Shown here: piece by piece, positions 1 to 64,000 of the stretch | Numbering within the stretch: position 1 is the first letter of the stretch | How the letters are laid out: each line of letters starts with the position of its first letter | Source: a bacterium ADurb.Bin243 | GTDB lineage: Bacteria; Muiribacteriota; UBA9980 | Assembly: GCA_002069765.1 (NCBI GenBank) | Contig: MWBZ01000012.1 | Span: forward strand, 8,436 to 72,435 | Reading direction: 5' to 3' | Length of the DNA stretch: 64,000 nt | Program-made: the position numbers and the translations under genes | Notes under the pieces: generated by a model | Told to the model about the DNA's origin: nothing | What the model saw: only the letters and a program-made list of their open reading frames with translations | Databases searched by the model: none

Positions 1-115
1 AATCGGCGCCTTTTTTAAATATAAAAATGGCCAGCCGCTGGGCGTTTTTAGGGCCGACGCCCGGCAGCTTCTGCAGCTCGTGGATCAATCTGTCTAAACT
101 CGGAGTCAGCGGCAT
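1..115 (-). CDS. recR: Recombination protein RecR, N-terminal part (gene runs off the window start)
   Basis: Reverse-strand translation from ATG at 115-113 gives [33 protein letters not shown], the conserved RecR N-terminus (LPGVGPK helix-hairpin-helix). It lies 59 nt downstream of ybaB, the classic ybaB-recR arrangement. The + strand ORF 27..209 is antisense noise. Confidence 0.8.
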
Positions 116-174
116 AGTAATTCTTTACGCAATGCTTTCCTTAAATTTTTATAGCTTTATAAAAACGGCTTTCC

Positions 175-513
175 TTAAAAAAGCCCGGGTATCGAAAGGC
201 CGCCGGTGACTTTTGACATTTCGCGCTGCGAATGGTCGGTGGCTTTCTTCTGGGCTTCTTTTACCGCCGCCACTATAAGGTCCTGCAGCATTTCTATATC
301 GTCGGGGTTGACGACTTCTTTGTTGATTTTAATCTCGACCAGTTCCTGTTTTCCGTTAGCTACGGCCGTAACCATACCGCCGCCCGCCGTTCCGTTCACT
401 CTGTAACCTTCGAGTTCTTCCTGCATTTTAGCGATTTTGTTCTGCATGGACTGGGCCTGTCTGACCAGGTTCTGCATTCCGCCCATCATAGGCATTTTAG
501 CCACTATAACCAC
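175..513 (-). CDS. ybaB: Nucleoid-associated protein YbaB/EbfC
   Basis: 112 aa with a GTG start; conserved YbaB core (GGMQNLVRQAQSMQNKIAKMQEEL...VVNPDDIEMLQDLIVAAVKEA), typical size, recR immediately downstream. Confidence 0.9.
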   Translation of the reverse strand: MVIVAKMPMMGGMQNLVRQAQSMQNKIAKMQEELEGYRVNGTAGGGMVTAVANGKQELVEIKINKEVVNPDDIEMLQDLIVAAVKEAQKKATDHSQREMSKVTGGLSIPGLF

Positions 514-901
514 CCCTTGTCGTTAATTGAGTTCACTTATTTTATCACAACAGGCGAGGATAAGTCAAGACGCTTTGATAAAAATAAGGCTTTCAGGGAA
601 GCGCCGTATAAAAAAAGATTGAAAACCGGGCGGTAAAATGTTATCATTTATCTCGTAATTAATGGTTCTTTTTCATGTCGTATGGGTAAAATATTTAAAT
701 TAAGTTAAGAGTTCAGAGTGGAGAGTTGAGAACTAAAGGACTTTTGAAAATTTCGATAAGGCGTTTTTTAAAATTTTATATAAAAGCTCGCAGGGCGAGC
801 CCCAGCCTTAACTATTCACTATCCACTCTACACTATTCACTAATAAACTTACCCTCATGAAATGAATAAGAGCTTAATTTATTATAGAAAGGGCATAATT
901 C

Positions 902-2200
902 ATGACGAAAAAAATAAAATGCGAATTATATCTAAAAAACATATCTTCTCTGGCCACCTGCGCCAATCCCGGCGGCAGGCCAAAATCCGGAGACGATCTT
1001 CTCGACGCCCGTGAAATCAAAGACGGCGCGGTTTTAATCAGCGGCGGTAAAATATTAAAAACCGGCGCCACGCAAGAGATAGAAAGATATATAGCCGAAG
1101 CCGGCATTGAAGTGGAAAAGCGGTTATGCCTCCATGGCAAGACCGTCACGCCGGGATTCGTAGATCCTCACACGCATATAGTTTTTTCCGGCAGCCGCGA
1201 GAACGAATTCGCGATGCGCGTGGAAGGAAAAACATATCTTGAAATACTCGAATCCGGCGGCGGGATCCTTAACACGCTTAAAAGCCTTAGAAATATAAGC
1301 GAAGACGATCTTTTCGCCGAGTCAAAAAAACGCGTGGAGCGCTCGTTCATGCACGGCACCACTTCCATGGAAATAAAATCCGGGTACGGCCTGGATTTCG
1401 ACGCCGAAATAAAGACGCTTAAAGTGTGTGAAAGGCTTTCGCGCGAACCTTTATGCACCATAGCAGCCACTTATATGGGCGCGCACGCGATACCGCCGGA
1501 ATATAAGAACGACCGCAACGGCTACATAAAACTCATGATAGATAAAGTTATACCTTATGTGGCCGAACATAAACTCGCAAAATTCAACGACGTTTTCGTC
1601 GAAGCCGGAGTTTTCACCGCCGAAGAAGGCCGCCTTATACTGGAGGCGGGTAAAAAGCACGGCCTGGTACCGAAAGTCCATGCCGATGAAATAACCTGCT
1701 GCGGCGGCGCTGAACTCGCCGCTGAAATTGGGGCGGTATCGGCCGATCATCTTCTCATGGCGAGCGAACGCGGCCTCGAAATGATGAAAGAAAAAGGCGT
1801 CGTGGCCGTGGCGCTGCCCGGAACGCTTTACAGCCTGCTTTGCGGAACTTACCTCGACTTTAAAAAGCTTATGAAAATAGGCGTGGCTGTAGCTTTGGCG
1901 ACGGACGCAAACCCGGGTTCAAATATGTGCCTGAATATGCAGACTGCCATAAACCAGGCGGTCTGCCTTATGAAAGCGCCGCCGGCCGCAGCCCTCAACA
2001 TGGCCACCATAAACGCCGCCCACGCCATAGGCCTTGCCGGCGAAAGGGGCTCCATCGAAGAAGGCAAGTACGCGGATCTCGTGGTTTTAGAAGGCCCGTC
2101 ATATAATTACGCCGCATATTCCTACGGCATGAACCTGGCTGAATATGTCGTAAAAAACGGCGTATTATATTCCGTCACAAGCGCTTTGAGCAGAGAGTAA
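902..2200 (+). CDS. hutI: Imidazolonepropionase (amidohydrolase superfamily)
   Basis: 432 aa; metal-binding motifs (GFVDPHTHIVFSGSR, KVHADE, ATDANPGS) and overall similarity to HutI. A GAAAGGG ribosome-binding site lies upstream of the ATG at 902. Confidence 0.8.
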   Translation: MTKKIKCELYLKNISSLATCANPGGRPKSGDDLLDAREIKDGAVLISGGKILKTGATQEIERYIAEAGIEVEKRLCLHGKTVTPGFVDPHTHIVFSGSRENEFAMRVEGKTYLEILESGGGILNTLKSLRNISEDDLFAESKKRVERSFMHGTTSMEIKSGYGLDFDAEIKTLKVCERLSREPLCTIAATYMGAHAIPPEYKNDRNGYIKLMIDKVIPYVAEHKLAKFNDVFVEAGVFTAEEGRLILEAGKKHGLVPKVHADEITCCGGAELAAEIGAVSADHLLMASERGLEMMKEKGVVAVALPGTLYSLLCGTYLDFKKLMKIGVAVALATDANPGSNMCLNMQTAINQAVCLMKAPPAAALNMATINAAHAIGLAGERGSIEEGKYADLVVLEGPSYNYAAYSYGMNLAEYVVKNGVLYSVTSALSRE

Positions 2201-2283
2201 CGGAGCGCGGCAATTATGAAATATAGTCAATTTTAAATATAGTCGACAAACGCCGCCGCAGATTAAGGGCGGCGCAGGCATCA

Positions 2284-3687
2284 ATGGAGGAAAAAATGGT
2301 TAAAACCGAGGATTTCATAGTAAAAAATCTTGGAGAGCGCAATTTCATGTCGCCGCTCCCGCTTTCGCACAGCGACGACGACCTGGTTTCCAATTTCATC
2401 GACGACGACGAACGCTTCCTGCACGAAATTTCATTTAAAAAAGTCAGGCAGGTCGTCGCCGGGACCGCCGATAAAAGCTGCTGCTCCGATCTCATAACTT
2501 TCGAGGCCGCCGGGCCACGCGAAAAAATTTATTTCGAGCCCGGAAAGATAAAATGCGGAATCGTCACCTGCGGCGGGCTCTGCCCGGGAATAAACAGCGT
2601 CATACGCGGGATCGTCATGGAGCTTTACTACCGCTACGGCTGTCAGTCCATTTACGGCTTCAGGTACGGCTACCTCGGCATGGTGAAGGAATCCGGAATA
2701 GACCCGATACTGCTCACGCCCGACATAGTGGAAGACATACACGCAAAGGGCGGCTCTATACTGGGCTCTTCGCGCGGCCATCAGGACGTGAATAAAATGG
2801 TCGACCGGCTCATGAATTTCGGCATCTCCGTGCTTTTCTGCATAGGCGGAGACGGCACGCTGCGCGCCGCTCACCTTATCGCCGAAGAAATCCTCAACCG
2901 CGGCCTGAACATATCGGTAATCGGCGTACCAAAAACGATCGACAACGACATAAATTTCGTCGAAAAAACCTTCGGTTTCGAAACGGCGTTTTCCATAGCC
3001 GTAAATTCCATACAATCGGCGCATACCGAGGCAAAAGACTCTCTCAACGGCATAGGCATAGTAAGGCTCATGGGGCGCGAATCCGGCTATATCGCCGCCA
3101 ACGCGGCCCTCGCCTCGCAGGACGTAAACTATATACTGGTGCCGGAAATACCCTTCGATTTGGAAGGGCCTCACGGGCTGTACAGCATACTTAAAGCGCG
3201 GCTCGAACGCAGGCGCCACGCGGTAATCGTGGTGGCCGAAGGCGCGGGCCAGAGCTTTTTCGGCAGCGAAAAAGAGCGTGGAAAAGATTCTTCCGGCAAC
3301 ACCAAGCTCGGCGATATCGGAGTGTTCCTTAAAGACAGCATAAGCAAATATTTTAAAAGCATCGACTTCAAGGTCAATATAAAATATATCGACCCGAGCT
3401 ATATTATACGCTCCGCGCCCCCCATACCGTCCGATTCGATATTCTGCGCGCAGCTTGCGCAAAACGCCGTACACGCTGCCATGGCCGGCAAAACCGATAT
3501 GCTCGTGGGCCTGTGGAATTACCACTTTACGCACGTGCCCATCGCCACCGCGACGCGCGAAAGAAAGCTGATAAACCCCGAAAGCAACCTCTGGCTAAGC
3601 GTAATAGAAGCCACGGGACAGCCGTCGTATATCGGAAACGATCCTATATTTTTATCTAAAACAAGAATTATCGATCAAAAAGATTAG
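2284..3687 (+). CDS. pfk: 6-phosphofructokinase (long PFK type, ATP- or PPi-dependent)
   Basis: 467 aa; PFK family motifs GIVTCGGLCPGINSV, IGGDGTLRAA and MGRESGYIA. An alternative start at 2296 is possible. Confidence 0.85.
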   Translation: MEEKMVKTEDFIVKNLGERNFMSPLPLSHSDDDLVSNFIDDDERFLHEISFKKVRQVVAGTADKSCCSDLITFEAAGPREKIYFEPGKIKCGIVTCGGLCPGINSVIRGIVMELYYRYGCQSIYGFRYGYLGMVKESGIDPILLTPDIVEDIHAKGGSILGSSRGHQDVNKMVDRLMNFGISVLFCIGGDGTLRAAHLIAEEILNRGLNISVIGVPKTIDNDINFVEKTFGFETAFSIAVNSIQSAHTEAKDSLNGIGIVRLMGRESGYIAANAALASQDVNYILVPEIPFDLEGPHGLYSILKARLERRRHAVIVVAEGAGQSFFGSEKERGKDSSGNTKLGDIGVFLKDSISKYFKSIDFKVNIKYIDPSYIIRSAPPIPSDSIFCAQLAQNAVHAAMAGKTDMLVGLWNYHFTHVPIATATRERKLINPESNLWLSVIEATGQPSYIGNDPIFLSKTRIIDQKD

Positions 3688-6023
3688 CCGGCCTTAAAAT
3701 ATTTCATCACGGCTGATTTCAGAATATCGGGAGCCGTGACAGGCTTGGTAAGATAATCGTCCATGCCGGCGGCCATGAATTTTTCGCGGTCGCCGCTCAT
3801 GGCATAGGCCGTCAGAGCTATTATCGGCACGCGCCCGCCTTTTTCCGCCTCTATTTCACGGATGCGGCGGGCCGCTTCTAATCCGCTCATTTCCGGCATC
3901 TGCCCGTCCATTATTATCGCGTCGAATTTTTTCGCGAGATAAAGCTCTACGGCTTCACGGCCGTTTTGGGCCCACGAAACTTTCCACTTATACTTTTTCG
4001 CCATATTCGTTATTATCGCCGCGTTTATTTCGTCGTCTTCGGCGAGCAATATTTCGAGCTCGCGCGCGGTTTCTTCCGAAGCGCCTTTCTTGGAGCCGGA
4101 ATCGGTCTTATCGTAATCGGCCGCGGCTTTTATTTCGCCAACGGCGATTTCAAACGGGATGCGCACGCAGAAAACGCTTCCTTTTCCTTCTTCGCTTTCA
4201 ACGGTGATTTCTCCGCCCATCATTTCCACCAGGCCCCTGACGATCGCGAGCCCCAGGCCGGCCCCGCCGTAGCGTTTCTTGCTCGAATCGTCCAGCTGGT
4301 AAAACATTTCAAATATTTTATCTATTTTATCGGCTGGTATCCCTATGCCGGTATCCGAAATCACAGTTTTTAAAATCACGGTATTGCCGTTCACCGCTTC
4401 CCTGGTAAGTTCTACGGAAATAGAGCCCTGCGCGGTGAATTTATTGGCGTTGGTAAGGATATTTATTAATATCTGCCGGAACCTCAGCTCGTCGCCGTTC
4501 ACCAGATAATTTATGCCGGAATCGATTTTCATTTTTATATCCACTTTTTTATCCCGCAGCTGCTGCGATATTATGGAAACGCAATCGGCGACAGCCTTGG
4601 TTACATCGAAAGGGCTTTTAACTATGGTGAGTTTGCATGCCTCGATTTTTGAAAGGTCGAGTATGTCGTTGATCAGCTCCAGAAGATGAAGCGCCGATTT
4701 TTTTATGGTCCTGGTGAATTCGGACTGCCTTTCCGCCAGGCCGCTGGACGCGAGAAGGTCGGTAAAGCCGATTATTCCGTTCATTGGAGTTCTCAGCTCA
4801 TGGCTCATATTGGCAAGAAAATCGCTTTTAGCCCGGTTGGCCGCTTCCGCCGCCTCTTTGGCCCGTACAAGCTGCGACTGCGTTTTTTTCAAATCGTCGA
4901 GCGTGTTCTGCAGCTCGGCCGTTCTCGAATCAACGCGGGCTTCGAGCGTGTCGTTGTACTCGACCAGCTTCAGTTCGGACAATTTTATGTTTTCAACCAT
5001 TATATTAAAATTTTCCGCGAGCTCCCCGAGTTCGTCTTTAATCTTCACGGCGAGTTTTCTGGAGTAATCCCCGCCGGCTATGGCCTGGGTAATGCCTATA
5101 AATTCGCTAAGCGGCGACGTTATGCTTTTCAAAAGGAGTAAAGCCAGCAAAACCGCCGCGGCGAACGAAACAAAAAAAAGGGAGGTCATAAACAGCGAAT
5201 AACGGACTGCATTCGATTTTATGTCGCCTTCAATAAGCTCGATGGCGGAAGCGAAAATCGTTTTTATTTGCGCGGAGATTTCTTTCAGCTTCTTCTCGTT
5301 TTCTAAAAGCATTTTCTTTACGTTTTTATACTTGAAAAAGAAATCGCGGTATTCTTTAAAATTCTGAATCACGTCGAAATAAAAAAGCTTATTGTCTATT
5401 TTTACCGATGCGTCTTTTTTTTTCTGGAAGGCGTCGATAAGCTCGTCCAGCCTGGATGACATTTCGGCGTTTTCGGTTTCATTAAAGACGCCGGCGTTGA
5501 TTGAATCGGTTAACGCCGAAGACCATACGATCAAAAATGCGATATTCGCTTTATCTTCGCCGGCGAGTAAACCGGCCGCCTCTTTTTCGCCGGTCATCGA
5601 AATGAAAACCTGTTTAAGTTCTTCGGCGCGGCTTTTCAAAGCCTGCTGCCGGTCTTTAACGTTCAAATAACCGTTGAATATATTTTTATATTCTTCTAAA
5701 AACCGAAAAGCTTCGTCTATCTTGTTTTTTTCCCGTTCGTCCGAAAATACTCGCCTCATTTCATTCGACTGTACTATGGTTTGAGAAATAAGATCGTTGA
5801 CTTCCGCCGAATAGTTTCTGCTGTTTTCGATTATATATTCTTTTTCGTTAAGCCTTATACGGTCTATAAGATCGATAATTTTTCTGATTTTATTGGATTT
5901 TTCAACGCCGGCTATAAGATAGTTCTGGCCGAAATAGCTTAAAACCGCATTGAGCGCTATTATTATTATAAAAACGCCGAAACTGAAAGTGATTTTTGTG
6001 CTGAACTTAAAACGGTCTAACAT
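3684..6023 (-). CDS. Hybrid sensor histidine kinase (N-terminal TM and sensor region, HAMP, HisKA, HATPase_c, C-terminal receiver)
   Basis: 779 aa; H-box FLANMSHELRTPMNGIIGF, G-boxes (GGAGLGLAI), C-terminal REC (ILLAEDDEINA...MDGQMPEMSG). Its 3' end overlaps pfk by 4 nt in convergent orientation. Confidence 0.85.
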   Translation of the reverse strand: MLDRFKFSTKITFSFGVFIIIIALNAVLSYFGQNYLIAGVEKSNKIRKIIDLIDRIRLNEKEYIIENSRNYSAEVNDLISQTIVQSNEMRRVFSDEREKNKIDEAFRFLEEYKNIFNGYLNVKDRQQALKSRAEELKQVFISMTGEKEAAGLLAGEDKANIAFLIVWSSALTDSINAGVFNETENAEMSSRLDELIDAFQKKKDASVKIDNKLFYFDVIQNFKEYRDFFFKYKNVKKMLLENEKKLKEISAQIKTIFASAIELIEGDIKSNAVRYSLFMTSLFFVSFAAAVLLALLLLKSITSPLSEFIGITQAIAGGDYSRKLAVKIKDELGELAENFNIMVENIKLSELKLVEYNDTLEARVDSRTAELQNTLDDLKKTQSQLVRAKEAAEAANRAKSDFLANMSHELRTPMNGIIGFTDLLASSGLAERQSEFTRTIKKSALHLLELINDILDLSKIEACKLTIVKSPFDVTKAVADCVSIISQQLRDKKVDIKMKIDSGINYLVNGDELRFRQILINILTNANKFTAQGSISVELTREAVNGNTVILKTVISDTGIGIPADKIDKIFEMFYQLDDSSKKRYGGAGLGLAIVRGLVEMMGGEITVESEEGKGSVFCVRIPFEIAVGEIKAAADYDKTDSGSKKGASEETARELEILLAEDDEINAAIITNMAKKYKWKVSWAQNGREAVELYLAKKFDAIIMDGQMPEMSGLEAARRIREIEAEKGGRVPIIALTAYAMSGDREKFMAAGMDDYLTKPVTAPDILKSAVMKYFKAG

Positions 6024-6034
6024 AAGAATACCTG

Positions 6035-7318
6035 TTATTTATTAAAAGCTTCGGTAAAATCCGGCAGCGCGTTTTTTATGATTACCTCGTAATCGGCCGG
6101 AAATTCGATGATCCTCGTAAACATGGCGAGCCCCGCCGTGGCCGCCGCCGGAGGCGTGGTGAGATCGTAATGGAACGCCAGCTTCGGGCACGAAGCCGCT
6201 TCGGCCAGAAGCCTCTGCTGCATATCAGTATAAAAATTCTTTTCTATATTTATATTCGGCGCGAGGGTGCCCCAGCCGCGGCTCATATTTTTCTGGCTTT
6301 CCACTCCGGCGAGATGAAGCAATGCCTTTTTCGCTCCCGTCACGTTGACCGCTTTTTTAGGGATTACGAGTCCGTCAAGTCCGCCCAGCATGGCTTTCGG
6401 TATTTTTTCGTCCACCGACGGAAACGGGAAAAAGTCGTAATCTTTTCCCTGCGTCCATTTATGCTTCTCGTCGGAATAACTGCCGGTTATCCAGGCGCCC
6501 ATAAGCGTCATGGCCGCTTCGCCCTTAAATACCATTTCGTTGGCGCCGCTTTCCCAGTCGGTATCGTTGGGTTTAGCGTTGAAATAGCCTTTCAGAAGCA
6601 ACCCGCTCCACAGCTTGAACGCCGCGAGCGATTCGGGATCGTCATAGCCGGCTTCGCCCTTTAAAAGCTTTTCCCTGTATTCATAAGGCGCCGTCCTTAA
6701 AAGAAGATAATCGAACCAGAACTGGGCGGGCCATTTTGTTTTAGAGCCGAGAGCGATCGGAGTGATGCCCGCTTTTTTTATGGCGTCGCATACTTTTATA
6801 AAATCTGCCCAATTCGCCGGCGGAGTTAATTTTAAATCTGCGAAGATTTTTTTATTGTAAAAAAAGGCTATAAAATGCTGTGAAATCGGAATCAGATATT
6901 TTTTGCCGTCATAGGTGCAGGCGGTATCGATCAAAGAGCGGTTGAAGGCCTTATCGAGATTTCCTTCCTTCCAGATATCGTCTATCGGCTCGAGATGCTC
7001 TAAAATGGCGCGTACTCTGGCGCCCGCCCAGTTGGAATATATGTCCGGAGGATTGCCGGCTTTCAGCGTTTCATATATGCTCGTCTTAAAAGCTTCGTGG
7101 TCGAGCGTGGTGGCTTCGAGTTCGTATTCCGCGGAATGGTCGTTAAAAGATTTTATCAGCTGAGCGTTTCCATAACTTAAAGTGTTTGAAAAGTAATGAA
7201 GAAAAGTGATCTTTTTCTTCTGCGCCTGCCCGCGGCCGGCGGAAGGCGGCGTTGCGCCGCATCCGGCAAGAAATAAAATAAGCGAAGCGAGACATGCCAG
7301 AAGAGCTGTTTTTTTCAT
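6035..7318 (-). CDS. ABC transporter substrate-binding lipoprotein (extracellular solute-binding family 1-like)
   Basis: 427 aa; signal peptide with lipobox (LFLAGCG); overall SBP fold signatures. Sits directly downstream of, and co-oriented with, the sensor kinase. Confidence 0.65.
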   Translation of the reverse strand: MKKTALLACLASLILFLAGCGATPPSAGRGQAQKKKITFLHYFSNTLSYGNAQLIKSFNDHSAEYELEATTLDHEAFKTSIYETLKAGNPPDIYSNWAGARVRAILEHLEPIDDIWKEGNLDKAFNRSLIDTACTYDGKKYLIPISQHFIAFFYNKKIFADLKLTPPANWADFIKVCDAIKKAGITPIALGSKTKWPAQFWFDYLLLRTAPYEYREKLLKGEAGYDDPESLAAFKLWSGLLLKGYFNAKPNDTDWESGANEMVFKGEAAMTLMGAWITGSYSDEKHKWTQGKDYDFFPFPSVDEKIPKAMLGGLDGLVIPKKAVNVTGAKKALLHLAGVESQKNMSRGWGTLAPNINIEKNFYTDMQQRLLAEAASCPKLAFHYDLTTPPAAATAGLAMFTRIIEFPADYEVIIKNALPDFTEAFNK

Positions 7319-7427
7319 TTCAAAGGTTCCTTATTTATAAAAAATTTCGTAAAACATTACTACACATAATATATATTTTATCTTAATTTGTCAACAAAAT
7401 TAAGATGTTTTTATTGAATCGAGCTTT

Positions 7428-8636
7428 TTATTTGCCGGTCAGCAAAGGCTTGAAAATCTCATAAAAAACCAGGGCGGAAATTATATTGACCGCCAGCAGA
7501 ACCAAAAATTGGCTCCTGCCGTATTTTTTAGATAAATCGGCGACGGTCAGCGGGCAAAAGTAATCCACCGCGCAATTTTTATTCGAAGAAGCGTCCAGGT
7601 CGGCATTTTTAACTATGCGGTCCTTAAAAACTTCTAAAATTATCTCCACAGATTCTTTTGAAGTGTCGCAGTAAAAAGGCGTGCCGTCTTCGGCGCCGCC
7701 GTCTTTATCGTAAACGATGAAACCTATGGCATAAGGCGTCTGCACGAACCGGCAGAAATAATTAAACTCGAGTTTTTTGGCTTCGCCCGCGGAGTAATTA
7801 CGGCCGTTAAATTCTACGCTGTATATATTTCTGTCAGAAAGCCTTATAAAAGCGGTGAGGTCTTTTATATAAAAAACGGCGTATAAAAAGCATATTATTA
7901 AAAATGAGTCGAGAGCGGCTATAAGAAGCCTGCAGTCGAATAACGCCGGAAAATAAAGGCAAATAAAAATTGAATAAACGGAATTTAAAATCAAAAACAG
8001 CGACTGAAATCCAAAATGCGTTGAATAAGGTCGGTTTATAAAATGGCGGAAGCCTAAAACTATCATAAGGCAGTTGAGCGCGAAGTAAGAAAGCGCGGCC
8101 GCGTTAATAAAGCCCGAATCGGCCGCCGCGGCTCCGCACGAAACGTAAAGCGCGAAAATGATCATTGAAATCGAAAGCGACAAGAAAAAAGGCGGAAACG
8201 CCACATAGTAATCGCTTTTATAGGTGATAAAAATATCGCCTTCAAGCCGCCTCGCATCGCCGGAAACTTCGACTCCTATTTTTTTTAGAGCTTCTAGCGC
8301 GGCCCTGGCGGCGAAAGCTCCATGCTTTAAATTCAAATTTTCTTTATCGGCGTAAATCTGAAGATTAGAAAAAAGCATGCGCTTCAGGGGAAGAAGTATA
8401 TAAAATATCCCGAATATTATGTAAACGATGAAATAAAGGCCAGCTGTTTTAAGGAGCGTCGGCTTATGCAAAAATACGAAGTTATAATAATAAATCGCGC
8501 CGAAAACGATAAAAAGTAAAAAAAAGGAATACTTAAAAAGCTCTTCCGACAGCTGCAGATAGTATCCGCTCTTGTAGCCGTTCGAGCCGGAGCCGTTCCT
8601 GCTTATATTGGCTTCGTTATTTTCACTGCCCGCCAT
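7428..8636 (-). CDS. Polytopic integral membrane protein of unknown function
   Basis: 402 aa, 8 or more hydrophobic helices rich in F/Y/I; no recognisable catalytic motifs. Last gene downstream of the four radical SAM genes. Confidence 0.5.
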   Translation of the reverse strand: MAGSENNEANISRNGSGSNGYKSGYYLQLSEELFKYSFFLLFIVFGAIYYYNFVFLHKPTLLKTAGLYFIVYIIFGIFYILLPLKRMLFSNLQIYADKENLNLKHGAFAARAALEALKKIGVEVSGDARRLEGDIFITYKSDYYVAFPPFFLSLSISMIIFALYVSCGAAAADSGFINAAALSYFALNCLMIVLGFRHFINRPYSTHFGFQSLFLILNSVYSIFICLYFPALFDCRLLIAALDSFLIICFLYAVFYIKDLTAFIRLSDRNIYSVEFNGRNYSAGEAKKLEFNYFCRFVQTPYAIGFIVYDKDGGAEDGTPFYCDTSKESVEIILEVFKDRIVKNADLDASSNKNCAVDYFCPLTVADLSKKYGRSQFLVLLAVNIISALVFYEIFKPLLTGK

Positions 8637-8684
8637 GCTTCCTCTTCTTTCGTAACCCGCCAGACCGGAAACTCCTGCCGATGA

Positions 8685-10211
8685 TTAACTAACGCCGCCG
8701 CGGACGGCAAACCCCCTGCTTGTTAATTCCGCCATCACCGCTTTAGTGCGGGCGTTTTTCGCGCTTAAATAATTGCCGATAAATTTTTTTCTGGAAATAA
8801 GCGTTTTCAACACCAGATCGCGATAAATCGAAGCGGCCTGCCTGACGTCGAGCGTTTCGGTAGGAAATATTATCTCGCACTGATCGTTTTGCAGCACCTT
8901 AAATTTATCGACGCCGTGCGCGCCGGAGCGTTCTTCGAAATACCGCGTGCCGTAATGGGCCAGCATGGTATTCGGGCCGATAACGTCGCAGTGCTTTACC
9001 ATGAAATCCAGGTTTTCGCGGAGCGTCTCTTCGGTATCCGAACGGTCGCCCCACATCATCATTCCCATCAGGAGCACGCCGTTTTTTTTCATAAGCGCTG
9101 AAACCGACCTCATAGTATCTGTGGATATTATTTTTTTGAAAGATTTTTGGACCCTGCCGGAAACGCTTTCGAATCCGCACATTATCTGATAAAGCCCGCA
9201 GGCGCGGTACCGCTTCAATAAATCGGCGTTACTCAGAATATTAGCCGCCGAGCTCTGTATCCAGAAGTTGATTTCAAAGCCCCGTTTTTTTTCGAATTCC
9301 AGCAATTCTAAAAATTCTATATTCCTGGAACGGTCCTGCCAGAAATCGCTGTCGCCGAAATAAAACACCCTTCTGCCGTATGCGTTGTATAAAATTTTTA
9401 AAATTTCGAGGCATCTTTTCGCGCTGAACCCGCGCCATTTGTGCCCCCAGAAAGCCGAATCGGCGCAGAAAGAACATTTTTTAACGCAGCCGCGGCTGAA
9501 ACTTACTACGAAACCTACCGATCCGCCCAGCGGCGGAAGGGTATAAAGGTCCATGTCGAAATACTCGAAGGCCGGAATCTGAAGCTCGTCGAGGTTTTCA
9601 ATCTGCGGCATCGGAGGCGTAAAAATTGTTTTGAAAATTTCCGCGCGGTCAAAAAGGCCTTCGCCGCAATTAAACCCGCTGAACTTTCCGGAACCGGCGA
9701 AAATCTCTTTTAAAGTTTTGTAAAAACCGCGGCCGCGCGCGGCGAATTCTTTGCAATACGCTATTCCGCGAAGATCTGCCAAAGCGGATATCCGGTTTTC
9801 TTTTACCGCCGAAAGCAGCCCTGCGAATACCTTTTCGCCTTCGCCCGCGGCGATAACGTCAAAATATCCGCGGCCGATGACCTCGGCGGCGTATGACGAT
9901 AAAAAATTACCGCCGCCGGCGATGATCGAGCGGGGAGAGTATTTTCTGCAAAGCGCGGCAGTGTTGAGAGTTTCATATGCAAAAGCCGATTTCGCGCCCG
10001 AAATGGCTATGACGTCCGGCGCAAAATTTTTGCAGGCGGCCGCGAGGGATTTAACTGGATCAATTTCGAGCGACAGGTCCAGGACCGAAATGCCGTCCGG
10101 CGCGGCGAATTCGCGCGCGGACGGAATAATGGCCAATAGCCCCGGCGAAGGCATTATACCCGGAAAAAATTCCCACGGCTTATGCGGCGGATCGACGAAT
10201 AATATCTTCAT
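8685..10211 (-). CDS. Cobalamin-binding-domain radical SAM protein (class B-like), paralog A
   Basis: CxxxCxxC cluster motif RGCVKKCSFC; N-terminal Rossmann-like B12-binding-type region (MKILFVDPPHKPWEFF). The ORF extends to 10310, but the likely start is the internal ATG at 10211, which overlaps the stop of the upstream gene (ATGA). Confidence 0.75.
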   Translation of the reverse strand: MKILFVDPPHKPWEFFPGIMPSPGLLAIIPSAREFAAPDGISVLDLSLEIDPVKSLAAACKNFAPDVIAISGAKSAFAYETLNTAALCRKYSPRSIIAGGGNFLSSYAAEVIGRGYFDVIAAGEGEKVFAGLLSAVKENRISALADLRGIAYCKEFAARGRGFYKTLKEIFAGSGKFSGFNCGEGLFDRAEIFKTIFTPPMPQIENLDELQIPAFEYFDMDLYTLPPLGGSVGFVVSFSRGCVKKCSFCADSAFWGHKWRGFSAKRCLEILKILYNAYGRRVFYFGDSDFWQDRSRNIEFLELLEFEKKRGFEINFWIQSSAANILSNADLLKRYRACGLYQIMCGFESVSGRVQKSFKKIISTDTMRSVSALMKKNGVLLMGMMMWGDRSDTEETLRENLDFMVKHCDVIGPNTMLAHYGTRYFEERSGAHGVDKFKVLQNDQCEIIFPTETLDVRQAASIYRDLVLKTLISRKKFIGNYLSAKNARTKAVMAELTSRGFAVRGGVS

Positions 10212-11704
10212 CTGGCCATAACGCCCGTTTTCTGCATCTGATAGACAGCTCTTTTCGTGATGAATTCCCTGTAGAATTCGTCGAACTCCTGGTAATTTTT
10301 CTGCACCCACGGCTTCATCGTGAAAAAACTCCAGCCCATCTTGACGAACATGTTGACATAAGTCCTGTAAAGCGGTTTCTTTGAAAAAAGATAATTTCCT
10401 AAAAACTTTTTATTGAACATAAGGTGCCTGCCGACGGTTTTTTTATAATAATAATCCGCGTCGGCCGCCGATAATTCGGCGGTGCGGGTAATGCAGTTTG
10501 TCATATCGTATTTAGTGAGATCGCGGACTTCTATGGCGCCCAGTTTTTCGCATTCGTCGTAATAAGGCGTGCCGGGCCATGGAGTTACTGCGTCGGGCCC
10601 TATTATATCGCAATGCTCGTTCAAAAACTCCAGCGCTTCTACAAGGTCCTGCATGGTGTCATAAGGCGTTCCCCACATCATCATGCCCATTATTATGAAC
10701 TCATGGGGTTTGAGCGTTTCCAGCGCGCGCATTACGAGATCGAAATCCTGGGGCTTATTTAAAACCTTCAGCCCTTTTGGCTTGGGCGTTTCTATTCCAA
10801 CCATGATCTGATAGACGCCCGCTTTTTTTAACCCGTCCAGAAGGGCGGCGTTCTTGACCACGTTACGGCAGGTCGTTTGAATCCACATTTTTATGTCGAG
10901 CTTGTTTTTCAAAACGAGGCCGATGAATTTTTCAGTGCGCTCCTGGTCATGAAGAAAATCGTCATCTCCTATGTAAAAGACGCGCTTATTGTATTTATAA
11001 CGGAGCGTAGAAAGAGCTTCGATCATATATTCGGCGCTATGGCCGCGCCAGCAATGCCGCCACAGGAGAGTTTCAGAGCAAAACTTGCATCTGCCCTGGC
11101 ATCCGCGCGAATATGTGGCTGTAAAGCCGATATTTCCGCCGAAAGGCGCCAGGGAATAGCGGTGCATAGGAAATAAATCGTAGGCCGGCATCGGAAGCGT
11201 ATCCAGGTCTTTAATGAATTCGCGTTCGGCCGTTTTGAACGGTTTTCCGTCTTTAAGGTAAGCCAGGCCGTTTATCGTCGAAAAATCTGTAACGCCGGTA
11301 TTTATAGCTTTGAGCAGTTCCATCATGGTGACTTCGCCCTCGCCGATGACTATGAAATCCAGCAATCCGCCTTCGAGGCCCTCGCGCCATAGCTGATTGG
11401 AAATGTAACCCCCGGTCATTATTTTAGCATCGGGCAGTATTTCGCGTATCAGCCTGGCGCAGTTTAAAACGTCGTACCAGAAGCTCGGAAGCGATCCCGG
11501 AATACATATAACGTCGGGACGCTCTTTTTCGAGATATTCGGCCGTTTTGTTCCACGGCCTGCTCGATTCCGCATAAGCGTCGTAAACTTTTACGTTAAAG
11601 TCGCGGCGCGCGACCGCGGCCAGGTAGATAAGCGCCGGATTAGCCGTCAGGCCCCTGAAAAATTCCCAAACTTTATGGATCGGATCTAAAAATAATACTT
11701 TCAT
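10208..11704 (-). CDS. Cobalamin-binding-domain radical SAM protein, paralog B
   Basis: Motif RGCQGRCKFCSE; N-terminus MKVLFLDPIHKVWEFF parallels paralog A. The ORF extends to 11800; the start is uncertain (11704, 11743 or 11800). Confidence 0.7.
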   Translation of the reverse strand: MKVLFLDPIHKVWEFFRGLTANPALIYLAAVARRDFNVKVYDAYAESSRPWNKTAEYLEKERPDVICIPGSLPSFWYDVLNCARLIREILPDAKIMTGGYISNQLWREGLEGGLLDFIVIGEGEVTMMELLKAINTGVTDFSTINGLAYLKDGKPFKTAEREFIKDLDTLPMPAYDLFPMHRYSLAPFGGNIGFTATYSRGCQGRCKFCSETLLWRHCWRGHSAEYMIEALSTLRYKYNKRVFYIGDDDFLHDQERTEKFIGLVLKNKLDIKMWIQTTCRNVVKNAALLDGLKKAGVYQIMVGIETPKPKGLKVLNKPQDFDLVMRALETLKPHEFIIMGMMMWGTPYDTMQDLVEALEFLNEHCDIIGPDAVTPWPGTPYYDECEKLGAIEVRDLTKYDMTNCITRTAELSAADADYYYKKTVGRHLMFNKKFLGNYLFSKKPLYRTYVNMFVKMGWSFFTMKPWVQKNYQEFDEFYREFITKRAVYQMQKTGVMAR

Positions 11705-11708
11705 AAGT

Positions 11709-13253
11709 TCAGCTCCTTTGATTGATAACTTTACCGTATTCATCGTGCTTGAATAATTTTTTGCGATACCCGAAACGCGACGCAAAGCTTTCGAACGCAT
11801 GTATCCATACGAGTTTTACGTAAGCGCGCTGGTTAAGGCGTAAAAATCTGTTGCGCGAAAACATTTTAAGGTAAAAATCGATATTCATATTAAAAAATTT
11901 AAAAAGCTCGAATTCATATACCCGGCGGGTGGTTTCGTAATCCATGTCCCCGGCCGGCATTATAACGTGCGCCTGGTCGTAAAGAGAGTAATCGGTTACA
12001 AAAATCTTTCCTTTTTCTTTCATTTCGTCAAAAAGGGGCGTGCCGGGGTAAGGCGTAAGCGGGCTCGGGCAGACAAAATCCGAATATCTGCCGAAATATT
12101 TAAGCCCCTCATGAAGCGTTTTTTGATTGTCGTATTGCGTTCCCCAGACGAGCATGGTCATTAGCAAAAGGCCGTTCGCTTTGATTATTTTCATGGCCCT
12201 ATCGATAATTTCCGGATCGGAGTAGGGTTTTTTCAAGTTTTTTAAAACGTCAGAAAACGGGGATTCGGCGCCTATCATAATTTCAAAGAGCCCGGCGCGT
12301 TTCAATACGGGCAAAATGTCCTGGTTTTTTATAACGCTTCCGCAGCAGGACTGTATGTGGAATTTGATCTTCATCTTCTTTTCGAATATAAGTTCGGCGA
12401 ATTCCAGCGCCCATTGCCTGTTATATAAAAAATCGGTGTCGCCGATAACAAAGATGTCGCGCCCGTATTTATTATAAAGCAGCTCGATAAGGCCCGCCGC
12501 ATAACCGGCCGAAGGCTTTCTCATGGTATAGTTCCATTCGTAAGCTTCGGAGCAGAACTTGCAGCGGTTCGAGCAGCCGCGGCTGAAAATAACCCCGAAA
12601 GCCCTGCTGCCGCCGAAAGTGGGCGAAGTATAGCGCTCCATCGGATACAGCTCATATGCCGGATACGGCGATTCGTCGAGGCTTTGAATAAGAGCCCTGT
12701 CCGGCGTGCTTAAAACGGCGTTTCCGTTCATAAAAGAAATTCCGTTAACCGCCCCGAGCGCTTCAGTCATGCGGCCTGTAATACATGTATTTTCGGCCAG
12801 CGACCTGCGCGGCGAAGCGTCGCGGCCTACGCTCGAAGCGAGTATCTCAGCCAGCTGCTTAACGGTAATTTCTCCTTCGCCCCTTACGGCTATATCGATA
12901 AGCCCTTCTTTTATATACTTTTCGTAAAAGACCGAAAAAATTATCCCGCCGCCGGCGATGATCGTGTCGGGCGAGAATTTGCGAATAATTTTAAGCTCGG
13001 CCGAAACTTCGTTGATCTGGCATGTATGAGTGCACGACACGCCTGCCAGATGAGGCCGGAACTCTTCGAGGACACGCTTTAGCTTTTCCCACGGCCGCTC
13101 TTCGATGCTCAAATCGAGGACCCTGAGATTGTAATTTTTCTTCAAACATGAAGCCAGTATAGAAAGCGCTGGCGAGGGTATCGTGCCGTTAAACCATAGC
13201 GACAGGTTTTCGGGAGCGTCGACGAGTAATATTTTAAATTCTTCAGAATTCAT
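11709..13253 (-). CDS. Cobalamin-binding-domain radical SAM protein, paralog C
   Basis: Motif RGCSNRCKFCSE; N-terminus FKILLVDAPENLSLWFNGTIPSPALSILAS. Its start codon overlaps the stop of paralog D (ATGA). Confidence 0.75.
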   Translation of the reverse strand: MNSEEFKILLVDAPENLSLWFNGTIPSPALSILASCLKKNYNLRVLDLSIEERPWEKLKRVLEEFRPHLAGVSCTHTCQINEVSAELKIIRKFSPDTIIAGGGIIFSVFYEKYIKEGLIDIAVRGEGEITVKQLAEILASSVGRDASPRRSLAENTCITGRMTEALGAVNGISFMNGNAVLSTPDRALIQSLDESPYPAYELYPMERYTSPTFGGSRAFGVIFSRGCSNRCKFCSEAYEWNYTMRKPSAGYAAGLIELLYNKYGRDIFVIGDTDFLYNRQWALEFAELIFEKKMKIKFHIQSCCGSVIKNQDILPVLKRAGLFEIMIGAESPFSDVLKNLKKPYSDPEIIDRAMKIIKANGLLLMTMLVWGTQYDNQKTLHEGLKYFGRYSDFVCPSPLTPYPGTPLFDEMKEKGKIFVTDYSLYDQAHVIMPAGDMDYETTRRVYEFELFKFFNMNIDFYLKMFSRNRFLRLNQRAYVKLVWIHAFESFASRFGYRKKLFKHDEYGKVINQRS

Positions 13254-14791
13254 CGGCCCCCGTCCTTCCAGGCTTCACCCATAACCGATTCGTAACCGGG
13301 CTGGTCGTAAAGCTTCTTATGATAGCGCACCGGATTCATAAAGCCTTCGAGCGCGTTCATCCAGATTAATTTAGTGAAGTGCCAGTAATTGATCCTTAAA
13401 AATCTGTTTTTTGAAAACAGTCCCATGTAATAAAACGGGTTTAAATTATAATGCCTCAAAAGCCCCATTTCGTATGTGAACCGCGTTTGCGCGTAACTCA
13501 TTCCGCCTGCGGGGGCTATTACGTGAGACTGGTCGTACACCGCCATATCTTCTACGTAAATTTTGCCTTTTTCCTTCATTTCTTCGTAAAGCGGAGTGCC
13601 GGGATATGGCGTGAGCACATTAGGGCAGGTTATGTCGGCGTATTTATCGAAGAATTTAAGCCCCTCACGGAGCGTTTCGGCGCTGTCGTACTCGGTGCCC
13701 CAGAACATCATGGCCATAAGTAAAACATCGTATTTTTTAACGATCTGCATGGCTTCGATCATGGTTTTTTGATTGAGGTGAAAACTTTTCAGCTTATTTA
13801 AGACGTTTTGAAACGGCGACTCCGTGCCGAGCATAATTTCAAAAAGCCCTATCTCTTTTAACTTCGGGACCAGCGATTCGTTGCGTATAATAGTGGTGCA
13901 CGCGGTCTGGATATGAAATTTTATCTTCACTTTTTTTTGCTTTATAATGTCTATAAATTCCTCGACCCACTCGCGGTTAAGTAAAAAATCAGTGTCGGCG
14001 AATATAAAAGTTGTGCGGGCGTAGTTATCGCGCAAAAGCTCTATGTGCCTTACCGCGTATTCGGGCGAATTGCGCCGCAGAGTATAATCCCATCCGAACG
14101 ACTCGGAGCAGAAACAGCATCTGTTTGCGCAGCCGCGGCCGAAAGTAATTCCGAAAGTTTCATTGCCTCCGTAGATGGGTATTTTATAGTGCCGCATAGG
14201 GAACATTTCGTATGAAGGAAACGGAATTTTATCCAGATTGTGAATATGCGCGCGGGTTTTAGTAACGTGAACCACGCCGTCGCAGATAAAAGCGAGGCCG
14301 TCGATAGCTTTTAATTCGGCGTATTTTTTTGATATGTCAACTGCATTCCCCGCCGCGGCCCTGTTTTTAAAAGAGCAAAGGCTGCGGGTGAGTTCGCTGA
14401 AAGTGAGCTCGCCCTCGCCGGTGGCTATAAAATCAACGAGGCCTTCTTCGAGATAGTCCTTATGGAAAACTTTAAAATGAACGCCGCCTCCGCACACCAG
14501 AGTTTTCGGCGAAAATTTACGAATCATCAAAAGAGCCGCGCGCACTTCGTTTACATGGCATGTGTGAGTGCACGGAATAGCGATCAGATCCGGCGCGAAA
14601 TCGCTCAGGCAGTTTTTTAAACTCTGCCATGGGGTTTTATCGACATTCAGATCCAGAACGCGCACGTCATAGAGCGTTTTAGTGTATGAAGCCAGTATCG
14701 CCAGAGCGGGCGACGGCAATGTGCCGTCGAACCATTTCCAGACCGATTGCGGGGCATCGAGCAATAATATTTTAAAATTTTTTTCGAGCAT
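13250..14791 (-). CDS. Cobalamin-binding-domain radical SAM protein, paralog D (first gene of the operon)
   Basis: Motif RGCANRCCFCSE; about 50% identical to paralog C over the N-terminal 100 aa by eye. Confidence 0.75.
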   Translation of the reverse strand: MLEKNFKILLLDAPQSVWKWFDGTLPSPALAILASYTKTLYDVRVLDLNVDKTPWQSLKNCLSDFAPDLIAIPCTHTCHVNEVRAALLMIRKFSPKTLVCGGGVHFKVFHKDYLEEGLVDFIATGEGELTFSELTRSLCSFKNRAAAGNAVDISKKYAELKAIDGLAFICDGVVHVTKTRAHIHNLDKIPFPSYEMFPMRHYKIPIYGGNETFGITFGRGCANRCCFCSESFGWDYTLRRNSPEYAVRHIELLRDNYARTTFIFADTDFLLNREWVEEFIDIIKQKKVKIKFHIQTACTTIIRNESLVPKLKEIGLFEIMLGTESPFQNVLNKLKSFHLNQKTMIEAMQIVKKYDVLLMAMMFWGTEYDSAETLREGLKFFDKYADITCPNVLTPYPGTPLYEEMKEKGKIYVEDMAVYDQSHVIAPAGGMSYAQTRFTYEMGLLRHYNLNPFYYMGLFSKNRFLRINYWHFTKLIWMNALEGFMNPVRYHKKLYDQPGYESVMGEAWKDGGR

Positions 14792-14847
14792 TCTGCACCT
14801 GATATCATTATGTTATAAAAGTTTATGGCAAAGCATTGCACACATAA

Positions 14848-14856
14848 ATTATATCA
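14848..14856 (-). promoter_or_regulatory. Putative extended -10 promoter element (TGATATAAT on the minus strand) upstream of the radical SAM operon
   Basis: Reverse complement of 14848-14856 reads TGATATAAT, about 57 nt upstream of the start at 14791, in an AT-rich 170-bp intergenic region. Confidence 0.3.
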
Positions 14857-14963
14857 AACCGCGCAGGTAAATGCAAATAAAAAAAACGCCGGACAAGCCT
14901 GCGCTCGATTTTTTTCGCGGCAGGGTTAAATCGTTAAACAGGTCTTTTGAATGATTATTTAAA

Positions 14964-15428
14964 TCAGCGGACAGGCATATGGCTCATTAATCTCATTAGC
15001 GGCGGCGGATTGACTGGCGCGACCGGAACGAATTTTCGGGCGGCGTTTACGCAAAGCCGGTTATAAGGAATTCCGGAAAGGCTTTTTTCAGAGGAAGCCG
15101 AAACGATATATTTATTTTCTTTTTTTTCCACCAATAAATAATCGGCCCGTTTCGTGAAAGGGTCCGGATAAAGGTTTCTCAAATATCCTTTTTTTTGGGT
15201 TAATTCTGAAATCGAGGCCGGCCATTTTTTTTCTTCGAGGTTAAACCTTAAAAGCGCCATATTATATTCGAGCAGATATGATTTGAGCAGTTCTTCCTTT
15301 GCGCCCCTGACGGCCGTTTCTGAATTTAAAGCCAGCTTATGCGCCGTAACTGCCGCAATCATTACGAAGATAATGACGATTATAATAACTCCGCCGCGCC
15401 GGCTTTGAAATTTATCATAAATTTTCAT
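14964..15428 (-). CDS. Pseudopilin-like protein (GspK/minor pilin-like N-terminus RRGGVIIIVIIF)
   Basis: N-terminal hydrophobic segment after an RRGG motif; C-terminal motif SISELTQKKGYLRNLYPDPF shared with the three neighbouring pilins. Confidence 0.45.
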   Translation of the reverse strand: MKIYDKFQSRRGGVIIIVIIFVMIAAVTAHKLALNSETAVRGAKEELLKSYLLEYNMALLRFNLEEKKWPASISELTQKKGYLRNLYPDPFTKRADYLLVEKKENKYIVSASSEKSLSGIPYNRLCVNAARKFVPVAPVNPPPLMRLMSHMPVR

Positions 15429-15831
15429 ACTTTACCTTTTCGAGGCTCTCTCCGCGGGCGCCTGATTTGATATCATAAACGTCTTTTTTTTGCGTCGACG
15501 AAGGTATTATAATCCACGTGTCGTTTTTCTCGGTTACCGGATCGATCGGAAGGGCCGTGATATATTTTTTGTCCACCAGTTCCTGAAGGCTTTCCGGATA
15601 CCTTTCATGGTCCTTATAGAACCTGGATATGGTGTCGCGCACGCCGCGAAGGTTGCTTTTTAAAACGCTTTCCTTCGTTTTTCTGGCGCTCTCGCCGATC
15701 AAAGGCTGGCTCGCCGCGAATAAAATGCTTATGATTATTACGACGGCAAGCACTTCTATAAGCGTAAAGGCTTTGATTTTTCGTAAACCGTAAAATTTAT
15801 TTGCTTTAAGCGTACATGATGCAAAAGGCAT
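15415..15831 (-). CDS. Prepilin-type N-terminal cleavage/methylation domain protein (type IV pilin / T2SS pseudopilin)
   Basis: KAFTLIEVLAVVIIISIL class III signal peptide, with Ala rather than Gly at -1; C-terminal SLQELVDKKYITALPIDPVT. Confidence 0.75.
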   Translation of the reverse strand: MPFASCTLKANKFYGLRKIKAFTLIEVLAVVIIISILFAASQPLIGESARKTKESVLKSNLRGVRDTISRFYKDHERYPESLQELVDKKYITALPIDPVTEKNDTWIIIPSSTQKKDVYDIKSGARGESLEKVKYENL

Positions 15832-15884
15832 ACTATCTTCCCCGCTTTTTTTATTTTAACGCCGATATTTAAAAAACGGACTTC

Positions 15885-18800
15885 TTATAACCTGGCGTCC
15901 CTGACTATAATTTTTATCTTCTTCCATTCGAATTCGATTTCCTTGAAAATTTCAATAGCTTCCTTTATGTCGATTTTTTCGATCATTTCCAGCTCCGACG
16001 CGAGGCGCGCAAGCCTGTTAAAACACATGTTCAATGACGCGCCTTTAAGCGAGTGGGCGAGCTGCGAAATATTATGGGCGTCTTTGCGCTCTACCGCGTC
16101 CGCGAGCCCTGCCAGCGATTCGGCGAATTTATTCAAAGACATTTCCAGGAGCTTTTCAAACAATAACTTATCGTTATCCACTCTATGCATAAATTCATCG
16201 GCGTCAAAACTCGAGCATTGCTGAGCCTCCGCTTTTATTTTGCCGCCGGAAATATTTTCAGTCCCCGCGGCGAGATATTTTTCGAGGACCCGGCGAAGGT
16301 GCTCAGGGTTTATGGGTTTCGTTAAAAAATCGTTCATCCCTGCCGCAAGGCATCTTTCTTTTTCTTCTTTAAGCGCGCCGGCGGTCAGAGCTATTATAGG
16401 CACTCGCGCGGCGCCGGCGGCTTCTCCGGCTCGAATCTGCCTGGCGGCTTCTATTCCGTCCATTACCGGCATTTGAATATCCATTAATATAAAATCCGCG
16501 CGGCCGGTTCCCGCCGCTTCAACCACTTCTTTTCCGTTCTGTGTTTCGATGATTTCCGCCCCCGGGATATGCCTTTTTATCATCGTTTTAACCAGCAGCA
16601 TATTTATATGCGAATCCTCGGCCAGAATTATCAAAGGCGGCCTTTCCACGGCGGGAACTATTATCTTAGAAGATAAGTCGAGCTGCCTGTTGACGTATTC
16701 GTTAAAACCGGAACCGCTGTGAATATTTTTAAGATAATAAAACAGCTCGGCTGCTTTTACCGGCTTTACCAGATTGAAACGAACGCCGAGTTTTTTGCAT
16801 TTATCCGTGATATCCGGATCGTCTGACGAGCTGTGCAGTAGAATCACGGGTTGCCTTGCAGCCGATAAGTTTAATTTTTCACGGATCATGCTTATGGTAT
16901 CCAGGCCGTCGAGCTCCGGCATATGGTAGTCGACTATAATAACGTCAAAACGCTCCTGTGAAGATATGATTTCGAGCGCCTCGCGCCCTCCCGCGCAGCC
17001 GCAAAACTCGATGTTCCAGCTTTTAAGGGTGTGTTCGAGAATCAACCTGTTGTTGTCGTTATCATCGACCACGAGTATCCTTTTAACGTCTTCGATGCTT
17101 CTGACGTTTTGATTTTCGGCATATCCATATTCCGTTTCCAGCGAAAAAAAGAAAACGGACCCGCGCCCCGGCTCGCTTAAAAGCTCTATTTTTCCGCCCA
17201 TCTTTTCGATAAGAAGATTCGAAATTATAAGGCCAAGGCCGGTTCCGCCGTATTTTCTGGTAGTCGACGTGTCGGCCTGCGTGAAAGCCTTGAAAAGCTT
17301 AGCCTTCTGCTCTTCGCTTATGCCGATGCCGGTGTCGCGCACTTCAAAAAAATATCTGCCTTTCCTGTCGTCTATTTTGCTGAACCGCAGCTTGATTTCG
17401 ATTTCGCCGCTATCGGTGAATTTTACGGCGTTACTTAAAAGATTGACCAGCACCTGCTTTAAGCGGACCGGATCCACGGCCGCAAAATTAGGCGTATCGG
17501 GATGTATATTTATCAAAAGCTCGAGGTTCTTTTTAGACGCCTGAAATTTAATAATATCCGAAGCGGTTTCGACAAGCTCCGTTATATCGGTCTTTATGGT
17601 TTCGAGCTCGATGCGGCCGGCTTCGATCTTTGAAAAATCGAGTATATCGTTAATAATTCCGAGAAGCGATTGCGCTGAAATATTTGCATTTTCGACGAAC
17701 TGGCGCTGGACCGAGGTTAAATCGGTGTTTTTAAGAAGGTCGGTAAACCCGATCACCCCGTTTAAGGGCGTGCGTATTTCGTGGCTCATATTCGCCAGAA
17801 ACTCGGATTTGGCACGGTTTGCGGCTTCGGCATGTTCCGCGAGCTCCTGCGCGTGGCTCATCGCTTCCTGCAGGCGGCGGTTCGCTTCCAGCAGCTGGCG
17901 CTCGTAAAGCTTGCGTTCCGTTATGTCGCGGGTAACGCCGTGATAACCGGTCAGCAGTCCGGTTTTATCGCGGTACGCTACAACGGTGATCTCTGTCCAC
18001 ACCCAGCTTCCGTCTTTGCATTTTTGCTCCAGCTCATAACGCAGAGGGCCGGTTTTCACGCCGCGCCGCTCGTCTTCAAGGCGCCCGGCGTTGGCTTTTT
18101 TAATATGTTCGACGCCTTCGGGCTTTAACATCGACCATAGCTCTGTGCCGATGACTTCTTCCTTGCCGTAGCCACGCATGCGTTCGTCCGCGGGGCTTAT
18201 ATAAGTAAAACGGCAGGCGCTATCCATATGCCAGATAACGTCGCTCGAATTTTCGGCCATGATCCTGAATTTTTCTTCACTTTCGCGCCTCGCGTCTTCG
18301 CTGGTTTTCAATTCGAAATATTTCCACACGGCGTCCATCAATAAAGTAAGCTGCAATATATCGGCTTCGTCATATTCGCTTTCTTTGTTGGCTACTCCGA
18401 CTACCGCCACTACGGCGTCATCGCGGAAAATCGGCACGGTCAAAAAACGCCTGAGCTCGACATGGCCTTCAGGGTAGCCTTTTTTCAAAGGATGGGGGGC
18501 GCCGAAATCGTTTAAAACGATCGCCTTGCGCTGGCGGACGGCTTCGCCCCATACGCCGGTTTTGTCCAGAGCGTAAACGGTCTGCGGATCGACGACGGTG
18601 CATTCTTTCATAACGTCTCTGGACCAACTGTTTAAAATGAACTGCTTGGTGTCCTCTTTGTAATAATAAATATAGCCGATTTTGCTTCCGGTAATCGCGA
18701 TAGCCTCGTTGAGGGCGTTGTCCAGATATTGCTGGTTGCTTTCACCCCTGAAATGCATTATATTCAAAACACTTCTGAGGCGCTCCACGTTGCGGGCGTC

Positions 18801-18908
18801 TCCGCTTCCGGCGGAATTTTTCGGCGCCCCGGCCTTACCGCGGGAAGCGTTTGAAATATTATTTTTTTTCGTAATTTCTTTCACCATAATCGGATCCTCG
18901 CGCGGCAT
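15885..18908 (-). CDS. Hybrid sensor histidine kinase/response regulator (GAF, PAS, HisKA, HATPase_c, two receiver domains, HPt)
   Basis: 1007 aa; H-box FLANMSHEIRTPLNGVIGF; two REC domains (ILVVDDNDNNRLIL... and PLIILAEDSHINMLL...DIQMPVMDG); C-terminal HPt (AHSLKGASLNMCFNRL). Confidence 0.85.
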   Translation of the reverse strand: MPREDPIMVKEITKKNNISNASRGKAGAPKNSAGSGDARNVERLRSVLNIMHFRGESNQQYLDNALNEAIAITGSKIGYIYYYKEDTKQFILNSWSRDVMKECTVVDPQTVYALDKTGVWGEAVRQRKAIVLNDFGAPHPLKKGYPEGHVELRRFLTVPIFRDDAVVAVVGVANKESEYDEADILQLTLLMDAVWKYFELKTSEDARRESEEKFRIMAENSSDVIWHMDSACRFTYISPADERMRGYGKEEVIGTELWSMLKPEGVEHIKKANAGRLEDERRGVKTGPLRYELEQKCKDGSWVWTEITVVAYRDKTGLLTGYHGVTRDITERKLYERQLLEANRRLQEAMSHAQELAEHAEAANRAKSEFLANMSHEIRTPLNGVIGFTDLLKNTDLTSVQRQFVENANISAQSLLGIINDILDFSKIEAGRIELETIKTDITELVETASDIIKFQASKKNLELLINIHPDTPNFAAVDPVRLKQVLVNLLSNAVKFTDSGEIEIKLRFSKIDDRKGRYFFEVRDTGIGISEEQKAKLFKAFTQADTSTTRKYGGTGLGLIISNLLIEKMGGKIELLSEPGRGSVFFFSLETEYGYAENQNVRSIEDVKRILVVDDNDNNRLILEHTLKSWNIEFCGCAGGREALEIISSQERFDVIIVDYHMPELDGLDTISMIREKLNLSAARQPVILLHSSSDDPDITDKCKKLGVRFNLVKPVKAAELFYYLKNIHSGSGFNEYVNRQLDLSSKIIVPAVERPPLIILAEDSHINMLLVKTMIKRHIPGAEIIETQNGKEVVEAAGTGRADFILMDIQMPVMDGIEAARQIRAGEAAGAARVPIIALTAGALKEEKERCLAAGMNDFLTKPINPEHLRRVLEKYLAAGTENISGGKIKAEAQQCSSFDADEFMHRVDNDKLLFEKLLEMSLNKFAESLAGLADAVERKDAHNISQLAHSLKGASLNMCFNRLARLASELEMIEKIDIKEAIEIFKEIEFEWKKIKIIVRDARL

Positions 18909-18920
18909 GGCCGCCCTATC

Positions 18921-19376
18921 CTACCAGCTTGAATAAAGCGTGTTATCGAGCGCCGCGCCCCGGGCCCTCGATTTTATGTCGAAGACTTTTTTATCGGTTT
19001 CGGATATTAAAATTATCTCCCAGCTCGCCTCTGCCGAAACGGGGTCGAGCGGAATGGAACGCAGGTATTTTTTCTCGACCAGCTCTTCGAGCGACGAAGG
19101 AAACCTGTTTTCATGGCGCAGCCCGGGCTCGGCCGCGAGCCGGTCCAGATAATAACGGTCGATCGCGCTTCGCACCGTGTTAAGAGCCCCGCGGAGACTT
19201 TCTTCCTTTTCTTTTTTCACGCTATACTCAAAACCCTGTACCACGGCCATTGCTAAAACGGAAAGAAAAACCGTTACCGTAAGGATTTCGACAAGCGTAA
19301 ACGCCCGCCGCCCGGCCTTTTGAAGAATTATTCTTTTTTTTAACCCGCGTCCGCTGAATTTCATGCGCGCCTTCAT
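18921..19376 (-). CDS. Prepilin-type pseudopilin
   Basis: RRAFTLVEILTVTVFLSVLA signal peptide with Ala at -1; C-terminal FPSSLEELVEKKYLRSIPLDPVS. Confidence 0.7.
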   Translation of the reverse strand: MKARMKFSGRGLKKRIILQKAGRRAFTLVEILTVTVFLSVLAMAVVQGFEYSVKKEKEESLRGALNTVRSAIDRYYLDRLAAEPGLRHENRFPSSLEELVEKKYLRSIPLDPVSAEASWEIILISETDKKVFDIKSRARGAALDNTLYSSW

Positions 19377-19443
19377 TCGTTTTCGCTTACAAATATTTTA
19401 AACCGCCCCGGTAAAAATCACTTATAATTTTTAAATTTTATTT

Positions 19444-19836
19444 TCAGTATTTTTCATAGCTGACGCCTTTAATATCGGTTCCCGCGGGCGGCGAGCCGTT
19501 TTTTCCGCGCAGGAATACCGAGCCGTTTGCGGCGTCGTAGCCGATATCGCCGGAAGCGTTGGCTGCGTCCCATTTTAAATACGCGTTCTTAAGCTGCGCG
19601 CCTTCCATGGCCGATATGCTCGGCGGAAAGCGGCCGTTTTCAATGTAATAGCGGCCGATCGCGCCCCTCAGTATGGAAAGATTATTTTTAACGGCCGCGT
19701 CTTTTGCAAGCCCGGCGCGCGAAGAAACGTTTATAACGGCTATCGACGACAGCATGGAAATTATCGCGATAACCGCCAGAAGCTCGATGAGCGAAAAACC
19801 CTTCAAGCTTTTTTTATTATGAGCGAAAATCCTCAT
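19444..19836 (-). CDS. Major pseudopilin / type IV pilin (GspG-like)
   Basis: Canonical KGFSLIELLAVIAIISML prepilin peptidase site (G at -1, E at +5). Confidence 0.8.
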   Translation of the reverse strand: MRIFAHNKKSLKGFSLIELLAVIAIISMLSSIAVINVSSRAGLAKDAAVKNNLSILRGAIGRYYIENGRFPPSISAMEGAQLKNAYLKWDAANASGDIGYDAANGSVFLRGKNGSPPAGTDIKGVSYEKY

Positions 19837-20396
19837 AAATTGCCCTCGATCAAATCTCTTATTTTAAAAGCGCTGAACGGTATGTAAAAATCGAAAGCAA
19901 TATCGGCTTTCTTTTCGTCCAGCTCGTTCATGGATATCATTTTGGGCGCCAGATGAAATTTAGCCCTGGCGCTTTCTATAAAATTTAAAAATGCTGAGGC
20001 GGCGACGGAACGGAACCCTGCTTTCACTTCGAGCGCTTCGATGAAATAGATTTTTTTTAACGAATACTCGGCGCTGAAGTGTTCGCAGCCGGTTTCCTTT
20101 GCCAGAGTGGCTATAAGCCCCTGAATGAGCTCGACATCTTTTGCCGCGAAACTGCTTTTAAAGTAATTTTTAAAATAAAGCGCGCCCGATTTGAAATCGT
20201 CCTTTTCCTTGCGCAGCGCGGCGCATGATTTAGCGGCCAGCGCGTTTTTCTCTTCGAGTTCGCTTATAAGCGGCATAAGCGCAGCCGCGCTGCCCTGCGG
20301 CGAAACGGTCAGCACGTGCAAGAATCCCGCGAATATAAGCGCCATAGAGCTTATTATAGCTATATTAAACAGCCTGGACCTTTCTTTTTCATTCAA
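19833..20396 (-). CDS. PilO/GspM-like pilus assembly protein (tentative)
   Basis: 187 aa; single N-terminal TM, coiled-coil, then a periplasmic domain; positioned between pilN-like and pilin genes. Confidence 0.35.
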   Translation of the reverse strand: MNEKERSRLFNIAIISSMALIFAGFLHVLTVSPQGSAAALMPLISELEEKNALAAKSCAALRKEKDDFKSGALYFKNYFKSSFAAKDVELIQGLIATLAKETGCEHFSAEYSLKKIYFIEALEVKAGFRSVAASAFLNFIESARAKFHLAPKMISMNELDEKKADIAFDFYIPFSAFKIRDLIEGNL

Positions 20397-21060
20397 AAAG
20401 CTCAGCCTCCTTAAGAGTTATTATAATATAAGCGCTAACCCCGCCGGCCGAAGCTTTGAGCGACGAAACGAAAATCTGCCCTATCCAGCGGCAGGCTTTC
20501 AGATTATCTACCAGCCTCAAATAAGTGTCTTTAGCGGCGCAGTTCATTTGAAACTCCATTTTCTTCGTAGAAAAATCTATCTTTATATTGCCTATTTTCA
20601 CTTCGCCGCCGAATTCGCCGGCGTTTTTAAAAAGGCTTTCCATTATGGCCCGTTCGCTCGTTTTAGTTTTTTTCAGGCTTTGCGCCACGGCTTCTTCGAA
20701 TTTTAAAGTTTTTTCCTTGAGCTCCGGCGTGAAAGAAATTTCGAGCGTATCGGAAAAAGGCGTTTCTCCGTCGTAAAAAAAGCCTTTTTTAACCATGGTT
20801 TCGAAAGTATCGAAATCGTTTATCACTACCCTGGTGTTTTTCAGCTCGCGTTCTCTGGAGGCGAGCCGGTCCTGCAATTCGGTTATCCTTTCGTTCGCCT
20901 TCGTGTAAGCCGACGAATAAGAAAAATAGCAGTATGCTATATATGCAATATATAATAAAGGCAGCGATATGATGACCGCCCTGGCTATTATAAAGCTGCG
21001 GGAGTATTTCAGCGCCGAATCGCGTTCGACGAAAAAATTCATGTTTATTTTTTTATCCAT
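20389..21060 (-). CDS. PilN/GspL-like pilus assembly protein (tentative)
   Basis: 223 aa; N-terminal TM (IIARAVIISLPLLYIAYIAY) followed by coiled coil; lies directly downstream of pilM with an 8-nt overlap. Confidence 0.4.
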   Translation of the reverse strand: MDKKINMNFFVERDSALKYSRSFIIARAVIISLPLLYIAYIAYCYFSYSSAYTKANERITELQDRLASRERELKNTRVVINDFDTFETMVKKGFFYDGETPFSDTLEISFTPELKEKTLKFEEAVAQSLKKTKTSERAIMESLFKNAGEFGGEVKIGNIKIDFSTKKMEFQMNCAAKDTYLRLVDNLKACRWIGQIFVSSLKASAGGVSAYIIITLKEAELFE

Positions 21061-22081
21061 GAAGCTGGCGCTCCTTCATTGCGTATAGCGGCAAATATTG
21101 TATTTTATCCCTATCGGACGCATAAACGGCTTCGAGCGAAAGAAAGTTCGACAGGAAAAAATCGAGCCCGCCGTTTTTGCATAGGCCGCCGCTCAAAAAA
21201 GCCTTTGAAATCCTTATCTGCGGAAATTTAGAGGCGAAAAATTCGAACGTGAGGTGTATTTCTTTTAAAAAATTGTCCATCACGGGCGATTTCTTACTTT
21301 CAAAAGCTTCCAGTATCGAAACATCCGCTTTATCGGGGAAGAGTTTAACCGACATCAAATCCATGGTGTTTTTCTCTTTTTGTTTTATGCCTGCGTCGAA
21401 GGCTTCAGGAGTTTCGGCGGAATTAATTTCCTTCGCGGCGGAAGGTTTTAACTCGTTTTCAAAATGTCTGCCGGCCGTTTCTATTATTCTGACGTAAACC
21501 GGCTGATAATTTTTGAAAAAATATACCGTGCACACTTCATAGCCGATATTTAATAACGCGAAATCTTCGACCAGCATGCCGGCGGATGAAAGATAATTGT
21601 AAACGGCATGGCTGGAAAGCTCGATAGAGTTAATAATGATTCCGTTCTCCGCGAAAATATCGGTGATTTTATTTAATATCTCATATTTTACAAGGCAGAG
21701 ATATGCGCTGATATGCTGCTTTTTATCGTCGCCGGTTTCAATAGAAGTTATATGTGCGTCTATTTTGGCGCCGGCGTAAACTTCTTCTCTTATCTGATCT
21801 TTCGAGCGCCATATCACATAATCTTTATTAACGTCGGCCTGCGGCTCGTCGTTTACGATTTTGACGAAAAGCTGGCGTGCCCACTGGTCGGGCAGAACCA
21901 GGTCGCATTCGGAGATCCGGGCTTCTTTTTTAACGCGCTCGAGCGTATGCGACAATTTTTTCGCGTCGGCGAAAGGAAGCGTAAAAGTGCCGCCAACGCA
22001 ATTTACCGGCAGGACGAAATCGTATGCCTTATTTTTTTTCAGCGCCTTGACGCTGTATCCGCCTATATCTATAACAGCCAC
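21053..22081 (-). CDS. pilM: Type IV pilus assembly protein PilM (actin-like ATPase fold)
   Basis: 342 aa; N-terminal AVIDIGGYSVKAL phosphate-1-like motif of the actin/FtsA fold; operon context pilM-N-O. Confidence 0.65.
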   Translation of the reverse strand: MAVIDIGGYSVKALKKNKAYDFVLPVNCVGGTFTLPFADAKKLSHTLERVKKEARISECDLVLPDQWARQLFVKIVNDEPQADVNKDYVIWRSKDQIREEVYAGAKIDAHITSIETGDDKKQHISAYLCLVKYEILNKITDIFAENGIIINSIELSSHAVYNYLSSAGMLVEDFALLNIGYEVCTVYFFKNYQPVYVRIIETAGRHFENELKPSAAKEINSAETPEAFDAGIKQKEKNTMDLMSVKLFPDKADVSILEAFESKKSPVMDNFLKEIHLTFEFFASKFPQIRISKAFLSGGLCKNGGLDFFLSNFLSLEAVYASDRDKIQYLPLYAMKERQLHG

Positions 22082-22174
22082 TTATGCACCCGCTTTTTAA
22101 ATTAATTTCTTTATTTTGCCGGCCGCGTAAGCCGGCCGCAGATCATCTTTTAATATCGTTTTTATTCGCGCCGA

Positions 22175-24043
22175 TCAGTCTTCGAAAGTCATGCGGTTGA
22201 TTTCGTCGATAGTGCTTATACCTTCTATAACCCTCTGCCACGCGGACTGACGAAGCGTGGTCATGCCTTCGGCGACCGCCTGCTTTCTTATATCGAGCGG
22301 CGACGCTTTTAAAATAATCATATTTTTAATGCAATCCGAAAGCGGCATGGTTTCATAAATGCCCGTACGGCCTGAATAGCCGGTGTTATGGCAGAAACGG
22401 CAGCCTTCGCCCTTATAGAATTTATGGTCTTTATAGCGTTCGAAATCGCCCATCAGCTTGACCGTTTCCTCGTCGGGAATATATTCGCGCCGGCAGCTGG
22501 AGCATATTTTGCGTATAAGCCTCTGCGACATTATCAGATTGAACGACGCGGCGAACTGATAAGGGTCCACGCCCATATTGACGAGCCGCCCTATGGCGTC
22601 TATTACGTTATTGGCGTGGATCGTGGAAAGCACGAGGTGCCCCGTGAGGGCCGCATTGATAGCTATATTCGCCGTTTCGAAGTCGCGGATTTCGCCGACC
22701 ATTATTTCGTCGGGGTCCTGACGCACTATCGAACGAAGGCCCGAGGCGAAAGTGAGCCCCTTTTTTTCGTTGACGTTAATCTGCACGATATCGGGTATCT
22801 GATATTCCACCGGGTCTTCGATAGTTATGAACTTGTCTTCCGGGGTTTTGATGGCCTTTATGGCTGAATAAAGCGTCGTAGTCTTCCCGGAGCCGGTGGG
22901 GCCGGCTACGAGTATCATGCCGTAAGGCTTGAATATATTTTTTTTGAATCTTATAAGGTCGTGCTCGGGAAATCCGAGCCTTGCAAGGTCGAGCCCGAGA
23001 GCGTTCTGGTCGAGGACCCTTATTACGACCGTTTCGCCGAAAACCGATGGAAGCACCGACACGCGAAAATCTATGGCGCGGTCGTCTATATAGCGTTTGA
23101 AACGGCCGTCCTGAGGTATGCGTTTTTCGGAAATATCGAGGCTCGCCATATTTTTAAGGCGCGATATTATGAAATTTTTCGATTTTACGTCTATGGTTTT
23201 AACGACATAAAGCGCGCCGTCTATGCGGTATTTGACTTTAAGCCCTTCGGGGTAAACCTCGAAATGTATGTCGGAGGCTTTTTTGCGAATGGCCTTGAGT
23301 ATTATCGAATCGACCGTCTTTACTATGGACGAATCGGACATCGTCTTTAAAAATTCCGCGTCGGCAGCCGCGTCGTCGGCTTCTTCGCTGACCGCCCTGA
23401 GCGCGGGAGTATCGTCGGTATCGGCAAAGAGGGTATTTTCGCTCAACGAAGTTTCGATCATCAGATTGATTATGCGGGCGATATCGCTTTTTACAGAAAC
23501 GTAGGCCAGCGTTGGAATGCCGATAACGGATTCGATTTCTTCTATTCGCTCGACGTCGGACGGGTCGTCTATGACGATTACGAGCTTTTCGCCTTTCATG
23601 GCGTAAGGTATGAACTGGTAGCGCCTTATTATATTCACGTCGAATTTTGAAAAAAGCGCGTCGTCGATCTTCGTTTCGTTTAAATCGACGAATTCCGAAT
23701 TATGCTGGACGGCGATGGCCCTGTAAACGGCCGCCGGATATACGATTCCGCGCTCTATCAAAAGGTCTTTCAAGTTTCCGGGAACTGCGCCGAATTCGTT
23801 TATAATCCGCTCGAGCTCGGAAGCGGCGAGCCTGCCTTCGGATATCAGCACGTCTTCGAGCGAACGGGCCTTCAGCGAAGAAAAATAAAATTTATAAGCA
23901 GCCTGCTCGTTTTCAATAACTTTAAGCTTTATAAGCTCCTTAACGCCTTCGGAAAAATTCTTCGACGCCAGCGTCTCCAGAGCGGCTTTATCTATGCGGT
24001 TCCTGTTTTTAAGTTCGTATAAAATTTTTTCCCACACGGCCAT
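22175..24043 (-). CDS. Type II secretion / type IV pilus assembly ATPase (GspE/PilB family)
   Basis: Walker A GPTGSGKTT, Asp box, His box, tetracysteine CSSC...CRFC, N-terminal GSPII_E_N-like domain. The ORF extends to 24088, but the ATG at 24043 is preceded by AAGGAGAA. Confidence 0.9.
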   Translation of the reverse strand: MAVWEKILYELKNRNRIDKAALETLASKNFSEGVKELIKLKVIENEQAAYKFYFSSLKARSLEDVLISEGRLAASELERIINEFGAVPGNLKDLLIERGIVYPAAVYRAIAVQHNSEFVDLNETKIDDALFSKFDVNIIRRYQFIPYAMKGEKLVIVIDDPSDVERIEEIESVIGIPTLAYVSVKSDIARIINLMIETSLSENTLFADTDDTPALRAVSEEADDAAADAEFLKTMSDSSIVKTVDSIILKAIRKKASDIHFEVYPEGLKVKYRIDGALYVVKTIDVKSKNFIISRLKNMASLDISEKRIPQDGRFKRYIDDRAIDFRVSVLPSVFGETVVIRVLDQNALGLDLARLGFPEHDLIRFKKNIFKPYGMILVAGPTGSGKTTTLYSAIKAIKTPEDKFITIEDPVEYQIPDIVQINVNEKKGLTFASGLRSIVRQDPDEIMVGEIRDFETANIAINAALTGHLVLSTIHANNVIDAIGRLVNMGVDPYQFAASFNLIMSQRLIRKICSSCRREYIPDEETVKLMGDFERYKDHKFYKGEGCRFCHNTGYSGRTGIYETMPLSDCIKNMIILKASPLDIRKQAVAEGMTTLRQSAWQRVIEGISTIDEINRMTFED

Positions 24044-24104
24044 TTTATAATTCTCCTTTACCTTCCGGCCGGCGCGCCGGGCCCGCAAAACTTTCGCGGT
24101 TAAA

Positions 24105-25331
24105 TCAGCTTACTATGGTGGCCGCCGTTATCATGGGCAGCAGTATCGCTATAATAATCGTTCCGAAAACGGCCAGGACGAATATGAGTATCAGCGGCCC
24201 GAAAAGCGATTCGAACGCCGTAGTGAGAGAGTCCAGTTCTTCGTCCATAGTGTTGGAAATATTATTAAAAATCTCAGAAAGCGTGCCCGACTCTTCGCCC
24301 GTTTTAATTAATTTCGGTATTATATCCGAAGCGAAACCGCTTTTTTCGAAAGAAAAACTTATGGTATTGCCTTCGCGTATGAGCCTTACCGCCTCTTTGA
24401 TCTTAGCGTTAATCACGCCGTTGGTCACCACATTAGAACTGACTTCCAGTGCGTTTACTATATTAATGCCTGATTTTATGAGCAATCCGCTGGTCCTGTA
24501 AAAAATCGAATAAAGGCTTTTTTCCACGAACGACCTGATGAGCGGAATTTTCAGGGAATACTTATCGCTGAAGCATTTGCCTTCTTCGGTATTCAGCCAG
24601 TTATAAAGCATGAACGCGAAAGCGGCCGCGAGAAAGCCGAGCGGCAGATAAAACCCGCCGACGAAATCGCCTATGAAAAAAACGACCTGCGATATAGGCG
24701 GAAGCGAAGCCCCCATTTCACGGAACATCTTGGTATATGTAGGCACTACGTTTAAAAAGAGATACGATACGCCGATAGTGCTTAAAACAAGTATGACCGC
24801 GGGATAAGTCGCCGCCGCTATCAATTTTTTGTAAAGCGCCTGTTTTTTCTGGTAATACTCGCTTAAATTGGACAGCACGCCGCAAAGGTTGCCTGAAGTT
24901 TCGCCGCTGGCGACCGTTTTAACGTATAAATCTTCGAAGACGTCGGGGCGCCTGGCAAGCGCGAGTGAAAAAGAAATGCCGTGATCAACGGAATTTTTAA
25001 CGCCGCAGATAATTTCGGTAAAGTAATCCTGCGCGGAACGTTTTTCGGAAAGGACGGCGAGCGCCTCGTTCAGCGACATGCCTGATTTTATAAGCATGGC
25101 GAGCACTCTGGAAAATTCTATAAGGTATTTGGTGCGGTTGAATAAAAACCTTATTTTTCTTAAATTTTCAGCGCTGAAATACGCTCCGAAATCGAACGGC
25201 ATTTTTTCGATTTCGAGAGGAAACATTTCCTGCCGTTTAAGAAGCTCGCTTACGGCTTCGGCCGAGCGGGCGTTGATAACGAGCGATTCCGTCCTGCCCG
25301 TTTTGGTGGAGGCTTTTACTTTAAAATCCAT
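24105..25331 (-). CDS. Type II secretion system protein F / PilC platform protein
   Basis: 408 aa; two T2SSF repeats and three TM segments; adjacent to the GspE/PilB ATPase. Confidence 0.85.
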   Translation of the reverse strand: MDFKVKASTKTGRTESLVINARSAEAVSELLKRQEMFPLEIEKMPFDFGAYFSAENLRKIRFLFNRTKYLIEFSRVLAMLIKSGMSLNEALAVLSEKRSAQDYFTEIICGVKNSVDHGISFSLALARRPDVFEDLYVKTVASGETSGNLCGVLSNLSEYYQKKQALYKKLIAAATYPAVILVLSTIGVSYLFLNVVPTYTKMFREMGASLPPISQVVFFIGDFVGGFYLPLGFLAAAFAFMLYNWLNTEEGKCFSDKYSLKIPLIRSFVEKSLYSIFYRTSGLLIKSGINIVNALEVSSNVVTNGVINAKIKEAVRLIREGNTISFSFEKSGFASDIIPKLIKTGEESGTLSEIFNNISNTMDEELDSLTTAFESLFGPLILIFVLAVFGTIIIAILLPMITAATIVS

Positions 25332-25427
25332 TTTTCAAATTATCTTTCACATAAGAAGGTTTTCATATTTAAACTTCATTATATTAAATTTAAAAATTTT
25401 TTTCAAGTAAACGCCGAAAATAAAAAT

Positions 25428-26000
25428 CTATTTTTCGGCTTTGATAGCGTAATGGTAAGGATATATATCGTACGAAGAACTTATTTTTTTAAACTTAAGG
25501 GATTTGAGCTCTCCCGCGATATGATCGGCGCCTACGCGCTCGTATAAAGGCGGCCCCTGTGGAGTAGCTTCCGCTTTCCAGTCGATTATGAGAATAATGC
25601 CGCCTTTTTTAAGTATCCTGCGGGCTTCCTGAAGGAACAACCGCTGATCGGCCAGTTCGTGATAAACGTTTATAAGATAAACCACGTCGGCGAAATTATC
25701 GCGCAAAAGCGTATCGTTTTCCTCGGACTTAACGCAAAGCACGTTGGTTATTCCGTTAGCTTCGGCGTTTTCCTTGAATTTCTGGATCATTTCAAAACTG
25801 ATATCGACGCCTACGATTTTCGCTTTTCTATATTTTTTAGCCAGGGCCACCGCAAAATAGCCTGTCCCCACGCCGAGCTCGACGGCCGTTTTAGAGTCGA
25901 GACCGCCGAATACGGTGGAAAGCAAGTCGGGATCCTGCCACTTTATGCGTTCCGGATCGTTTAATTTATGAGCTTTTTTTTCATCGAACTTAATGCCCAT
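25428..26000 (-). CDS. Class I SAM-dependent methyltransferase
   Basis: Motif I VELGVGTGYFAVALA. The start is trimmed to the ATG at 26000, preceded by AGAGGAGATAAG; the ORF track extends to 26075. Confidence 0.8.
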   Translation of the reverse strand: MGIKFDEKKAHKLNDPERIKWQDPDLLSTVFGGLDSKTAVELGVGTGYFAVALAKKYRKAKIVGVDISFEMIQKFKENAEANGITNVLCVKSEENDTLLRDNFADVVYLINVYHELADQRLFLQEARRILKKGGIILIIDWKAEATPQGPPLYERVGADHIAGELKSLKFKKISSSYDIYPYHYAIKAEK

Positions 26001-26026
26001 CTTATCTCCTCTTTTATTTATTCGCG

Positions 26027-27241
26027 TCAAGCCCCGAACATGAAAGCCAGCGCCAGGTGTATGCGGGCGCGCCATGCGGCTTCGTTGTGCTGCGCGTCTT
26101 TGAATTCACGGTACTTATAACTTTTGAACTGCGGGTAATTTTTTCGTATCTCGCCGTCGAGTATGCGCGAAGAGCGGAGCGCCGTACGGCCCTCCAGCAG
26201 GCCCATATCCATCCAGAGCCTGTTGCGGGAGTTATCGAAGCCTTTAGACATCGCCCATGGAATTATGGAGTAATTGTCCCAGTAAAGGGCTGGAGAAATC
26301 ACCAGCATGCCGCCGAAGACTTCCGGATATTCGAGCCCCATGTAAAGCGATATGAGGCCGCCGAGCGAAGAGCCGCCTACGGCCGTATTGGAAGGATCCG
26401 TTAGCGTGCGGAATTTTTCGTCGATGAAAGGCTTTAGCTCTTCCACTACAAAGCGGGAATAATCTTCGCCCAGGCCGCCGCCGCCGCGTTTTTCGTCGCG
26501 CATCGGCGCGTATTCGTCGAGCCGCGCTTCGGTATTGTAAATTCCGACGACTATAATTTCCTTCATTTTTTTAGTTTTGACCAGCCGGTCTATAGCTTCG
26601 TCCACTCCCCAATCGACCCCCTGGAAAGAAAGCCTGGCGTCGAAAAGGTTGTTACCGTCGTGCATATATAATACCGGATAGCGCTTTTCACGGTTTTCTT
26701 TAGAAGAATAACCTTCGGGCATCCATACGATAACGTCGCGCTTAAGCTGAAGGTATTTAGATTCGACGTTTTTATAAAGCTTGTAATCGCCGATTAAATT
26801 CAGCTTATAGCTGTGGACCGCGGCGTCTTTTGGGAGCATATCCTTCCACGCTTCCACTTCGCATTCGAGGCGGCATTTAACGATGCTCTGGCCGCCTGTT
26901 TCAAGGCTTATGAACCTGTTAGGAATATCGAAGCCTTCGAATGACTTTTCTATTTTTTTAAAATCGCCCCTGGTAAATTTGAACTCGATGCTTTTGGCTT
27001 TAGGGAGATAGGCGTTAAATTCGTATGTATACGGCGCAATTTTGGTCATGAGCGCGCCCGCCGATTTCCAGTTTCCAAGAAGCCTGTGATTGCCGCTTAT
27101 AAAAACCCTGTCCTTTTCGGGAGTGGTTTTGGGCACGGTAACTATTACCTGCAAATTGAAGTTATCCACTTCACCGAAGGCCGGCTTTGCAAAAAATATG
27201 AGAACGGCGAAAGTTGAAAGGAAAAAGATTGACAACAGCAT
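26027..27241 (-). CDS. Secreted esterase (alpha/beta hydrolase, putative-esterase/enterochelin-esterase-like family) with N-terminal beta-sandwich domain
   Basis: Signal peptide; GGSSLGG nucleophile elbow; LYMHDG motif; N-terminal about 100-aa Ig/CBM-like domain. Confidence 0.7.
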   Translation of the reverse strand: MLLSIFFLSTFAVLIFFAKPAFGEVDNFNLQVIVTVPKTTPEKDRVFISGNHRLLGNWKSAGALMTKIAPYTYEFNAYLPKAKSIEFKFTRGDFKKIEKSFEGFDIPNRFISLETGGQSIVKCRLECEVEAWKDMLPKDAAVHSYKLNLIGDYKLYKNVESKYLQLKRDVIVWMPEGYSSKENREKRYPVLYMHDGNNLFDARLSFQGVDWGVDEAIDRLVKTKKMKEIIVVGIYNTEARLDEYAPMRDEKRGGGGLGEDYSRFVVEELKPFIDEKFRTLTDPSNTAVGGSSLGGLISLYMGLEYPEVFGGMLVISPALYWDNYSIIPWAMSKGFDNSRNRLWMDMGLLEGRTALRSSRILDGEIRKNYPQFKSYKYREFKDAQHNEAAWRARIHLALAFMFGA

Positions 27242-27272
27242 ATGTACTCCTCTTAAAATTTATAATAAAGCT

Positions 27273-27836
27273 TTAAACCGTTTTAAAATAATATACGCCG
27301 TCTCTGGCGTTAAGATTCATAAAAATATGATCTCCTTTTAAATTAATGGCGAAAGCCGAAGGATCGAGCGAATGTTTTTTTATCAGGGCGCATGAAAAAT
27401 CTATCAGCGATTCACGGTATTGCCTGATTGCGACGCTTTTTAAAAGCCTGTATTTTTTAATTTTCTGCGGCGCGAGCACTATGAGAAAAATATAGAAAGC
27501 CGTAGCACCGTAAAGCGCATAAATAATATTTTCCGGAGAACAGAATCTCAGCGTAAAGAAAGCGAAAGCCGTTATAAGCCCGAAAAGCATTAAATTACGG
27601 GCCAGAACGAAGTCGGCCGCTTTCAGGTAACTTATGACGGATTCGCATGAAGCGGTTTTACCCGAAGCGCCGCCGATTATTTTTATCAGCTCGAACGCGG
27701 CGTCGCGGGCTTCGCGGAATTGCTCTTCAGGCATCTGAGCCGCGAGAGCCTGCTTGATATCGCCGTGCGGATCCGTTGAAAACGGCGATTCGATTTCTTT
27801 TACCGCGGCTTTTATTAATTTTTCAATATATTTCAT
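27273..27836 (-). CDS. Hypothetical membrane protein
   Basis: 187 aa; two central hydrophobic helices; no recognised motifs. Confidence 0.4.
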   Translation of the reverse strand: MKYIEKLIKAAVKEIESPFSTDPHGDIKQALAAQMPEEQFREARDAAFELIKIIGGASGKTASCESVISYLKAADFVLARNLMLFGLITAFAFFTLRFCSPENIIYALYGATAFYIFLIVLAPQKIKKYRLLKSVAIRQYRESLIDFSCALIKKHSLDPSAFAINLKGDHIFMNLNARDGVYYFKTV

Positions 27837-27845
27837 CTCGCCTGC

Positions 27846-28499
27846 CTATAAAGCCATAATTTTTTTAACGAGCTTTTCCACGCAGCGGTTCAATGATACG
27901 ATATCGGGCGCGAGCATATAAGCCGGCGCGGTGACTAAAAGATTATTCGTGTCGAAGCAGATTTCCTCTGCCGAACAGTTGACGTGCTCTGCGCCCCAGC
28001 CGTTTATAGCGGCGGCTATTGCCGGATCGTTTCCAACGGTGACTCTGGCCTTTTTCGAAGCCAGAACTTTAGCCACCGTTACCGGAGCCATGCACATAGC
28101 GCCTATGGGCTTTTTCGCCGCATGAAAATCGACGATCAGCTTTTCTACCTGCGCGTCTACTTTAGTGCCTTTTCCGCCGTTTTTGCTGAAATCGCAAAGG
28201 TTCAGCGAAGCGCCCAGGCCGCCCGGGAATATTAAGGCGTCGTAATCCGCGGCGCTTATCGCGCCGATCTTTACTATTTCACCGCGGGCGATTCTGGCCG
28301 ATTCCGCCAGCATATTTCTTTTTTCTCCGCTCTCTTTTTTAGAGTAATGGTCGAAAACCCTTACCTGAGGGGCATCAGGAGCGGCGCACTGATATTTCGC
28401 GCCCTGCGCGGCAATATTTAAAAGAGTGAGGGTAGCTTCGTGTATTTCCGAACCGTCCATTACTCCGCATCCGGAGAGTATTACAGCTATTTTTTTCAT
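27846..28499 (-). CDS. elbB: DJ-1/PfpI superfamily protein, ElbB-type (glyoxalase / isoprenoid biosynthesis-associated)
   Basis: MKKIAVILSGCGVMDGSEIHEATLTLL N-terminus; conserved Cys in MCMAPV. Confidence 0.8.
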   Translation of the reverse strand: MKKIAVILSGCGVMDGSEIHEATLTLLNIAAQGAKYQCAAPDAPQVRVFDHYSKKESGEKRNMLAESARIARGEIVKIGAISAADYDALIFPGGLGASLNLCDFSKNGGKGTKVDAQVEKLIVDFHAAKKPIGAMCMAPVTVAKVLASKKARVTVGNDPAIAAAINGWGAEHVNCSAEEICFDTNNLLVTAPAYMLAPDIVSLNRCVEKLVKKIMAL

Positions 28500-28533
28500 G
28501 AACGACCTCCAAATTTTATTTTTTCTTTATTAT

Positions 28534-28959
28534 TTATTTTTTCTTTTTATTAGGCTTGTACGTTATCGTTTTTACTATTTTCAGATCGGTATCGTATTTT
28601 ACGGCTTTGATCAAATATCCGTCCTGATCGTATTCGAAATCGACCTTCGCCGCGTTTCTTTCTTCGAAGTCGATGACCCTTAAAGTGCCGTCGTAGTCGT
28701 GCGACGAAAGCGAAAGTATCCTGCCGCCGTAGCTCCTGATTTTATAATAACGCTTATTTCCGTCCAGCTCGCTTATTTCGTTGATGCCCTTTGGCAGGTT
28801 GTTAGCCTGATAGGCGACGTCTTCGTAATACTTTTCGGTGGCAGAAAAGCACGTCGTAAGGATTATAAGCAAAATTACAAGCGAAAAGACCGCGGCGATA
28901 ATTTTTACGATTTTCTTTTCCATAGAAGCTAATATACTATAAATAAAAAAATAAGTCAA
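28534..28959 (-). CDS. Hypothetical membrane-anchored protein
   Basis: 141 aa; N-terminal TM, Lys-rich C-terminus; sits in an AT-rich segment. Confidence 0.35.
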   Translation of the reverse strand: MTYFFIYSILASMEKKIVKIIAAVFSLVILLIILTTCFSATEKYYEDVAYQANNLPKGINEISELDGNKRYYKIRSYGGRILSLSSHDYDGTLRVIDFEERNAAKVDFEYDQDGYLIKAVKYDTDLKIVKTITYKPNKKKK

Positions 28960-29088
28960 TTATTCTTTACGCCCGCAAAGCATATGGCGCGGTAAATAAA
29001 TAAAATGAAAAGATAAATGATTGCCGATTGAATATTTTTCTGATATAATATGCCGCGTTTAAAATTTATACTGAATGGGCTGCGTTTC

Positions 29089-30414
29089 ATGATACTCGAC
29101 CGCGAAAAAATCAAACCGGAAATTTTTAAGATATCTTCGAAGCTGGCGGAGGCCGGATATAAATCATATCTTGTAGGCGGCGCCGTACGGGACATAATTT
29201 TCGGCAACGTCCCCAACGACTACGACATATTGACCGACGCCAGATGCTCTGAAATAGCGCGCATATTTAAAAGCGTCGTCCCTTACGGAATGAAGCACGG
29301 CACGGTACTCGTGGTGATCGGCCGAGAACCCTACGACGTCACTTCTTATAACGACGGCGAACCCGCGCCGTTGAGCCTGGAAAACGACCTCGCCATAAGA
29401 GATTTCACTATAAACGCCATGGCGTGCGATTTAAACGGCCTCGAAGTCATAGACCTTTTCGGCGGGCTCGAAGATTACGCTAAAAAGCGCATTAAATGCG
29501 TAGTATCGGCCGAAGCGCGGTTCGTTAAAGACCCGCTGCGTATTCTGAGGGCCGTGCGCCAGGCGGCCAAATTCGGTTTCGCTATCGAGGAGCGGACTTT
29601 AGAGTCGGCTAAAAACCTTTCGCATCTCATAACCGCAGCCGCCCCGGAAAGGATAATGAACGAGCTGGTAAAACTTCTCGGATCGCCTCAAAACGGCAAG
29701 TATTTAAAATGCCTGCTTTCTATTAACGCATGGCACGAAATTTTTTACAAATATTATCAAAACGTAATATTTCCCGGCGGCGAAAAAAATTTTTTTACGC
29801 TAAACGGCGAATGCTATAAAATTTTCGATGAAAACTCCGCAAAAAGGTACGGCTTCAAACTCGCGCTTTTGATCATATTCAGCCTTTACCGCGCCGCCGG
29901 AGACAAAATTAGATTTTACGAATATAAAAAGCTTGTCAAAGCTTTATTCGAGCTTAAATTTTCAAAAAACGACTTCGACGAAATATCCGCGCTCGTTTTT
30001 CTGGCTTATTATCATCTGAGCGAAAAAGGGCGCGGCGAAGGCTGGCACGGCGACATAATTAAAGTAAAAGAAGCCATGATAAGCCATCGCGAGCTAACCA
30101 AACAAAAAATCGACGCGCGGGAAGTATTTTTGCTGTGCTCGCTTTTCGGACGCTCGACCGGCGATTCCGCTCTGGAAGCCGGATTTGCCGCCGCCGTTAA
30201 AACCGCCGAAAAAGCGGTAACTGAAAGGCATCCGGTTTATATAGAAGATCTGGATATAAACGGCGACGATATCAAGTCGGCCTTCGGAATGCAAGCCGGA
30301 AACAGGATCGGCGAAGCGCTAAAATACGCAAGAAGCCAGGCGGTCATCGACCCTTCGTGCAACAACAAAGAAGCGTTAAAAAATAAAATCGCGCAATTTT
30401 TAAAAAAAAGTTAA
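29089..30414 (+). CDS. CCA-adding tRNA nucleotidyltransferase / poly(A) polymerase family protein
   Basis: Head-domain motifs GGAVRD and DxD (DYDILT), then RILRAVRQAAKFGF; the ORF is open from 29050, with the start chosen at MILDRE. Confidence 0.8.
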   Translation: MILDREKIKPEIFKISSKLAEAGYKSYLVGGAVRDIIFGNVPNDYDILTDARCSEIARIFKSVVPYGMKHGTVLVVIGREPYDVTSYNDGEPAPLSLENDLAIRDFTINAMACDLNGLEVIDLFGGLEDYAKKRIKCVVSAEARFVKDPLRILRAVRQAAKFGFAIEERTLESAKNLSHLITAAAPERIMNELVKLLGSPQNGKYLKCLLSINAWHEIFYKYYQNVIFPGGEKNFFTLNGECYKIFDENSAKRYGFKLALLIIFSLYRAAGDKIRFYEYKKLVKALFELKFSKNDFDEISALVFLAYYHLSEKGRGEGWHGDIIKVKEAMISHRELTKQKIDAREVFLLCSLFGRSTGDSALEAGFAAAVKTAEKAVTERHPVYIEDLDINGDDIKSAFGMQAGNRIGEALKYARSQAVIDPSCNNKEALKNKIAQFLKKS

Positions 30415-31064
30415 ATTTTCGCTCCGGCCTCTTCTAACAGCCTTATGATTTTTTCGCAGCTCTTTTCATTGGCAAGCCTCAGCACCGTCCAGCCGGATTT
30501 ATTTTCATCGTTCACGTCGGCGCCGTGCTTGATAAGCAGCTCCGCCATTTCATAAGCTTCGCAGGCCACCGCCTGAATAAGCGCGCTTACGCCGTTATTG
30601 TCCTTCGCGTTCACGTCGGCGCCGTGCTCGATAAGAAGCGAAGCTATTTCGACGTTATTTGAAACGGCGTTAAGCGTGAGGGCGCTCATGCCGAAAATGG
30701 TCTGTTTTATATTTACGTCCATTCCCTTTTCGATTAAAAGCTTTACGACTTCTATATGCCCCATGCGCGAAGCGTAAAAAAAAGCCGTGTTTCCAAGCCC
30801 GTCAAGAGCGTTTATATTGGCGCCGTGATTTAATAAAAGCCTTACTGCCTCGAGCTGCCCGGCGGAAGCCGCTATCATAAGGGCGCTCATGCCAACCGCG
30901 TTATCCTTCGTGTCTACGTCGATGCCGTTGGCGATAAGCTGGCGGAGTATGTCGCAGTTGCCGTAAGAGGCCGCATAAATATAAGCCATTTTAGCCACGT
31001 CGCCGTCGGCGGCGGATTGCAGCAAAGAGTCGGATATTAAAGAATCATGAGTGTCGATGCCCAT
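30411..31064 (-). CDS. Ankyrin-repeat protein
   Basis: 217 aa; about 6 tandem 33-aa ANK repeats (G-TALM-AA--GH-E-V-LLI--GADVN). Confidence 0.9.
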   Translation of the reverse strand: MGIDTHDSLISDSLLQSAADGDVAKMAYIYAASYGNCDILRQLIANGIDVDTKDNAVGMSALMIAASAGQLEAVRLLLNHGANINALDGLGNTAFFYASRMGHIEVVKLLIEKGMDVNIKQTIFGMSALTLNAVSNNVEIASLLIEHGADVNAKDNNGVSALIQAVACEAYEMAELLIKHGADVNDENKSGWTVLRLANEKSCEKIIRLLEEAGAKI

Positions 31065-31077
31065 TTTCAGCCTCCAT

Positions 31078-31692
31078 TCAATTAGCCCTGTCGATGTTTT
31101 TGTTGATTATTTTTATTTTATTTACCGCCACTTTAACAGTATCGCCGGAAGCAGTCCTGAGCGAAATGAATCCTTCGGCGATTTTTCCGCTTACCTTGTC
31201 GCCGTTTTTAGATATGATTTTATCGTACGGCCGGTCGGTTTCATAAACCGAATAAGCTGCGATTATATCGCAGAATTTAAAATTTATCACGCCGTGCTCC
31301 GTATCGATGGCGATTTTTTCGTTTATTATTTCGCCCGTAAGAATATCGTTGTTCCTTAATATAATTTCATCGGCTTTCGTTTTTTTGCCGCTCCCGGCAT
31401 CTTTGCCCGCGCTCTGATTGACGCTTGACGGCGAGATTTCCATGCCGCCGCTTTCACGTGAAACGATTGTCTTGATCTTCGAGGCCTCTTCGGCCGTGAT
31501 TAAGGGCTTATGCTGAATAAAAAGCTTTTTGAGGCGCTCCATCGAAAATAATTCTTCGAAACTGGCGCCCTTTGAATATTTCATGACTGCGGCAAGCCCG
31601 CCAAGGGCCGCCGCCATAAACATGAACATAAAAAGCATGACGGTAAGCCTGGATATGCCATAATCGAATCTTTTAATTCTTTTAATTTGCAT
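31078..31692 (-). CDS. Hypothetical membrane-anchored protein
   Basis: 204 aa; N-terminal TM then soluble domain; no motifs recognised. Confidence 0.35.
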   Translation of the reverse strand: MQIKRIKRFDYGISRLTVMLFMFMFMAAALGGLAAVMKYSKGASFEELFSMERLKKLFIQHKPLITAEEASKIKTIVSRESGGMEISPSSVNQSAGKDAGSGKKTKADEIILRNNDILTGEIINEKIAIDTEHGVINFKFCDIIAAYSVYETDRPYDKIISKNGDKVSGKIAEGFISLRTASGDTVKVAVNKIKIINKNIDRAN

Positions 31693-31737
31693 AATTTTTT
31701 CCCGATTTTATAAGCCGCTTTAAAACGCGGCGGGTTT

Positions 31738-32757
31738 TCATTTTTCTCCGAGCCTGCCGGCTATCTTTTCGAGCTCAGCTTCTGCCTCTTCCACAAGCGT
31801 TTCGATTATTTTCTTCATGGGCAGTATGTCGTTAATGAGCCCTACGCTCTGGCCCGCCATGAGCGAGCCGTACTCGATATCGCCTTCTACCACGGCGCGT
31901 CTTAGCGAACCCGTCCAGAAATTTTCCACTTCGAACTGTGCCTCTTCGCGCCCGATCGCGCCTTCTTCGAGCTTTTTAAGCAGCTCCAGCTGGAGTTTTC
32001 CGAACTCTTCGCTGCCTTTATTTTTAATGGCCCTCACGGCCACCACCGGAAGTTTTGAATCGTATTGCGGCGTGGACGACGCCTGCCTCGCGCGGGCTTT
32101 CAAAAAAGCGTTCTTGAAGTTTTCGTGCGCGGTGCATTCACGGCTCATGACAAAGCGCGTCCCGAGCTGGCAGCCGGCGGCGCCCATAAGCATAAGATGG
32201 GCCATGATGCCGCCTTTGGCAATACCGCCTCCCACGAATATGGGAACGGTGTCGCCGAATCCGAAAAGCACCTGTTGAATGAGGATGGTGAGCGATACAT
32301 GGCCTATATGGCCGCCCGCTTCGCTGCCTTCGAGTATCAGCGCGTCGATGCCGTATTTTATCTGCTGCTCGGCGATGGATTCCTCGGCCGCGAAAGACAT
32401 GGTCTTTTTGCCGGACTCCTTCATGCGCAGTATTTCGGATTTTTTAGGTATGCCGCCCGCGAAAACGACGAACGGCGCTTTTTTTGAAAGCAAAACCTCG
32501 TACTGCGACTTATAATTAGGCGCTATGGTGACCAGGTTTACCGCGAAAGGCGTTTTGATGTTTTCGATGCAGCGGTCTATTTCACGCTCGAACACTTCGG
32601 CCGGAGCGTTTCCGCCCGCGAAAACCGGAAAAGCTCCGTTTTCGCTGACCGCGCTGACCAGTTCAAAATTGCTTATCCATGTCATGCCGCCCGAAATTAT
32701 GGGATATTTCACTCCGAGAAAGCCGGCCCCTCTGGCGGCGAGTTTTTCAAATCGCAT
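31738..32757 (-). CDS. Nitronate monooxygenase family protein / enoyl-ACP reductase FabK-like (FMN TIM barrel)
   Basis: 339 aa; NPD/FabK family glycine-rich FMN-binding stretches (VFAGGIP..., GSEAGGHIGH, GGGIAKG). Confidence 0.75.
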   Translation of the reverse strand: MRFEKLAARGAGFLGVKYPIISGGMTWISNFELVSAVSENGAFPVFAGGNAPAEVFEREIDRCIENIKTPFAVNLVTIAPNYKSQYEVLLSKKAPFVVFAGGIPKKSEILRMKESGKKTMSFAAEESIAEQQIKYGIDALILEGSEAGGHIGHVSLTILIQQVLFGFGDTVPIFVGGGIAKGGIMAHLMLMGAAGCQLGTRFVMSRECTAHENFKNAFLKARARQASSTPQYDSKLPVVAVRAIKNKGSEEFGKLQLELLKKLEEGAIGREEAQFEVENFWTGSLRRAVVEGDIEYGSLMAGQSVGLINDILPMKKIIETLVEEAEAELEKIAGRLGEK

Positions 32758-32769
32758 TCAACGCACTCC

Positions 32770-33570
32770 TTACAGATAACATTTCATTTCTTTTCCGATT
32801 ACCCCCGCGTACAGCTCGATATAAGGCTTGATAGAACTGGAGTTGATCTTGCGGAAAAGCACTTCTTCTATCTGGAAAAACCCTACGGATTCATTCATTT
32901 CGACTGTAATCCTTATAGGCCTGTTTTCGCCTTTGCCGATTTTAACCGATTCGACCGCCGAAGAAGAGTATTTGTGTATATCTCCGACCTTCGCGTCGGG
33001 ATGGAGCATCATCGGTATCCTCGCGCGGCCTTTTTCCATGTCGCAGCCGTCGGCGATGAGTATGGACCCCGCCTCGAGCGAGTATATTTTCTGCGTAGCC
33101 ATATGGCCTACGATGCATTCGGTTATCATCGATTTGGCCACTACTTTTTTATAGTGGTCGTTTTCGTATATGACGCCTAAAATTCGGTCCAGCAGAGAAG
33201 ATGCAAGCAGCGCCCCCATCTGTTCGTGGTTTTCGCGTCCGACGCTCATGCCGATATCGTGTATGAACCCGGCGATCAGTACGACGATCATGCTGTCTTC
33301 GAAGCCGCAGCCGGCTTCTTTTTCAAGGTTGAGCTCGATGCCCGATTCCTTTAAAAGTTTGATCATTTTCAAGGCGTTTATGGCCACCTTGCGCATATGC
33401 ACCGGCCCATGGTCGTTATGGTCGAGCCTTTTAATGGAGACTATATTGGCGTAATCCTGCAGATGCTGTATTTCGTCGTCGGCGAGTATTATCTCGGCGG
33501 CCTTTAAAACCTTTCCGGATACCATGCTTAATATTTTAGCGTCCAGCGACACTTCTTTAGGCGATTTCAT
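32770..33570 (-). CDS. HD-domain metal-dependent phosphohydrolase
   Basis: H...HD motif (FIHDIGMSV) with downstream His/Asp ligands. Confidence 0.6.
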   Translation of the reverse strand: MKSPKEVSLDAKILSMVSGKVLKAAEIILADDEIQHLQDYANIVSIKRLDHNDHGPVHMRKVAINALKMIKLLKESGIELNLEKEAGCGFEDSMIVVLIAGFIHDIGMSVGRENHEQMGALLASSLLDRILGVIYENDHYKKVVAKSMITECIVGHMATQKIYSLEAGSILIADGCDMEKGRARIPMMLHPDAKVGDIHKYSSSAVESVKIGKGENRPIRITVEMNESVGFFQIEEVLFRKINSSSIKPYIELYAGVIGKEMKCYL

Positions 33571-33656
33571 CGTTTTACCATTCCCTTCTTCTAATCGGAG
33601 ATAAAATATTATACCAGATTTTTATTATTAAGTAAAAGAGTTAACGAACTTTAATT

Positions 33657-34886
33657 TTAACGTATGGCGCTTGTGAGGTCGAATATAGGAAGAAACATAG
33701 CAATCGAAATAAAACCTATAAAAAGCCCCATAGTTATTATGAGGGCCGGTTCTATAAGCGAGATCACTCCGTCGATGGCTATTTCGACTTCGTACTCGAA
33801 AAAATCGGAAGCCTTTATTAAAAGCCTGGGCAGAGTGCCGGTTTTTTCGCCGGTTTGAATCATCTTGGTCACTATGGCCGGAAATTCAGGCTTGCCCTTC
33901 AGGATATCGTACAGCGTCAAACCTTGCGATACGCCGCCTTTGAGAGAAACCACTATCTTTTTAAGCACGGTGTTTTCGACTATGTTTTCGCAGACTTCGA
34001 GGCTTTTTAGTATCGGAACTCCGCTCGTCAGCAGCGTGGCGAGGGTCCTTATGAACCTGGCGATAGTGGCTTTCATAATCATGTCGCCAAAAACCGGCGT
34101 TTTTAAAGTAAATGCGTCGAAAATGCCCCGCGCCCTTTCGTTATTGTTTATAAGCCATCTGAAAAGAAAAACGAATGCTATAAATCCGGCTATTATGAAC
34201 AAATAATAGTTTTGCATAAATTCGCTGGTTTTCATAAGTATGACCGTCGGGGCGGGCAGCGCGGTCTTGGCTTTGGCGAACACTTTCGTAAATTTAGGAA
34301 AAACGTAGGCCACAAGGAAAAAAATTACGCTCGCCGCTATCAAGCTCAAAGTAACCGGATATATCAAGGCGGACTTGACCTTGGACCTTATTTTAGTGTC
34401 GCGTTCGGAAAATTTGGCGATGCGCTCGAGCACTTCGTCGAGGCCCGCGCCGGTTTCTCCGGCCTTGATCATATTGGCGGCGACTTCGTCGAAAATCTGC
34501 GGATGTCGGGATACGGCATCGTAAAACGTCTGGCCCGTGGCGATTCTCGTTTTCACGTCGTTTATAACGGATTTGAAATAAGGGTTCTGGGTCTGGTCTA
34601 TAAGCGACTCCAGGCTTTCTATAAGAGTTACGCCCGCGGAAATAAGGGTGGAAAGCTGTATGTAAAAATAGGTGACTTCCTTCTGCGTGACCCGGTTGAA
34701 AAAAAGGCCCGCCAGAGACGACGAAGCCCTCGCCTTTTTCTGCACTTCTTTTATTTCGATAACGTAGTAACCTTTTTCTATGAGGGAATCCGCCAGCGCG
34801 CCGGAGCTGGCCGCTTCGGCGTAAGCCGACTGCACCTTGTCGCCGCGGTCGGAAAACTTATATTCAAATAAAGGCATATGCTTCAC
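33657..34886 (-). CDS. Type II secretion system F-family protein (second GspF/PilC paralog)
   Basis: 409 aa; duplicated T2SSF domain architecture with three TM segments; no cognate ATPase adjacent. Confidence 0.75.
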   Translation of the reverse strand: MKHMPLFEYKFSDRGDKVQSAYAEAASSGALADSLIEKGYYVIEIKEVQKKARASSSLAGLFFNRVTQKEVTYFYIQLSTLISAGVTLIESLESLIDQTQNPYFKSVINDVKTRIATGQTFYDAVSRHPQIFDEVAANMIKAGETGAGLDEVLERIAKFSERDTKIRSKVKSALIYPVTLSLIAASVIFFLVAYVFPKFTKVFAKAKTALPAPTVILMKTSEFMQNYYLFIIAGFIAFVFLFRWLINNNERARGIFDAFTLKTPVFGDMIMKATIARFIRTLATLLTSGVPILKSLEVCENIVENTVLKKIVVSLKGGVSQGLTLYDILKGKPEFPAIVTKMIQTGEKTGTLPRLLIKASDFFEYEVEIAIDGVISLIEPALIITMGLFIGFISIAMFLPIFDLTSAIR

Positions 34887-34925
34887 CCGTCCTGCAAAAT
34901 AAAATAACCCGAACGCCGGCCGGCG

Positions 34926-36587
34926 CTAAATTTTAATTATAAACGCTTTTATGGCCTGCTCCTTGCCTTTAACGAAAAAAGACGGAAGCAGCTCGCACTT
35001 GAATCTGTCCTTTACGGCGTTATAAACGCTTTCGTTAATTACGATTTCGTTATATCCGGCTTTCGCCTGAAGCCTGGCGGCCAGATTTACCGTGTCGCCG
35101 ATAGCGGTGTATTCCATACGGTCGAGCGATCCTACGTTGCCCACGATGGCTTCGCCCGTGTTGATTCCTATGCTGAAGCTAACTTCTACGCCGTATTCGC
35201 TTTTATATTCTTCCGTCATCCGCTTTACCGTTTCGATAATTTCTACGGCCGTCATGACCGCGCGAACCGCGTCGTCGTCGTGCCTTACGGGAGCGCCGAA
35301 AAAAGCCATCACGGCGTCGCCTATGAATTTATCCAGAGTGCCGTCGTGGCGGAAAATAATCTGCGTTATCTCGGAAAAAGTTTTATTGAGCATGGAAAAG
35401 ACGTCTTCGACCTTGAGCTGCTCGGACATTTTCGTGAAGTTTTTGATGTCCGCGAACAAAACGCTTATGTCGCGTTTTTCGCCGTCCAGCTTGAGTTCTC
35501 CGCTGGTCTGGGTGAGCTGGTCTATAAGGTTCGGAGATATATAGCGCTCCATATTGTTTCTGATATTGCGTTCGCGCTTTATCGCCATGATCAGCTTGGT
35601 GTTTTCTATAGCTACCGATACCGCGCTGGCGAAGTTTTTCAGAAATTCCGCGTCGGCCTCGTCGAAAGGCTGGGAGGCGTCTTTTTCAAGGTAAAACGCA
35701 CCCTGAAGGCCCTGCTGAGAAACCAGCGGAATGCACAGGATCGATTTTGCGGAAAGCGCCATAACGCTTTCGGCCGAAGCGAACCTTTCGTCCATGAGGC
35801 TGTTTTTGACCAGCACCGGCCCCGGGTTGTCTTTCATATACGCCAGTATCGATTTTGAAACGAAATTTTCGTCGAGCTTCAGATCGTTGAGGCTCATTTT
35901 TCTTGCCACATAAGGCACGAAACGGCCGGCTTTTTTTTCGTAAAGCAGCACGAGGCCCCTGTCGACTTTTTTGATTTCGTGAACCAGGTCGAGCGCTATA
36001 TTCAGAAGCTGTTTCAGGTTCAAAATTTCGGATATCGATTTGGTGAGCTCGAATAAGATCCTCATTTCGGAATTAACGCGGGAGCTGTCTTTAGCGAACG
36101 AATTCACCATATCGCCGAGCCGGGCCTGAAACGCCGGAAATTCTCTGGAAAAGTTCGCAGGGGTGAGCTGAGAGTTGAATTCTTTCAAAAGCGCGTCCAC
36201 CTTCTGCTCAAAATCGTTGACCACCGCGCTTTGCAGCGAAGCTTTTTCGCCGGCGTATCCCGCGATGTCGCTTTTGCTCATTATGATCGACTGCAGAAGC
36301 TCTTCGTCGTTGAATTCTATGAGCACGTCGCCGATTCTGGACACGTCGTAATTGGATATAGGAGATTCCTTTATCTTTTTTCCGTTGAGAAAGGTTCCGT
36401 TGGTGGATTGATTATCGATCAGATGCCACACACGGTCCCGGCAAGCCAATTTCGCGTGGATCCTGGAAGCTATGGTGGACTTTATCATTATCGAGCATTC
36501 GGGGCTTCTGCCGATAGTGTACTCTTTATTTTCGTCGAGTTCGACCGTGCTGAACTCCCTGTTGCTGTTCACTATAGTAATATTCAA
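34926..36587 (-). CDS. FHA-GAF-class III adenylate/guanylate cyclase
   Basis: N-terminal FHA domain (YTIGRSPECSIMI...SRIHAKL...STNGTFLNG), central GAF domain, C-terminal cyclase catalytic domain (VLFADIKNFT...FIGDAVMAFFGAP). Confidence 0.85.
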   Translation of the reverse strand: MNITIVNSNREFSTVELDENKEYTIGRSPECSIMIKSTIASRIHAKLACRDRVWHLIDNQSTNGTFLNGKKIKESPISNYDVSRIGDVLIEFNDEELLQSIIMSKSDIAGYAGEKASLQSAVVNDFEQKVDALLKEFNSQLTPANFSREFPAFQARLGDMVNSFAKDSSRVNSEMRILFELTKSISEILNLKQLLNIALDLVHEIKKVDRGLVLLYEKKAGRFVPYVARKMSLNDLKLDENFVSKSILAYMKDNPGPVLVKNSLMDERFASAESVMALSAKSILCIPLVSQQGLQGAFYLEKDASQPFDEADAEFLKNFASAVSVAIENTKLIMAIKRERNIRNNMERYISPNLIDQLTQTSGELKLDGEKRDISVLFADIKNFTKMSEQLKVEDVFSMLNKTFSEITQIIFRHDGTLDKFIGDAVMAFFGAPVRHDDDAVRAVMTAVEIIETVKRMTEEYKSEYGVEVSFSIGINTGEAIVGNVGSLDRMEYTAIGDTVNLAARLQAKAGYNEIVINESVYNAVKDRFKCELLPSFFVKGKEQAIKAFIIKI

Positions 36588-36600
36588 TCAAATCACCCGT

Positions 36601-39600
36601 TTATTTTATATTTTCCCATCTGCGTTCGTCGGTCAGATCAAGTATTATGGCTGGAGTTTTAAGCCCCTTCGCCTTGCTGTTTTCGATAAGCCCGCTCTGC
36701 ACTTCTATAGAATATTTGCCCGACGGCATCGACAAAAAGCGGGGATCGAATTTCAAAACGCCTAGATTAAGGCGGGTTTCCTGAATCGGAAAGCTCTGTT
36801 CTGAAATATTTGCGCCAGTATTGAAATAGCCTATTACGTTATAAGTAGGCGTTCCTGTGGTGGATTTAGCTTTGTCCCAGTAAAGCGTCTGGTTCTGCTC
36901 ATCGAAAATGAGATTTTCGGAAGGCGAAACTTTTTTGAATAACGCGTCGTTTCTCTGAAGATAAAACTGGACCGGTTCGGAAAACTGTCCTTCTACCGGA
37001 GGGACTTTGCCTGCAAGTATGGGCTTTACCCTTACCGTATGAGGGCCGAGCGAGACGTTTTCGGAAATTCCGTAACTCGCGCTGGCGGTGTAAGTCAAAT
37101 TATTATTATGGGTCATTATCACGCCGTCGAGTTCCACCACGTAAGAAGCGATAGGAAGCTTATCCACTAAAACAGGCTGCCATCTTAAAATGCTGTTGTA
37201 ACTATCGAGCTGTATCTGGGTTATCCTGGGCAGCTCCCCCGATTCCTGGTTTACCTGAGTGTTGAAAACGCACACTTCCGAATAAGGCCCGTTTATTTCA
37301 GGGCTGGTATCGGCTATAACGGCCCTGACCGATATTTCGTGAGTGCCGGGGCTCAGGGCGTCCACCGAATATTCCGATCGCACGCTGAGATTCGGCGCCT
37401 CACGCCCGTCCACCTTAACGCGGTAAAAGCAAATCTGCTCGTTAATGACGACCGGAAGCCACCTTATGAGCTTGCGCGAATGAACGTAAGCCAGCCCCAT
37501 TACCTGAGGCACGCTCGTGTCTATGAAAAGGTCGAAAGGGTCTGAAAACGGCCCGTTCAATTCGGGATTATAGGTCTGCAGAACCGCCTGCACCAGCACT
37601 TCATGAGTGCCGCTTCTCAGGGCGGCGGCGTTATATTCGTTTTTGGTGTAAACCATTCCGCTGAGGTATCCGTCAACTTTCACCCTGTAAACGCACGGCT
37701 GCTCGTTAGCGTAAACGGTCTGCCACGTGAGGATCTTTGAAGCGGGATTATAAGCGATGCCGCCGACTTTGCCGATCTCCGGAAGGTCTCCGACAGGAAG
37801 CTTTATCGCCGCAGATTTCATACTGTAGTTGAATCCGTCGAAAGAGCAGACTTCGAGAACGCAGTTAAAAGAATCCATCGGCAGCCTGTTTTTGACCATC
37901 TCGAGAGAGACCGAGTCGGTGGAGACCACTTCTATCAGTTTTGAATAAACGTTGCCGGAAGGCCTGTCGTAAGAGGCTAAAATATGGAAGATAAAATTAG
38001 ACACCGGCTCGTTTAAAGACCATTTAAGTTCTTTGGCGGTCGGCTCATAGCCGAAGTTTTCAGGATAAGGAATCGATTCGTACGGCCTGGTCCCGTCTTC
38101 AACAAAAAACGAATATTCGACGCTCCACGGGCCTTCGTCGGTAACGGTTATCTGGATATCGGATTCGTCGAGCGTGACAGCCTGCACTCTAAGTTTGTGC
38201 GGCCCTTTGACAAGCCCGGGCGGAACTCCGTAGCACGCCAGGCGCGTAATAAAAAGATTGCTTATATCGTCGTCGAACATCACGCGGTAGCCGTAAACGG
38301 TTTCCGCGTCCGCCAGGGGCTGCCAGTTAAAATAACCCGACCGCGAGTCGATGCCCGTAACCTGGGGCAGGTCGGAAGAAGCTTTTATCGTGAATTTATA
38401 GATATCTGAAAGGGGACCGAAATCAAGCGGGTGCAGGCTTCCTGCGATTTTAGCCTGAACCTGGACGGTGCGCGAGCCGCTCATGAACATGGCGACCGAA
38501 AATTCGGGCCTGGAAAGATATTGCGGCATAAGATTGCCGTCGATTCTGACCGCGTATTCGACCTGTTTGCCTTCCACTGCGACCGGAGACCATTTAATGA
38601 TTTTATTGACCGAATAGTAAAAAAGCCCCGTTACTTTCGCTATATTAGCGGGGTTATGTATATTGAGAGTGTATTCGGCTGTGCTCACCTCGGAATTGGC
38701 GTAACCGGTTTTAATGGCTATGGCTTTTACGGTAGTGGTGGCCGAAATTTCTATAGTGCCCGAGTACTTGAGGCTGTCCGCTGAAGGCGCGCTATGATCG
38801 AGGGTATAATATATTTCGGCGCCGGGAGTTTTAGAGGATAAAAGGACCTCGAGCGTGTTTTCGTAAATGCCGGATTCGTAATTAAACTCGGGTGCGGAAG
38901 CGGCCGTGGAAGTTTTTATTATCTCATACGCGGCGGAAACCGGCGCGGAGGAAAGCATTCCGGCTTTAACCGCATAAGCTTTTATAGTGAGCGTTTTAGC
39001 TACGACGACCGGCTTGGAATATAAAATAGAATTCAAGTTCGGCTCGCTGCCGTCGAGCGTGTAATAGATGGACGCTCCTGCCGTGGCCGTAGTTATATCG
39101 ACTTCACGGGTAGAATTGTAAACTCCGGGCGCCACGCTGAAAACCGGCGCGGACGCTTTAAGCGGAACGTCTACGGCTTCGTAAGCGCCGCCGGTCACGG
39201 ACGAATTTAAATAACCCTGCTTTACGGCTACGGCCTTTAAAGTCAGCGACGAATTCAATATAACCGGGGAGCTGTCGGAATATAACCGTGAAACTCCCGG
39301 AACCGGATCGCTCGAATCAGTGGTGTAATAAATTAGAGCCTGCCCGGTAGAAGTGGAAATTTTAACCTCGTAACCGGTTTGATAAGTTCCGGGCGGAGGA
39401 TCGAAAACTGGAGCCGAGACGCGTTTGGGCGGCTCGATAATATTCAAAGTATAATTTTGCGAAACCACGTCGGATTCTATCATTTCGCTTTTAACGGCTA
39501 TAGCGGAGATTTTCTGGGTTTTATCAATAAGTATCGGCGCCTGATATAGCGTGCTGGACGAATTAGGGACCTTCCCGTCGGCTGTGTAATAAATTTTAGC

Positions 39601-40614
39601 GCCGCTCGTAGCCGTGACGATTGCGACCTCGAAGGTTTTGTCGTACGTGCCGGAGGCCGCTGAAAAAACCGGATTTGCTACTTTATCCAGGGACTTTATA
39701 GAGTCTATTACGGCTTTAATGCTTGCGGGCGCGGTGACGGAATTTATGACGGTCTTGTTTACGGAAACGCTTTCGCTCAGTCCTTTTGCCTTTATCTCTG
39801 TCAGCGGGCCCGTCGACTGCAGGGCGTAAACGAAAGCTTCGAGCGCGCCGCTGGCTTCGATAATATTTCTGGGCGGAGGCAGTATCTGGTTCTTCTCATC
39901 CGCCGAAACCGAATCGCTGGTTAAAACATGCATCAGCGAAACGCATGCCCTGGCAAGCTCTAAAACATTGGCCAGGCCTCCCGCGTTATTTACGATCTGA
40001 GTCTGGGAAATATTTTTGATTTCATCGTAATTTTTTACTATGGAAGTTTCGCCCTGATATGCGCTTAAATTTATAAAAGGCGGCGGGTCTATATTTTTTT
40101 CGGCGCAAAACAGCGCAAGAGAGGTTGAAAAATCGTTTATTTCGATATTTTTTATTTTTACGCTCTTCAATCCGGCCGGAATTTCGGAAAATTTAGGTAT
40201 CCTTCCGATAAGATTGCGGTATAAAAAACGGTTCGTGGCGTTTTCTTTCACGGTGATCATAATAAAAGAATCGGAGCGGGCGGGCGAGAACCGGAGCGAA
40301 AAAGTCGAGCCCGAAACCGACGCCGCGACAAGTTCGTTGTTGAGATAACGGTCGGTCGCCACAATGGAATACCTGCCGCCGGTAAAATCGGATGCCCTGA
40401 AAACGTTTTCCGGAGCGCCGTTCGACGCGGACTGAGGAATGCTGCCTTCGAAAGTGAAAATTTGATCGTCGTAGGGCGGCGCGGGCGAGCTGCCTCCTCC
40501 TCCGCCGCCTCCGCAGCTTATTATAAAAACCAGCGCTGAAACGAGTATAATCGAAGCGAATAACCTTAGTTTATTGAATGGCACTTTTTTCTCCAATGCG
40601 CTATTTTTCGGCAA
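36601..40614 (-). CDS. Large modular surface lipoprotein (1337 aa) with poly-Gly linker and two families of tandem Ig/Fn3-like repeats
   Basis: Lipobox IISC followed by GGGGGGGSS. Four about 82-aa chitobiase/hexosaminidase C-terminal-like repeats (motif AxIYYTxDGSxP) precede five or six about 95-aa repeats (motif YRVKVDG...GTHEV-V-AV). Confidence 0.7.
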   Translation of the reverse strand: MPKNSALEKKVPFNKLRLFASIILVSALVFIISCGGGGGGGSSPAPPYDDQIFTFEGSIPQSASNGAPENVFRASDFTGGRYSIVATDRYLNNELVAASVSGSTFSLRFSPARSDSFIMITVKENATNRFLYRNLIGRIPKFSEIPAGLKSVKIKNIEINDFSTSLALFCAEKNIDPPPFINLSAYQGETSIVKNYDEIKNISQTQIVNNAGGLANVLELARACVSLMHVLTSDSVSADEKNQILPPPRNIIEASGALEAFVYALQSTGPLTEIKAKGLSESVSVNKTVINSVTAPASIKAVIDSIKSLDKVANPVFSAASGTYDKTFEVAIVTATSGAKIYYTADGKVPNSSSTLYQAPILIDKTQKISAIAVKSEMIESDVVSQNYTLNIIEPPKRVSAPVFDPPPGTYQTGYEVKISTSTGQALIYYTTDSSDPVPGVSRLYSDSSPVILNSSLTLKAVAVKQGYLNSSVTGGAYEAVDVPLKASAPVFSVAPGVYNSTREVDITTATAGASIYYTLDGSEPNLNSILYSKPVVVAKTLTIKAYAVKAGMLSSAPVSAAYEIIKTSTAASAPEFNYESGIYENTLEVLLSSKTPGAEIYYTLDHSAPSADSLKYSGTIEISATTTVKAIAIKTGYANSEVSTAEYTLNIHNPANIAKVTGLFYYSVNKIIKWSPVAVEGKQVEYAVRIDGNLMPQYLSRPEFSVAMFMSGSRTVQVQAKIAGSLHPLDFGPLSDIYKFTIKASSDLPQVTGIDSRSGYFNWQPLADAETVYGYRVMFDDDISNLFITRLACYGVPPGLVKGPHKLRVQAVTLDESDIQITVTDEGPWSVEYSFFVEDGTRPYESIPYPENFGYEPTAKELKWSLNEPVSNFIFHILASYDRPSGNVYSKLIEVVSTDSVSLEMVKNRLPMDSFNCVLEVCSFDGFNYSMKSAAIKLPVGDLPEIGKVGGIAYNPASKILTWQTVYANEQPCVYRVKVDGYLSGMVYTKNEYNAAALRSGTHEVLVQAVLQTYNPELNGPFSDPFDLFIDTSVPQVMGLAYVHSRKLIRWLPVVINEQICFYRVKVDGREAPNLSVRSEYSVDALSPGTHEISVRAVIADTSPEINGPYSEVCVFNTQVNQESGELPRITQIQLDSYNSILRWQPVLVDKLPIASYVVELDGVIMTHNNNLTYTASASYGISENVSLGPHTVRVKPILAGKVPPVEGQFSEPVQFYLQRNDALFKKVSPSENLIFDEQNQTLYWDKAKSTTGTPTYNVIGYFNTGANISEQSFPIQETRLNLGVLKFDPRFLSMPSGKYSIEVQSGLIENSKAKGLKTPAIILDLTDERRWENIK
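36970..38634 (-). repeat. Second family of tandem about 95-aa domain repeats inside the lipoprotein gene (coordinates approximate)
   Basis: Recurrent W-P/TV......YRVKVDG......S-Y......GTHEV-V-AV units. Confidence 0.5.
38665..39678 (-). repeat. Four tandem CHB_HEX_C-like domain repeats inside the lipoprotein gene (coordinates approximate)
   Basis: Repeated about 246-nt coding units, each encoding SAPVF...G-Y.....V-I-T-T-GA-IYYT-DGS-P......Y..P......T-KA-AVK. Confidence 0.6.
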
Positions 40615-42754
40615 GTATAACTATAGATCCCGGGCGCACTTTAATTTTTTTCGAGTTTACCTGCGGCATTTCGCCGTCTTCGAATATATCTTTTCCTGAC
40701 TGCTCGAAAGTGTCCACCTTCAGACGCCATGACATCTTCGGCCTGGCGGGCGGAATTTCGTAATCGAGCTGCTGCGAAAAAGCGTTAATCGCTATGTAAA
40801 AACGCCTGTCGTAGTTTTTAATCGAAGTGATTTTTGAAAGGCCGTTTATAGTGAATGCCAGCGAATGCGAAACATAAGACCAATCGGGCTGGTTGAGCTT
40901 TACGCCGTGCCAGTCTATAAATTTCGAAGAAAGCTCCGGATTATGCGAATCGCTTTTATTGAGGAAAGTTTCAAGGCAGAAAATAGGGTTTTCTTTTCTA
41001 AACGATATTATTTTTTTGAAATAATTAAAGATTTCGGGATATTTGTCTATGAAATCCCAATCGAGCCACGAAAGCTTGTTATCCTGACAATAGCAGTTGT
41101 TGTTTCCGCGCTGGGTCCTGTAAAATTCGTCGCCGGCGAGTATCATGGGAGTGCCCTGAGAAATCATCAAAATAGTGGCGAAATTTTTAACCTGCCTCAT
41201 CCTCTTGCGGTTAATTACGGCGTCGCCAGTTTCGCCTTCGGCGCCGTAGTTGAAGCTGCGGTTATCGTCGGTCCCGTCGGCGTTGTTTTCGCCGTTTTCG
41301 AAGTTATTCTTTTTGTTGTATGTAACCAGGTCGCGCATAGTGAAACCGTCGTGCGAAGTGATAAAGTTTATGCTGTGGTAAGGCGCCCTGCCGTTGTCGT
41401 AGAGGTCGGGGCTGCCGCAAATTCTCGTAGCCAGCGCTGAAACGTAGCCTTCGTCGCCTTTTATGAAGCTGCGGACATCGTCGCGGAATTTTCCGTTCCA
41501 TTCGGCCCACCCGGCGGGGAACTCGCCCACTTTATAGCAGCCGGCGGCGTCCCAGCCTTCGGCTATCAGCTTGGTTCCCGATAGTATGGGGTCTTCGGAT
41601 ATGTCGCGCAAAAGGCTGTTCACTCCGATCCATGCGCCGCTGGAATCGCGGCCGAGAATGGCCGCCAGATCGAAACGGAAGCCGTCGACATGCATTTCTG
41701 AAACGAAATACCGGAGGCTGTCGAGGATCATCTGCTTTACGGCCGAATGATTGCAATTGAGCGTATTGCCGCAGCCCGAATAGTTTTTATAAAAACGGTT
41801 GTTTTCCAGATGGTAATAAAGCCTGTTATCTATGCCGCGGAACGCCACGCTGGGGCCGACTTCGTTGCCTTCTCCGGTATGGTTGTAAACCACGTCCAGT
41901 ATGACTTCGATATTCGCGCGGTGCAGATGCCTGACCATGTCGCGGAACTCGTTGACTACCCCTCCTGGCGCGCCGGAAGAAGAATAAAGCGAGTTAAGGG
42001 CGAAAAAGGAAAGCGAATTATAACCCCAGTAATTTTTAAGCCTCTCGCCGGTTTTAGGGTTTACGCGTATTATTTCGTCTTCGTTGAATTCATGGACGGG
42101 AAGAAACTCTATAGCGGTAACCCCGAGTTCGGTAAAATAAGGTATTTTTTCAATGATGCCGGCAAAAGTGCCGGGTGACGAAACTTTAGACGACGGATGC
42201 CTGGTGGTCCCGCGGACGTGCGTTTCATAAATTATAGTTTTATTAAGAGGGATGCGCGGGTGATGATCGTCCTGCCAGTCGTACTGAGAATCGTCGATAA
42301 TGGCGCATTTCATAGCGGTTGCGCAATTATCGACGCCGGAAGGCGCAAGGTCGGCGTCGGACGGGGCGTTTCGGTCGTAGCCGTAGGCTTCGTCGAAGTG
42401 CCAGCGGTTGTCGGCGCTTACCAGAGCCCGAGCATAAGGGTCTATCAGAAGCTTATTGCGGTTAAAACGGTCGCCCGTCAGCGCCGGCGAATAATCGCCA
42501 GAAAATCTGTATGCGTAACAAAGCTCGGAAAAATCTGGACCGGTGACATGCGCATGCCAGATATCTCCGGTCCTGTTTTTTTTAGGGTTGAATTCTATGG
42601 AAATGAAAGGCGTCTGGATATCGCTCAGTTTGTAAAGCTCGAGTATTACTCCGGAAGTATTTTTAGATAAAATGGCGAAATTCATTCCGCCTTTTTTATC
42701 CAGGGAGCTCCCTAAAGGGTATGGCTTTCCTTTTAATAATTTATAATCCTGCAT
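40601..42754 (-). CDS. glgX: Glycogen debranching enzyme GlgX / isoamylase (GH13)
   Basis: 717 aa; GH13 catalytic regions (VILDVVYNHT, GFRFDLA, EGWD, FITSHDGFT) and an N-terminal CBM48-like domain. Confidence 0.85.
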   Translation of the reverse strand: MQDYKLLKGKPYPLGSSLDKKGGMNFAILSKNTSGVILELYKLSDIQTPFISIEFNPKKNRTGDIWHAHVTGPDFSELCYAYRFSGDYSPALTGDRFNRNKLLIDPYARALVSADNRWHFDEAYGYDRNAPSDADLAPSGVDNCATAMKCAIIDDSQYDWQDDHHPRIPLNKTIIYETHVRGTTRHPSSKVSSPGTFAGIIEKIPYFTELGVTAIEFLPVHEFNEDEIIRVNPKTGERLKNYWGYNSLSFFALNSLYSSSGAPGGVVNEFRDMVRHLHRANIEVILDVVYNHTGEGNEVGPSVAFRGIDNRLYYHLENNRFYKNYSGCGNTLNCNHSAVKQMILDSLRYFVSEMHVDGFRFDLAAILGRDSSGAWIGVNSLLRDISEDPILSGTKLIAEGWDAAGCYKVGEFPAGWAEWNGKFRDDVRSFIKGDEGYVSALATRICGSPDLYDNGRAPYHSINFITSHDGFTMRDLVTYNKKNNFENGENNADGTDDNRSFNYGAEGETGDAVINRKRMRQVKNFATILMISQGTPMILAGDEFYRTQRGNNNCYCQDNKLSWLDWDFIDKYPEIFNYFKKIISFRKENPIFCLETFLNKSDSHNPELSSKFIDWHGVKLNQPDWSYVSHSLAFTINGLSKITSIKNYDRRFYIAINAFSQQLDYEIPPARPKMSWRLKVDTFEQSGKDIFEDGEMPQVNSKKIKVRPGSIVILAEK

Positions 42755-42760
42755 TATTCA

Positions 42761-43249
42761 CTATTTTTCTATTTCTTTAATGGCGACGTTGAGGTTAAGG
42801 CTGCCGTACTGCGTCTGAAAAGGAATTAAAATAGCCGGAATGTCCGATTCCGGTATCTGTATTTCACGGCCTACGAAAAGAGTGGGCGGCGAAAAGTCAA
42901 CGCTGTAGCCGGAGCTGACGAGTATTGAAATAGCCCTTCCGGTGACCATATTAGTCATTTCGGCCAGAGCCGAACGGGCGAGCGAACTCAATTCTTCTTC
43001 GACGGGTTCGAAAAGCATTTTACTGGCCACTTCGCACGCAAGCTTGCTTTCGAGCGAGTAAATAACCCTGCCTTTAACGTTGCCGACGACCCCCAGAATT
43101 ATCACGGCCAGTTTTTCTTTTGAAGCGACTGACTCTTTTGCCAGCGAAAGCCCGGTACGGGTGAAAGTTATGCCTGCGACTATCTGCGGCAATATTTGAG
43201 CGGCCGCCTCTATAAAAGGATTAATAAGTTCCTTTTTGATTTTAAACAC
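42761..43249 (-). CDS. cheX: CheX/CheC-like chemotaxis phosphatase
   Basis: 162 aa; CheX-like fold signature (AEMTNMVTGRA) and size; directly downstream of a CheY-like receiver gene. Confidence 0.55.
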   Translation of the reverse strand: MFKIKKELINPFIEAAAQILPQIVAGITFTRTGLSLAKESVASKEKLAVIILGVVGNVKGRVIYSLESKLACEVASKMLFEPVEEELSSLARSALAEMTNMVTGRAISILVSSGYSVDFSPPTLFVGREIQIPESDIPAILIPFQTQYGSLNLNVAIKEIEK

Positions 43250-43307
43250 CCCAATGTCTGTAGAACATAATATAAAACGCGGTTCCGGTTAATAAAATAA
43301 ACCGGTC

Positions 43308-43682
43308 CTACATTTTAAGAACTTTGTCGATAGTGGCTATAAGGTTATCTTCGGTAAACGGTTTGACTATAAAATGCTTCGCGCCGAGCGTGAGCGCTTC
43401 TATTACTTTATCTTTCTGGGAAGCGGCCGAAACCATTATAACTCTGGCCTGCGGGTTTATCTGTTTTATCTGCTTAAGGCCTTCTATGCCTGATTCCCCG
43501 GGCATGGTTATGTCCATGGTGACCAGATCGGGAGTTTCCGCCTGATAAACTTTCAAAGCGTTTTCGACATTTTCGGCCTCGACTATATTGTCGAAACCGA
43601 ACTTCGCGAGAATTTTTTTGATGGTATACCGCATAAACTGCGCGTCATCAACAATAAGTATTTTTTCGGCTCTTTCACCCAT
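43308..43682 (-). CDS. cheY: Single-domain response regulator (CheY-like receiver)
   Basis: 124 aa; receiver signature residues are present, including the conserved lysine (KPF) near the C-terminus. Confidence 0.85.
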   Translation of the reverse strand: MGERAEKILIVDDAQFMRYTIKKILAKFGFDNIVEAENVENALKVYQAETPDLVTMDITMPGESGIEGLKQIKQINPQARVIMVSAASQKDKVIEALTLGAKHFIVKPFTEDNLIATIDKVLKM

Positions 43683-43739
43683 CGATTTTCTCCTTGCGTT
43701 TTTTGCGTTTCAGGTAAGTTTTGAGTTTTTCACTTAATA

Positions 43740-43768
43740 TTTTTACCACAATATAATTACATTGTCAA
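43740..43768 (-). promoter_or_regulatory. Putative sigma70-type promoter (TTGACA-N17-TAAAAA on the minus strand) upstream of cheY-cheX
   Basis: Reverse complement of 43763-43768 is TTGACA; a 17-nt spacer precedes TAAAAA at 43745-43740. Confidence 0.35.
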
Positions 43769-43814
43769 CAAATAAATTTAAAAATTTTACTTTTTTTGTC
43801 TTTAATTAAAACCG

Positions 43815-44516
43815 CTATACGCCTTTTTTATCGGCGGGCCAGATATACTTGTGCATTTGAAGCTGAAATCTAGCTTTAACACCGTCTTGCAGCATCCATT
43901 TTATTATTTTTTCCGGACGAATTTTTCCGTACACGGCCGAAAACAAAACGCCGCACTTTTCGGCTAGGCTATATTCAAATATAATATTTTTGCAATATTC
44001 GTAATCGGCCCGGTCGCCTATAACGAACTTTATTTCATCGACGGATTTTAAATGATTGAAGTTGTCGAAAATCATCATACCGCTGCTGCCCGAAGAAGGA
44101 GTTTTGACGTCCATTATTATTACCGCCTGATCGTTTAATCCTTTTATGGAAATCGAACCAGAAGTTTCGATCAGCAGGCGCGGCTCTATGGCATCAGCCC
44201 GGCGGCCCTTTTTCTTATTATTCAAATACTCCACCAGCAGGTCAACCAGCTGCGGCGCGCCTTTTTGCATAAGCGGCTCGCCTCCGGTGAGTTCGATGAT
44301 GTGCGGGTCGAGAGCGTCTACTTTAGATATTATTTCTCCGGCGGTAAGGTATCTGCCGTACTTATACGCATAAACCGTGTCGCAATAAGCGCAGCGAAGA
44401 TTGCAGCCGCTGAGGCGCACGAACGCGCATGCGAGCCCGGCGTAAGAAGACTCGCCCTGAACGCTTTTAAATATTTCATTGACCTTGAATTTTAAAATCG
44501 AAGAATCGTTCGGCAT
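43815..44516 (-). CDS. queE: 7-carboxy-7-deazaguanine synthase QueE (radical SAM)
   Basis: Motif CNLRCAYCDT plus the QueE-type GGEPL motif; start chosen at ATG 44516 (the ORF track extends to a TTG at 44537). Confidence 0.85.
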   Translation of the reverse strand: MPNDSSILKFKVNEIFKSVQGESSYAGLACAFVRLSGCNLRCAYCDTVYAYKYGRYLTAGEIISKVDALDPHIIELTGGEPLMQKGAPQLVDLLVEYLNNKKKGRRADAIEPRLLIETSGSISIKGLNDQAVIIMDVKTPSSGSSGMMIFDNFNHLKSVDEIKFVIGDRADYEYCKNIIFEYSLAEKCGVLFSAVYGKIRPEKIIKWMLQDGVKARFQLQMHKYIWPADKKGV

Positions 44517-44525
44517 AACAAAAAT

Positions 44526-44555
44526 ATTATAACACAACGAACGTTTTATTTACAA
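44526..44555 (-). promoter_or_regulatory. Putative promoter TTGTAA-N18-TATAAT (minus strand) ending 9 nt before the queE ATG
   Basis: Reverse complement of 44550-44555 is TTGTAA and of 44526-44531 is TATAAT; there is no Shine-Dalgarno sequence between the -10 element and the ATG. Confidence 0.35.
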
Positions 44556-44740
44556 TAAAATTATAGCGGCACTAAAAAATAATGTAAATATATTCTCCCG
44601 CTTATTGAAAAAAAAAATAAAATATGGTAAGATGATATGCTTGATAGAAAAATCTTCAAATTTTTAACCTGCGGTTTTTTCCTTATTGACCGCATGTTTT
44701 ATTATTTTATTTAAGAAAGAAGCAAGAGGTCTATTACTTT

Positions 44741-47700
44741 ATGGACATTTTCGAATCCCTGAATCCGATGCAGTACGAGGCGGCAACCCTCACAGACGGC
44801 CCCCTTATAATATTCGCAGGGGCCGGCACTGGCAAAACCAAGGTCATCACGCACCGAATAGCTTATCTCATAAAGAAAAAAAACGTAAATCCTAAAAATA
44901 TACTCGCGATAACCTTTACCAACAAAGCCGCCGACGAAATGCGCACACGCGTGGACGCGCTGCTGCCGGGTAACGGCCGCGACGTATGGGTTTCGACGTT
45001 TCATAAAATATGCCTTTTCATATTGAGAAATCACGCCGAATCGCTGGGCCTGACCAAAAACTTCATCATTTACGACGACGGCGACCAGAACGCTCTTATA
45101 AAAGAATGCCTTAAAGAGCTCGACGTAAACGAAGACAATATCAAACCCAGGATGATACTTTCCAAAATATCTCTCGCCAAGTCCAATATGATTTCAGAAG
45201 ACGACTATCTTCTGAACGAAAGCTCGCACATAGACAGCATTATAGAAAAGATTTACAAACTCTACAATAAAAAGCTCAGGCAGAACAACGCGGTCGATTT
45301 CGACGACATTATTTTCCTTACCGCCAGCCTTCTTAAAAACAACGACTCCGTCTTAAAGACATATTCCACACGCTTCAAATACATACTTGTCGACGAATAC
45401 CAGGACATAAATTATTCACAGTATATGTTCGTCAAAACGCTTTCCAATATACACAAAAATATCTGCGTCGTCGGCGACGACGACCAGTGCGTATGCGCCA
45501 ACTCGCAGGTCCTCACGCCTAACGGCTACCAGAAAATAGAAAACATTATGGAAGGAAGCCAGATAGTTTCGTGTATCGGCCACGACGGCGTAAGCATAGC
45601 GCAGACCAGCAAGGTAATGCGCAGGCCTTATTCCGGGCAGGCCATAAAGATCACTCTCGAAAACCAGAAAACGCTCACCGTAACGCCGAACCACCTCCTT
45701 TTCGCAAAATACAATTCTTCGGCTTCGTTGAGTTACGTTTACATGATGTACCGTAAAGCTTTCGGTTATAAAATAGGCGTTTGTCAGGGGCTTTCGTTGT
45801 TCACCGAGTCGCGCAAGTACGATCTCGAAGAAGGCGATAAAATATGGATACTTAAAATCTGCAAAAACCCAAAAGACGCTTCGTACTTCGAATCGCTTTA
45901 TTCCACCAGGTACGGCATACCCACCCTTCACTTCACGGCCCGCTCTCTGGGAGCCACTTTAGAACAGGATAAAATCAAAAAAATATATTCCGAAGTCGAT
46001 ACTTTTGTTAGGGCCGAAGTTTTAATGCGCGATCTCATGATATACGAGGAGCATCCGCACTACGTTTCGGTCGTAAAGACCCGCTCGCTTTCTTCTCCAA
46101 AAGTTTTAAGCCTCACCATGTTCGGCGCGAACGAACGCTCGCGTGAAAACGGCTGGTACTTCCACCGCATGAACCTCGACATCAACGCCCAGAACATCGG
46201 CGTTCTGCGCGGCGACACGTCGGTGATCAAAAAAACCGGCTCGCTCGACAAATGGAAAGTGGAAGCCGTGCGCGAAGATTATTCGGAGCTCGTCAGTTTC
46301 GCTAAAACAATATCCGGGCTCGACGAGCTTCTGCTGGTCGAAAAGGCTCAGCTCACTTCAAAAGCGCCTTTCTACCAGATGCCGGCGTCGCACGTCCACG
46401 AAAATATGACGCTCGCCTTCTTCAACCATAAAGAAAAAAAGATCGAAGAGCTGCTGGTGTCCGAAATCGAAGTCATCGATTACGAAGGCTTCGTTTACGA
46501 CCTTTCGGTAAATCATCTTCATAATTTTATAGTGGACGGCTTCGTCGTCCATAATTCCATATATTCCTGGCGCGGCGCCGACGTGCGTTCGATGCTGAAT
46601 TTCGAGCGCGACTATCCCAATTCGCAGGTGGTAAAGCTCGAGCAGAATTACCGTTCCACCAAAAACATACTTCTGGCTGCTTCCGAAGTGATAAAAAACA
46701 ACGTCACCAGGCGTGAAAAAACGCTTTGGACGCAGGGCGAATCGGGCGAAAAAATAACCGTCTACGAAGCCATCAACGAACAGGCTGAAGTGGTTTTCGC
46801 CATTAACCAGATGCGCCAGGTTATTTACCGCGAAGATAAAAAATATTCGGATTTCGCGTTTTTCTACCGCACCAACGCCCAGTCGCGCGTAATCGAAGAA
46901 ACGCTTATAAAAGAAGGGATCCCATACAAGATGGTGGGCGCCATCCGCTTCTATCAGCGCAAGGAAATCAAGGACGTAATCGCCTATCTCAGGCTCATAT
47001 TAAACACCAGCGACAATCTCAGCCTTCTTCGCATCCTCAACGTGCCGCGCCGCGGCATAGGCGAAAAATCAATAAGCTCTCTGGTGGCCTTCGCCAACGA
47101 AAAGAAAATATCCATTTTCGACGCTCTGGCCAAAGTGGCCGAAATCGAAGACCTCCCCTTGAAGGCCAAAAACACCACGCTGAACTTCGTAGATCTCATA
47201 AACGAGCTGCGCGCCGATTGCGCGAAACTCAACGTCACCGAGCTTACTAAAAACGTTCTGGACAAAACGGGTTATTTAAGGGAACTAAAGGTTATAAATT
47301 CGTCGCAGACGCTCGACCGCTCCAAGAACATCAACGAGCTGCTCAGCGTCACCGAAGCCTACGATCAGGAAAAATCGGGCGGAGGATTGTCCGGTTTCCT
47401 CGAAAGGGTCACGCTTATAAGCGACCTCGACGAAATCGACGAAAAGCAAAATTCCGTTACCCTCATGACATTCCATGCGGCAAAAGGCCTCGAATTTCCG
47501 GTCGTATTCATGCTCGGCATGGAAGAAAAGCTCTTTCCGCACGAACACTCCAGCGACGAAAATTACGACATAGCCGAAGAAAGAAGGCTTTGCTACGTGG
47601 GCATGACGAGGGCCCGCGAAAGGCTTTACATCATACATACCAGGCAGCGAAGAATATTCGGTTCGGTTTTCACCAATCCAGTTTCACGCTTCGTCAGCGA

Positions 47701-48082
47701 AATACCGGATTCTCTCGTTATAAATATTTCCTGCGAAGAGGAATTTCTCAACAGCGTCCCTCAGATGACCCGCAAAGTTTTCCGCGACAGCGCGCCGCGC
47801 CGCATCGACGACGACGACGACGGTTACGGCTCGCGCGATTTGAGCACCGGCGCCGTGCATAAGCCGCATTCGGCGGCGTCAGAAGATGAACCGGGCGAAA
47901 ACCTCGCAGAGTTCGGCGGCGTCACTTTCGCCAAAAGCGACAGGGTAAAGCATTCGATGTGGGGAATCGGCGTCGTGCTCGAAGCCACGGGTCGCGGCGA
48001 CGAATGCCTCGTAAAAGTCAATTTTATGAACGTGGGCGAAAAGAAGCTGCTGCTCAAATATGCGCCGCTCGACAAAATATAA
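44741..48082 (+). CDS. pcrA: ATP-dependent DNA helicase PcrA/UvrD carrying an in-frame intein in helicase motif III
   Basis: Walker A AGAGTGKT, motif Ia, DEYQD, and motif III split as VVGDDDQ / (intein) / SIYSWRGAD; C-terminal UvrD domains. The 1113-aa length compares with about 750 aa for intein-free homologs. Confidence 0.9.
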   Translation: MDIFESLNPMQYEAATLTDGPLIIFAGAGTGKTKVITHRIAYLIKKKNVNPKNILAITFTNKAADEMRTRVDALLPGNGRDVWVSTFHKICLFILRNHAESLGLTKNFIIYDDGDQNALIKECLKELDVNEDNIKPRMILSKISLAKSNMISEDDYLLNESSHIDSIIEKIYKLYNKKLRQNNAVDFDDIIFLTASLLKNNDSVLKTYSTRFKYILVDEYQDINYSQYMFVKTLSNIHKNICVVGDDDQCVCANSQVLTPNGYQKIENIMEGSQIVSCIGHDGVSIAQTSKVMRRPYSGQAIKITLENQKTLTVTPNHLLFAKYNSSASLSYVYMMYRKAFGYKIGVCQGLSLFTESRKYDLEEGDKIWILKICKNPKDASYFESLYSTRYGIPTLHFTARSLGATLEQDKIKKIYSEVDTFVRAEVLMRDLMIYEEHPHYVSVVKTRSLSSPKVLSLTMFGANERSRENGWYFHRMNLDINAQNIGVLRGDTSVIKKTGSLDKWKVEAVREDYSELVSFAKTISGLDELLLVEKAQLTSKAPFYQMPASHVHENMTLAFFNHKEKKIEELLVSEIEVIDYEGFVYDLSVNHLHNFIVDGFVVHNSIYSWRGADVRSMLNFERDYPNSQVVKLEQNYRSTKNILLAASEVIKNNVTRREKTLWTQGESGEKITVYEAINEQAEVVFAINQMRQVIYREDKKYSDFAFFYRTNAQSRVIEETLIKEGIPYKMVGAIRFYQRKEIKDVIAYLRLILNTSDNLSLLRILNVPRRGIGEKSISSLVAFANEKKISIFDALAKVAEIEDLPLKAKNTTLNFVDLINELRADCAKLNVTELTKNVLDKTGYLRELKVINSSQTLDRSKNINELLSVTEAYDQEKSGGGLSGFLERVTLISDLDEIDEKQNSVTLMTFHAAKGLEFPVVFMLGMEEKLFPHEHSSDENYDIAEERRLCYVGMTRARERLYIIHTRQRRIFGSVFTNPVSRFVSEIPDSLVINISCEEEFLNSVPQMTRKVFRDSAPRRIDDDDDGYGSRDLSTGAVHKPHSAASEDEPGENLAEFGGVTFAKSDRVKHSMWGIGVVLEATGRGDECLVKVNFMNVGEKKLLLKYAPLDKI
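45488..46555 (+). mobile_element. Intein (356 aa, Hint domain blocks A, B, F, G) inserted between Q249 and S of helicase motif III
   Basis: Begins CVCANSQVLTPNG (block A), has TLTVTPNHLLF (block B, T-x-x-H), and ends GFVYDLSVNHLHNFIVDGFVVHN followed by +1 Ser. The central about 200 aa contains no clear LAGLIDADG or HNH motif. Confidence 0.85.
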
Positions 48083-48165
48083 GCGCCCGCGCCTTCAAAA
48101 GCTTTAGACTTTTAAGGGCATCAGGGCATCCGCAAAACGCTTGAAAAAGGGAATATATAAAATAA

Positions 48166-50460
48166 ATGGAATATATACAGCTCGAAGAAAAAGTAAAAAG
48201 TTACAACCCTAACGCCAATTTTGAATATTTGAAAAAAGCCTACGATTTTGCCCGCGAAGCGCATAAGACGCAGTTCCGGGCGAGCGGCGAACCTTACTTT
48301 ATACATCCTTTCAACGTAGCCATGATTCTGGCCGATTTGAAGCTCGACGTCATATCCATAGCCGCGGGGCTCCTTCACGACGTAGTCGAGGACACGCCCG
48401 CCACCAGCGAGATAATAACGGCCGAATTCGGTTCTACCATGGGGCTTTTAATCGACGGCGTAACGAAGCTTTCAAAGCTTTCTTTCAAATCCAAGGAAGA
48501 ATTCGCCGCCGAAAACCTCCGTAAGATGTTGTTCGCGCTTATAAAAGACATCCGCGTTATACTCGTCAAGCTGGCGGACCGCCTCAACAATATAAGGACA
48601 CTGGGCTCGCTGGCTCCCGAAAAGCAAAAGCGCATCGCGCGCGAAACGCTCGATATTTACGCCCCTCTGGCTAACCGTCTCGGAATGCACAGCATAAAAA
48701 TAGAGCTGGAAGATTCCTGTTTCAGAATATGCGAACCTGAAATCGCGGCGGAGCTCGAAACCAAGCTTTTCAAAGACAAACTGCAAACCGACAAATACAT
48801 AGAAGACATTATAACCACTCTCAAGCAGGAATGCGCGGAAAACAACATACCATGCGAAATTTTCGGTCGCCAGAAGCACCTTTACAGCATTTATAAAAAG
48901 ATCAACAACAAAGATAAAACCATAGACGACATCTATGATTTAATAGGGCTTCGGGCCATAGTAAACTCTATCAACGACTGCTACGCCGTGCTCGGGCTGG
49001 TTCACAAGCTCTGGAAACCGATCATGGGCCGCTTTAAAGATTATATCGCCGTGCCGAAAACCAACCTTTATCAGTCTCTTCACACCACCATAGTCCACGG
49101 CGGCGGCGAGCCCGTAGAAATCCAGATACGCACCCAGCTCATGCACAGAATCGCCGAAGAAGGCATCGCGGCCCACTGGAACTATAAGGAAAGCGGCTCG
49201 AAAAAGGCCGCCGAGGGCCAGAAAAACGATATGGCATGGCTCCGCCAGATAATAAACTGGCACCGCGACGTAACCGACGCCCGCGAATATATCGAAACCA
49301 TAAAAGTAGACCTCTACCAGGACGAAGTTTTCGTATTCACGCCCAACGGAGATATCAAAGTCCTCACTTCTAAAAGCACGCCCCTTGATTTCGCGTACCT
49401 CATCCACTCCGAAGTCGGCAATAAATGCGTAGGAGCGAAGGTCAACGGCAAGATGGTCACGCTCGACTACGAACTCAAAAACGGCGACATCATAGACATT
49501 TTAACTTCCAACAGCGCCAGGCCTTCCAAAGACTGGCTGAAAATAGTCAAATCGCCTCACGCCCGCACCAAAATTAAAGCGTGGTTCAAAAACGAGGAAC
49601 GCGAAAACGACCTGAAAAAAGGGCGCGACAATTTCACCGAATATTACGCGGGCCATATAAAAGACGTAATCAAGTTTTACGAGGAACACAATAAAACGCC
49701 TTTCCTGCATGAAAAGCAAAGCTTCTCCAGGGACGATTTCGATTTGAACAAAGTGATGAAGTCGCGCCTCTTTCTCGACGCGCTTTCGGCGCTCAACTTC
49801 AAGGCCATAGACGATTTCTTCGTCATCATAGGCCGCGGCGAGTATCAGATCCGCAATATATTCGCGAAAATGTTTCCCGAATTTATAGAATCCGTTATGA
49901 ACAAAGGCAAGCCCATGCACGTTCTTCAGCAGAAAAAGGCGCCCGAAAAAAAATCGCGCTCGGTCAACGGCGTCATAGTTTCGGGCCTCGACGACGTGCT
50001 GGTGCGCTTTTCCAAATGCTGCACGCCGGTGCCCGGCGATCCGATAATAGGCTTCATAACGCGCGGCCGCGGAGTGTCCGTCCACCGCAAGAACTGCCCC
50101 AATATTTCGATCGACCAGGCCGAAAAGGACCGCATCATCGAAGTCAGCTGGGACCAGAGCCGCCTTCTTTCCCATAATATAGCCTACGCTACAAGAATAA
50201 GAGTGAAAGCCATAGAGCGTCCCAACCTTCTTCTCAACGTGACCAACCTTATATCCAACTTAAAGCTCAATATTTACGAGCTTCACGCGCGAATCGAAAA
50301 GAACTTCGCGATAGTCGAGTTCACGGTGGATATAATAAATATCCAGCAGCTCGACGAATTCATCAAAAATATCGAAAAAATCGACGGCGTAATGAACGTT
50401 TACCGCACCGAAGGCTCCAGTTCGCCTTCTTCGGGACAGCCGCCGGCGCATAAAAAATAA
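48166..50460 (+). CDS. relA: Bifunctional (p)ppGpp synthetase/hydrolase RelA/SpoT
   Basis: 764 aa; HD hydrolase domain (HDVVED), synthetase domain (RAIVN...DYIA), TGS and C-terminal ACT-like domain. Confidence 0.9.
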   Translation: MEYIQLEEKVKSYNPNANFEYLKKAYDFAREAHKTQFRASGEPYFIHPFNVAMILADLKLDVISIAAGLLHDVVEDTPATSEIITAEFGSTMGLLIDGVTKLSKLSFKSKEEFAAENLRKMLFALIKDIRVILVKLADRLNNIRTLGSLAPEKQKRIARETLDIYAPLANRLGMHSIKIELEDSCFRICEPEIAAELETKLFKDKLQTDKYIEDIITTLKQECAENNIPCEIFGRQKHLYSIYKKINNKDKTIDDIYDLIGLRAIVNSINDCYAVLGLVHKLWKPIMGRFKDYIAVPKTNLYQSLHTTIVHGGGEPVEIQIRTQLMHRIAEEGIAAHWNYKESGSKKAAEGQKNDMAWLRQIINWHRDVTDAREYIETIKVDLYQDEVFVFTPNGDIKVLTSKSTPLDFAYLIHSEVGNKCVGAKVNGKMVTLDYELKNGDIIDILTSNSARPSKDWLKIVKSPHARTKIKAWFKNEERENDLKKGRDNFTEYYAGHIKDVIKFYEEHNKTPFLHEKQSFSRDDFDLNKVMKSRLFLDALSALNFKAIDDFFVIIGRGEYQIRNIFAKMFPEFIESVMNKGKPMHVLQQKKAPEKKSRSVNGVIVSGLDDVLVRFSKCCTPVPGDPIIGFITRGRGVSVHRKNCPNISIDQAEKDRIIEVSWDQSRLLSHNIAYATRIRVKAIERPNLLLNVTNLISNLKLNIYELHARIEKNFAIVEFTVDIINIQQLDEFIKNIEKIDGVMNVYRTEGSSSPSSGQPPAHKK

Positions 50461-50500
50461 TTTACCGTTTCAATAAATTCTTAAAAATTTTGGGGGAAAT

Positions 50501-52075
50501 ATGAGCATCAAATCTCATCCTAAGGGATTATACGTACTTTTTTTCACCGAGGCATGGGAGCGCTTTTCATACTACGGCATGCGCGCCCTTCTGGTTTTAT
50601 ACCTGGTAAAGCATCTGAACATGGCCCGCCACAACGCGCTTGAAATATACGCGCTTTATACCGGCCTGGTCTATTTCACTCCTATGATCGGCGGATATCT
50701 GGCGGATAAATACCTCGGCGCGAGAAAAGCCATTATAATAGGCGGCCTGGTTATGGCCCTCGGCCATCTGGCGATGGCTTTCGAATCGCTTCTCTATCCG
50801 GCCCTCGGACTTTTGATCGTCGGAAACGGCTTTTTCAAGCCGAATATTTCCACCATAGTCGGCGGCCTTTATGAAGAGCACGATCCGCGCCGCGACGGCG
50901 GATTTACCATATTCTACATGGGCATAAACCTGGGCGCGTTCTTCTCGCCGCTGGTATGCGGAACCCTCGGAGAAAATTACGGCTGGGACTGGGGATTTTC
51001 GGCCGCCGGCATAGGCATGACCATCGGGCTCCTGGTATTTCTGATGGGCCAGAAAATTCTCGGCCCTAAAGGCTTTCCGCCGCACACCAACCGCGAAAAA
51101 CTTATAGCTAAAGATTATATAGATATAGGCGTTTATACGGCGGTTTCGGTGGTTTTCGTATTCGGGTTCCTCAGGTTCTGGGAGTTCTTCGGCCCAATGT
51201 GGCAGGCGTTTTCGATGACGCATAAAACCGCGTTGTCGGCCGCGCTGATAATGGCCGTTTTATCGGCCGGAAAATTATTTTCGCGTAAAAACAAAGCGGT
51301 GGCGGCGACCCTTGCCGGTTCCTCCGAAGACGACGGCGGCGACGCGCCCGTAACGTGGGAAGAATGGCAGAGGATCATCGTAATATGCATAATATCGGTT
51401 TTCGTTATATTCTTCTGGATGGGCTTCGAGCAGGCCGGCGGCACGCTCACGCTTTTCGCCGACCAGCAGACCGACAGGAATTTTATGGGTTACGAAATAC
51501 CGGCCTCGTACTTTCAGTCTATCAACCCTCTCGCCATAATGCTTCTGGCGCCGATTTTCTCCGTTTTATGGTTCAGGCTCGACGAATCCAGATACGCCCT
51601 TTCGACTCCGGCTAAAATGGCGGCAGGCATGATCACTCTGGGGCTGGGTTTCATAGTGATGTATTTCGGCCAGTCGCTCGCTTTCAGCGGCGATACGACA
51701 AAGGTGGTCAGCATGCCTTTCACCAACGGTTTCCAGGTTTTCGCATCCGACATATACTGGCGCGAATTCGGCAAAGTGGGCCCGCTGTGGCTCGCGATGG
51801 TTTATCTTATACACACCATAGGCGAGCTATGCCTTTCCCCGATAGGGCTTTCGATGGTGACCAAGCTTTCGCCGGAACGCTTCGTATCTCTTATGATGGG
51901 AATTTGGTTCGTTTCTTCGGCTCTTTCGAACTATCTCGCCGGAAGGCTGGAGGAGCTTCTGAGCATTTATCAGCTCAACATATACGTTTTTCTGATAATG
52001 TCTTCGATCGGAGCCGGCATTCTGCTGCTGGCCCTGACGCCGCTTTTAAACAAATGGTCTCACGGCCGCGCGTAG
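50501..52075 (+). CDS. Proton-dependent oligopeptide transporter (POT/PTR2 family MFS transporter)
   Basis: 524 aa; about 14 TM segments; POT signature region (GGYLADKYLGARKAIIIGGLVMALGH, FYMGINLGAF). Confidence 0.85.
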   Translation: MSIKSHPKGLYVLFFTEAWERFSYYGMRALLVLYLVKHLNMARHNALEIYALYTGLVYFTPMIGGYLADKYLGARKAIIIGGLVMALGHLAMAFESLLYPALGLLIVGNGFFKPNISTIVGGLYEEHDPRRDGGFTIFYMGINLGAFFSPLVCGTLGENYGWDWGFSAAGIGMTIGLLVFLMGQKILGPKGFPPHTNREKLIAKDYIDIGVYTAVSVVFVFGFLRFWEFFGPMWQAFSMTHKTALSAALIMAVLSAGKLFSRKNKAVAATLAGSSEDDGGDAPVTWEEWQRIIVICIISVFVIFFWMGFEQAGGTLTLFADQQTDRNFMGYEIPASYFQSINPLAIMLLAPIFSVLWFRLDESRYALSTPAKMAAGMITLGLGFIVMYFGQSLAFSGDTTKVVSMPFTNGFQVFASDIYWREFGKVGPLWLAMVYLIHTIGELCLSPIGLSMVTKLSPERFVSLMMGIWFVSSALSNYLAGRLEELLSIYQLNIYVFLIMSSIGAGILLLALTPLLNKWSHGRA

Positions 52076-52096
52076 CGCCGACGCCGAAAATATAAA

Positions 52097-53335
52097 TCAA
52101 ACGATTTCTCCGAATTTAAGCCTGACGATCGTTTCAGCGGCTTTTTCGCCCAGGCCGAGAAATCTCACAAGCTTGAGCTTCTGCCAGAACCTTTTCTGGC
52201 GGGAGCTTTTAATTTCTTCGCTCACCTTTCCGCCGAGCGTTTCGCTCGGAGCGCCGGGGCGGCCTTCATATTTAAGCGCCTGGTATAAAGATATATCGGC
52301 CCTGCCGATAAGCTCGTAAGTTTTGATGAAATCTTCGCGCGTTTCGCCCGGAAAGCCTACCATTACGATAGAGCTGACGCTTTTCAGGCCGGTTTCGCGC
52401 ACCATATAGTTGACGGCCGCCACAGCTTCGCTTATTTTATAGCGGCGGCGCATGGAATCGAGTATTTTTTGCGAGCCCGACTGAAGAGGCGCGCAGAAAG
52501 ACGTAACGCGGCCTGTCTTAAAAATAGCCGCCAGCGCGTCGAAGTGCTTGATAAGCCATACCGGCTCTATAAAGCGGATATTGACTTTGAAATCTTCGCC
52601 GGCCTTCAAAACTTCGTTTAAAAGCTCGGGCAGGCTCGAATTTATATCGGCCCCGTAGCAGCCCATATCGTCGCCCGCGAATGAAATTTCACGATAACCG
52701 AGCTTTACGGCGTCTTTTACCTGCGATATTATTACGTCCGGTTGAACGCTTTTTACGGAGCCTCTCGCGCGCTTTATGGCGCAGTAGGAGCATTCGCCGA
52801 GACAGCCGCTGGCGCCCCTTATCAAATACCACTCGGGCACGGGGACCGTATCCAGAAAATCCGGAATTTTAATGAAAGGCATTATCTTATTTATGGCGCC
52901 GAATAATTTTTTGAGCTTTATGCCCGCCATGAACATTTTATTTTCGCGATATTCGGACACGCCCACGATATTGGCGCTTATTTTATCAAGCGGCACGGCC
53001 GAAGGAAATATTTTTTCGATATCGGATATCTGCGAAGGCGCAAGCGCCGTGACGTCTCCGATAGATTGGAAAAGCGAAGGGTTTATCTTTGAAAGGCAGC
53101 CGCTCACAATAACCATGGCGCCGCTTTTTCGGCCTTCGAGCGCCTTACGGATTTTTTTGACGGCGTCGGTTTCATATTCCTGATTGAACGCGCAGGTGGA
53201 AACGAGCACCGTATCGGCCTGTTTTATATCGGCCGTCTCCGCGTGGCCGGCTTTTAAAAGATACCCCCTTATAAGGGCGATATCTAAAACAAGTTCGGTG
53301 CAGGGATGGGCTGAATTGATAATATGAAAAATCAT
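52097..53335 (-). CDS. MiaB-like methylthiotransferase-family radical SAM protein lacking a TRAM domain, paralog 1
   Basis: N-terminal MTTase domain with three spaced Cys (PCTE, STCAF, SGCL); radical SAM motif GCLGECSYCAI; VGFPGETRED motif; no C-terminal TRAM domain. Confidence 0.7.
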   Translation of the reverse strand: MIFHIINSAHPCTELVLDIALIRGYLLKAGHAETADIKQADTVLVSTCAFNQEYETDAVKKIRKALEGRKSGAMVIVSGCLSKINPSLFQSIGDVTALAPSQISDIEKIFPSAVPLDKISANIVGVSEYRENKMFMAGIKLKKLFGAINKIMPFIKIPDFLDTVPVPEWYLIRGASGCLGECSYCAIKRARGSVKSVQPDVIISQVKDAVKLGYREISFAGDDMGCYGADINSSLPELLNEVLKAGEDFKVNIRFIEPVWLIKHFDALAAIFKTGRVTSFCAPLQSGSQKILDSMRRRYKISEAVAAVNYMVRETGLKSVSSIVMVGFPGETREDFIKTYELIGRADISLYQALKYEGRPGAPSETLGGKVSEEIKSSRQKRFWQKLKLVRFLGLGEKAAETIVRLKFGEIV

Positions 53336-53343
53336 GCGGTTCC

Positions 53344-54546
53344 TTATACTCCGAATATCAAATTTTTAAGGTGCTTTTTTACCACGGCGCGGTGCATGAC
53401 GGCATACCGGCGCTCTATTTCGGCTTGCGGCACCTGGTTTTCAAATTCGGCGGCCTTAGTGTTGGGACGGCGTTCGTATTTAAAGACCATATACATCTCA
53501 TGGCGCACTTCGTCGACCAGCCTCATGGACTGGTAAAAGTCTTCCTCGGTTTCTCCTGGAAATCCGACTATGATATTGGTGCTGATCATTGCCACGCGGG
53601 TCTTTTCTATTATGTAATTGACGGTTTCCTTTATCTGCTCGAAGGTATAGCGGCGGTTCATGGATTTGAGGATCCTGTTGGAGCCCGACTGGGCGGGAGC
53701 GCAAAAAGCCTTTATCTTACCGGTTTTAAAAGCCGGAATTAGCCGGTCTTTTAATTTGTAAAGCCAGTAAGGGTCTATAAAGCGCAGATTTATTTTAAAA
53801 TCGCCGCCCAGGCATACGAGTTCATTCAGAAGATCGGCGAGATTCGTTTTTATATCCACGCCGTATCCGCCGAGATCTTCTCCGGTGAGGGCGATTTCGC
53901 GGTACCCTATCTCTATGCCTTTTTTAGCCTCTGCGACTATCGTTTTTATGGGGTCGCTTTTGAGCGGGCCGTGGGCGTTTTTTATGGCGCAATATGAGCA
54001 GTTTCCGGTACAGCCCATGGCGGCCCTTACGCAATACCATTTTTCTGAAGGCACCGTGAATAAAATCTTAGGCACGCGGACGAAAGGGAGAAAGCTTAAT
54101 TTTTCGAACCATTTGCGGGCGCGGAAAAACCTGCTGATTTTAGGATCGGTATCGTATTCGCGTTCGGAAACGAAGTGGTTTTCGAAATTCACGATTTTAT
54201 TTTCAAAATTCATTATTTCGTCGAACTTCGCTATATTCGAAGTCGGGACGCTCCGGCCGTTGAAAACGCTTTTCAGGCGCTCTTTATTGATGTCGGGCAG
54301 GCAGCCGGCCACCACGAGTTCGCATCCGGCTTTTTTTTCGCGCCCCATTTTTTCTATAACGCCGATTTCATAATCTTCCTGCTCTTTTGAAAAACCGCAT
54401 GTGGAAACGATTATTACGTCGGCGTCCAGGTGCGAGCTGCATATTTCCCAGCCGTTGGCCGAATACCAGCGCTTGATGGCGTTCATATTCATCGCGTTTT
54501 CCGTGCAGGGGTGCTTGGTTGAATGTATATAAGCTTTTTTAGTCAT
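53344..54546 (-). CDS. MiaB-like methylthiotransferase-family radical SAM protein lacking a TRAM domain, paralog 2
   Basis: Same architecture: PCTE, STCGF, AGCL; GCTGNCSYCAI; VGFPGETEED. Confidence 0.7.
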   Translation of the reverse strand: MTKKAYIHSTKHPCTENAMNMNAIKRWYSANGWEICSSHLDADVIIVSTCGFSKEQEDYEIGVIEKMGREKKAGCELVVAGCLPDINKERLKSVFNGRSVPTSNIAKFDEIMNFENKIVNFENHFVSEREYDTDPKISRFFRARKWFEKLSFLPFVRVPKILFTVPSEKWYCVRAAMGCTGNCSYCAIKNAHGPLKSDPIKTIVAEAKKGIEIGYREIALTGEDLGGYGVDIKTNLADLLNELVCLGGDFKINLRFIDPYWLYKLKDRLIPAFKTGKIKAFCAPAQSGSNRILKSMNRRYTFEQIKETVNYIIEKTRVAMISTNIIVGFPGETEEDFYQSMRLVDEVRHEMYMVFKYERRPNTKAAEFENQVPQAEIERRYAVMHRAVVKKHLKNLIFGV

Positions 54547-55865
54547 TAAAATTCTCCAAATTTATTGAATACGACGGAGCTGTTGCCGCCGGAAAAGCCG
54601 CATGAGTTCGAGATGGCTGCTTTGATAAGCATTTTACGGGCCCCGCCGGTGCAGTAATCCAGATCGCAGGCCGGGTCGGGCGTTTTAAGGTTCGCCGTCG
54701 GGTGGCATATGTCGTTTTTAACGCTGAGAGCCGTTACTACGGCCTCTATGGCGCCGGCGGCGGCCACCGAATGTCCGATCATGGATTTAGTCGCGCTGAC
54801 CGCGATATTTTTGCAATGTTCGCCGAAAAGCGATTTAATGGCGCGCGTCTCGCTGGCGTCGTTGAGCCGCGTGGACGTGGCGTGCGGGTTGACGTATGAA
54901 AAATCCGTAAGCGGTATGCCCGAATCTTTTATAGCCCGCTCCATAGCCAGTTTCATCATGCCTCCGTCGGGGCGGCACGCCGTGATTTTTTCGGCGTCGG
55001 AGCTCGACGCATAACCGGAAATCTCGCATATAATATTTGCGCCGCGCGCCAGCGCGTGTTCGAGCTCTTCAATTATTATAACAGCGCCGCCTTCGCCGAG
55101 AACGAAACCGTCGCGGTTAAGATCGAACGGCCGCGAGGCCGAAGGCGCTTCTTCGTTATTTGTGGAAAGCGCGCCCAGAAGGTTGAAGCCCGTCAGGATA
55201 TAGGCGTCTATCATTTCATCGCAGGAACCGCTCACCGCCACGTCTATCTCGCCCGAACGTATGCGCCTTAAAGCCTCTCCGATAGCGTAGTTAGACGATG
55301 CGCAAGCGTTGGAAGTGGCCATTACCGGCCCTTTTATTTTATAACGAGCCGCCAGATAGCCGGGGATAAAAAACGGAAATTTATTGCGGATTTCGTCTTT
55401 AGTTAAAAGCTCGAGGCAGTTATTCGCGAAAAGGCCGTAATCTACTTTAAAATCAGGGCCGCCTGAACGCTTGAATATTTCATAGGCCTTTTCGAAAGAT
55501 ATCCGGCTCGTTTCTATTCCCATAAAAATTCCGCATGAAAATTTCCGGAAATCTTCTATGCCGGAGGCGGCCGCCGCCTCATCAAAAGCGCTGAGCATAA
55601 AAGCGAGCTTGCGCGAAAAATATTTATGCGAATCGGGGTATTTATCCATAAGTTCCGCCGCCTGCGAAACCCGCGCCCCTATATGAACGGCGAATCCGTG
55701 CCGCTTGAATTTTTCGAGCTCTCCCACGGCGCTTTTTCCGGCGCAAAGCCCGCGGAATGTTTCATCGGCCCCTATGCCGAGAGGCGTAACCATTCCGGCT
55801 CCTGTTATTACGGCCCGCCTTCTGCCGCTTTGAATTTTTTTAATTTTAGCGTTTTCTCCGTTCAT
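54546..55865 (-). CDS. Beta-ketoacyl-ACP synthase (FabF/KAS II-like)
   Basis: 439 aa; active-site Cys context (ATSNACASSNYAIG), two His motifs (NPHATST; MIGHSVAAAG), C-terminal GFSGGNSSV. Confidence 0.8.
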   Translation of the reverse strand: MNGENAKIKKIQSGRRRAVITGAGMVTPLGIGADETFRGLCAGKSAVGELEKFKRHGFAVHIGARVSQAAELMDKYPDSHKYFSRKLAFMLSAFDEAAAASGIEDFRKFSCGIFMGIETSRISFEKAYEIFKRSGGPDFKVDYGLFANNCLELLTKDEIRNKFPFFIPGYLAARYKIKGPVMATSNACASSNYAIGEALRRIRSGEIDVAVSGSCDEMIDAYILTGFNLLGALSTNNEEAPSASRPFDLNRDGFVLGEGGAVIIIEELEHALARGANIICEISGYASSSDAEKITACRPDGGMMKLAMERAIKDSGIPLTDFSYVNPHATSTRLNDASETRAIKSLFGEHCKNIAVSATKSMIGHSVAAAGAIEAVVTALSVKNDICHPTANLKTPDPACDLDYCTGGARKMLIKAAISNSCGFSGGNSSVVFNKFGEF

Positions 55866-57079
55866 ATTTTATCCACCAGTTTCCCGCCGGTCAAAAACCA
55901 TGTGCCTTTTTTTTCGGCGGCAGATTCGGGCACTTTATTTACCACCATCGCCGGGTCGGGATAAAGCGTGACGTCGTTCGGGATCATTCTTCCCGGCGCT
56001 ATTATCAGCCCGGCCGCTATTTTCGTCCTGTGGCCTATTATAGAGCCCGCGAAACGCAGGCCGGTGTCTTTGACTCCGTCTGAGCACATTACCGATATCG
56101 TTTTTCCGTCCAGCCGGTAGTCGGACGGTATCGAGTTCATCACCGCGGAATCGTAACCGAAGCAGGAAAATTGATACGGCCCGCTGATAAGGAACGCGCG
56201 AGGATAAACCACCGAAAAGAAAATGACGTTGTTATTGGCTATATATGCCTTTTCGCCCACCACGCTGAATTTTACGGCGCTATGGTCGTCTATGTATGCT
56301 CCGCCGCCTATGACGGAAAACCGCACGACCGCGTACGCGCCGACTACGGCGCCGGATTTGATCACGCTGCCTTCTATGACGGCCGTCGGATGAACTTTAG
56401 CGCCTTTTTCTATAACCGAAAGCGCGCCGAGTATTTTAGCTTCGCTTATGGAGCGGGCGCGGAAAAGAACGCCAAGTTTTGCGGCTGCGCCGAGCTTGCG
56501 GAAGCGGGCCAGGCGCGCAAAATTGGCCGCCATGTTGACCATGGCTATATGAATGGGCTCGCAAACCCTCACGACGGCCTTTGAAGTGACGCAAAACTTG
56601 AAATGGTCTTTTCCTATCATGTGATCGGGAAAATGGCCCGATTCGTAAAATTCGTCGGGATTTATAACCGCGTTTTTCGCGCGGCTCTCTTCGAAAACCG
56701 GCGCTTTGGAATAATAAAGCGGATACTCCATAACCGATTCGTTTTCTTTGAGCCTCTGCAGTATGGCGATCTGTTTTGTAAAAAGGGTTTTTTCCAGCGC
56801 GGCGCGCACGAGCGGCGCGTCGGCCGCCATGGCGCGTTTTAAAAATTCGGCTAAAAATTCAGGCGTAAAGAAAATATCGTCGGTTAAAACAAGCGCGCCG
56901 GAGAGGTTTTCATCTTTGAGCGCGGCGCTTTCCAGGCGGACGGATTCAAAACCGGCCTCCGCAAGAACGCGCGCCTGATAATCTCGGAGCCTTTCGTTCA
57001 AAATTAAAATATCGCCGCAATGATCATTAAAAGGCGGTATTACAGTATTAGTTTTTATAATGAATGCTTTCATTTTCAT
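55862..57079 (-). CDS. Left-handed beta-helix (hexapeptide-repeat) protein with N-terminal nucleotidyltransferase-like region
   Basis: C-terminal half consists of hexapeptide repeats (VIEGSVIKSGAVVGAYAVVRFSVIGGGAYIDDHSAV...); function not assignable. Confidence 0.5.
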   Translation of the reverse strand: MKMKAFIIKTNTVIPPFNDHCGDILILNERLRDYQARVLAEAGFESVRLESAALKDENLSGALVLTDDIFFTPEFLAEFLKRAMAADAPLVRAALEKTLFTKQIAILQRLKENESVMEYPLYYSKAPVFEESRAKNAVINPDEFYESGHFPDHMIGKDHFKFCVTSKAVVRVCEPIHIAMVNMAANFARLARFRKLGAAAKLGVLFRARSISEAKILGALSVIEKGAKVHPTAVIEGSVIKSGAVVGAYAVVRFSVIGGGAYIDDHSAVKFSVVGEKAYIANNNVIFFSVVYPRAFLISGPYQFSCFGYDSAVMNSIPSDYRLDGKTISVMCSDGVKDTGLRFAGSIIGHRTKIAAGLIIAPGRMIPNDVTLYPDPAMVVNKVPESAAEKKGTWFLTGGKLVDKI

Positions 57080-57170
57080 AGTATTACAATTATAACATTT
57101 TTAACGGCCGTTTTCAACACGGTATAAAATATCGTTATGATTTATTAAACGGATTTCGAATCCCGGCCAC

Positions 57171-57199
57171 TTGTTTTTAAACGATTAATGTGATAATAT
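57171..57199 (+). promoter_or_regulatory. Putative promoter TTGTTT-N17-TAATAT upstream of the BMP-family gene
   Basis: -35 at 57171-57176, -10 at 57194-57199, AAGGA ribosome-binding site at about 57220; lies in the 154-bp divergent control region shared with the minus-strand LbH-fabF operon. Confidence 0.35.
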
Positions 57200-57233
57200 A
57201 AATTAACATTTTAAAAAAAGGACGGACAGTACA

Positions 57234-58313
57234 ATGAAAAAATTCGTTTCATCTTTATTATTGTTTCTCGCTTTAACGGTTTCCCTATCTTTCAGTCCTC
57301 TTCAAGCGGCGGAAATTTTAGCCGAATCTTCCGTAAGCGTTATATTTTTCATGCCGATAGGCAACTCCCTCGACCCGTTCATCCAGGTAAGCGAAAAAGG
57401 CATACAGGTATCCGCCGCTCTTTTCCCCAACCTTAAAATCGCAAGGGTTTATCCTTATTCCGACGATTACGTTCACGAATATATTAAATTCGCCGCCATG
57501 CGCGGGCACGATTATATAATCGGAATCGGCTCCTACTACGCCGACGCGTTCGATAAAATAGCCGATGCGTTTCCGGGCAAAAATTTTATCGTGGTGGACG
57601 GAAAGTCAAATAAAAAGAATGTCAAGTCGATAGTGTTCAACAACCGCGAAGCCGGATATCTCGCGGGGGCCGTCGCCGGCATCCTTTCCGAAACCGGAAA
57701 AATAGGGTTCATAGGCGGCAAAGAAACGGGCATCATCTTCGATTTCGAAAAAGGATTCGCCGAAGGCGTAAAAAAACAGAATAAAAAAGCCGAAATTTCC
57801 GTAAAATATATTTCAAAAACCAATGAAGGCTACACCAATCAAAAAGCCGGATTCGACATAGCCGACGCCATGTATAAAAGCGGAACCGATATAGTGTTCG
57901 CAGCGGCCGGCGCATCCGGACTCGGTTCTATCGACGCCGCGCGCCTGAATAAAAAAATGATCATCGGAGTCGACGCCGACCAGGACGAAGTAGCCCGCGG
58001 CATAGTTATGACTTCTATAATAAAAAGGCTCGATACCTCTATAGTCAATCTTCTTCAATCTATCGCGACCAATAAATACGACTCTAAAGAAACGGTTTAC
58101 AACGTAGGCAACGTCGGTTTCGCCCTTTCAAATTTCACTTTTTCAAAAAATAAAATTAAAAAAGCCGCCCTCGATAAAATTTACGACGAACTTTTCCAGA
58201 TGAAGAAAAAATATGATTACTCGGAAATATCCAAGTTGAAAAACCCCGACGAAGAAACCGAAAAAAAATCGAAGCGCAAAGAATACAAGCCGGGACAGCT
58301 TTTCAGAAAATAA
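57234..58313 (+). CDS. BMP-family (PnrA/Med-like) periplasmic substrate-binding protein
   Basis: Signal peptide; motifs typical of basic membrane protein family SBPs (FIVVDG...NVKSIVFNNREAGYLAGAVAG, IGFIGG). Confidence 0.6.
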   Translation: MKKFVSSLLLFLALTVSLSFSPLQAAEILAESSVSVIFFMPIGNSLDPFIQVSEKGIQVSAALFPNLKIARVYPYSDDYVHEYIKFAAMRGHDYIIGIGSYYADAFDKIADAFPGKNFIVVDGKSNKKNVKSIVFNNREAGYLAGAVAGILSETGKIGFIGGKETGIIFDFEKGFAEGVKKQNKKAEISVKYISKTNEGYTNQKAGFDIADAMYKSGTDIVFAAAGASGLGSIDAARLNKKMIIGVDADQDEVARGIVMTSIIKRLDTSIVNLLQSIATNKYDSKETVYNVGNVGFALSNFTFSKNKIKKAALDKIYDELFQMKKKYDYSEISKLKNPDEETEKKSKRKEYKPGQLFRK

Positions 58314-58355
58314 GCCGCCGTTTCCGATGCGCTGAAATCAAGCGGGGCCTTTAAA

Positions 58356-59408
58356 ATGAAATTTTCAAACAATCTAATTTTAAAATCTAATTCAATCACC
58401 GCGCGCTCCGGCGTCCATGCCGAAAATATGGAAGCGCTGGCGCGCGGCTTGAATTTCTGGGTTGACGCTCCGTTGAATATCGACCGCTTTACGCTGGACA
58501 GGCACGGAAAAATATCCGACTCCTTAACGGCGGAGCTTCTGGACTCTTTCGACATCAAACCAAAAAACAAGAAGTATTTCGAACGCTCTTCGACGCTTCT
58601 TTTCAGCGTAATAAAAGACTACGGGCCGTTGCTCAAAAGCATAGACGGCTCGGAAGTCGGGCTCTATTGCGGCGTCGGGCCTGCCAACGCGCGCATAGAC
58701 GATTTCAGGGAATGGGCCGCCGGCATCGAAGGCGCCGATGAATTTTATCCGTCTATGATGGCGAGTTCGGTTATAAAGCTTCTGCCGAATATCGTGATGT
58801 CCAACCTTTCTATCAACACCGGCTGGCGGGGAGAAAACGCTATTTTCTCCTCCTGCGCCTCCGCTTTCTTCGACGCTTTAAATTCGCTTCTCACCGCCTT
58901 TGAAAACGGCTCTTCACGGATCGCCGCCGCCGGTTCGGTTTCCGCCCCTTTCGAATACTTCAATATGGATTCATACAGCCGGTTTTTCGGCGCCGATTTT
59001 TTCGATCCGCCATTATGCGAAACCGCTTCGTCGATGCTTTTATGCACTCCCGATTTTTACGCCGGGCGCCTTGAAAATACAGGTATGGAGCCCGAAGGCC
59101 GCATCCTTTCGATCGATTCTTATAAAACTCCAGAAGGACTTTTTAAACGCTCCGATATCAAGAATTTTGAAAAACTGGCGCGAGATTTTTTAGAATCTGA
59201 AAATTACGATTTTACCGATACGCTTTATTTTAAAACGCACCCCGCCGCCTGCGGTAATTTTTTGACAGGCGGCGAGCCCGTTAACGTTATGAGCCTTGTT
59301 TATTCGCTGAACGCCGCCGGCGAAAAGGGCTTCGCCGTTAGCGTAAATATCGATTACTTCGGCAACCTTCACGCCGTAAAAGCCGGCGGCCGGGCTTCGC
59401 AGAAATAA
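58356..59408 (+). CDS. Beta-ketoacyl synthase-like protein, short/divergent (possible KS partner or chain-length-factor-like)
   Basis: 350 aa; region PNIVMSNLSINTGWRGENAIFSSCASAFFDALNSLLTAFENGSSRIAAAGSVSAPFE aligns by eye to the KS active-site segment (PNM-AG-VS---GL-GP--T--TACSSS--AI--A---I--G--D--LAGG-E) with the nucleophile Cys retained; the C-terminal His-His region is not evident. Confidence 0.45.
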   Translation: MKFSNNLILKSNSITARSGVHAENMEALARGLNFWVDAPLNIDRFTLDRHGKISDSLTAELLDSFDIKPKNKKYFERSSTLLFSVIKDYGPLLKSIDGSEVGLYCGVGPANARIDDFREWAAGIEGADEFYPSMMASSVIKLLPNIVMSNLSINTGWRGENAIFSSCASAFFDALNSLLTAFENGSSRIAAAGSVSAPFEYFNMDSYSRFFGADFFDPPLCETASSMLLCTPDFYAGRLENTGMEPEGRILSIDSYKTPEGLFKRSDIKNFEKLARDFLESENYDFTDTLYFKTHPAACGNFLTGGEPVNVMSLVYSLNAAGEKGFAVSVNIDYFGNLHAVKAGGRASQK

Positions 59409-59440
59409 TCCCGGCGGCGCGCCGGACACGAGGAAAAAAC

Positions 59441-60886
59441 ATGCCGGTTTCAAAAGTTTTTAATAAGATAGACAGAATAGCTCTTATAGAGCCGGCCGTT
59501 CGCTGCGAATGCCTTACCAGCGATATATTCGCTCAGATCAGGGCATCTCTGCCGTTTCTCGCCGGGGCGCTTTCTGCCGCGGGATACGGCTGCGAGATTT
59601 ACTGCGAAGAACTTATCGAATTACAGCCGCATATACCCAAAATAGCTTCTTCTTTTCCGGCCGCCGGAATATCGCTTACCATAAACACCGTCCGGAGGGC
59701 CATCGAAATAGCGCTAAGCCTGAAAAAATACAATCCTGAAATAATAATCATTTTCGGCGGATCCCTCGCGGGCAGCTTCGCCGGCGAAGTTTTAGCGGCG
59801 GGCGATTACTGCCTCAACGGGCGCGCCGAAACCGCCCTTCCAATGCTTTTGAACTCGCTGAACTCAGGCGCGGATATCGGCGATGTCCCAAATTTAATCC
59901 GCATATCGGAAGGCAAAATATTCAAAAACAATGTGCCCTCGCCTGCGGCCGATTTTAAATCGGATTATTCCGGCGTGCTTAATTTCGGAAATTTTTCAGA
60001 GAAGCGCAATATTTTAAACTTTTATAAACCTCCGCTTTATTCGGTTTTCTCTTCGACGGGGTGCGTAAACAATTGCCGTTTCTGCGTCAGCGAAAAAAAA
60101 TATATCAAACGCGAACCGGAAAACGTCATATCCGACTTTAAAAATATTATTCTCAGGCACAAAGGGTATCTTCCGCCACGCTTTATGCTGGTGGACGACT
60201 GCGCTTTCGGCGACATGGGTTACCTTAAAAATCTTCTTGCGCGTCTCGCATTTTTAAGAAAAAAAAGTAATTTTTCGCTCATGATGCAGTTTCACGTACA
60301 TCCTCTTTTAAAAGATCCGCAGCTCCCCGAACTTTTTAACGAAGCCGGAGTAACGACGCTTCTCATGGGCTTTGAATCAGCTTCCGACGTTTCTCTTAGC
60401 GGCGAACGCAAAGGTACGACAGTAAGCGAAAATATAAAAGCCATCGAAATCTGTAGAAAACACGGCATTACGCCTTACGGTTATTTCGTCGCCGGCTTCG
60501 ATTCCGATTCCATCGAAAGCGTTAAAGAAATTTTCGACTTCATTATACGGTACTCGCTGGCGGCGCAGGTACTTCCGGTAGGAGTTATGAAAAATTCCGC
60601 CGCCGCCCCGAAAACAGACGGCCATGAAACGCTCGATCCTTATTCTTTCGGCGCCTCCATGAAAGTCTCGCATATTCCCCAAAATATGCAGCCGTACAGG
60701 CTTCAGGAAATTTTAATCGAGGGTTACGACCGGATTTATTCTTTAAAGCGAACGGCATTAATGAAGACTTTCCGGGAAACGGTTTACAATCTTTTTTTCA
60801 GCCTTTGCTATCGCAAATGGCGTCCCGGACTTCAAAAACATCTTAATTACCTGCGCCTTCTCGAACGTTTTTCAAAGCGGTCTTAA
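59441..60886 (+). CDS. Radical SAM protein with N-terminal B12-binding-like domain
   Basis: Motif GCVNNCRFCVSE; N-terminal region IALIEPAV...LTINTV resembles the Rossmann-like cobalamin-binding domain. Confidence 0.6.
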   Translation: MPVSKVFNKIDRIALIEPAVRCECLTSDIFAQIRASLPFLAGALSAAGYGCEIYCEELIELQPHIPKIASSFPAAGISLTINTVRRAIEIALSLKKYNPEIIIIFGGSLAGSFAGEVLAAGDYCLNGRAETALPMLLNSLNSGADIGDVPNLIRISEGKIFKNNVPSPAADFKSDYSGVLNFGNFSEKRNILNFYKPPLYSVFSSTGCVNNCRFCVSEKKYIKREPENVISDFKNIILRHKGYLPPRFMLVDDCAFGDMGYLKNLLARLAFLRKKSNFSLMMQFHVHPLLKDPQLPELFNEAGVTTLLMGFESASDVSLSGERKGTTVSENIKAIEICRKHGITPYGYFVAGFDSDSIESVKEIFDFIIRYSLAAQVLPVGVMKNSAAAPKTDGHETLDPYSFGASMKVSHIPQNMQPYRLQEILIEGYDRIYSLKRTALMKTFRETVYNLFFSLCYRKWRPGLQKHLNYLRLLERFSKRS

Positions 60887-60915
60887 GCATTTTTCCAATT
60901 ATTTCTTTTTCTCAA

Positions 60916-60944
60916 TTGACAACCGGCATTTATTTATATATAAT
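60916..60944 (+). promoter_or_regulatory. Consensus sigma70 promoter TTGACA-N17-TATAAT
   Basis: Exact TTGACA at 60916-60921, 17-nt spacer, exact TATAAT at 60939-60944; AGGAGGG Shine-Dalgarno at about 60988 and ATG at 60999. Confidence 0.6.
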
Positions 60945-60998
60945 TAAACCGATTAATTTAAAATATATTAAATAATCACAAAATAACAGGAGGGCTTT

Positions 60999-62129
60999 AT
61001 GGTAAAAAAATCGTTCCACGCAATGTTATGCTCGCTATTAATGGTTTTTATCTGCCTTGTCCCGGCTTTCGCCGCTAACGATGCGGCTCCGGTTTCCGAA
61101 GATAAAGTGTTATTTTTCGTCAATAATCCGGCCGAGATTTCATTCGTTGAAATGGGCAAAATAATGTCATACGTTGAAAATTACTATCGCAACGTAGGCC
61201 TCATAAACAGCCAGGACGTAGAGAAATTCTTCCAGGCTCTCAGAAACCACGGCGCGCCCAACGCCGGCAGTTCAAAAGCATATGTGGCCCTGGTTATCCA
61301 GGACGCCTCGCATCCCGACAATACTTCTTATTCGCCCTGCGGAGTGCTGGCCGTTCGCGGACAGTTCGACAAAGCCAAAGTTATCGACATCCTCAAACGC
61401 CATTATGCCGAACATACCGCTAAAACTTCACACGAAAACCATTTCGCAGAAACCAAAAGCGGCGACGTAACCGTCCACCGTTTCGCGCTTCCCGAAAAAG
61501 ACCGCGAACTCACGATAATCAGCTTCGGCGAATATTGCCTTTTTTCGTCGGCCAAAATCGGCGACACCAGGCTTTTAAAAGAAACCGCAAAATATCTCCA
61601 GGACAAAAGCTTCAAAGCGAATTTAAACTCCGAAACCAACGTCCGCTTTCTCGTAAAAGCCGACGACATGGATAAACAGAAGCTCAATAAAATTATAAAC
61701 GACAAATACGAAGACCTGAAGCAGAACAAAGTCCTTTTAAAAAGAAAAGGGCTCAAAGGCTTTTTCACCAGACGTTTCGCCGATCATAAGGTAAAATTCA
61801 TAAACAACGCGATCAGCGAATTAAACGACGTAGATTTTACCGTTTACAGAATGAGAAACGAAAACGCCAACATGAAAAGAGTTTCGGTCGTTTCAACGTT
61901 CGCAAACGAAGACACGGCGCGCAAAGTTAAAAAGAACATATTAAACCATCTTAACGACGCGATAAAAGGCGCATCTCATCCCGAAGACAAACTCGGGCTT
62001 TCAAACGTAAAAATAATAGCCGACGGCAACAAATGCTCCATAGAAACCGAGCTTGGAACCGAAGACGAGCAGCTGCAGTGCTTCGCCCTTATTTCCTCAT
62101 ATGTAGCAAGATCTATTATCAGAAAGTAA
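60999..62129 (+). CDS. Secreted hypothetical protein (signal peptide, no recognised domain)
   Basis: 376 aa; N-terminal signal peptide MVKKSFHAMLCSLLMVFICLVPAFAAND; driven by a consensus promoter. Confidence 0.5.
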   Translation: MVKKSFHAMLCSLLMVFICLVPAFAANDAAPVSEDKVLFFVNNPAEISFVEMGKIMSYVENYYRNVGLINSQDVEKFFQALRNHGAPNAGSSKAYVALVIQDASHPDNTSYSPCGVLAVRGQFDKAKVIDILKRHYAEHTAKTSHENHFAETKSGDVTVHRFALPEKDRELTIISFGEYCLFSSAKIGDTRLLKETAKYLQDKSFKANLNSETNVRFLVKADDMDKQKLNKIINDKYEDLKQNKVLLKRKGLKGFFTRRFADHKVKFINNAISELNDVDFTVYRMRNENANMKRVSVVSTFANEDTARKVKKNILNHLNDAIKGASHPEDKLGLSNVKIIADGNKCSIETELGTEDEQLQCFALISSYVARSIIRK

Positions 62130-62199
62130 TTTAAACCTGATTCAATAAACGGCGCCGCATGCGCGTTTTCTATTACGGGCGGCGGCGCCTGATAAAAAA

Positions 62200-62682
62200 A
62201 TGAGATTTTATTTCGTAGACAAAATTACAGAATTTAAAAAGGGCTCCTCGATAGCCGGAATCAAAAACGTATCGATGACGGAGCCCTTTTTTACTTTTCA
62301 TTTTCAGCGCTATCCGGTCATGCCGGGCGTCCTGATTATAGAATCGCTTGCGCAGCTCGCCGGGCTCATGATCGAAATGTCCTTCGAGCCCGGCTGCTAT
62401 AAAAAAGCCATTTTATCCATCGTAGATAAAACCAAAATCAAATTCATGGCCCGCCCCGGCGACAGGATAGACATGAAAGCCTCGCTCGAAAGCCTTTCCG
62501 AAAAGGGCGCGGTATGCGAAACTTCCGCTGCCGTCGACGGCAGGCTTCTCACCGAAACCCGCCTTACCTTCGCGCTCATGGACGCCGGGGGCGTTTACGA
62601 CAAATATTTAGAGGACGAGCGGCTGGCTTTGATCGACACATTGATGCGCGATTTCAATTCGCGCGGCGAAAAGCGCGAATAA
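62200..62682 (+). CDS. FabZ/FabA-like 3-hydroxyacyl-ACP dehydratase (hotdog fold)
   Basis: 160 aa; FxxHFxxxPVMPGVLIIESLAQ catalytic His motif characteristic of FabZ. Confidence 0.75.
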   Translation: MRFYFVDKITEFKKGSSIAGIKNVSMTEPFFTFHFQRYPVMPGVLIIESLAQLAGLMIEMSFEPGCYKKAILSIVDKTKIKFMARPGDRIDMKASLESLSEKGAVCETSAAVDGRLLTETRLTFALMDAGGVYDKYLEDERLALIDTLMRDFNSRGEKRE

Positions 62683-62740
62683 GTTTTATATAATTTTTTC
62701 ATCATCATAAGAATACGCGCGGTTATTTCGAGGAAAGTTA

Positions 62741-63307
62741 ATGATAAAAACCGTCTTCGACGAAAAGCTAAATTTATTAAATGAAATTCCCGCCGGGGCA
62801 TCGATAGGCATAATCGCATGCGCCGACTGCGCCGCAGCATTTAAAACGGCCGATACCAGGCGTATCGAACAGGTAAAAAAAATTTTTGGCGGCCGCAACG
62901 AAACGCTGTTCACTCTTTCCGTAAATTCACCCTGCGACCGCAGGGTGCTGGCTCAATTCGCGGCCGCGGTAAGAGGCTTCGATAAAGCCGATTGCTATAT
63001 AATACTCGCATGCGAAGCCGGCAGGCGGTCGGCGGCCGAATATATAGCGCAGCGAAGAAAAAGCGGCGAAGACTTCAAAATAATATCGCCCGTTAAAACG
63101 GTTTCATACGTTTCGTTAGACTGCTCCGGCGTTTCCCATGAAGCGTGCGTGTTTTGCGGCGAGTGCGTCCGCTCTTCGTCCGCCGCGGCGGCATGCCCGG
63201 TGGCGGCATGCCCGATAAACAAGAAAGACGGGCCGTGCCAGAGCCGCGCGAACGATTTCTGCGTCATAGAAGGCTTCGAGTCAAGGCGGTGCTCATGGCT
63301 TTATTAA
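62741..63307 (+). CDS. MetV-like Cys-rich protein (MTHFR C-terminal-like domain with CPxxxxDGPC motif)
   Basis: 188 aa with 17 Cys; motif ACPINKKDGPCQ resembles the CPKxxxNGPCGG signature of the small subunit paired with MetF in acetogens. This is a low-certainty call. Confidence 0.35.
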   Translation: MIKTVFDEKLNLLNEIPAGASIGIIACADCAAAFKTADTRRIEQVKKIFGGRNETLFTLSVNSPCDRRVLAQFAAAVRGFDKADCYIILACEAGRRSAAEYIAQRRKSGEDFKIISPVKTVSYVSLDCSGVSHEACVFCGECVRSSSAAAACPVAACPINKKDGPCQSRANDFCVIEGFESRRCSWLY

Positions 63308-63924
63308 ATTTTCCGGCTATTATAATCAAAACGCCTTTAAAATTAATGGATATAAAGTTTCTGGCTTCTTTAATAAATAAGTGCGGCGCCGCCACGGTTT
63401 TTTTAAACGGCGCCGGCGGCCTTAACTCTTTTATCGTAAAAAACGCCCTCGACTGCGAATTAAAGCGCGGCCTCGATTACGGCCTGATTATAGATTTTCG
63501 CGGCAGAAGCGAATCCGCGCTCGATTCAGACGTCATAAGCGCGGCTGAAATGAATTTTAAGTTTATCTTTCTTGATGAACCGGGCCCTAAAAGCAAGCCG
63601 GCTCTCTGCGGCATTTCAAGTTACGGCTTCATAAGCGGCATCAAAAAAAAGTACGCGGCTAAATTTAAAATAATAGTGCAAAACTGTTTTTTGCATAAAA
63701 ACGACGAAGAGCTGCTGGCTATGCAGTTAGAAAGCGGCGCCGATCTCGCCGCGGTCCGGCCGGGCCCGGCCCGCCCCGAATTCCTCGCCAAGTATAAAGA
63801 CCGTGCAGCGTTTTTAAAAAGCTTGACGGCAGCAGAGCTCGACGGACCGGGTTTTCGCGGATGCGAAACCGGGGCGCTCTACGAACTCGACTATTCGTCC
63901 GCCGCGCAGGAAGGCTTGATTTAA
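63295..63924 (+). CDS. Hypothetical protein, possibly a short methylenetetrahydrofolate reductase-like (MetF-like) protein
   Basis: 209 aa from the ATG at 63295 (AAGGCGG ribosome-binding site 6 nt upstream), overlapping the MetV-like gene by 13 nt; weak resemblance (VFLNGAGG) to MetF and genomic pairing with the MetV-like gene. Confidence 0.25.
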   Translation: MALLNFPAIIIKTPLKLMDIKFLASLINKCGAATVFLNGAGGLNSFIVKNALDCELKRGLDYGLIIDFRGRSESALDSDVISAAEMNFKFIFLDEPGPKSKPALCGISSYGFISGIKKKYAAKFKIIVQNCFLHKNDEELLAMQLESGADLAAVRPGPARPEFLAKYKDRAAFLKSLTAAELDGPGFRGCETGALYELDYSSAAQEGLI

Positions 63925-64000
63925 TTGAAGAGCGCGGCCGAAGATTTTTTCACCATCCATGCGGGCAGGCGCCTGGTTTTATCCGCGGCGGGGGCCGCGG

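What the first reader, a model, noticed from the sequence alone, without database searches (positions are those of the whole stretch)
45488..46555. Intein interrupting motif III of the PcrA/UvrD helicase
The helicase ORF is 1113 aa, against about 750 aa for intein-free homologs. The conserved motif III sequence GDDDQSIYxWRGA is split into VVGDDDQ, then 356 aa, then SIYSWRGAD. The insert starts with Cys (CVCANSQVLTPNG), has a block B T-x-x-H (TLTVTPNHLLF) and ends ...DGFVVHN followed by Ser. This gives a complete set of Hint splicing residues at a catalytically essential host site. The central roughly 200 aa lack obvious LAGLIDADG or HNH motifs, so it may carry a degenerate or novel homing endonuclease or linker.
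Basis: seen in the sequence. Interest (0 to 1): 0.7.

Follow-up and report, generated by a model that had tools for sequence, protein, structure and literature searches.

The report
Intein splitting PcrA helicase motif III
A self-splicing protein insert (intein) really does interrupt an essential motif of the PcrA DNA helicase in this Candidatus Wallbacteria genome. The intein is an ordinary kind of element, but instead of a usual homing endonuclease its middle holds a conserved, undescribed two-lobed domain that may derive from a GIY-YIG nuclease.

Summary
A 356-aa insert (nt 45488-46555) lies between Q and S of SF1 helicase motif III (VVGDDDQ | C…HN | SIYSWRGA) in a 1113-aa PcrA. It has all class-1 splicing residues, significant intein profile hits and a confident Hint-fold model.

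It is one member of a large family. A search with the central domain found 525 representative clusters. Of 100 top hits with a complete N-junction, 95 sit at this same motif III site of UvrD/PcrA/Rep helicases. One is an intein already annotated in E. coli phage PaulScherrer.

Every sampled Wallbacteria PcrA carries the intein. It diverges in step with its host and has host-like GC, so it looks fixed and vertically inherited.

The central 217 aa are neither linker nor decay (dN/dS 0.03-0.04; pLDDT 81). They are not LAGLIDADG or HNH. The first lobe resembles the GIY-YIG nuclease fold, but every test is below significance. The second is an α/β lobe. Wallbacteria have lost a family-conserved Arg and a 7-aa loop, so cleavage may be lost.

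Free-standing, splicing-dead copies of the whole intein exist. In Riflebacteria they lie directly upstream of an intein-free pcrA.

Verdict: a real intein, and a new variant of a known kind.

The parts
44741..48082 (+). pcrA precursor ORF: 1113 aa including the intein, 126.9 kDa
   Evidence: One search lists the ORF. TIGR01073 pcrA scores 865 bits in two pieces that flank the insert. Pfam finds UvrD-helicase, UvrD_C and the PcrA_UvrD_tudor domain.
44741..45487 (+). N-extein, residues 1-249, ending in the first half of motif III (VVGDDDQ)
45488..46555 (+). Intein, 356 aa, 40.6 kDa, class 1: Cys1 … His355-Asn356
   Evidence: Whole-intein model has pLDDT 85.7 and pTM 0.84.
45488..45712 (+). N-terminal half of the Hint splicing domain (intein aa 1-75), with block A Cys1 (45488-45490) and block B T66-x-x-H69 (45683-45694)
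   Evidence: TIGR01445 covers aa 1-72. C1 and H69 are invariant in 29 family members. pLDDT is 91-98.
45725..46045 (+). Central domain, lobe 1 (intein aa 80-186): β-β-short α-β-α, then two helices. Tentatively GIY-YIG-like. Keeps Y85, G93, G97, E114, D117, W120, E135, Y142-G143-P145. Carries K95, S103 and K110 where the family has Arg.
46055..46060 (+). Pro190-His191, a nearly invariant pair in the loop between the two lobes (EHPHY)
   Evidence: P190 is present in 83 of 84 and H191 in 82 of 84 family members outside Wallbacteria. P190 and H191 are invariant in alignment A1. Role unknown.
46073..46357 (+). Central domain, lobe 2 (intein aa 196-290): β-β-β-β-α-β. Possibly binds nucleic acid.
   Evidence: Model. 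The family consensus gives a sub-threshold match to the PheRS B5 domain (E 6e-4, 20 bits, cut-off 28.6). dN/dS is 0.043.
46364..46555 (+). C-terminal half of the Hint domain (intein aa 293-356), with block F (VYD338LSVNHLH345NF) and block G (FVVH355N356, 46550-46555)
   Evidence: TIGR01443. Matches to the Pho RadA and MJ0781 inteins. D338, H355 and N356 are invariant.
46556..48082 (+). C-extein, starting with the +1 nucleophile Ser (46556-46558) and the second half of motif III (SIYSWRGA)

Best explanation
This is a full-length class-1 intein translated inside PcrA, between the Gln and the Ser of SF1 helicase motif III.

Inferred splicing mechanism, from established intein chemistry:
- Cys1 makes the N-S acyl shift, helped by block B Thr66 and His69.
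- Ser+1 attacks the thioester to form the branched intermediate.
- Asn356 cyclises, helped by His355 and block F Asp338 and His345, and releases the 40.6-kDa intein.
- An O-N shift joins the exteins into an 86-kDa PcrA with an intact GDDDQSIYSWRGA.
Until this happens motif III is broken, so the helicase should be inactive.

The element belongs to a large intein family that targets this one site in UvrD/PcrA/Rep helicases of bacteria and phages. All members carry the same ~220-aa two-lobed central domain in place of a LAGLIDADG or HNH endonuclease.

My best reading of that domain is that it is the family's homing nuclease. Lobe 1 would be a divergent GIY-YIG-type catalytic module. Lobe 2 would be a DNA-binding module. 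This matches the modular layout of I-TevI. Confidence is about 0.5 that lobe 1 is GIY-YIG-derived and about 0.6 that the domain is or was a homing nuclease.

In Wallbacteria the intein is fixed and vertically inherited. Lobe 1 has lost the family's conserved Arg103 and most of the helix that follows strand 2, so it probably no longer cuts DNA. The domain is still under strong purifying selection. It therefore still does something, either supporting folding and splicing or acting as a DNA-binding protein after excision.
For: Shown:
- Exact in-frame insertion at a site that is contiguous in 105 of 113 intein-free homologues.
- All splicing residues are present.
- Significant intein profile hits and a confident Hint-fold model.
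- The central-domain search found 525 representative clusters at E<=1e-3.
- Among the best 150 of these, 95 of 100 complete N-junctions read x[DN]xxQ|C, and 111 of 112 complete C-junctions continue motif III.
- Phage PaulScherrer has an annotated intein at VVGDEFQ|C…SHN|CIYQFRGS that matches the window intein at E 2e-24.
- All seven PcrA relatives at 73-95% identity, and nine loci in eight GTDB species genomes, carry the intein.
- Intein identity tracks extein identity. GC is 0.485 for the intein against 0.489 for the extein.
- dN/dS for window vs P0003 is 0.028 for central lobe 1 and 0.043 for lobe 2, against 0.015 for the C-extein.
- The central model has pLDDT 81.

GIY-YIG leads:
- Strand and helix order β-β-α-β-α.
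- PF01541 is the only Pfam hit of the consensus and is colinear over profile positions 2-69 of 78. It is also the commonest weak hit among members.
- hhalign P is 0.003, pairing E135 with I-TevI E75. Controls give P 0.5-0.66.

Loss in Wallbacteria: R103 to S, a 7-aa deletion, R95 to K, R110 to K, N112 to D and Q113 to L.
Against: - Splicing is not demonstrated.
- In the low-confidence extended hhalign alignment the invariant Arg95, not Tyr94, falls on the YIG tyrosine position.
- No nuclease activity is known for any family member.
- E114, D117, E135 and H191 are all kept in the window. If these are the real catalytic residues, the Wallbacteria domain could still be active.
- dS between the compared genes exceeds 1, so the dN/dS values are rough.
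Confidence: 0.85

Rival explanations
1. The central domain is still an active homing endonuclease in Wallbacteria. Purifying selection reflects continuing homing into rare empty pcrA alleles.
For: Purifying selection on both lobes is strong. The acidic and His residues E114, D117, E135 and H191 are retained. The family is scattered across bacterial phyla and phages, which implies mobility somewhere in the family.
Against: No intein-free Wallbacteria pcrA was seen among the best 120 homologues or in the GTDB scan, so there is nothing to home into. Intein and extein divergence go together. Family-conserved Arg103 and a 7-aa loop are lost in the whole clade.
Confidence: 0.2
2. After excision, the intein is a host-useful protein with a role linked to PcrA, for example a nuclease-dead DNA-binding partner. 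The intein form guarantees 1:1 production with PcrA.
For: Free-standing homologues of the whole intein have lost Cys1, and most have lost the terminal His-Asn. They persist in several lineages at 25-41% identity to each other. In two Riflebacteria lineages the gene lies 17 nt upstream of an intein-free pcrA on the same strand. Six of seven group with the Wallbacteria clade in an NJ tree. The intein is fixed and constrained in Wallbacteria.
Against: A free-standing homing endonuclease gene next to its target gene is also a known selfish arrangement. P0126 and P0216 are not next to pcrA. The tree has no support values and long-branch attraction is possible. There is no functional data.
Confidence: 0.25
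3. The central domain is kept only because the Hint domain needs it to fold and splice. It has no activity of its own.
For: PcrA function depends on splicing, so anything needed for splicing inherits the host's constraint. The putative catalytic Arg and the following helix are lost.
Against: Constraint is as strong on surface-rich lobe 2 as on the Hint halves. Mini-inteins show that the Hint fold needs no insert (one search lists solved mini-inteins that match the Hint halves). Free-standing, splicing-dead copies still keep the domain.
Confidence: 0.2
4. The insert is not an intein. It is a lineage-specific helicase domain that stays in the mature protein.
For: The insert is present in every Wallbacteria PcrA.
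Against: A full set of Hint blocks and significant intein profile hits are present. The insertion falls exactly between two invariant motif III residues. The same element, with the same boundaries, occurs in unrelated helicases and phages.
Confidence: 0.02
5. The central domain is a degenerate LAGLIDADG endonuclease.
For: The best Foldseek PDB hits are I-OnuI-type meganucleases.
Confidence: 0.03

Closest known systems
Intein of the UvrD/Rep-family helicase of Escherichia phage PaulScherrer (Bas60, MZ501100, locus bas60_0082) and related Justusliebigvirus and Phapecoctavirus phages
   Same: Same insertion site in motif III (VVGDEFQ|C…SHN|CIYQFRGS). Same length class (347 aa). Homologous over the full length, including the central domain (E 2e-24).
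   Different: Only 25% identical. It sits in a phage helicase rather than the chromosomal PcrA. It has Cys at +1. Its lobe 1 is also divergent. GenBank annotates it only as 'intein', and I found no description of the domain.
UvrD/PcrA inteins catalogued in intein surveys (Novikova et al. 2016, PMC4760082: 16 UvrD inteins in five bacterial phyla; review PMC5874633)
   Same: Same host protein family and the same theme of inteins in ATPase motifs of repair helicases.
   Different: The review places helicase inteins at the P-loop (PMC5874633), whereas this one is in motif III. The surveys' site tables were not available to me. Wallbacteria is not among the listed phyla.
GIY-YIG homing endonucleases (I-TevI; catalytic domain PDB 1LN0) and other GIY-YIG nucleases (UvrC N-domain 1YCZ, Slx1)
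   Same: Order of secondary structure β-β-α-β-α. A Tyr in strand 1, a Gly-ended strand 2, an Arg shortly after strand 2 in most family members, and a Glu in the helix after strand 3. A modular layout of catalytic lobe plus separate binding lobe.
   Different: All similarity scores are sub-threshold. The YIG Tyr position may be occupied by Arg95. The window copy lacks the Arg and most of helix 1. The reviews I read list only LAGLIDADG, HNH, Vsr-like and EndoVII-like endonucleases for inteins, not GIY-YIG (bioRxiv 10.1101/2025.01.02.630785).
Canonical bifunctional inteins with a LAGLIDADG endonuclease (for example PI-SceI, PI-PkoII)
   Same: A Hint domain split by an inserted domain after block B. 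Class-1 chemistry. The C-terminal Hint part matches PI-PkoII.
   Different: The inserted domain has a different fold and no LAGLIDADG motifs.
Yeast HO endonuclease (an intein-derived free-standing protein; from my own knowledge and PMC/bioRxiv text)
   Same: The free-standing relatives of this intein in Riflebacteria and Muiribacteriota are, like HO, whole intein-like proteins that no longer splice.
   Different: They are bacterial and carry a different embedded domain. Several have lost the putative catalytic Glu. Their function is unknown.

Membership tests
Intein (class 1) | In-frame insertion in a conserved host site that is contiguous in intein-free homologues | tested here: met
   VVGDDDQ|…|SIYSWRGA. 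The motif is contiguous in 105 of 113 intein-free PcrA.
Intein (class 1) | Block A N-terminal Cys/Ser and block B TxxH | tested here: met
   Cys1 and T66-P-N-H69. C1 and H69 are invariant in 29 members. TIGR01445 scores 45 bits against a cut-off of 24.5.
Intein (class 1) | Blocks F and G: conserved Asp/His, penultimate His, terminal Asn, and a +1 Cys/Ser/Thr | tested here: met
   D338, H345, H355, N356 and Ser+1. TIGR01443 scores 21.6 bits against a cut-off of 15.6.
Intein (class 1) | Hint fold | tested here: met
   AlphaFold model with pLDDT 91-98 over both Hint halves. The family profile matches solved inteins down to 5e-14. This is a prediction, not a solved structure.
Intein (class 1) | Protein splicing actually occurs | not testable with these tools
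   Needs expression plus western blot or mass spectrometry. Expected sizes are 126.9 kDa going to 86.3 and 40.6 kDa.
UvrD/PcrA/Rep motif III intein family (as in phage PaulScherrer) | Same insertion point, and homology over Hint plus central domain | tested here: met
   95 of 100 N-junctions read x[DN]xxQ|C. blastp to the Bas60 intein covers aa 1-356 at E 2e-24.
LAGLIDADG homing endonuclease | One or two LAGLIDADG helices and the αββαββα fold | tested here: not met
   No Pfam or NCBIfam hit in the window copy or in 48 relatives. Foldseek to I-OnuI gives E 0.05, TM 0.23. The domain starts with a β-hairpin.
HNH homing endonuclease | ββα-metal motif with His-Asn-His | tested here: not met
   No HNH family among the Pfam hits of 29 or 48 members. 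None among the structural hits.
GIY-YIG nuclease superfamily | Three-stranded sheet with β-β-α-β-α order | tested here: inconclusive
GIY-YIG nuclease superfamily | Sequence profile match (PF01541) | tested here: inconclusive
   The family consensus gives E 0.019 and 15.7 bits against a cut-off of 22.6. It is the sole hit and is colinear over positions 2-69 of 78. Three of 48 members hit, best E 0.0087. hhalign gives P 0.003 and probability 10.8%.
GIY-YIG nuclease superfamily | Catalytic Tyr (GIY), Tyr (YIG), Arg in helix 1, and Glu in helix 2 | tested here: not met
   The window copy has Y85, Y94 and E135 but Ser at 103, where 68 of 84 relatives have Arg. Helix 1 is shortened by a 7-aa deletion. 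The wider family meets Tyr, Arg and Glu. The YIG Tyr is Tyr or Phe.
Mini-intein | Hint domain only, about 130-200 aa | tested here: not met
   The intein is 356 aa with a 217-aa folded insert.

The most novel reading that the evidence does not exclude
The ~220-aa central domain defines a previously undescribed class of intein-borne homing module: a GIY-YIG-derived catalytic lobe plus a binding lobe, specialised on motif III of SF1 helicases. In the Wallbacteria, Riflebacteria and Muiribacteriota lineages it has been domesticated. The excised intein would then act as a nuclease-dead protein linked to PcrA. In Riflebacteria the same role would be filled by a splicing-dead free-standing copy encoded immediately upstream of an intein-free pcrA.
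Probability: 0.2. Interest if true: 0.7.

Novelty: new variant of a known kind. Interest (0 to 1): 0.42.

Why it matters
Inteins in repair helicases are well known, so the intein itself is not news.

Three things are worth a specialist's time:
- A large intein family, with hundreds of 50%-identity clusters in bacteria and cultured E. coli, Bacillus and Streptococcus phages, carries a conserved domain that no profile library or solved structure recognises. If it is a nuclease, it adds a new endonuclease type to inteins. Phage PaulScherrer offers a tractable model for testing homing.
- The Wallbacteria copy is fixed, vertically inherited and strongly constrained, yet has lost family-conserved residues. 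That is hard to fit to the simple homing-cycle model of invasion, decay and loss.
- Splicing-dead free-standing copies next to an intein-free pcrA suggest a route from intein to independent gene in bacteria.

The practical consequence for annotation is small. The gene should be called an intein-containing PcrA precursor, not a 'UvrD-helicase domain-containing protein' or '3'-5' exonuclease'.

Tried and rejected
- The word-indexed protein search with the intein found only the sequence itself. With the central-domain profile it found six short fragments. The full HMMER scan was needed to see the family.
- Pfam, NCBIfam, PHROGs and PDB sequence searches of the central domain found nothing significant, either as a single sequence or as a profile.
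- Foldseek against the PDB gave nothing below E 1e-3. The afdb50 library was not available.
- A hidden antisense or out-of-frame endonuclease was rejected. The 171-aa antisense ORF 45416..45931 has no Pfam hit. Antisense and off-frame open stretches are not conserved among five relatives.
- PD-(D/E)xK was considered because of the E114…D117-K118 string. It was rejected because K118 is not conserved and no such fold appeared among the structural hits listed.
- A genome-contig scan with the broad alignment failed for lack of a conserved stretch. The narrower alignment found only Wallbacteria-type genomes.
- The supplement of Novikova et al. with UvrD insertion sites is not held.
- Four literature searches found no paper describing UvrD/PcrA inteins or their central domain.
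- tblastn of the intein against the window found no second copy.
Full report
**1. The observation**

The window has one long ORF at 44741..48082 (+) of 1113 aa. It is PcrA. TIGR01073 scores 865 bits in two pieces, and Pfam finds UvrD-helicase, UvrD_C and the PcrA/UvrD tudor domain.

The string CVCANSQ… begins at residue 250 and …FVVHN ends at residue 605. The flanks are …NICVVGDDDQ and SIYSWRGAD….

Joined, the flanks give a 757-aa protein with the contiguous SF1 motif III GDDDQSIYSWRGA. The same contiguous motif occurs at about residue 244-268 in 105 of the 113 best intein-free PcrA homologues, which are 703-828 aa long.

**2. It is an intein**

The excised 356 aa match three intein profiles above their curated cut-offs:

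| Profile | E-value | Bits | Cut-off |
|---|---|---|---|
| Pfam Intein_splicing | 2.3e-16 | 60.4 | 35.8 |
| TIGR01445 intein_Nterm | 1.3e-11 | 45.4 | 24.5 |
| TIGR01443 intein_Cterm | 1.9e-4 | 21.6 | 15.6 |

- The two ends match solved inteins such as MJ0781, Pho RadA and PI-PkoII. A family profile reaches 5e-14.
- All class-1 residues are present: Cys1, block B T66-x-x-H69, block F D338 and H345, H355-N356, and Ser+1.
- In a 29-member alignment C1, H69, D338, H355 and N356 are invariant.
- An AlphaFold model built on that alignment has mean pLDDT 85.7 and pTM 0.84, with pLDDT above 90 over both Hint halves.

Splicing itself cannot be shown here. It is inferred from intact chemistry and from the fact that motif III would otherwise be broken in the only PcrA seen at this locus.

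**3. Organism and inheritance**

The sequence is from Candidatus Wallbacteria, going by the NCBI names of the identical fragment P0001 and of P0008.

- All seven PcrA proteins that are 73-95% identical over the extein carry the insert at the same place. The next relatives are Bacillota PcrA at 47-49% identity, and none of them has it.
- A scan of one genome per GTDB species found nine loci in eight MAGs with the intein at 63-99% identity. These include Ca. Wallbacteria GWC2_49_35 and UBP16_UBA6123.
- Intein identity falls in step with extein identity. The central domain runs 94, 84, 60, 64 and 67% where the extein runs 94, 88, 80, 80 and 78%.
- The pcrA-relA neighbourhood is conserved.
- Intein GC (0.485) equals extein GC (0.489).

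I found no empty site inside the lineage. The intein therefore looks old, fixed and vertically inherited there.

**4. A large family at one site**

A full HMMER scan of 1.84 billion cluster representatives with the central 230 aa found 525 proteins at E<=1e-3 and 181 at E<=1e-10. Among the best 150:

- Of 100 with a complete N-junction, all start with Cys. 95 follow x[DN]xxQ (motif III) and 4 follow VDEAQDLNK (motif II).
- Of 112 with a complete C-junction, 111 continue [SCA][ILVM][YFHM]x[WFC], the rest of motif III.
- The +1 residue is Ser in 84, Cys in 27 and Ala in 1.
- Intein length is 329-383 aa, median 362.

Named members come from Bacillota, Elusimicrobiota and Desulfosporosinus.

The domain also occurs in 69 phage records from Escherichia, Streptococcus, Bacillus and Campylobacter phages. 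In E. coli phage PaulScherrer (Bas60, MZ501100) the depositors annotated an 'intein-containing UvrD / Rep family helicase precursor'. Its intein lies at VVGDEFQ|C…SHN|CIYQFRGS. The window's intein aligns to it end to end at 25% identity, E 2e-24.

So this intein allele already exists in public annotation, and the intein as such is not new. UvrD inteins are also listed in surveys: 16 in five phyla in PMC4760082. PMC5874633 places helicase inteins at the P-loop. I found no paper that describes the motif III allele or its central domain.

**5. The central domain is not a linker and not decaying**

A model of aa 76-293 built on 48 sequences has pLDDT 81 and pTM 0.71. It shows two lobes:

- Lobe 1, aa 82-185: β-β-short α-β-α, then two helices.
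- Lobe 2, aa 205-287: β-β-β-β-α-β.

For the closest pair with usable dS (window vs P0003), dN/dS is as follows:

| Region | dN/dS |
|---|---|
| Hint N half | 0.081 |
| Central lobe 1 | 0.028 |
| Central lobe 2 | 0.043 |
| Hint C half | 0.018 |
| C-extein | 0.015 |

dS exceeds 1 for this pair, so the values are rough. More distant pairs are saturated.

Family-wide near-invariant residues are Y85, G93, R95, G97, R110, E114, D117, W120, E135, Y142-G143-x-P145, F149 and P190-H191.

**6. What the domain is**

It is not LAGLIDADG or HNH. No such profile hit appears in 48 members. The best Foldseek PDB hits, to I-OnuI, have E 0.05, probability 0.2 and TM 0.23. The domain also begins with a β-hairpin rather than a helix.

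Several weak lines point the same way for lobe 1, towards the GIY-YIG nuclease fold:

- The β-β-α-β-α order fits.
- PF01541 is the commonest weak Pfam hit among members, in 3 of 48, best E 0.0087.
- PF01541 is the only Pfam hit of the family consensus of lobe 1. It gives E 0.019 and 15.7 bits, colinear over profile positions 2-69 of 78.
- I fetched twelve real I-TevI-like catalytic domains from phage genomes. hhalign of lobe 1 against them gives P 0.003 and pairs E135 with I-TevI Glu75. Lobe 2 and the two Hint halves, used as controls, give P 0.5-0.66.
- BFVD gives weak hits to T5orf172, GIY-YIG and intron endonucleases at E 0.04-0.25.

Every one of these is below the usual threshold. The hhalign probability is only 10.8%. 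In the extended low-confidence alignment Arg95, not Tyr94, falls on the YIG tyrosine position. I therefore rate 'GIY-YIG-derived' at about 0.5.

The consensus of lobe 2 gives a sub-threshold match to the PheRS B5 domain at E 6e-4. This is a lead for nucleic-acid binding and no more.

A catalytic lobe followed by a binding lobe is the layout of GIY-YIG homing enzymes. This comparison is from my own knowledge of I-TevI.

**7. The Wallbacteria copy differs from the family**

Where 68 of 84 other members have Arg103, shortly after strand 2, all Wallbacteria copies have Ser. Arg103 is about where Arg27 sits in I-TevI. A 7-aa stretch with a conserved Gly is deleted. In addition R95 becomes K, R110 becomes K, N112 becomes D and Q113 becomes L. 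E114, D117, E135 and H191 are kept.

The nearest outside relative, P0122, shares the Ser and the deletion, and has also lost E114 and W120.

If the GIY-YIG reading is right, the catalytic helix is largely gone and cleavage is probably lost. This is inference. It fits the absence of empty sites to home into. It leaves the strong purifying selection unexplained by homing.

**8. Free-standing relatives**

Seven proteins of 353-377 aa align to the whole intein but are separate genes: P0126, P0139, P0142, P0150, P0213, P0216 and P0243.

- All lack Cys1. Most lack the block B His and the terminal His-Asn. Several lack E135.
- In two Riflebacteria lineages the gene lies 17 nt upstream, on the same strand, of an intein-free pcrA whose motif III is contiguous (VVGDEDQSIYSWRGA).
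- Two others lie elsewhere.
- The best BLAST match of the Muiribacteriota protein P0126 is the window's intein. Six of the seven group with the Wallbacteria clade in an NJ tree. That tree has no support values, and long-branch attraction is possible.

There are two ways to read this. One is a free-standing selfish endonuclease gene parked beside its target. The other is a domesticated intein-derived protein with a PcrA-linked role. The second reading would also explain the constraint on the Wallbacteria domain.

**9. Verdict**

- The intein is an ordinary class-1 intein of a family already present, unremarked, in public phage annotation.
- What is not ordinary is its embedded domain. It is large, conserved, structurally confident, unrecognised by current libraries, and possibly a new intein-borne nuclease type.
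- The lineage history is also unusual: fixation with constraint, and free-standing derivatives.

I score interest at 0.42 and novelty as a new variant of a known kind. The most novel reading not excluded is given separately, with probability 0.2.

Noticed in passing
L018 4001-5101 and 5119-7422; L020 4001-5104 and 5122-7275 (Riflebacteria contigs): Free-standing 366-367 aa genes are homologous to the whole intein but lack Cys1 and the terminal His-Asn. They lie 17 nt upstream, on the same strand, of an intein-free pcrA with a contiguous motif III.
   Followed up: partly
L019 4001-5062 (Ca. Muiribacteriota, P0126); L021 4001-5062 (P0216); L022 577-1665 (P0213): Further free-standing intein-like genes that are not next to pcrA. 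P0126 lies between rpoD/dnaG and dnaE. Its best BLAST match is the window's intein.
   Followed up: partly
Proteins P0197, P0230, P0238, P0246, P0253 (1872-2536 aa; P0230 on a 188-kb contig): Giant proteins carry two or three copies of this intein family in one UvrD-like module. One copy follows motif II (VDEAQDLNK|C) and one follows motif III (GDDKQ|C). They may be of large-phage or giant-virus origin.
   Followed up: no
BFVD hit A0A8S5TZY8 (Myoviridae sp. ctCuC1, 'adenine specific DNA methyltransferase', 782 aa): Foldseek finds the central domain (137 columns, rmsd 2.9 Å, E 5e-6) in a phage protein named as a methyltransferase. This suggests the domain also rides in inteins of other host genes.
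   Followed up: no
window 42761-44537 (-) and 48166-50460 (+): Flanking genes are CheX-like (42761..43249), a CheY-type response regulator (43308..43682), a radical-SAM QueE-like gene (43815..44537) and relA/spoT (48166..50460). The pcrA-relA pairing is conserved in all four Wallbacteria relatives examined.
   Followed up: partly
window 45416-45931 (-): A 171-aa antisense ORF lies inside the intein. It has no Pfam hit and is not conserved in relatives, so it is probably spurious.
   Followed up: yes
NCBI names of P0001, P0008, P0277: Public annotations call fragments of these intein-containing PcrA genes 'UvrD-helicase domain-containing protein, partial' or '3'-5' exonuclease'. The intein is not annotated.
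   Followed up: no

Follow-up and report, generated by a model that had tools for sequence, protein, structure and literature searches.

A conserved, undescribed gene cluster of uncultured Wallbacteria and Riflebacteria predicted to couple acyl-chain synthesis to radical SAM and corrinoid chemistry

What is made by a locus that encodes ketosynthase-like proteins and a dehydratase together with three radical SAM enzymes and a MetV/MetF-like pair? The first-pass annotation of the window (the whole 64,000-nucleotide stretch of DNA analysed here) placed these genes in two divergent operons and matched them to no described cluster, and neither the searchable literature nor NCBIfam yielded one. We assign a probability of roughly 60% to the reading that the window holds most of a single dedicated pathway of Wallbacteria and Riflebacteria, one that needs no oxygen and in which a carrier-bound acyl chain of fatty-acid or polyketide type undergoes radical decoration.

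Organization of the cluster

All eleven open reading frames reported by the first-pass annotation were confirmed in the ORF listing, and its domain assignments for genes A to J are correct by Pfam and NCBIfam. The minus strand carries two methylthiotransferase-like radical SAM paralogues of the MiaB/RimO superfamily, A (52097-53335, 412 aa) and B (53344-54546, 400 aa), followed by the FabF-like beta-ketoacyl synthase C (54546-55865, 439 aa) and the GlmU/ST0452-like two-domain protein D (55862-57079), the signature gene of a wider cluster family. As annotated, the overlaps measure 4 nt between D and C and 1 nt between C and B, and a 154-bp divergent promoter region (57080-57233) separates D from E. 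The plus strand encodes a Bmp/PnrA-family solute-binding protein (E, 57234-58313), a shortened, CLF-like protein of ketosynthase (KS) fold (F, 58356-59408, 350 aa), a class-B-like radical SAM protein with a B12-binding domain (G, 59441-60886, 481 aa), a predicted exported protein (H, 60999-62129, 376 aa), a FabZ/ApeI-like hotdog dehydratase (I, 62200-62682, 160 aa), a Cys-rich MetV-like protein (J, 62741-63307, 188 aa) and a small (beta/alpha)8-barrel protein (K, 63295-63924, 209 aa). The ketosynthase C and its putative partner F thus lie in separate, divergent operons in this genome.

On its left side the cluster is bounded by unrelated housekeeping genes (PcrA with an intein, RelA/SpoT and a POT transporter). 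Its right end had been placed at 63924; the next gene, L, begins at 63925 and is followed by five more on the source contig. The window end cuts L after its first 25 codons (63925-64000, plus strand), and the full gene encodes an IOR-alpha-like TPP/2x[4Fe-4S] oxidoreductase of 651 aa. Located 3' of L are M (IOR-beta-like), N (CpaM), O (a fused HgcAB-like protein) and P (a 1301-aa rSAM/SPASM-TM-propeller protein). An ACP gene, which the first-pass annotation proposed to look for just past the window, is absent from the following 8.7 kb. Neither the window nor these 8.7 kb contain an ACP, ketoreductase, enoyl reductase, acyltransferase or thioesterase gene, and the carrier-protein chemistry proposed here is therefore inferred from relatives.

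On the minus strand, a TG-extended promoter, TTGAAA-17-TATAAT (57117 to 57089), matches 11 of 12 positions, and the plus-strand promoter block TGTGATAAT lies at 57189-57197. Both blocks are kept in L007, L013 and L014, making four loci with this one, the source-contig locus L001 (whose coordinates equal window coordinates minus 52199). A perfect sigma-70 consensus precedes H at 60916-60944, and no Rfam family was found within the window.

The one-carbon and corrinoid module

J scores 34.9 bits on DUF5981 (PF12225; cut-off 23) and contains 14 Cys. The start of K, previously placed at GTG 63145, is most likely ATG 63295, which agrees in length with the public gene call. The proposed MetF likeness of K stood in part. 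Its model is a small TIM barrel of medium confidence (pLDDT 74) with MTHFR as the top fold match, and the J and K domains are fused in three distant relatives (P0114, P0117 and P0122); however, other TIM barrels score nearly equally and no sequence match to MetF was obtained in Pfam, NCBIfam or PDB. The model thus gives a weak indication of an MTHFR-like protein.

L scores below the IOR_alpha cut-off (395.7 versus 650.9 bits), N scores above that of the CpaM model NF043040 (209 versus 180 bits) and O above that of the HgcAB-like fusion NF043039 (323.6 versus 285 bits). O has four hydrophobic segments, an NVWCAS motif (Cys78) and a pair of CxxCxxCxxxC motifs and is predicted to be a membrane-anchored, Cys-ligated corrinoid protein joined to a 2x[4Fe-4S] ferredoxin, and as such it resembles the mercury methylase.

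One pathway or two neighbours

The first-pass annotation had proposed conservation across relatives as a check on the cluster, and the synteny check bears out a conserved gene set, reshuffled across Wallbacteria, Riflebacteria and one unclassified lineage. Relatives' versions add an elongated ACP, a ketoreductase (KR) and a large B12-rSAM protein beside D; across 80 loci, an elongated ACP adjoins D in 15, spanning several phyla. Genes A to O are kept in L007 and L013, except that L007 lacks G and the short L013 contig stops inside B and L. The B-A pair is retained in Wallbacteria, L011 and Riflebacteria, where it is followed by G orthologues in L022 and L024. H is kept in L007, L009, L013, L095 and L098 and opens a conserved H-I-J-K-L-M-N-O block, and the FabZ-like gene I travels across loci with J-K and the IOR-like/CpaM/HgcAB-like module; L101 has I-N-O. 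Because the genes are conserved despite this reshuffling, we argue for one pathway.

Alternatively, two independent systems could lie side by side: an FAS-like/methylthiotransferase unit (D-C-B-A with E-F) and a one-carbon/corrinoid redox unit (H to O), whose own hotdog protein would be unrelated to acyl synthesis. As a two-gene cassette, the CpaM/HgcAB-like pair is widespread, lacks FAS-like neighbours in most of 80 metagenomic loci and could for this reason work independently; in L175 the two genes are fused and stand beside a patatin-like lipase, a TetR regulator and an ABC-2 transporter. Likewise, L095 carries the H to O block with no KS visible on its 8.5-kb contig, and L011, which besides E-F-D-C-B-A has another KS/CLF pair and, running divergently, a B12-rSAM/KR/ACP operon, shows no J to O within 10 kb. 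Yet the two proposed units are mixed elsewhere. Riflebacteria locus L024 reads J-K-L-M-N-O-D-ACP-KR-B12rSAM-B-A-G on a single strand, an order that L020 retains through B12-rSAM. Here J-K-L-M-N-O abuts D-ACP-KR in an arrangement that differs from that of Wallbacteria, which makes a chance association unlikely. In L009, E-F is grouped with H-I-J-K instead of D-C-B-A. A simpler core in Bacteroidota and Bdellovibrionota contains the FabZ-like gene, a KS partner, KS, KR, ACP and D, with IOR-alpha further on and, in three of five loci, a detected IOR-beta; D and KS there have the FabZ-like gene and the IOR-like pair on their flanks. Together with the divergent promoters, held within one 154-bp region in four loci, these arrangements leave two unconnected systems an unlikely explanation.

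Radical SAM enzymes and the acceptor of the acyl chain

A and B share 34.5% identity and contain UPF0004 and Radical_SAM domains without TRAM, an absence that the first-pass annotation had noted. A falls below the MiaB, MtaB, RimO and e-MtaB cut-offs of NCBIfam. B reaches 250.2 bits against 251 for the generic subfamily model and stays under every equivalog cut-off. A has N-terminal Cys residues at 12, 48 and 80, and its CxxxCxxC motif lies at residue 178. The two are predicted to be paralogous methylthiotransferase-type radical SAM enzymes, each with two [4Fe-4S] motifs and no RNA-binding TRAM. To our knowledge, the methylthiotransferase substrates described to date comprise tRNA and ribosomal protein S12 but no lipids. 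G matches Radical_SAM in Pfam, and B12-binding under the gathering score (26.5 versus 32.1); its best NCBIfam matches are all B12-rSAM families, and with CxxxCxxC at residue 208 it is predicted to be a B12-type radical SAM enzyme.

D shows LbH/Hexapep matches in Pfam. Its AF2 model (pLDDT 92.3), for which Foldseek gives ST0452, GlmU, GMPPA/B and eIF2B as top matches, predicts a GlmU/ST0452-like fold, in which a nucleotidyltransferase-like N domain adjoins a left-handed beta-helix. E matches Bmp with 149 bits in Pfam and has a signal-like N terminus; it is an orphan with no ABC partner genes in the cluster, and its adjacency to F is constant in all loci examined.

MiaB and MtaB methylthiolate A37 of tRNA, and the product might instead be an acylated metabolite linked to a nucleoside or nucleotide: D would hold a nucleotide-sugar-like acceptor in its nucleotidyltransferase-like domain for acylation, A and B would methylthiolate a small-molecule adenine-type ring and E would bind the nucleoside moiety extracellularly. 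This would agree with the fold matches of D to sugar-1-phosphate nucleotidylyltransferase/acetyltransferases, with the t6A-type methylthiotransferase model TIGR01578 as the best-scoring specific equivalog for A and B, with a TRAM loss that removes their RNA-binding module and with the PnrA-like description of the Bmp family and the invariable linkage of E to F. However, the N domain of D lacks the GxGTR nucleotide-binding motif (judged by eye), E reaches only 63 of 400 bits on the sole NCBIfam Bmp model that it matches, and the cluster has no gene for nucleoside biosynthesis or activation. We consider a nucleoside-linked product improbable.

The cluster could also be of the RiPP or protein-modifying kind, in which the radical SAM enzymes including P would target a peptide or protein, attacking an Asp residue as RimO does, and the KS-like proteins would serve as accessories. 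P resembles SPASM peptide maturases, with scores of about 170 bits that stay under their cut-offs; RimO is the nearest solved structure to B (128 bits), and in L009 the cluster genes are interspersed with a LanM-like gene and an NRPS. Against this, the short intergenic gaps hold no evident precursor-peptide ORF, P is missing from the Riflebacteria versions and the constant partners are KS, DH, ACP and KR, making peptide modification very improbable.

Ketosynthase, partner and dehydratase

C has both ketoacyl-synt N and C domains and an intact Cys188/His328/His365 triad, as expected of a decarboxylating ketosynthase. F matches the ketoacyl-synt N domain weakly in Pfam (25 bits; gathering score 20.8) and gives only marginal PDB profile matches. 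Its family is very rare (11 clusters among 5.8 billion proteins), with C, P or S at the Cys position and no conserved His; nevertheless, hhalign relates it to the KS family over 323 columns (probability 87.5%, E 3.6e-6) and to the 342-aa partner of the Bacteroidota clusters (82%), whose gene in L029 shares 4 nt with the start of the KS gene. F is thus predicted to be a shortened KS-fold protein without catalytic residues, hence CLF-like, and the KS/CLF-like pairing suggested earlier fits it. I contains a FabA/FabZ domain with intact His34/Glu48 and appears to be an intact FabZ-type dehydratase.

A known type of specialized lipid cluster, anammox ladderane Cluster I or an aryl-polyene cluster, is brought to mind by the KS with a dead KS, the FabZ variant and the B12-rSAM protein, as well as by I, which has a precomputed Pfam ApeI-like match and finds anammox amxFabZ as its best PDB match (74.9 bits). 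The ladderane, tetraether or aryl-polyene likeness drawn by the first-pass annotation nonetheless fails: amxFabZ leads ordinary FabZ (about 70 bits) by a margin of only 4-5 bits, G reaches 40 of 360 bits on the ladderane-type model TIGR04072, the cluster encodes neither a phytoene-dehydrogenase homologue nor an ACP, the organism does not belong to the anammox bacteria, and the cluster also lacks the adenylating enzyme, thioesterase, LolA-like protein, GT2 and MMPL exporter of aryl-polyene systems. Membership in such a cluster is hardly credible. An ordinary housekeeping fatty-acid locus beside tRNA or ribosome methylthiotransferase genes, which the FabF structures nearest to C (about 270 bits), the FabZ residues of I and the superfamily of A and B might suggest, is largely refuted, as had been foreseen, by the missed equivalog cut-offs (FabF, 370 versus 493.75 bits for C, and PRK07314, 358 versus 387; FabZ, 106.9 versus 113 and 104.4 versus 155 for I; MiaB, MtaB, RimO and IOR), the absent TRAM, the lack of acpP, fabD, fabG and fabH in 52-64 kb and the next 8.7 kb, the extreme rarity of the F, H and K families, and the confinement of orthologues to Wallbacteria/Riflebacteria-like lineages.

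Proposed pathway

Under the preferred reading of one acyl pathway, the IOR-like proteins L and M would oxidatively decarboxylate a 2-oxoacid to an acyl-CoA primer, supply low-potential electrons, or both. C and F would form a KS/CLF-like heterodimer elongating the primer on an elongated ACP (131-158 aa); the ACP and an SDR ketoreductase, encoded beside D in sister lineages, would have to be encoded elsewhere in this genome. I would then dehydrate the 3-hydroxyacyl intermediate. The LipS1/LipS2 pair acts successively on an octanoyl chain, and by analogy A and B may insert sulfur or methylthio groups sequentially at unactivated carbons, with G methylating or rearranging the chain. J-K, N and O may generate methyl groups and transfer them through corrinoid for tailoring at the membrane. 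LbH enzymes of the LpxA/LpxD type transfer acyl groups from ACP to an acceptor, and D could likewise be an off-loading acyltransferase that moves the finished acyl chain from ACP to its acceptor. E and H may handle the acceptor or product outside the cytoplasm; the N-terminal segment of H is hydrophobic and signal-like, and H has no Pfam or PDB match.

Because FAS-type enzymes are joined to sulfur-inserting and B12 radical enzymes and to a corrinoid methyl-transfer module, the product is probably a sulfur- and methyl-decorated molecule, whose lipid-like nature we infer from the gene content. The IOR-like/CpaM/fused HgcAB-like module is the most unusual part of the cluster. Judged by sequence, the cluster is real: a conserved and undescribed gene set of uncultured Wallbacteria and Riflebacteria.

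Two divergent operons, one of which extends beyond the window

Every ORF described by the first-pass annotation between 52097 and 63924 was found in the ORF listing, and Pfam and NCBIfam agree with its domain calls for proteins A to J. The minus strand carries two MiaB/RimO-like radical SAM proteins, A (52097-53335) and B (53344-54546), each with UPF0004 and Radical_SAM domains and without TRAM in Pfam, followed by a FabF-like ketosynthase (KS) with both ketoacyl-synthase domains, C (54546-55865), and a GlmU-like protein with hexapeptide/LbH repeats, D (55862-57079). D and C overlap by 4 nt, and C and B by 1 nt. Beyond a 154-bp intergenic gap (57080-57233), the plus strand carries the Bmp-family protein E (57234-58313), the KS-like partner F (58356-59408; ketoacyl-synt N-domain match of only 25 bits), the B12-type radical SAM protein G (59441-60886), the exported protein H (60999-62129; no Pfam or NCBIfam family match), the FabA/FabZ-like protein I (62200-62682) and the MetV-like DUF5981 protein J (62741-63307). 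The small predicted barrel protein K (209 aa in the public gene call) most likely starts at the ATG at 63295 and ends at 63924.

The plus-strand operon runs gaplessly past the window end, which we followed in L001, the segment of the source contig reaching further (L001 coordinate = window coordinate minus 52199). Downstream of K lie, in order and on the plus strand, the IOR-alpha-like gene L (651 aa, TPP domain and two [4Fe-4S] clusters), the IOR-beta-like gene M, the methyltransferase gene N, which scores above the curated CpaM cut-off, and gene O, above the curated "HgcAB-like fusion" cut-off. The last gene, P (L001 16033-19938, about 4.0-7.9 kb past the window end), encodes a 1301-aa protein with an N-terminal rSAM/SPASM region, one transmembrane segment and a C-terminal beta-propeller; it scores about 170 bits on SPASM peptide-maturase models, under their cut-offs. 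Wallbacteria-type loci (L001, L007, L098) have P after the HgcAB-like gene; Riflebacteria do not.

On the left the border is firm: next to A, and convergent with it, lies a POT transporter gene, before which come RelA/SpoT and a PcrA with an intein. The PcrA/UvrD helicase (44741-48082, plus strand, 1113 aa) has an Intein_splicing domain between its N- and C-terminal helicase domains. Just upstream of it, a 240-aa stand-alone radical SAM protein (43815-44537, minus strand) is by position unrelated to the cluster. An identical copy of I occurs on an 88.6-kb contig of another assembly (GCA_022703765.1, JAKJHQ010000015.1) and on anaerobic-digester metagenome contigs, and the matching records carry the source names "bacterium ADurb.Bin243" and "Candidatus Wallbacteria".

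Within the 154-bp region, the minus strand bears a promoter-like site, TTGAAA-17-TATAAT, and the plus strand an extended -10, TGTGATAAT; three relatives, with proteins 78-96% identical, keep both elements. The sequence TTGACA-17-TATAAT at 60916-60944 (plus strand), in the 112-bp gap before H, matches the sigma-70 consensus perfectly (12/12), which suggests that H-O may be transcribed separately from E-F-G. An Rfam scan of the whole window, covering riboswitches including cobalamin and SAM, gave no match.

Conservation of the gene set in differing orders

We mapped the cluster proteins by tblastn and ORF mapping on 176 fetched loci, drawn from contig look-ups by protein, a GTDB-wide scan with the D alignment and a metagenome scan with the O alignment. 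The first-pass annotation treated the genes as one unit, and the relatives bear this out. Among close relatives, the A-O gene set and its divergent layout are kept in L007, which lacks G, and in L013, a short contig that ends within genes B and L; D-C-B-A is kept in three further loci (L014, L015, L017). In L011 (44-67% identity), E-F-D-C-B-A share one strand, on which a second KS/CLF-like pair comes next, and the opposite, divergent operon encodes a B12-rSAM protein (617 aa), an SDR ketoreductase (KR), an elongated ACP (132 aa) and an amidohydrolase. Riflebacteria loci (L019-L024) carry J-K-L-M-N-O-D-ACP-KR-large B12-rSAM, whole or partial by contig recovery, and in L022 and L024 the same strand continues with B-A-G. 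Shorter sets comprise H-I-J-K-L-M-N-O (L095), H-I followed by a J-K fusion and then L (L093), and I-N-O (L101). The occurrence of the same genes in several differing orders across phyla is therefore the signature of one functional system.

Eight loci of Bacteroidota and Bdellovibrionota (L027, L029, L031, L034, L035, L038, L040, L069) have in common a FabZ-like protein, a 342-aa partner, a KS, a KR, an elongated ACP and D. An IOR-alpha-like gene lies further on in the first five, with IOR-beta detected in three of these. Among 80 D-family loci, adjacency was found for the elongated ACP in 15, for KS/FabZ-like genes in 13 and for IOR-like genes in 14. D and the elongated ACP mark a wider, uncharacterised family of FAS-like clusters spanning Bacteroidota, Bdellovibrionota, Riflebacteria and Wallbacteria, for which NCBIfam holds no name; a scan of the Bacteroidota-type cluster proteins returned no curated system name.

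Several relatives show local variation. In L009 (1-19400), E-F and H-I-J-K are split by an insertion of five genes, among them those for a LanM-like lanthipeptide synthetase (1094 aa) and a GNAT protein, and an NRPS with a reductase domain stands upstream in place of D-C-B-A. In the Bacteroidota D/ACP cluster of L029, the regions 12170-14896 and 17205-19707 encode a 908-aa fatty-acid-desaturase and RND/HpnN-like fusion, a Cys/Met-metabolism PLP enzyme and an AmmeMemoRadiSam-type radical SAM protein (290.7 against 220 bits); this gene content points to tailoring that depends on oxygen and replaces the radical SAM/corrinoid set. In the Myxococcales locus L046 (662-13852), D-family genes adjoin a FabZ-like gene and two KS genes, of which one carries an N-terminal extension and encodes 726 aa; further neighbours are a GT2 glycosyltransferase, a 1376-aa protein without Pfam match and two methyltransferases.

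Neither a PP-binding (ACP) gene nor an SDR (KR), FabD or FabH gene occurs between 52 and 64 kb or in the 8.7 kb that follow. The absence of acpP, fabD, fabG and fabH recorded in the first pass holds over this range, and the ACP gene that it looked for just beyond the window end is not found there. When the relatives' ACP-like protein, KR, large B12-rSAM protein and amidohydrolase were sought in the window and L001, only B12-rSAM paralogues matched, at 8.7-14.8 kb. These are four tandem B12-binding radical SAM genes (8685-14791, minus strand; 541, 530, 514 and 513 aa), 22-29% identical to the large B12-rSAM protein that stands beside ACP/KR in the relatives' clusters, and flanked by a 402-aa protein without Pfam match, a solute-binding protein and sensor kinases. 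Nearby small ORFs on the minus strand (14964-15831 and 18921-19836), interleaved with a 1007-aa hybrid sensor kinase, show by eye the type IV pilin-like N-terminal motifs FTLIEVL and FSLIELL.

The proposed chain-building core and its closest known counterparts

The ketosynthase C retains the catalytic triad Cys188/His328/His365 and the dehydratase I the catalytic His34/Glu48 in motif checks. C reaches neither the fabF equivalog TIGR03150 (370.3 against a cut-off of 493.75 bits) nor NF005589 (358.3 against 387 bits), and I falls below both FabZ equivalogs (NF000582, 106.9 against 113 bits; TIGR01750, 104.4 against 155.15 bits). The family of F is small, with 11 relatives among 5.8 billion clustered proteins. 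In its alignment the position of the KS nucleophile is occupied by Cys, Pro or Ser, and conservation is lost at both catalytic His positions. A PDB profile search with F gave marginal matches or none. Profile-profile comparison aligns F over 323 columns with the KS family (Prob 87.5%, E 3.6e-6) and, at 82%, with the unannotated 342-aa Bacteroidota protein of L029, whose gene overlaps the KS gene start and which itself matches the KS family at 97%. The lost Cys and His residues and the KS profile alignment therefore identify F as a KS-fold protein that is truncated and catalytically dead. C and F would form a KS/CLF-type heterodimer by analogy with act KS/CLF and anammox amxFabF2/amxFabFmut, an arrangement to which the first-pass annotation likened its short and full-length KS proteins.

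The closest architecture is anammox 'Cluster I' (kuste3603-3608), the putative ladderane cluster, which comprises amxACP, amxFabZ, an amxFabF2 and amxFabFmut heterodimer, a phytoene-dehydrogenase homologue and a B12-radical SAM protein (bioRxiv 10.64898/2026.05.19.726425; PMC10139942). The two clusters share a logic: in an anaerobe host, FAS II-like genes set apart from housekeeping FAS combine an active KS and an inactive KS homologue (here C and F) with a variant FabZ and a B12-type radical SAM enzyme. Membership, however, fails. G is not an orthologue of the ladderane-type enzyme, scoring 40.4 against 360 bits on TIGR04072 (the large B12-rSAM protein of L011 scores 76.7 against 360), and the window and L001 contain neither a phytoene-dehydrogenase homologue nor a dedicated ACP gene. 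A PDB sequence search with I places amxFabZ structures first, at 74.9 bits, with ordinary FabZ reaching 70.4, a margin of only 4-5 bits. F, a 350-aa, truncated and barely recognisable KS, is far more divergent than amxFabFmut, which is a full-length FabF with a mutated triad. The phylum also differs, and the two methylthiotransferase-like enzymes, the GlmU-like LbH protein, the IOR-like pair, the MetV/MetF-like pair and the CpaM/HgcAB-like proteins are absent from anammox Cluster I. We therefore reject the ladderane reading.

An aryl-polyene or other type II PKS product was also considered. As in the actinorhodin KS/CLF, ApeO/ApeC, ishigamide Iga11/12 and cispentacin AmcF/AmcG systems, an active KS is accompanied by a non-catalytic KS-fold partner and a hotdog dehydratase (I carries a precomputed match to the ApeI-like family PF22818), with discrete ACP and KR in relatives. 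Unlike those systems, the cluster has radical SAM and corrinoid tailoring and lacks a cyclase and an aromatase; C scores 193 against 325 bits on the AmcF model and I 33 against 140 bits on AmcE. Aryl-polyene clusters of E. coli and Xenorhabdus include accessory genes for an adenylating starter loader, a thioesterase, a LolA-like carrier, a GT2 protein and an MMPL exporter, none of which is among the 16 genes A-P. We reject this reading too: the KS/CLF and dehydratase core is common ground, and the accessory genes are all missing. The ladderane and aryl-polyene resemblance drawn in the first pass thus does not extend to membership in either system. A housekeeping FAS II locus is rejected on the missed FabF/FabZ cut-offs and the absent acpP/fabD/fabG/fabH synteny. 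No description of this gene combination was found in the searchable literature or curated families.

Two methylthiotransferase-like proteins without TRAM

A and B share with MiaB, MtaB and RimO the radical SAM core and the auxiliary-cluster domain UPF0004, and every Cys ligand is in place (A, CxxxCxxC at 178-185 and Cys 12/48/80; B, CxxxCxxC at 179-186 and Cys 14/50/82). They differ in that Pfam finds no TRAM domain in either: model matches stop at about position 357-360 of 429, before the TRAM part, leaving 11-27 residues. On the MiaB, MtaB, RimO and e-MtaB equivalogs the best scores of B, in falling order, are 223.9 against 314.7 (TIGR01578), 202 against 357, 183 against 357 and 173 against 355; A scores lower than B on these models and likewise misses all cut-offs. 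With TRAM absent and every equivalog cut-off missed, we reject a tRNA methylthiotransferase function. As a conserved pair of paralogous radical SAM proteins of the sulfur-inserting type, A and B recall LipS1/LipS2 (PMC9585515), which belong to the biotin-synthase/LipA branch, whereas A and B belong to the methylthiotransferase branch and here adjoin acyl-chain enzymes.

In G the CxxxCxxC motif is intact and the B12-binding match lies under the Pfam gathering score; its best NCBIfam matches are all B12-rSAM families. PDB sequence searches with G and with the exported protein H gave marginal matches or none. D was modelled from 28 sequences (pLDDT 92.3), and in the model a nucleotidyltransferase-like domain at the N terminus is followed by a left-handed beta-helix at the C terminus. 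The PDB structures that it matches best are ST0452 (a bifunctional sugar-1-phosphate nucleotidylyltransferase/acetyltransferase), GlmU, GMPPA/B and eIF2B subunits, and no canonical GxGTR motif is visible by eye at the N terminus of D.

A recruited module for putative corrinoid methyl transfer

N scores above the cut-off for CpaM (NF043040, 209 against 180 bits) and O above that of the HgcAB-like fusion (NF043039, 323.6 against 285 bits). O has the cap-helix motif NVWCA at residue 75 (Cys78), four hydrophobic segments and two CxxCxxCxxxC ferredoxin motifs, and so shares with HgcAB the N(V/I)WCA cap helix, the transmembrane segments and the tail with two [4Fe-4S] clusters; it differs in failing the HgcA equivalog cut-off (NF040863, 158.1 against 275 bits). 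The native function of HgcA-type corrinoid proteins is a long-standing question, notably for the fused HgcAB-like forms, which have no demonstrated function and of which the P. furiosus protein does not methylate Hg (PMC10083202).

CpaM and the HgcAB-like protein form a widespread cassette of two genes, adjacent in most of 80 metagenomic loci (L097-L176), and most of these have none of the other cluster genes nearby. The pair was therefore recruited into the cluster and is not diagnostic of it. Because these loci contradict a constant association of the cassette with FAS-like genes, we claim no general role for the family. The embedding of N-O in a biosynthetic operon with MetV/MetF-like and IOR-like genes is unseen in the other N-O loci examined. 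In one locus (L175, 9212-10834) the methyltransferase and corrinoid domains are fused in one 540-aa protein, with a patatin-like phospholipase, an F420H2-quinone-reductase-like protein, a TetR regulator and an ABC-2 transporter as neighbours.

J matches PF12225 (DUF5981, MetV; 34.9 against a cut-off of 23), with marginal matches or none in a PDB sequence search. K, called MetF-like in the first-pass annotation, does not bear that name out by sequence family: it has no Pfam or NCBIfam match at E<=0.01 and no match in a PDB profile search, and compared with the MetVF MTHFR of acetogens it is about 80 residues shorter than MetF, with no detectable sequence similarity. An exhaustive profile search of 1.84 billion representatives found just 17 relatives of K. 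Three of the 17 are DUF5981 and K fusions, which lend independent support to a putative MetV/MetF-like unit. L and M have the IOR domain architecture (TPP, POR, two [4Fe-4S]) and miss the equivalog cut-offs (IorA, 395.7 against 650.9 bits; IorB, 64.8 against 205.8 bits).

A proposed pathway and its implications

The cluster is real and conserved, an undescribed variant of the kind in which FAS II-like genes come with radical SAM tailoring; as a third case, it would bring a different chemistry, sulfur insertion. Three features are unusual: the TRAM-less methylthiotransferase paralogues, the GlmU-like LbH protein and the recruited corrinoid methyl-transfer module. The analysis establishes the enzyme classes, the intact or absent catalytic motifs, the fold of D, the membrane anchoring and cofactor motifs of O and the conserved linkage. 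We propose a dedicated FAS II-like pathway with radical tailoring, with a probability of roughly 0.6; this function is inferred solely from genomic context. The individual chemical steps are much less certain. C-F would extend an acyl chain bound to the elongated ACP, the beta-carbon being processed by KR and I, and L/M may provide reduced ferredoxin, a primer acyl-CoA or the two together. A and B would insert sulfur or methylthio groups, and G would methylate or rearrange the chain. J-K, N and O could act at the membrane as a chain that supplies and transfers methyl groups, D may off-load the acyl group from ACP to an acceptor, and E and H would act outside the cytoplasm. The main weakness of this mechanism is the absence of ACP and KR from the window and the 8.7 kb beyond it.

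A more specific proposal, which we regard as rather unlikely, is a new lipid-tailoring class: the methylthiotransferases without TRAM would have as their substrate an acyl chain bound to ACP or lipid, and the membrane-anchored fused HgcAB-like corrinoid protein, fed by the MetV/MetF-like reductase, the IOR-like oxidoreductase and CpaM, would supply or transfer methyls to the same product. If true, the acyl chain would be a third class of methylthiotransferase substrate, after tRNA and ribosomal protein S12, and the mercury-methylase protein family would gain its first physiological, non-mercury function. The presence of O in a defined biosynthetic operon with candidate methyl- and electron-supply partners makes the question of HgcA-type function testable in vitro. 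Environmental surveys based on hgcA could take such genes for mercury methylators. For Wallbacteria and Riflebacteria, the proposal would imply a new sulfur-containing, methyl-branched lipid, and a distinctive lipid product, if any, may be usable as a biomarker of both phyla, which are uncultured and occur in anaerobic digesters and groundwater.

What the first reader, a model, noticed from the sequence alone, without database searches (positions are those of the whole stretch)
52097..54546. Tandem pair of MiaB-family radical SAM proteins without TRAM domains next to a ketosynthase
Both proteins keep the N-terminal methylthiotransferase domain with its three spaced cysteines (the auxiliary cluster site) and the radical SAM core. 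Both stop at about 400 aa and lack the RNA-binding TRAM domain found in MiaB, RimO and MtaB. Losing the RNA-binding module while sitting in an operon with FabF suggests a non-RNA substrate, possibly sulfur insertion or methylthiolation on an acyl or small-molecule substrate.
Basis: partly seen in the sequence, partly recalled or inferred. Interest (0 to 1): 0.6.

Follow-up and report, generated by a model that had tools for sequence, protein, structure and literature searches.

The report
TRAM-less methylthiotransferase pair in lipid operon
Two neighbouring radical-SAM enzymes have the fold of the tRNA and ribosome methylthiotransferases but no RNA-binding domain, and they sit in a conserved lipid-building and lipid-export gene cluster of uncultured anaerobes, so they most likely modify a fatty chain rather than RNA.

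Summary
Window 53344-54546(-) (MTTA, 400 aa) and 52097-53335(-) (MTTB, 412 aa) each carry UPF0004 plus Radical_SAM and all six cluster cysteines. Neither has a TRAM domain by Pfam, NCBIfam profile coverage, a custom TRAM HMM or a confident AlphaFold model of MTTA.

They are 37% identical sister paralogs. They are translationally coupled behind a GlmU-like hexapeptide protein and a catalytically intact ketosynthase. They face a divergent operon of Bmp, an inactive CLF-like ketosynthase, a B12-radical SAM enzyme, a secreted unknown and FabZ.

In 18 related loci from Wallbacteria and Riflebacteria, the pair stays together in 15 of 17 testable cases. The gene order is shuffled, but the pair stays near ACP, ketoreductase, ketosynthases, the hexapeptide protein, B12-radical SAM enzymes and an MMPL lipid exporter. 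In one locus MTTA is fused in frame to MMPL.

The pair belongs to a large, uncharacterised TRAM-less clade with a long interdomain linker, separate from MiaB, RimO and MtaB in a rough tree.

A non-RNA, lipid-chain substrate is well supported by this indirect evidence. The chemistry is inferred only: methylthiolation or sulfur insertion, or else sulfur-free radical chemistry. I found no published characterisation. I rate it a new variant of a known kind, with moderately high interest.

The parts
57089..57117 (-). Promoter-like site (TTGAAA, 17 nt spacer, TG-TATAAT) about 10 nt upstream of the first gene of the minus-strand operon
   Evidence: Consensus scan, 11 of 12 matches with an extended -10 TG. 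This is a pattern match only, not evidence of function.
55862..57079 (-). LbH405: two-domain protein with an N-terminal nucleotidyltransferase-like fold and a C-terminal left-handed beta-helix (GlmU/ST0452-like). Candidate acyltransferase that hands the chain to a head group.
   Evidence: Pfam LbH_EIF2B and Hexapep. AlphaFold2 pLDDT 90.6. Foldseek best matches are ST0452, GlmU, GMPPA/B and eIF2B. Its orthologs have the same taxonomic range as MTTA and MTTB, and remote homologs sit with ketosynthase, FabZ-like, FA_desaturase and MMPL genes. Its last 4 nt overlap the KS439 start.
54546..55865 (-). KS439: FabF-like elongating ketosynthase with an intact Cys-His-His triad
   Evidence: Pfam ketoacyl-synt N and C domains. 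TIGR03150 fabF scores 370 bits, below the 493.75 equivalog cut-off. The triad is visible in alignment A3.
53344..54546 (-). MTTA: TRAM-less methylthiotransferase-fold radical SAM protein, 400 aa. Auxiliary-cluster cysteines C14/C50/C82; radical SAM cysteines C179/C183/C186.
   Evidence: Its start codon overlaps the KS439 stop codon by 1 nt.
52097..53335 (-). MTTB: paralog of MTTA (37% identity), 412 aa. Auxiliary-cluster cysteines C12/C48/C80; radical SAM cysteines C178/C182/C185. No TRAM domain.
   Evidence: It starts 8 nt after the MTTA stop and is the last gene of the operon (convergent POT gene at 50501-52075).
57234..58313 (+). Bmp359: secreted PnrA/Bmp-like binding protein with no ABC transporter partner nearby. 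First gene of the divergent operon.
   Evidence: Pfam Bmp, E 1.5e-43. Conserved at this place in L001, L005, L006 and L009.
58356..59408 (+). KS-like350: truncated ketosynthase homolog without the Cys-His-His triad. Probable chain-length-factor-like partner of KS439.
   Evidence: Weak ketoacyl-synt hit. Alignment A3 shows the catalytic columns are not conserved and the C-terminus is missing. Conserved in L001, L005, L006 and L009.
59441..60886 (+). B12rSAM481: cobalamin-binding radical SAM protein. Its orthologs directly follow MTTB in Riflebacteria.
   Evidence: Pfam B12-binding plus Radical_SAM. No NCBIfam equivalog is reached: TIGR04072 ladderane type scores 40 bits against a cut-off of 360. 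Synteny.
60999..62129 (+). unk376: secreted protein of unknown family, with its own perfect sigma-70-like promoter match at 60916-60944
   Evidence: No Pfam or NCBIfam hit. Signal-peptide-like N-terminus. Homologs lie near the cluster in L005, L014 and L016. Promoter match.
62200..62682 (+). FabZ160: 3-hydroxyacyl-ACP dehydratase homolog
   Evidence: Pfam FabA, E 1.7e-20. NCBIfam FabZ scores 104-107 bits, just below the cut-offs. A homolog lies in the FabZ-KS-LbH module of L053.

Best explanation
MTTA and MTTB are two paralogous radical SAM enzymes of the methylthiotransferase fold. Each carries a radical SAM [4Fe-4S] site and a three-cysteine auxiliary [4Fe-4S] site. They work on the hydrocarbon chain of a specialised lipid, not on RNA.

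Proposed pathway:
1. The chain is built on a dedicated ACP by KS439 with its inactive CLF-like partner KS-like350, a FabG-like ketoreductase and FabZ160.
2. B12-radical SAM enzymes and the MTTA/MTTB pair decorate the chain.
3. The GlmU-like LbH405 protein hands it to a head group.
4. An MMPL (RND-type) transporter exports it.

Proposed chemistry: each paralog uses a 5'-deoxyadenosyl radical to remove a hydrogen from one unactivated carbon of the chain. It then delivers a sulfur-based group (methylthio or sulfide) held on its auxiliary cluster. The two paralogs serve two different positions or steps, as the LipS1/LipS2 pair does on an octanoyl chain.

What is shown: domain make-up, the cysteines, absence of TRAM, the methylthiotransferase fold, operon structure, conserved synteny and the MMPL fusion.

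What is inferred: the substrate class (I put it at about 0.65) and the sulfur-transfer chemistry (about 0.4 to 0.5 if the substrate class is right).
For: 1. Fold and cofactor sites.
- UPF0004 plus Radical_SAM with all six cysteines in both proteins and across both families.
- The AlphaFold2 model of MTTA matches MtaB, MiaB and RimO with E 1e-22 to 1e-26.
- RimO is the best sequence match in the PDB, E 3e-36.

2. No RNA module.
- No TRAM domain by four methods.
- The interdomain linker is 75-76 residues, against 24-50 in TRAM-bearing enzymes.

3. Operon. 4-nt, 1-nt and 8-nt junctions join LbH405, KS439, MTTA and MTTB.

4. Synteny over 18 distinct loci.
- MTTB is adjacent in 15 of 17 testable loci.
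- A lipid-type gene (ketosynthase, ACP, SDR, LbH or MMPL) lies within 10 kb in 13 of 18.
- A B12-radical SAM gene lies within 10 kb in 11 of 18.
- Gene order differs between lineages.

5. Fusion. An in-frame MMPL::MTTA fusion of 1134 aa is followed by MTTB, and faces KS-KS-acyltransferase-SDR-B12-rSAM.

6. The LbH family.
- LbH405 orthologs share the taxonomic range of the pair.
- Remote homologs sit in FabZ-KS-LbH clusters with FA_desaturase, a phosphopantetheinyl transferase and MMPL in Sericytochromatia. One is fused to FA_desaturase.
- So the module is a chain-modifying lipid pathway. In these examples it is paired with oxygen-dependent desaturase-family enzymes in organisms I take to be aerobes. 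It is paired with radical SAM enzymes in lineages I take to be anaerobes.

7. KS439 keeps Cys-His-His while KS-like350 has lost it. This parallels the KS/CLF-like heterodimer of the ladderane cluster (bioRxiv 10.64898/2026.05.19.726425).

8. Precedent for two paralogous sulfur-inserting radical SAM enzymes acting on one acyl chain: LipS1/LipS2 (PMC9585515).
Against: - There is no biochemical evidence of any kind, and no lipid data exist for these uncultured phyla.
- In 5 of 18 loci the pair, or MTTA alone, has no lipid-type gene within 10 kb (L003, L012, L013, L018, L047).
- ACP, SDR, the large B12-radical SAM enzyme and MMPL are not in this 64-kb window.
- No sulfur-supply gene is linked to the cluster.
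- I know of no sulfur-bearing fatty acid of this kind. A 2026 review lists only ladderanes and jawsamycin as fatty-acyl lipids proposed to be modified by radical SAM enzymes (PMC13459092).
- Retention of auxiliary-cluster cysteines does not prove sulfur transfer.
- Distant members of the TRAM-less clade have varied contexts.
- The tree is neighbour-joining without support values.
Confidence: 0.45

Rival explanations
1. Same lipid pathway and same substrate class, but sulfur-free chemistry. MTTA and MTTB would use the radical to desaturate, cross-link, cyclise or hydroxylate the chain. The auxiliary cluster would act as an electron sink or substrate anchor. They would be the anaerobic counterparts of the di-iron FA_desaturase-family enzymes that accompany the FabZ-KS-LbH module in aerobes.
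For: - FA_desaturase genes, and one LbH::FA_desaturase fusion, occupy the accessory-enzyme role in the Sericytochromatia and Cocleimonas versions of the module.
- A B12-radical SAM lipid desaturase (Ted) has just been described (bioRxiv 10.1101/2025.10.20.683597), so anaerobic radical SAM desaturation of lipid tails has a precedent.
- No sulfur-related gene is present in any of the clusters.
Against: - Every characterised enzyme of this fold that I know of, with this three-cysteine auxiliary site, transfers a methylthio group.
- The three N-terminal cysteines are invariant or nearly so in both families.
- The parallel with desaturases is an analogy drawn from two loci and one fusion.
Confidence: 0.25
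2. The substrate is a peptide or protein, as for RimO. It would be either a ribosomally made precursor (a RiPP-like pathway, with the B12-radical SAM enzyme as C-methylase) or a cluster protein such as the extended ACP.
For: - RimO, a protein-modifying enzyme, is the closest solved relative by sequence.
- A conserved small ORF of 35-58 aa, with motif IRG..LL...P...RRATYxxW[D/E], lies between MTTB and the B12-radical SAM gene in seven Riflebacteria/Ozemobacteraceae loci.
- The best NCBIfam hit of B12rSAM481 is a RiPP C-methyltransferase family, far below its cut-off.
- A SPASM-like radical SAM gene and a 97-aa ORF follow in L046.
Against: - An HMM search of all six frames finds no counterpart of the small ORF in this window or in the Wallbacteria-type loci, which nevertheless keep MTTA and MTTB. 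It therefore cannot be their general substrate.
- The small ORF overlaps the start of the B12-radical SAM gene, not the methylthiotransferase genes.
- There is no peptidase, leader-recognition (RRE) domain or ABC exporter typical of RiPP clusters.
- RimO itself keeps a TRAM domain.
- The MMPL fusion and the ACP/KS/KR/DH context point to a lipid.
Confidence: 0.1
3. They are ordinary tRNA or ribosome methylthiotransferases that bind RNA without a TRAM domain, and they lie next to lipid genes by accident.
For: - The fold and cofactor sites are those of MiaB, MtaB and RimO.
- The TIGR00089 score of MTTA is 250.2 against a cut-off of 251.
- Some source annotations call homologs MiaB or CDKAL1.
Against: - No equivalog cut-off is approached. 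The best specific model, TIGR01578, scores 224 and 186 bits against 314.7.
- There is no TRAM domain.
- The pair lies in a separate clade from E. coli MiaB, E. coli RimO and e-MtaB-like proteins.
- Synteny with lipid genes is kept through rearrangements in two candidate phyla, and there is a fusion to MMPL.
- No translation gene is linked in any locus.
Confidence: 0.05

Closest known systems
MiaB/RimO/MtaB radical SAM methylthiotransferases (TIGR00089; structures 7MJV, 4JC0, 9A6D)
   Same: N-terminal UPF0004 domain with three cysteines for an auxiliary [4Fe-4S] cluster, a radical SAM core with CxxxCxxC, and the same overall fold.
   Different: - No C-terminal TRAM domain.
- The interdomain linker is about 30 residues longer.
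- Scores are below every equivalog cut-off.
- The pair lies in a separate clade.
- It is encoded as a tandem paralog pair in a lipid-type cluster rather than alone or with translation genes.
Putative ladderane biosynthesis clusters of anammox bacteria (Rattray 2009, PMC2649909; Cluster I with the amxFabF2/amxFabFmut heterodimer, bioRxiv 10.64898/2026.05.19.726425)
   Same: Type II FAS-like genes (ACP, FabZ, an active ketosynthase plus an inactive CLF-like ketosynthase) are combined with B12-radical SAM and other radical SAM enzymes in an anaerobe. The product chemistry is unknown.
   Different: - The B12-radical SAM enzymes here are not orthologs of the ladderane type (TIGR04072 scores 40-61 bits against a cut-off of 360).
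- No phytoene-desaturase-like gene is present.
- A text search of the Rattray paper found no mention of MiaB or methylthio.
- This cluster adds LbH, Bmp and MMPL genes.
LipS1/LipS2 two-protein lipoyl synthase (PMC9585515)
   Same: Two paralogous radical SAM enzymes, each with an auxiliary [4Fe-4S] cluster and often encoded side by side, each attach sulfur at one carbon of a saturated acyl chain.
   Different: LipS1/LipS2 are biotin-synthase-like, not of the methylthiotransferase fold. Their substrate is an octanoyl-lysyl protein. There is no sequence relationship beyond the radical SAM core. The comparison is an analogy only.
Aryl-polyene-type and highly reducing type II PKS/FAS clusters with an MMPL exporter
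   Same: KS plus CLF-like partner, ketoreductase, dehydratase, dedicated ACP and an RND/MMPL exporter for an envelope lipid. This comparison rests on my own knowledge of those clusters.
   Different: No radical SAM enzymes are known in those clusters. No ammonia-lyase, thioesterase or LolA-like genes are seen here. KS439 scores best against FabF, not against the polyketide ketosynthase models.

Membership tests
MiaB/RimO/MtaB methylthiotransferase family (TIGR00089) | N-terminal UPF0004 domain with three conserved cysteines (auxiliary [4Fe-4S] site) | tested here: met
   PF00919 hits. MTTA has C14/C50/C82 and MTTB has C12/C48/C80, aligned with the E. coli MiaB and RimO cysteines.
MiaB/RimO/MtaB methylthiotransferase family (TIGR00089) | Radical SAM core with CxxxCxxC | tested here: met
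   PF04055 hits. The motif starts at C179 in MTTA and C178 in MTTB.
MiaB/RimO/MtaB methylthiotransferase family (TIGR00089) | C-terminal TRAM domain | tested here: not met
   No PF01938 hit. Profile coverage ends at 357-360 of 429. The tails are 15 and 28 residues. The custom TRAM HMM is negative, with positive controls detected. The MTTA model ends in one helix.
MiaB/RimO/MtaB methylthiotransferase family (TIGR00089) | Score at or above the curated family cut-off (251 bits) | tested here: not met
   MTTA scores 250.2 bits (marginal) and MTTB 207.6 bits.
Specific methylthiotransferase subfamilies: MiaB (TIGR01574), RimO (TIGR01125), MtaB (TIGR01579), e-MtaB/CDKAL1 (TIGR01578) | Score at or above the equivalog cut-off (about 315-357 bits) | tested here: not met
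   The best specific model is TIGR01578, at 223.9 bits (MTTA) and 186.4 bits (MTTB) against 314.7. The others score 126-202 bits against about 355. In the neighbour-joining tree both proteins lie in a TRAM-less clade apart from E. coli MiaB, E. coli RimO and e-MtaB-like proteins.
MiaB/RimO/MtaB methylthiotransferase family (TIGR00089) | Catalyses methylthiolation (two SAM per turnover, sulfur delivered from the auxiliary cluster) | not testable with these tools
   Needs enzyme assays.
Ladderane-type lipid cluster (TIGR04072 lipid biosynthesis B12-binding/radical SAM protein) | B12-radical SAM ortholog at or above 360 bits | tested here: not met
   B12rSAM481 scores 40.4 bits. The Wallbacteria 631-aa B12-radical SAM protein scores 60.9 bits.
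KS/CLF-type ketosynthase pair (type II PKS; anammox amxFabF2/amxFabFmut) | One ketosynthase with a Cys-His-His triad plus one homolog that lacks it, encoded in the same cluster | tested here: met
   Alignment A3: the KS439 triad is intact. KS-like350 and its Wallbacteria ortholog are not conserved at the three columns and are truncated at the C-terminus.
KS/CLF-type ketosynthase pair (type II PKS; anammox amxFabF2/amxFabFmut) | Physical heterodimer | not testable with these tools
   No multimer prediction or experiment was available.
RiPP biosynthetic cluster | A precursor peptide gene next to the maturases | tested here: not met
   The small ORF conserved in Riflebacteria has no counterpart in the six-frame translation of this window (hmmsearch, best window E = 13).

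The most novel reading that the evidence does not exclude
MTTA and MTTB would be the first methylthiotransferase-fold enzymes that act on a lipid. They would install methylthio or thiol groups on a fatty chain that is made on a dedicated ACP and exported by MMPL, or carry out another anaerobic C-H functionalisation of that chain. They would also be the first functional handle on a large TRAM-less, long-linker clade spread over many bacterial and archaeal phyla, often next to B12-radical SAM enzymes. All 141 newly returned representatives nearest to MTTA, clustered at 50% identity, lack TRAM. That clade may as a whole be the anaerobic tool-kit for modifying lipid tails, filling the role that di-iron desaturase-family enzymes play in aerobes.
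Probability: 0.4. Interest if true: 0.75.

Novelty: new variant of a known kind. Interest (0 to 1): 0.6.

Why it matters
To my knowledge, radical SAM methylthiotransferases are characterised only on tRNA (MiaB, MtaB/CDKAL1) and on ribosomal protein S12 (RimO). A clade that has dropped the RNA-binding domain and is wired into an ACP, ketosynthase and MMPL lipid pathway would add a new substrate class to this enzyme family.

It would also predict an unknown class of modified envelope lipids, possibly sulfur-bearing and methyl-branched, in Wallbacteria and Riflebacteria. These are candidate phyla with no cultured members and no lipid data.

Such lipids could serve as biomarkers for anoxic sediments. 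The enzymes would add to the short list of radical SAM enzymes that act on fatty-acyl lipids rather than isoprenoid lipids.

Finally, the finding gives a concrete, clonable 10-kb gene set on which to test the idea.

Tried and rejected
- Cryptic TRAM domain: rejected by Pfam, NCBIfam coverage, tail length, a custom HMM and the AlphaFold model.
- Riboswitch or other RNA element in the window (for example cobalamin or SAM): Rfam at gathering thresholds gave 0 hits over all 64 kb.
- RiPP precursor in this window: an HMM of the Riflebacteria small ORF found nothing in six frames of the window or of the Wallbacteria-type loci.
- Membrane-binding amphipathic helix in the long linker: the hydrophobic-moment scan was not distinctive. 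I draw no conclusion from it.
- Literature: searches for a characterised TRAM-less methylthiotransferase, a MiaB-like enzyme in lipid or ACP pathways, and Riflebacteria or Wallbacteria lipid genes found no such report. The archaeal GDGT-modifying enzyme papers and the bacterial membrane-spanning lipid paper do not mention MiaB-like enzymes.
- Membership of the ladderane cluster type: rejected on TIGR04072 scores.
- Family assignment failed for unk376, the 731-aa Wallbacteria protein and several L053 and L046 ORFs: no Pfam or NCBIfam hit.
- Contexts of distant TRAM-less members (Chloroflexota L051; L052) were too varied to generalise.
Full report
**1. The observation**

The minus strand of the window carries four tightly packed ORFs:
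- 55862-57079, 405 aa, here called LbH405.
- 54546-55865, 439 aa, KS439.
- 53344-54546, 400 aa, MTTA.
- 52097-53335, 412 aa, MTTB.

LbH405 and KS439 overlap by 4 nt. KS439 and MTTA overlap by 1 nt. MTTA and MTTB are 8 nt apart. A sigma-70-like site lies just upstream of LbH405.

Pfam finds UPF0004 plus Radical_SAM in both MTTA and MTTB, and no TRAM domain. The NCBIfam family model TIGR00089 aligns only to profile position 357-360 of 429. It scores 250.2 and 207.6 bits against a cut-off of 251.

All six cluster cysteines are present: C14/C50/C82 and C179/C183/C186 in MTTA, and C12/C48/C80 and C178/C182/C185 in MTTB.

After the radical SAM core, only 15 and 28 residues remain. TRAM-bearing relatives have 68-108.

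I built a TRAM HMM from the tails of known enzymes. It recovers E. coli MiaB and RimO (both in its training set) and dozens of untrained e-MtaB-like proteins, but not MTTA or MTTB.

An AlphaFold2 model of MTTA (pLDDT 91.2) ends in a single helix, residues 374-398. Its best structural matches are MtaB, MiaB and RimO. By sequence, RimO 4JC0 is the closest solved structure, E 3e-36. MTTB was not modelled.

**2. What the two proteins are**

MTTA and MTTB are 37% identical.

Each has its own set of orthologs: about 50 clusters at 90% identity for MTTA and about 40 for MTTB. These come from Candidatus Wallbacteria, Riflebacteria, Ozemobacteraceae and unclassified MAGs. By MTTA identity, the window is closest to:
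- MAG JPNA_metabat.86, 96%.
- Ca. Wallbacteria GWC2_49_35, 85%.
- UBP16 UBA6123, 83%.

In a neighbour-joining tree the A and B families are sisters. They lie inside a broad group of proteins that share three traits: no TRAM domain, an interdomain linker of 59-98 residues (24-50 in TRAM-bearing enzymes), and all six cysteines. E. coli MiaB, E. coli RimO and e-MtaB-like proteins fall on the other side of the tree. The tree has no support values.

I searched 1.84 billion cluster representatives with MTTA. Besides a few A- and B-family representatives, the 141 newly returned neighbours are 29-57% identical, mostly 30-39%. All of them are TRAM-less by the custom HMM.

So this is not a local domain loss. 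It is membership of a large, uncharacterised TRAM-less branch of the methylthiotransferase fold. The branch is present in Saccharibacteria, Woesebacteria, Chloroflexota, Elusimicrobiota, Bdellovibrio, Anaeromyxobacteraceae, Thermoplasmatales and Lokiarchaeota. It often lies directly next to a B12-radical SAM gene.

None of the four known subfamily models comes near its cut-off.

**3. The surroundings in the window**

KS439 is FabF-like and keeps the Cys-His-His triad.

LbH405 models confidently (pLDDT 90.6). It has a nucleotidyltransferase-like N-terminal domain plus a left-handed beta-helix. Its best matches are ST0452, GlmU, GMPPA/B and eIF2B. This suggests an acyltransferase or scaffold of the GlmU type.

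A second operon runs divergently on the plus strand:
- A secreted Bmp/PnrA-like protein.
- KS-like350, a truncated ketosynthase homolog without the catalytic triad, so CLF-like.
- B12rSAM481.
- unk376, a secreted protein of unknown family.
- FabZ160.

Rfam finds no RNA element anywhere in the window.

**4. Related loci**

I mapped the window proteins, and six further proteins from a Wallbacteria locus, onto 18 distinct loci that carry an MTTA ortholog.
- MTTB is adjacent in 15 of 17 testable loci.
- A lipid-type gene (ketosynthase, ACP of 130-134 aa, FabG-like SDR, LbH or MMPL) lies within 10 kb in 13 of 18.
- A B12-radical SAM gene lies within 10 kb in 11 of 18.

Gene order differs between lineages:
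- Wallbacteria HGW-1: MMPL, B12-rSAM631, SDR and ACP on one strand; Bmp, rSAM339, KS-like, LbH, KS, MTTA, MTTB and a 731-aa unknown on the other.
- Riflebacteria nHGRbin4: one operon of LbH, ACP, SDR, B12-rSAM596, MMPL, MTTA, MTTB, a small ORF, B12-rSAM470, two more radical SAM genes and an aminotransferase.
- A third arrangement adds a class I methyltransferase and a third methylthiotransferase-like paralog.

Linkage that survives this much rearrangement argues for a shared function.

The strongest single item is P0335, locus L055 1124-4528. It is an in-frame fusion of an MMPL transporter to MTTA, 1134 aa. MTTB follows it. On the opposite strand are KS, KS, an acyltransferase, SDR and a B12-radical SAM gene.

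MMPL/RND proteins of this type export envelope lipids; this is established knowledge of the MmpL and HpnN families.

No locus links the pair to translation or tRNA genes.

**5. An older module**

LbH405 orthologs have the same narrow taxonomic range as the pair. Remote homologs occur elsewhere, again in lipid settings:
- In a Sericytochromatia contig, a FabZ-like gene, a ketosynthase (38% to KS439) and an LbH gene (38% to LbH405) lie in that order. Two FA_desaturase genes, a phosphopantetheinyl transferase and an MMPL gene lie nearby.
- In Cocleimonas, an LbH gene follows FA_desaturase and Lgt.
- One protein, P0328, carries an FA_desaturase domain and matches LbH405 over about half its length.

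I infer that FabZ-KS-LbH(-MMPL) is an older lipid module. Its accessory chain-modifying enzymes are oxygen-dependent di-iron enzymes in the examples from organisms I take to be aerobes. They are radical SAM enzymes in Wallbacteria and Riflebacteria, which I take to be anaerobes. This is inference from a few loci.

**6. Mechanism proposed**

Shown: the fold, the cofactor-binding residues, the absence of TRAM, the operon structure, the conserved linkage and the MMPL fusion.

Inferred: MTTA and MTTB act on the hydrocarbon chain of an ACP-built lipid. KS439 with KS-like350 would act as a KS/CLF-like pair, together with a ketoreductase and FabZ.

Each enzyme would abstract a hydrogen with a 5'-deoxyadenosyl radical. 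It would then transfer a methylthio or sulfide group from its auxiliary cluster, at two different positions or steps. B12-radical SAM enzymes would add methyl groups, LbH405 would transfer the chain to a head group, and MMPL would export the product.

Two published systems offer partial precedents:
- LipS1/LipS2 are two paralogous sulfur-inserting radical SAM enzymes that act on an octanoyl chain (PMC9585515).
- The ladderane cluster has a KS/CLF-like heterodimer together with B12-radical SAM enzymes (bioRxiv 10.64898/2026.05.19.726425; PMC2649909).

I put the lipid-chain substrate class at about 0.65, and the whole statement including sulfur transfer at 0.45.

**7. Rival explanations**

(a) Same substrate, sulfur-free chemistry such as desaturation, cross-linking or cyclisation. 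The desaturase parallel and the new B12-radical SAM lipid desaturase Ted (bioRxiv 10.1101/2025.10.20.683597) favour it. The strictly kept methylthiotransferase-type auxiliary site argues against it. Confidence 0.25.

(b) A peptide or protein substrate. A conserved small ORF of 35-58 aa, motif RRATYxxW[D/E], lies between MTTB and the B12-radical SAM gene in seven Riflebacteria loci. It is absent from this window and from the Wallbacteria-type loci, which keep the pair, and it overlaps the B12-radical SAM start. Confidence 0.1.

(c) Ordinary tRNA or ribosome enzymes. This is disfavoured by every test above. Confidence 0.05.

**8. Comparison with what is known, and novelty**

The proteins work on the methylthiotransferase scaffold but fail two defining features of the family as curated: the TRAM domain and the cut-off scores. 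They fail all four subfamily models.

The cluster resembles the putative ladderane clusters, and aryl-polyene-type clusters with MMPL export, in general design. It is not a member of either: TIGR04072 scores 40-61 bits against 360, and the accessory genes differ.

Full-text searches found no paper that describes a TRAM-less methylthiotransferase or a MiaB-like enzyme in a lipid pathway. A 2026 review names only ladderanes and jawsamycin as fatty-acyl lipids proposed to be modified by radical SAM enzymes (PMC13459092).

I therefore rate this a new variant of a known kind. A specialist in radical SAM enzymes or bacterial lipids would find it worth cloning. The evidence is genomic only, and the product is unknown.

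**9. Limits**

- ACP, SDR, MMPL and the large B12-radical SAM enzyme are not in this window.
- Five of 18 loci show the pair without lipid genes nearby.
- The tree is distance-based.
- I could not search the carrier genomes for separate housekeeping methylthiotransferases.
- No multimer prediction was possible.

Noticed in passing
L003 12541-12684; L014 12450-12587; L016 13070-13234; L017 about 12660-12795; L018 12596-12721; L019 about 12440-12574: A conserved small ORF of 35-58 aa, with motif IRG..LL...P...RRATYxxW[D/E], lies between MTTB and the B12-radical SAM gene in Riflebacteria and Ozemobacteraceae loci and overlaps the B12-radical SAM start. Gene callers do not annotate it except in L003. 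It is absent from the window and from Wallbacteria-type loci. It could be a small subunit or a peptide substrate of the B12 enzyme.
   Followed up: partly
L055 1124-4528: An in-frame fusion of an MMPL (RND) transporter with an MTTA ortholog, 1134 aa, followed by MTTB. The opposite strand carries KS, KS, a 2-oxoacid_dh-like acyltransferase, SDR, a B12-radical SAM gene, a tautomerase and a ferredoxin/nitroreductase.
   Followed up: yes
window 8685-14791 (-): Four tandem B12-binding radical SAM paralogs (541, 530, 514 and 513 aa), flanked by unknown proteins of 402 aa (7428-8636) and 154 aa (14964-15428). This is a second cluster rich in radical SAM genes in the same window, of unknown function.
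   Followed up: partly
window 44741-48082 (+): The PcrA/UvrD helicase (1113 aa) is interrupted by an intein. Pfam Intein_splicing and Hint hits fall at about residues 248-605, between the helicase N- and C-terminal domains.
   Followed up: no
L053 3270-9692 and 15226-17577; L054 5869-9113; protein P0328: Remote homologs of LbH405 in Sericytochromatia and Cocleimonas sit with a FabZ-like gene, a ketosynthase, FA_desaturase genes, a phosphopantetheinyl transferase, Lgt and MMPL. P0328 (591 aa) carries an FA_desaturase domain (precomputed Pfam) and matches LbH405 over about half its length, so it looks like an LbH::FA_desaturase fusion. Together these suggest an uncharacterised lipid module shared by aerobes and anaerobes.
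   Followed up: partly
L001 5162-6181; L046 14659-15735; L013 2789-3784: A radical SAM protein that passes the NCBIfam cut-off for the AmmeMemoRadiSam-system enzyme (TIGR04337, 297 bits against 220) recurs near the MTTA/MTTB pair. No AMMECR1 or Memo partner appears in the stretches examined.
   Followed up: no
L012 11876-13003; L011 4338-5435; L001 18461-19999: Proteins that combine a CdhD-like (corrinoid Fe-S protein delta subunit) region with two [4Fe-4S] ferredoxin motifs recur near MTTA orthologs. Class I SAM methyltransferases (UbiE/CMAS-like) lie directly next to TRAM-less methylthiotransferase-like genes in L012, L048 and L051.
   Followed up: no
window 36601-40614 (-): A 1337-aa protein with four repeats of CHB_HEX_C_1 plus Fn3_assoc domains lies next to a glycogen-debranching-type alpha-amylase (40601-42754). 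It is probably a surface protein and is unrelated to the finding.
   Followed up: no
window 43815-44537 (-): A small radical SAM protein (240 aa; Radical_SAM plus Fer4_12, so activase-like) stands alone upstream of the helicase gene.
   Followed up: no
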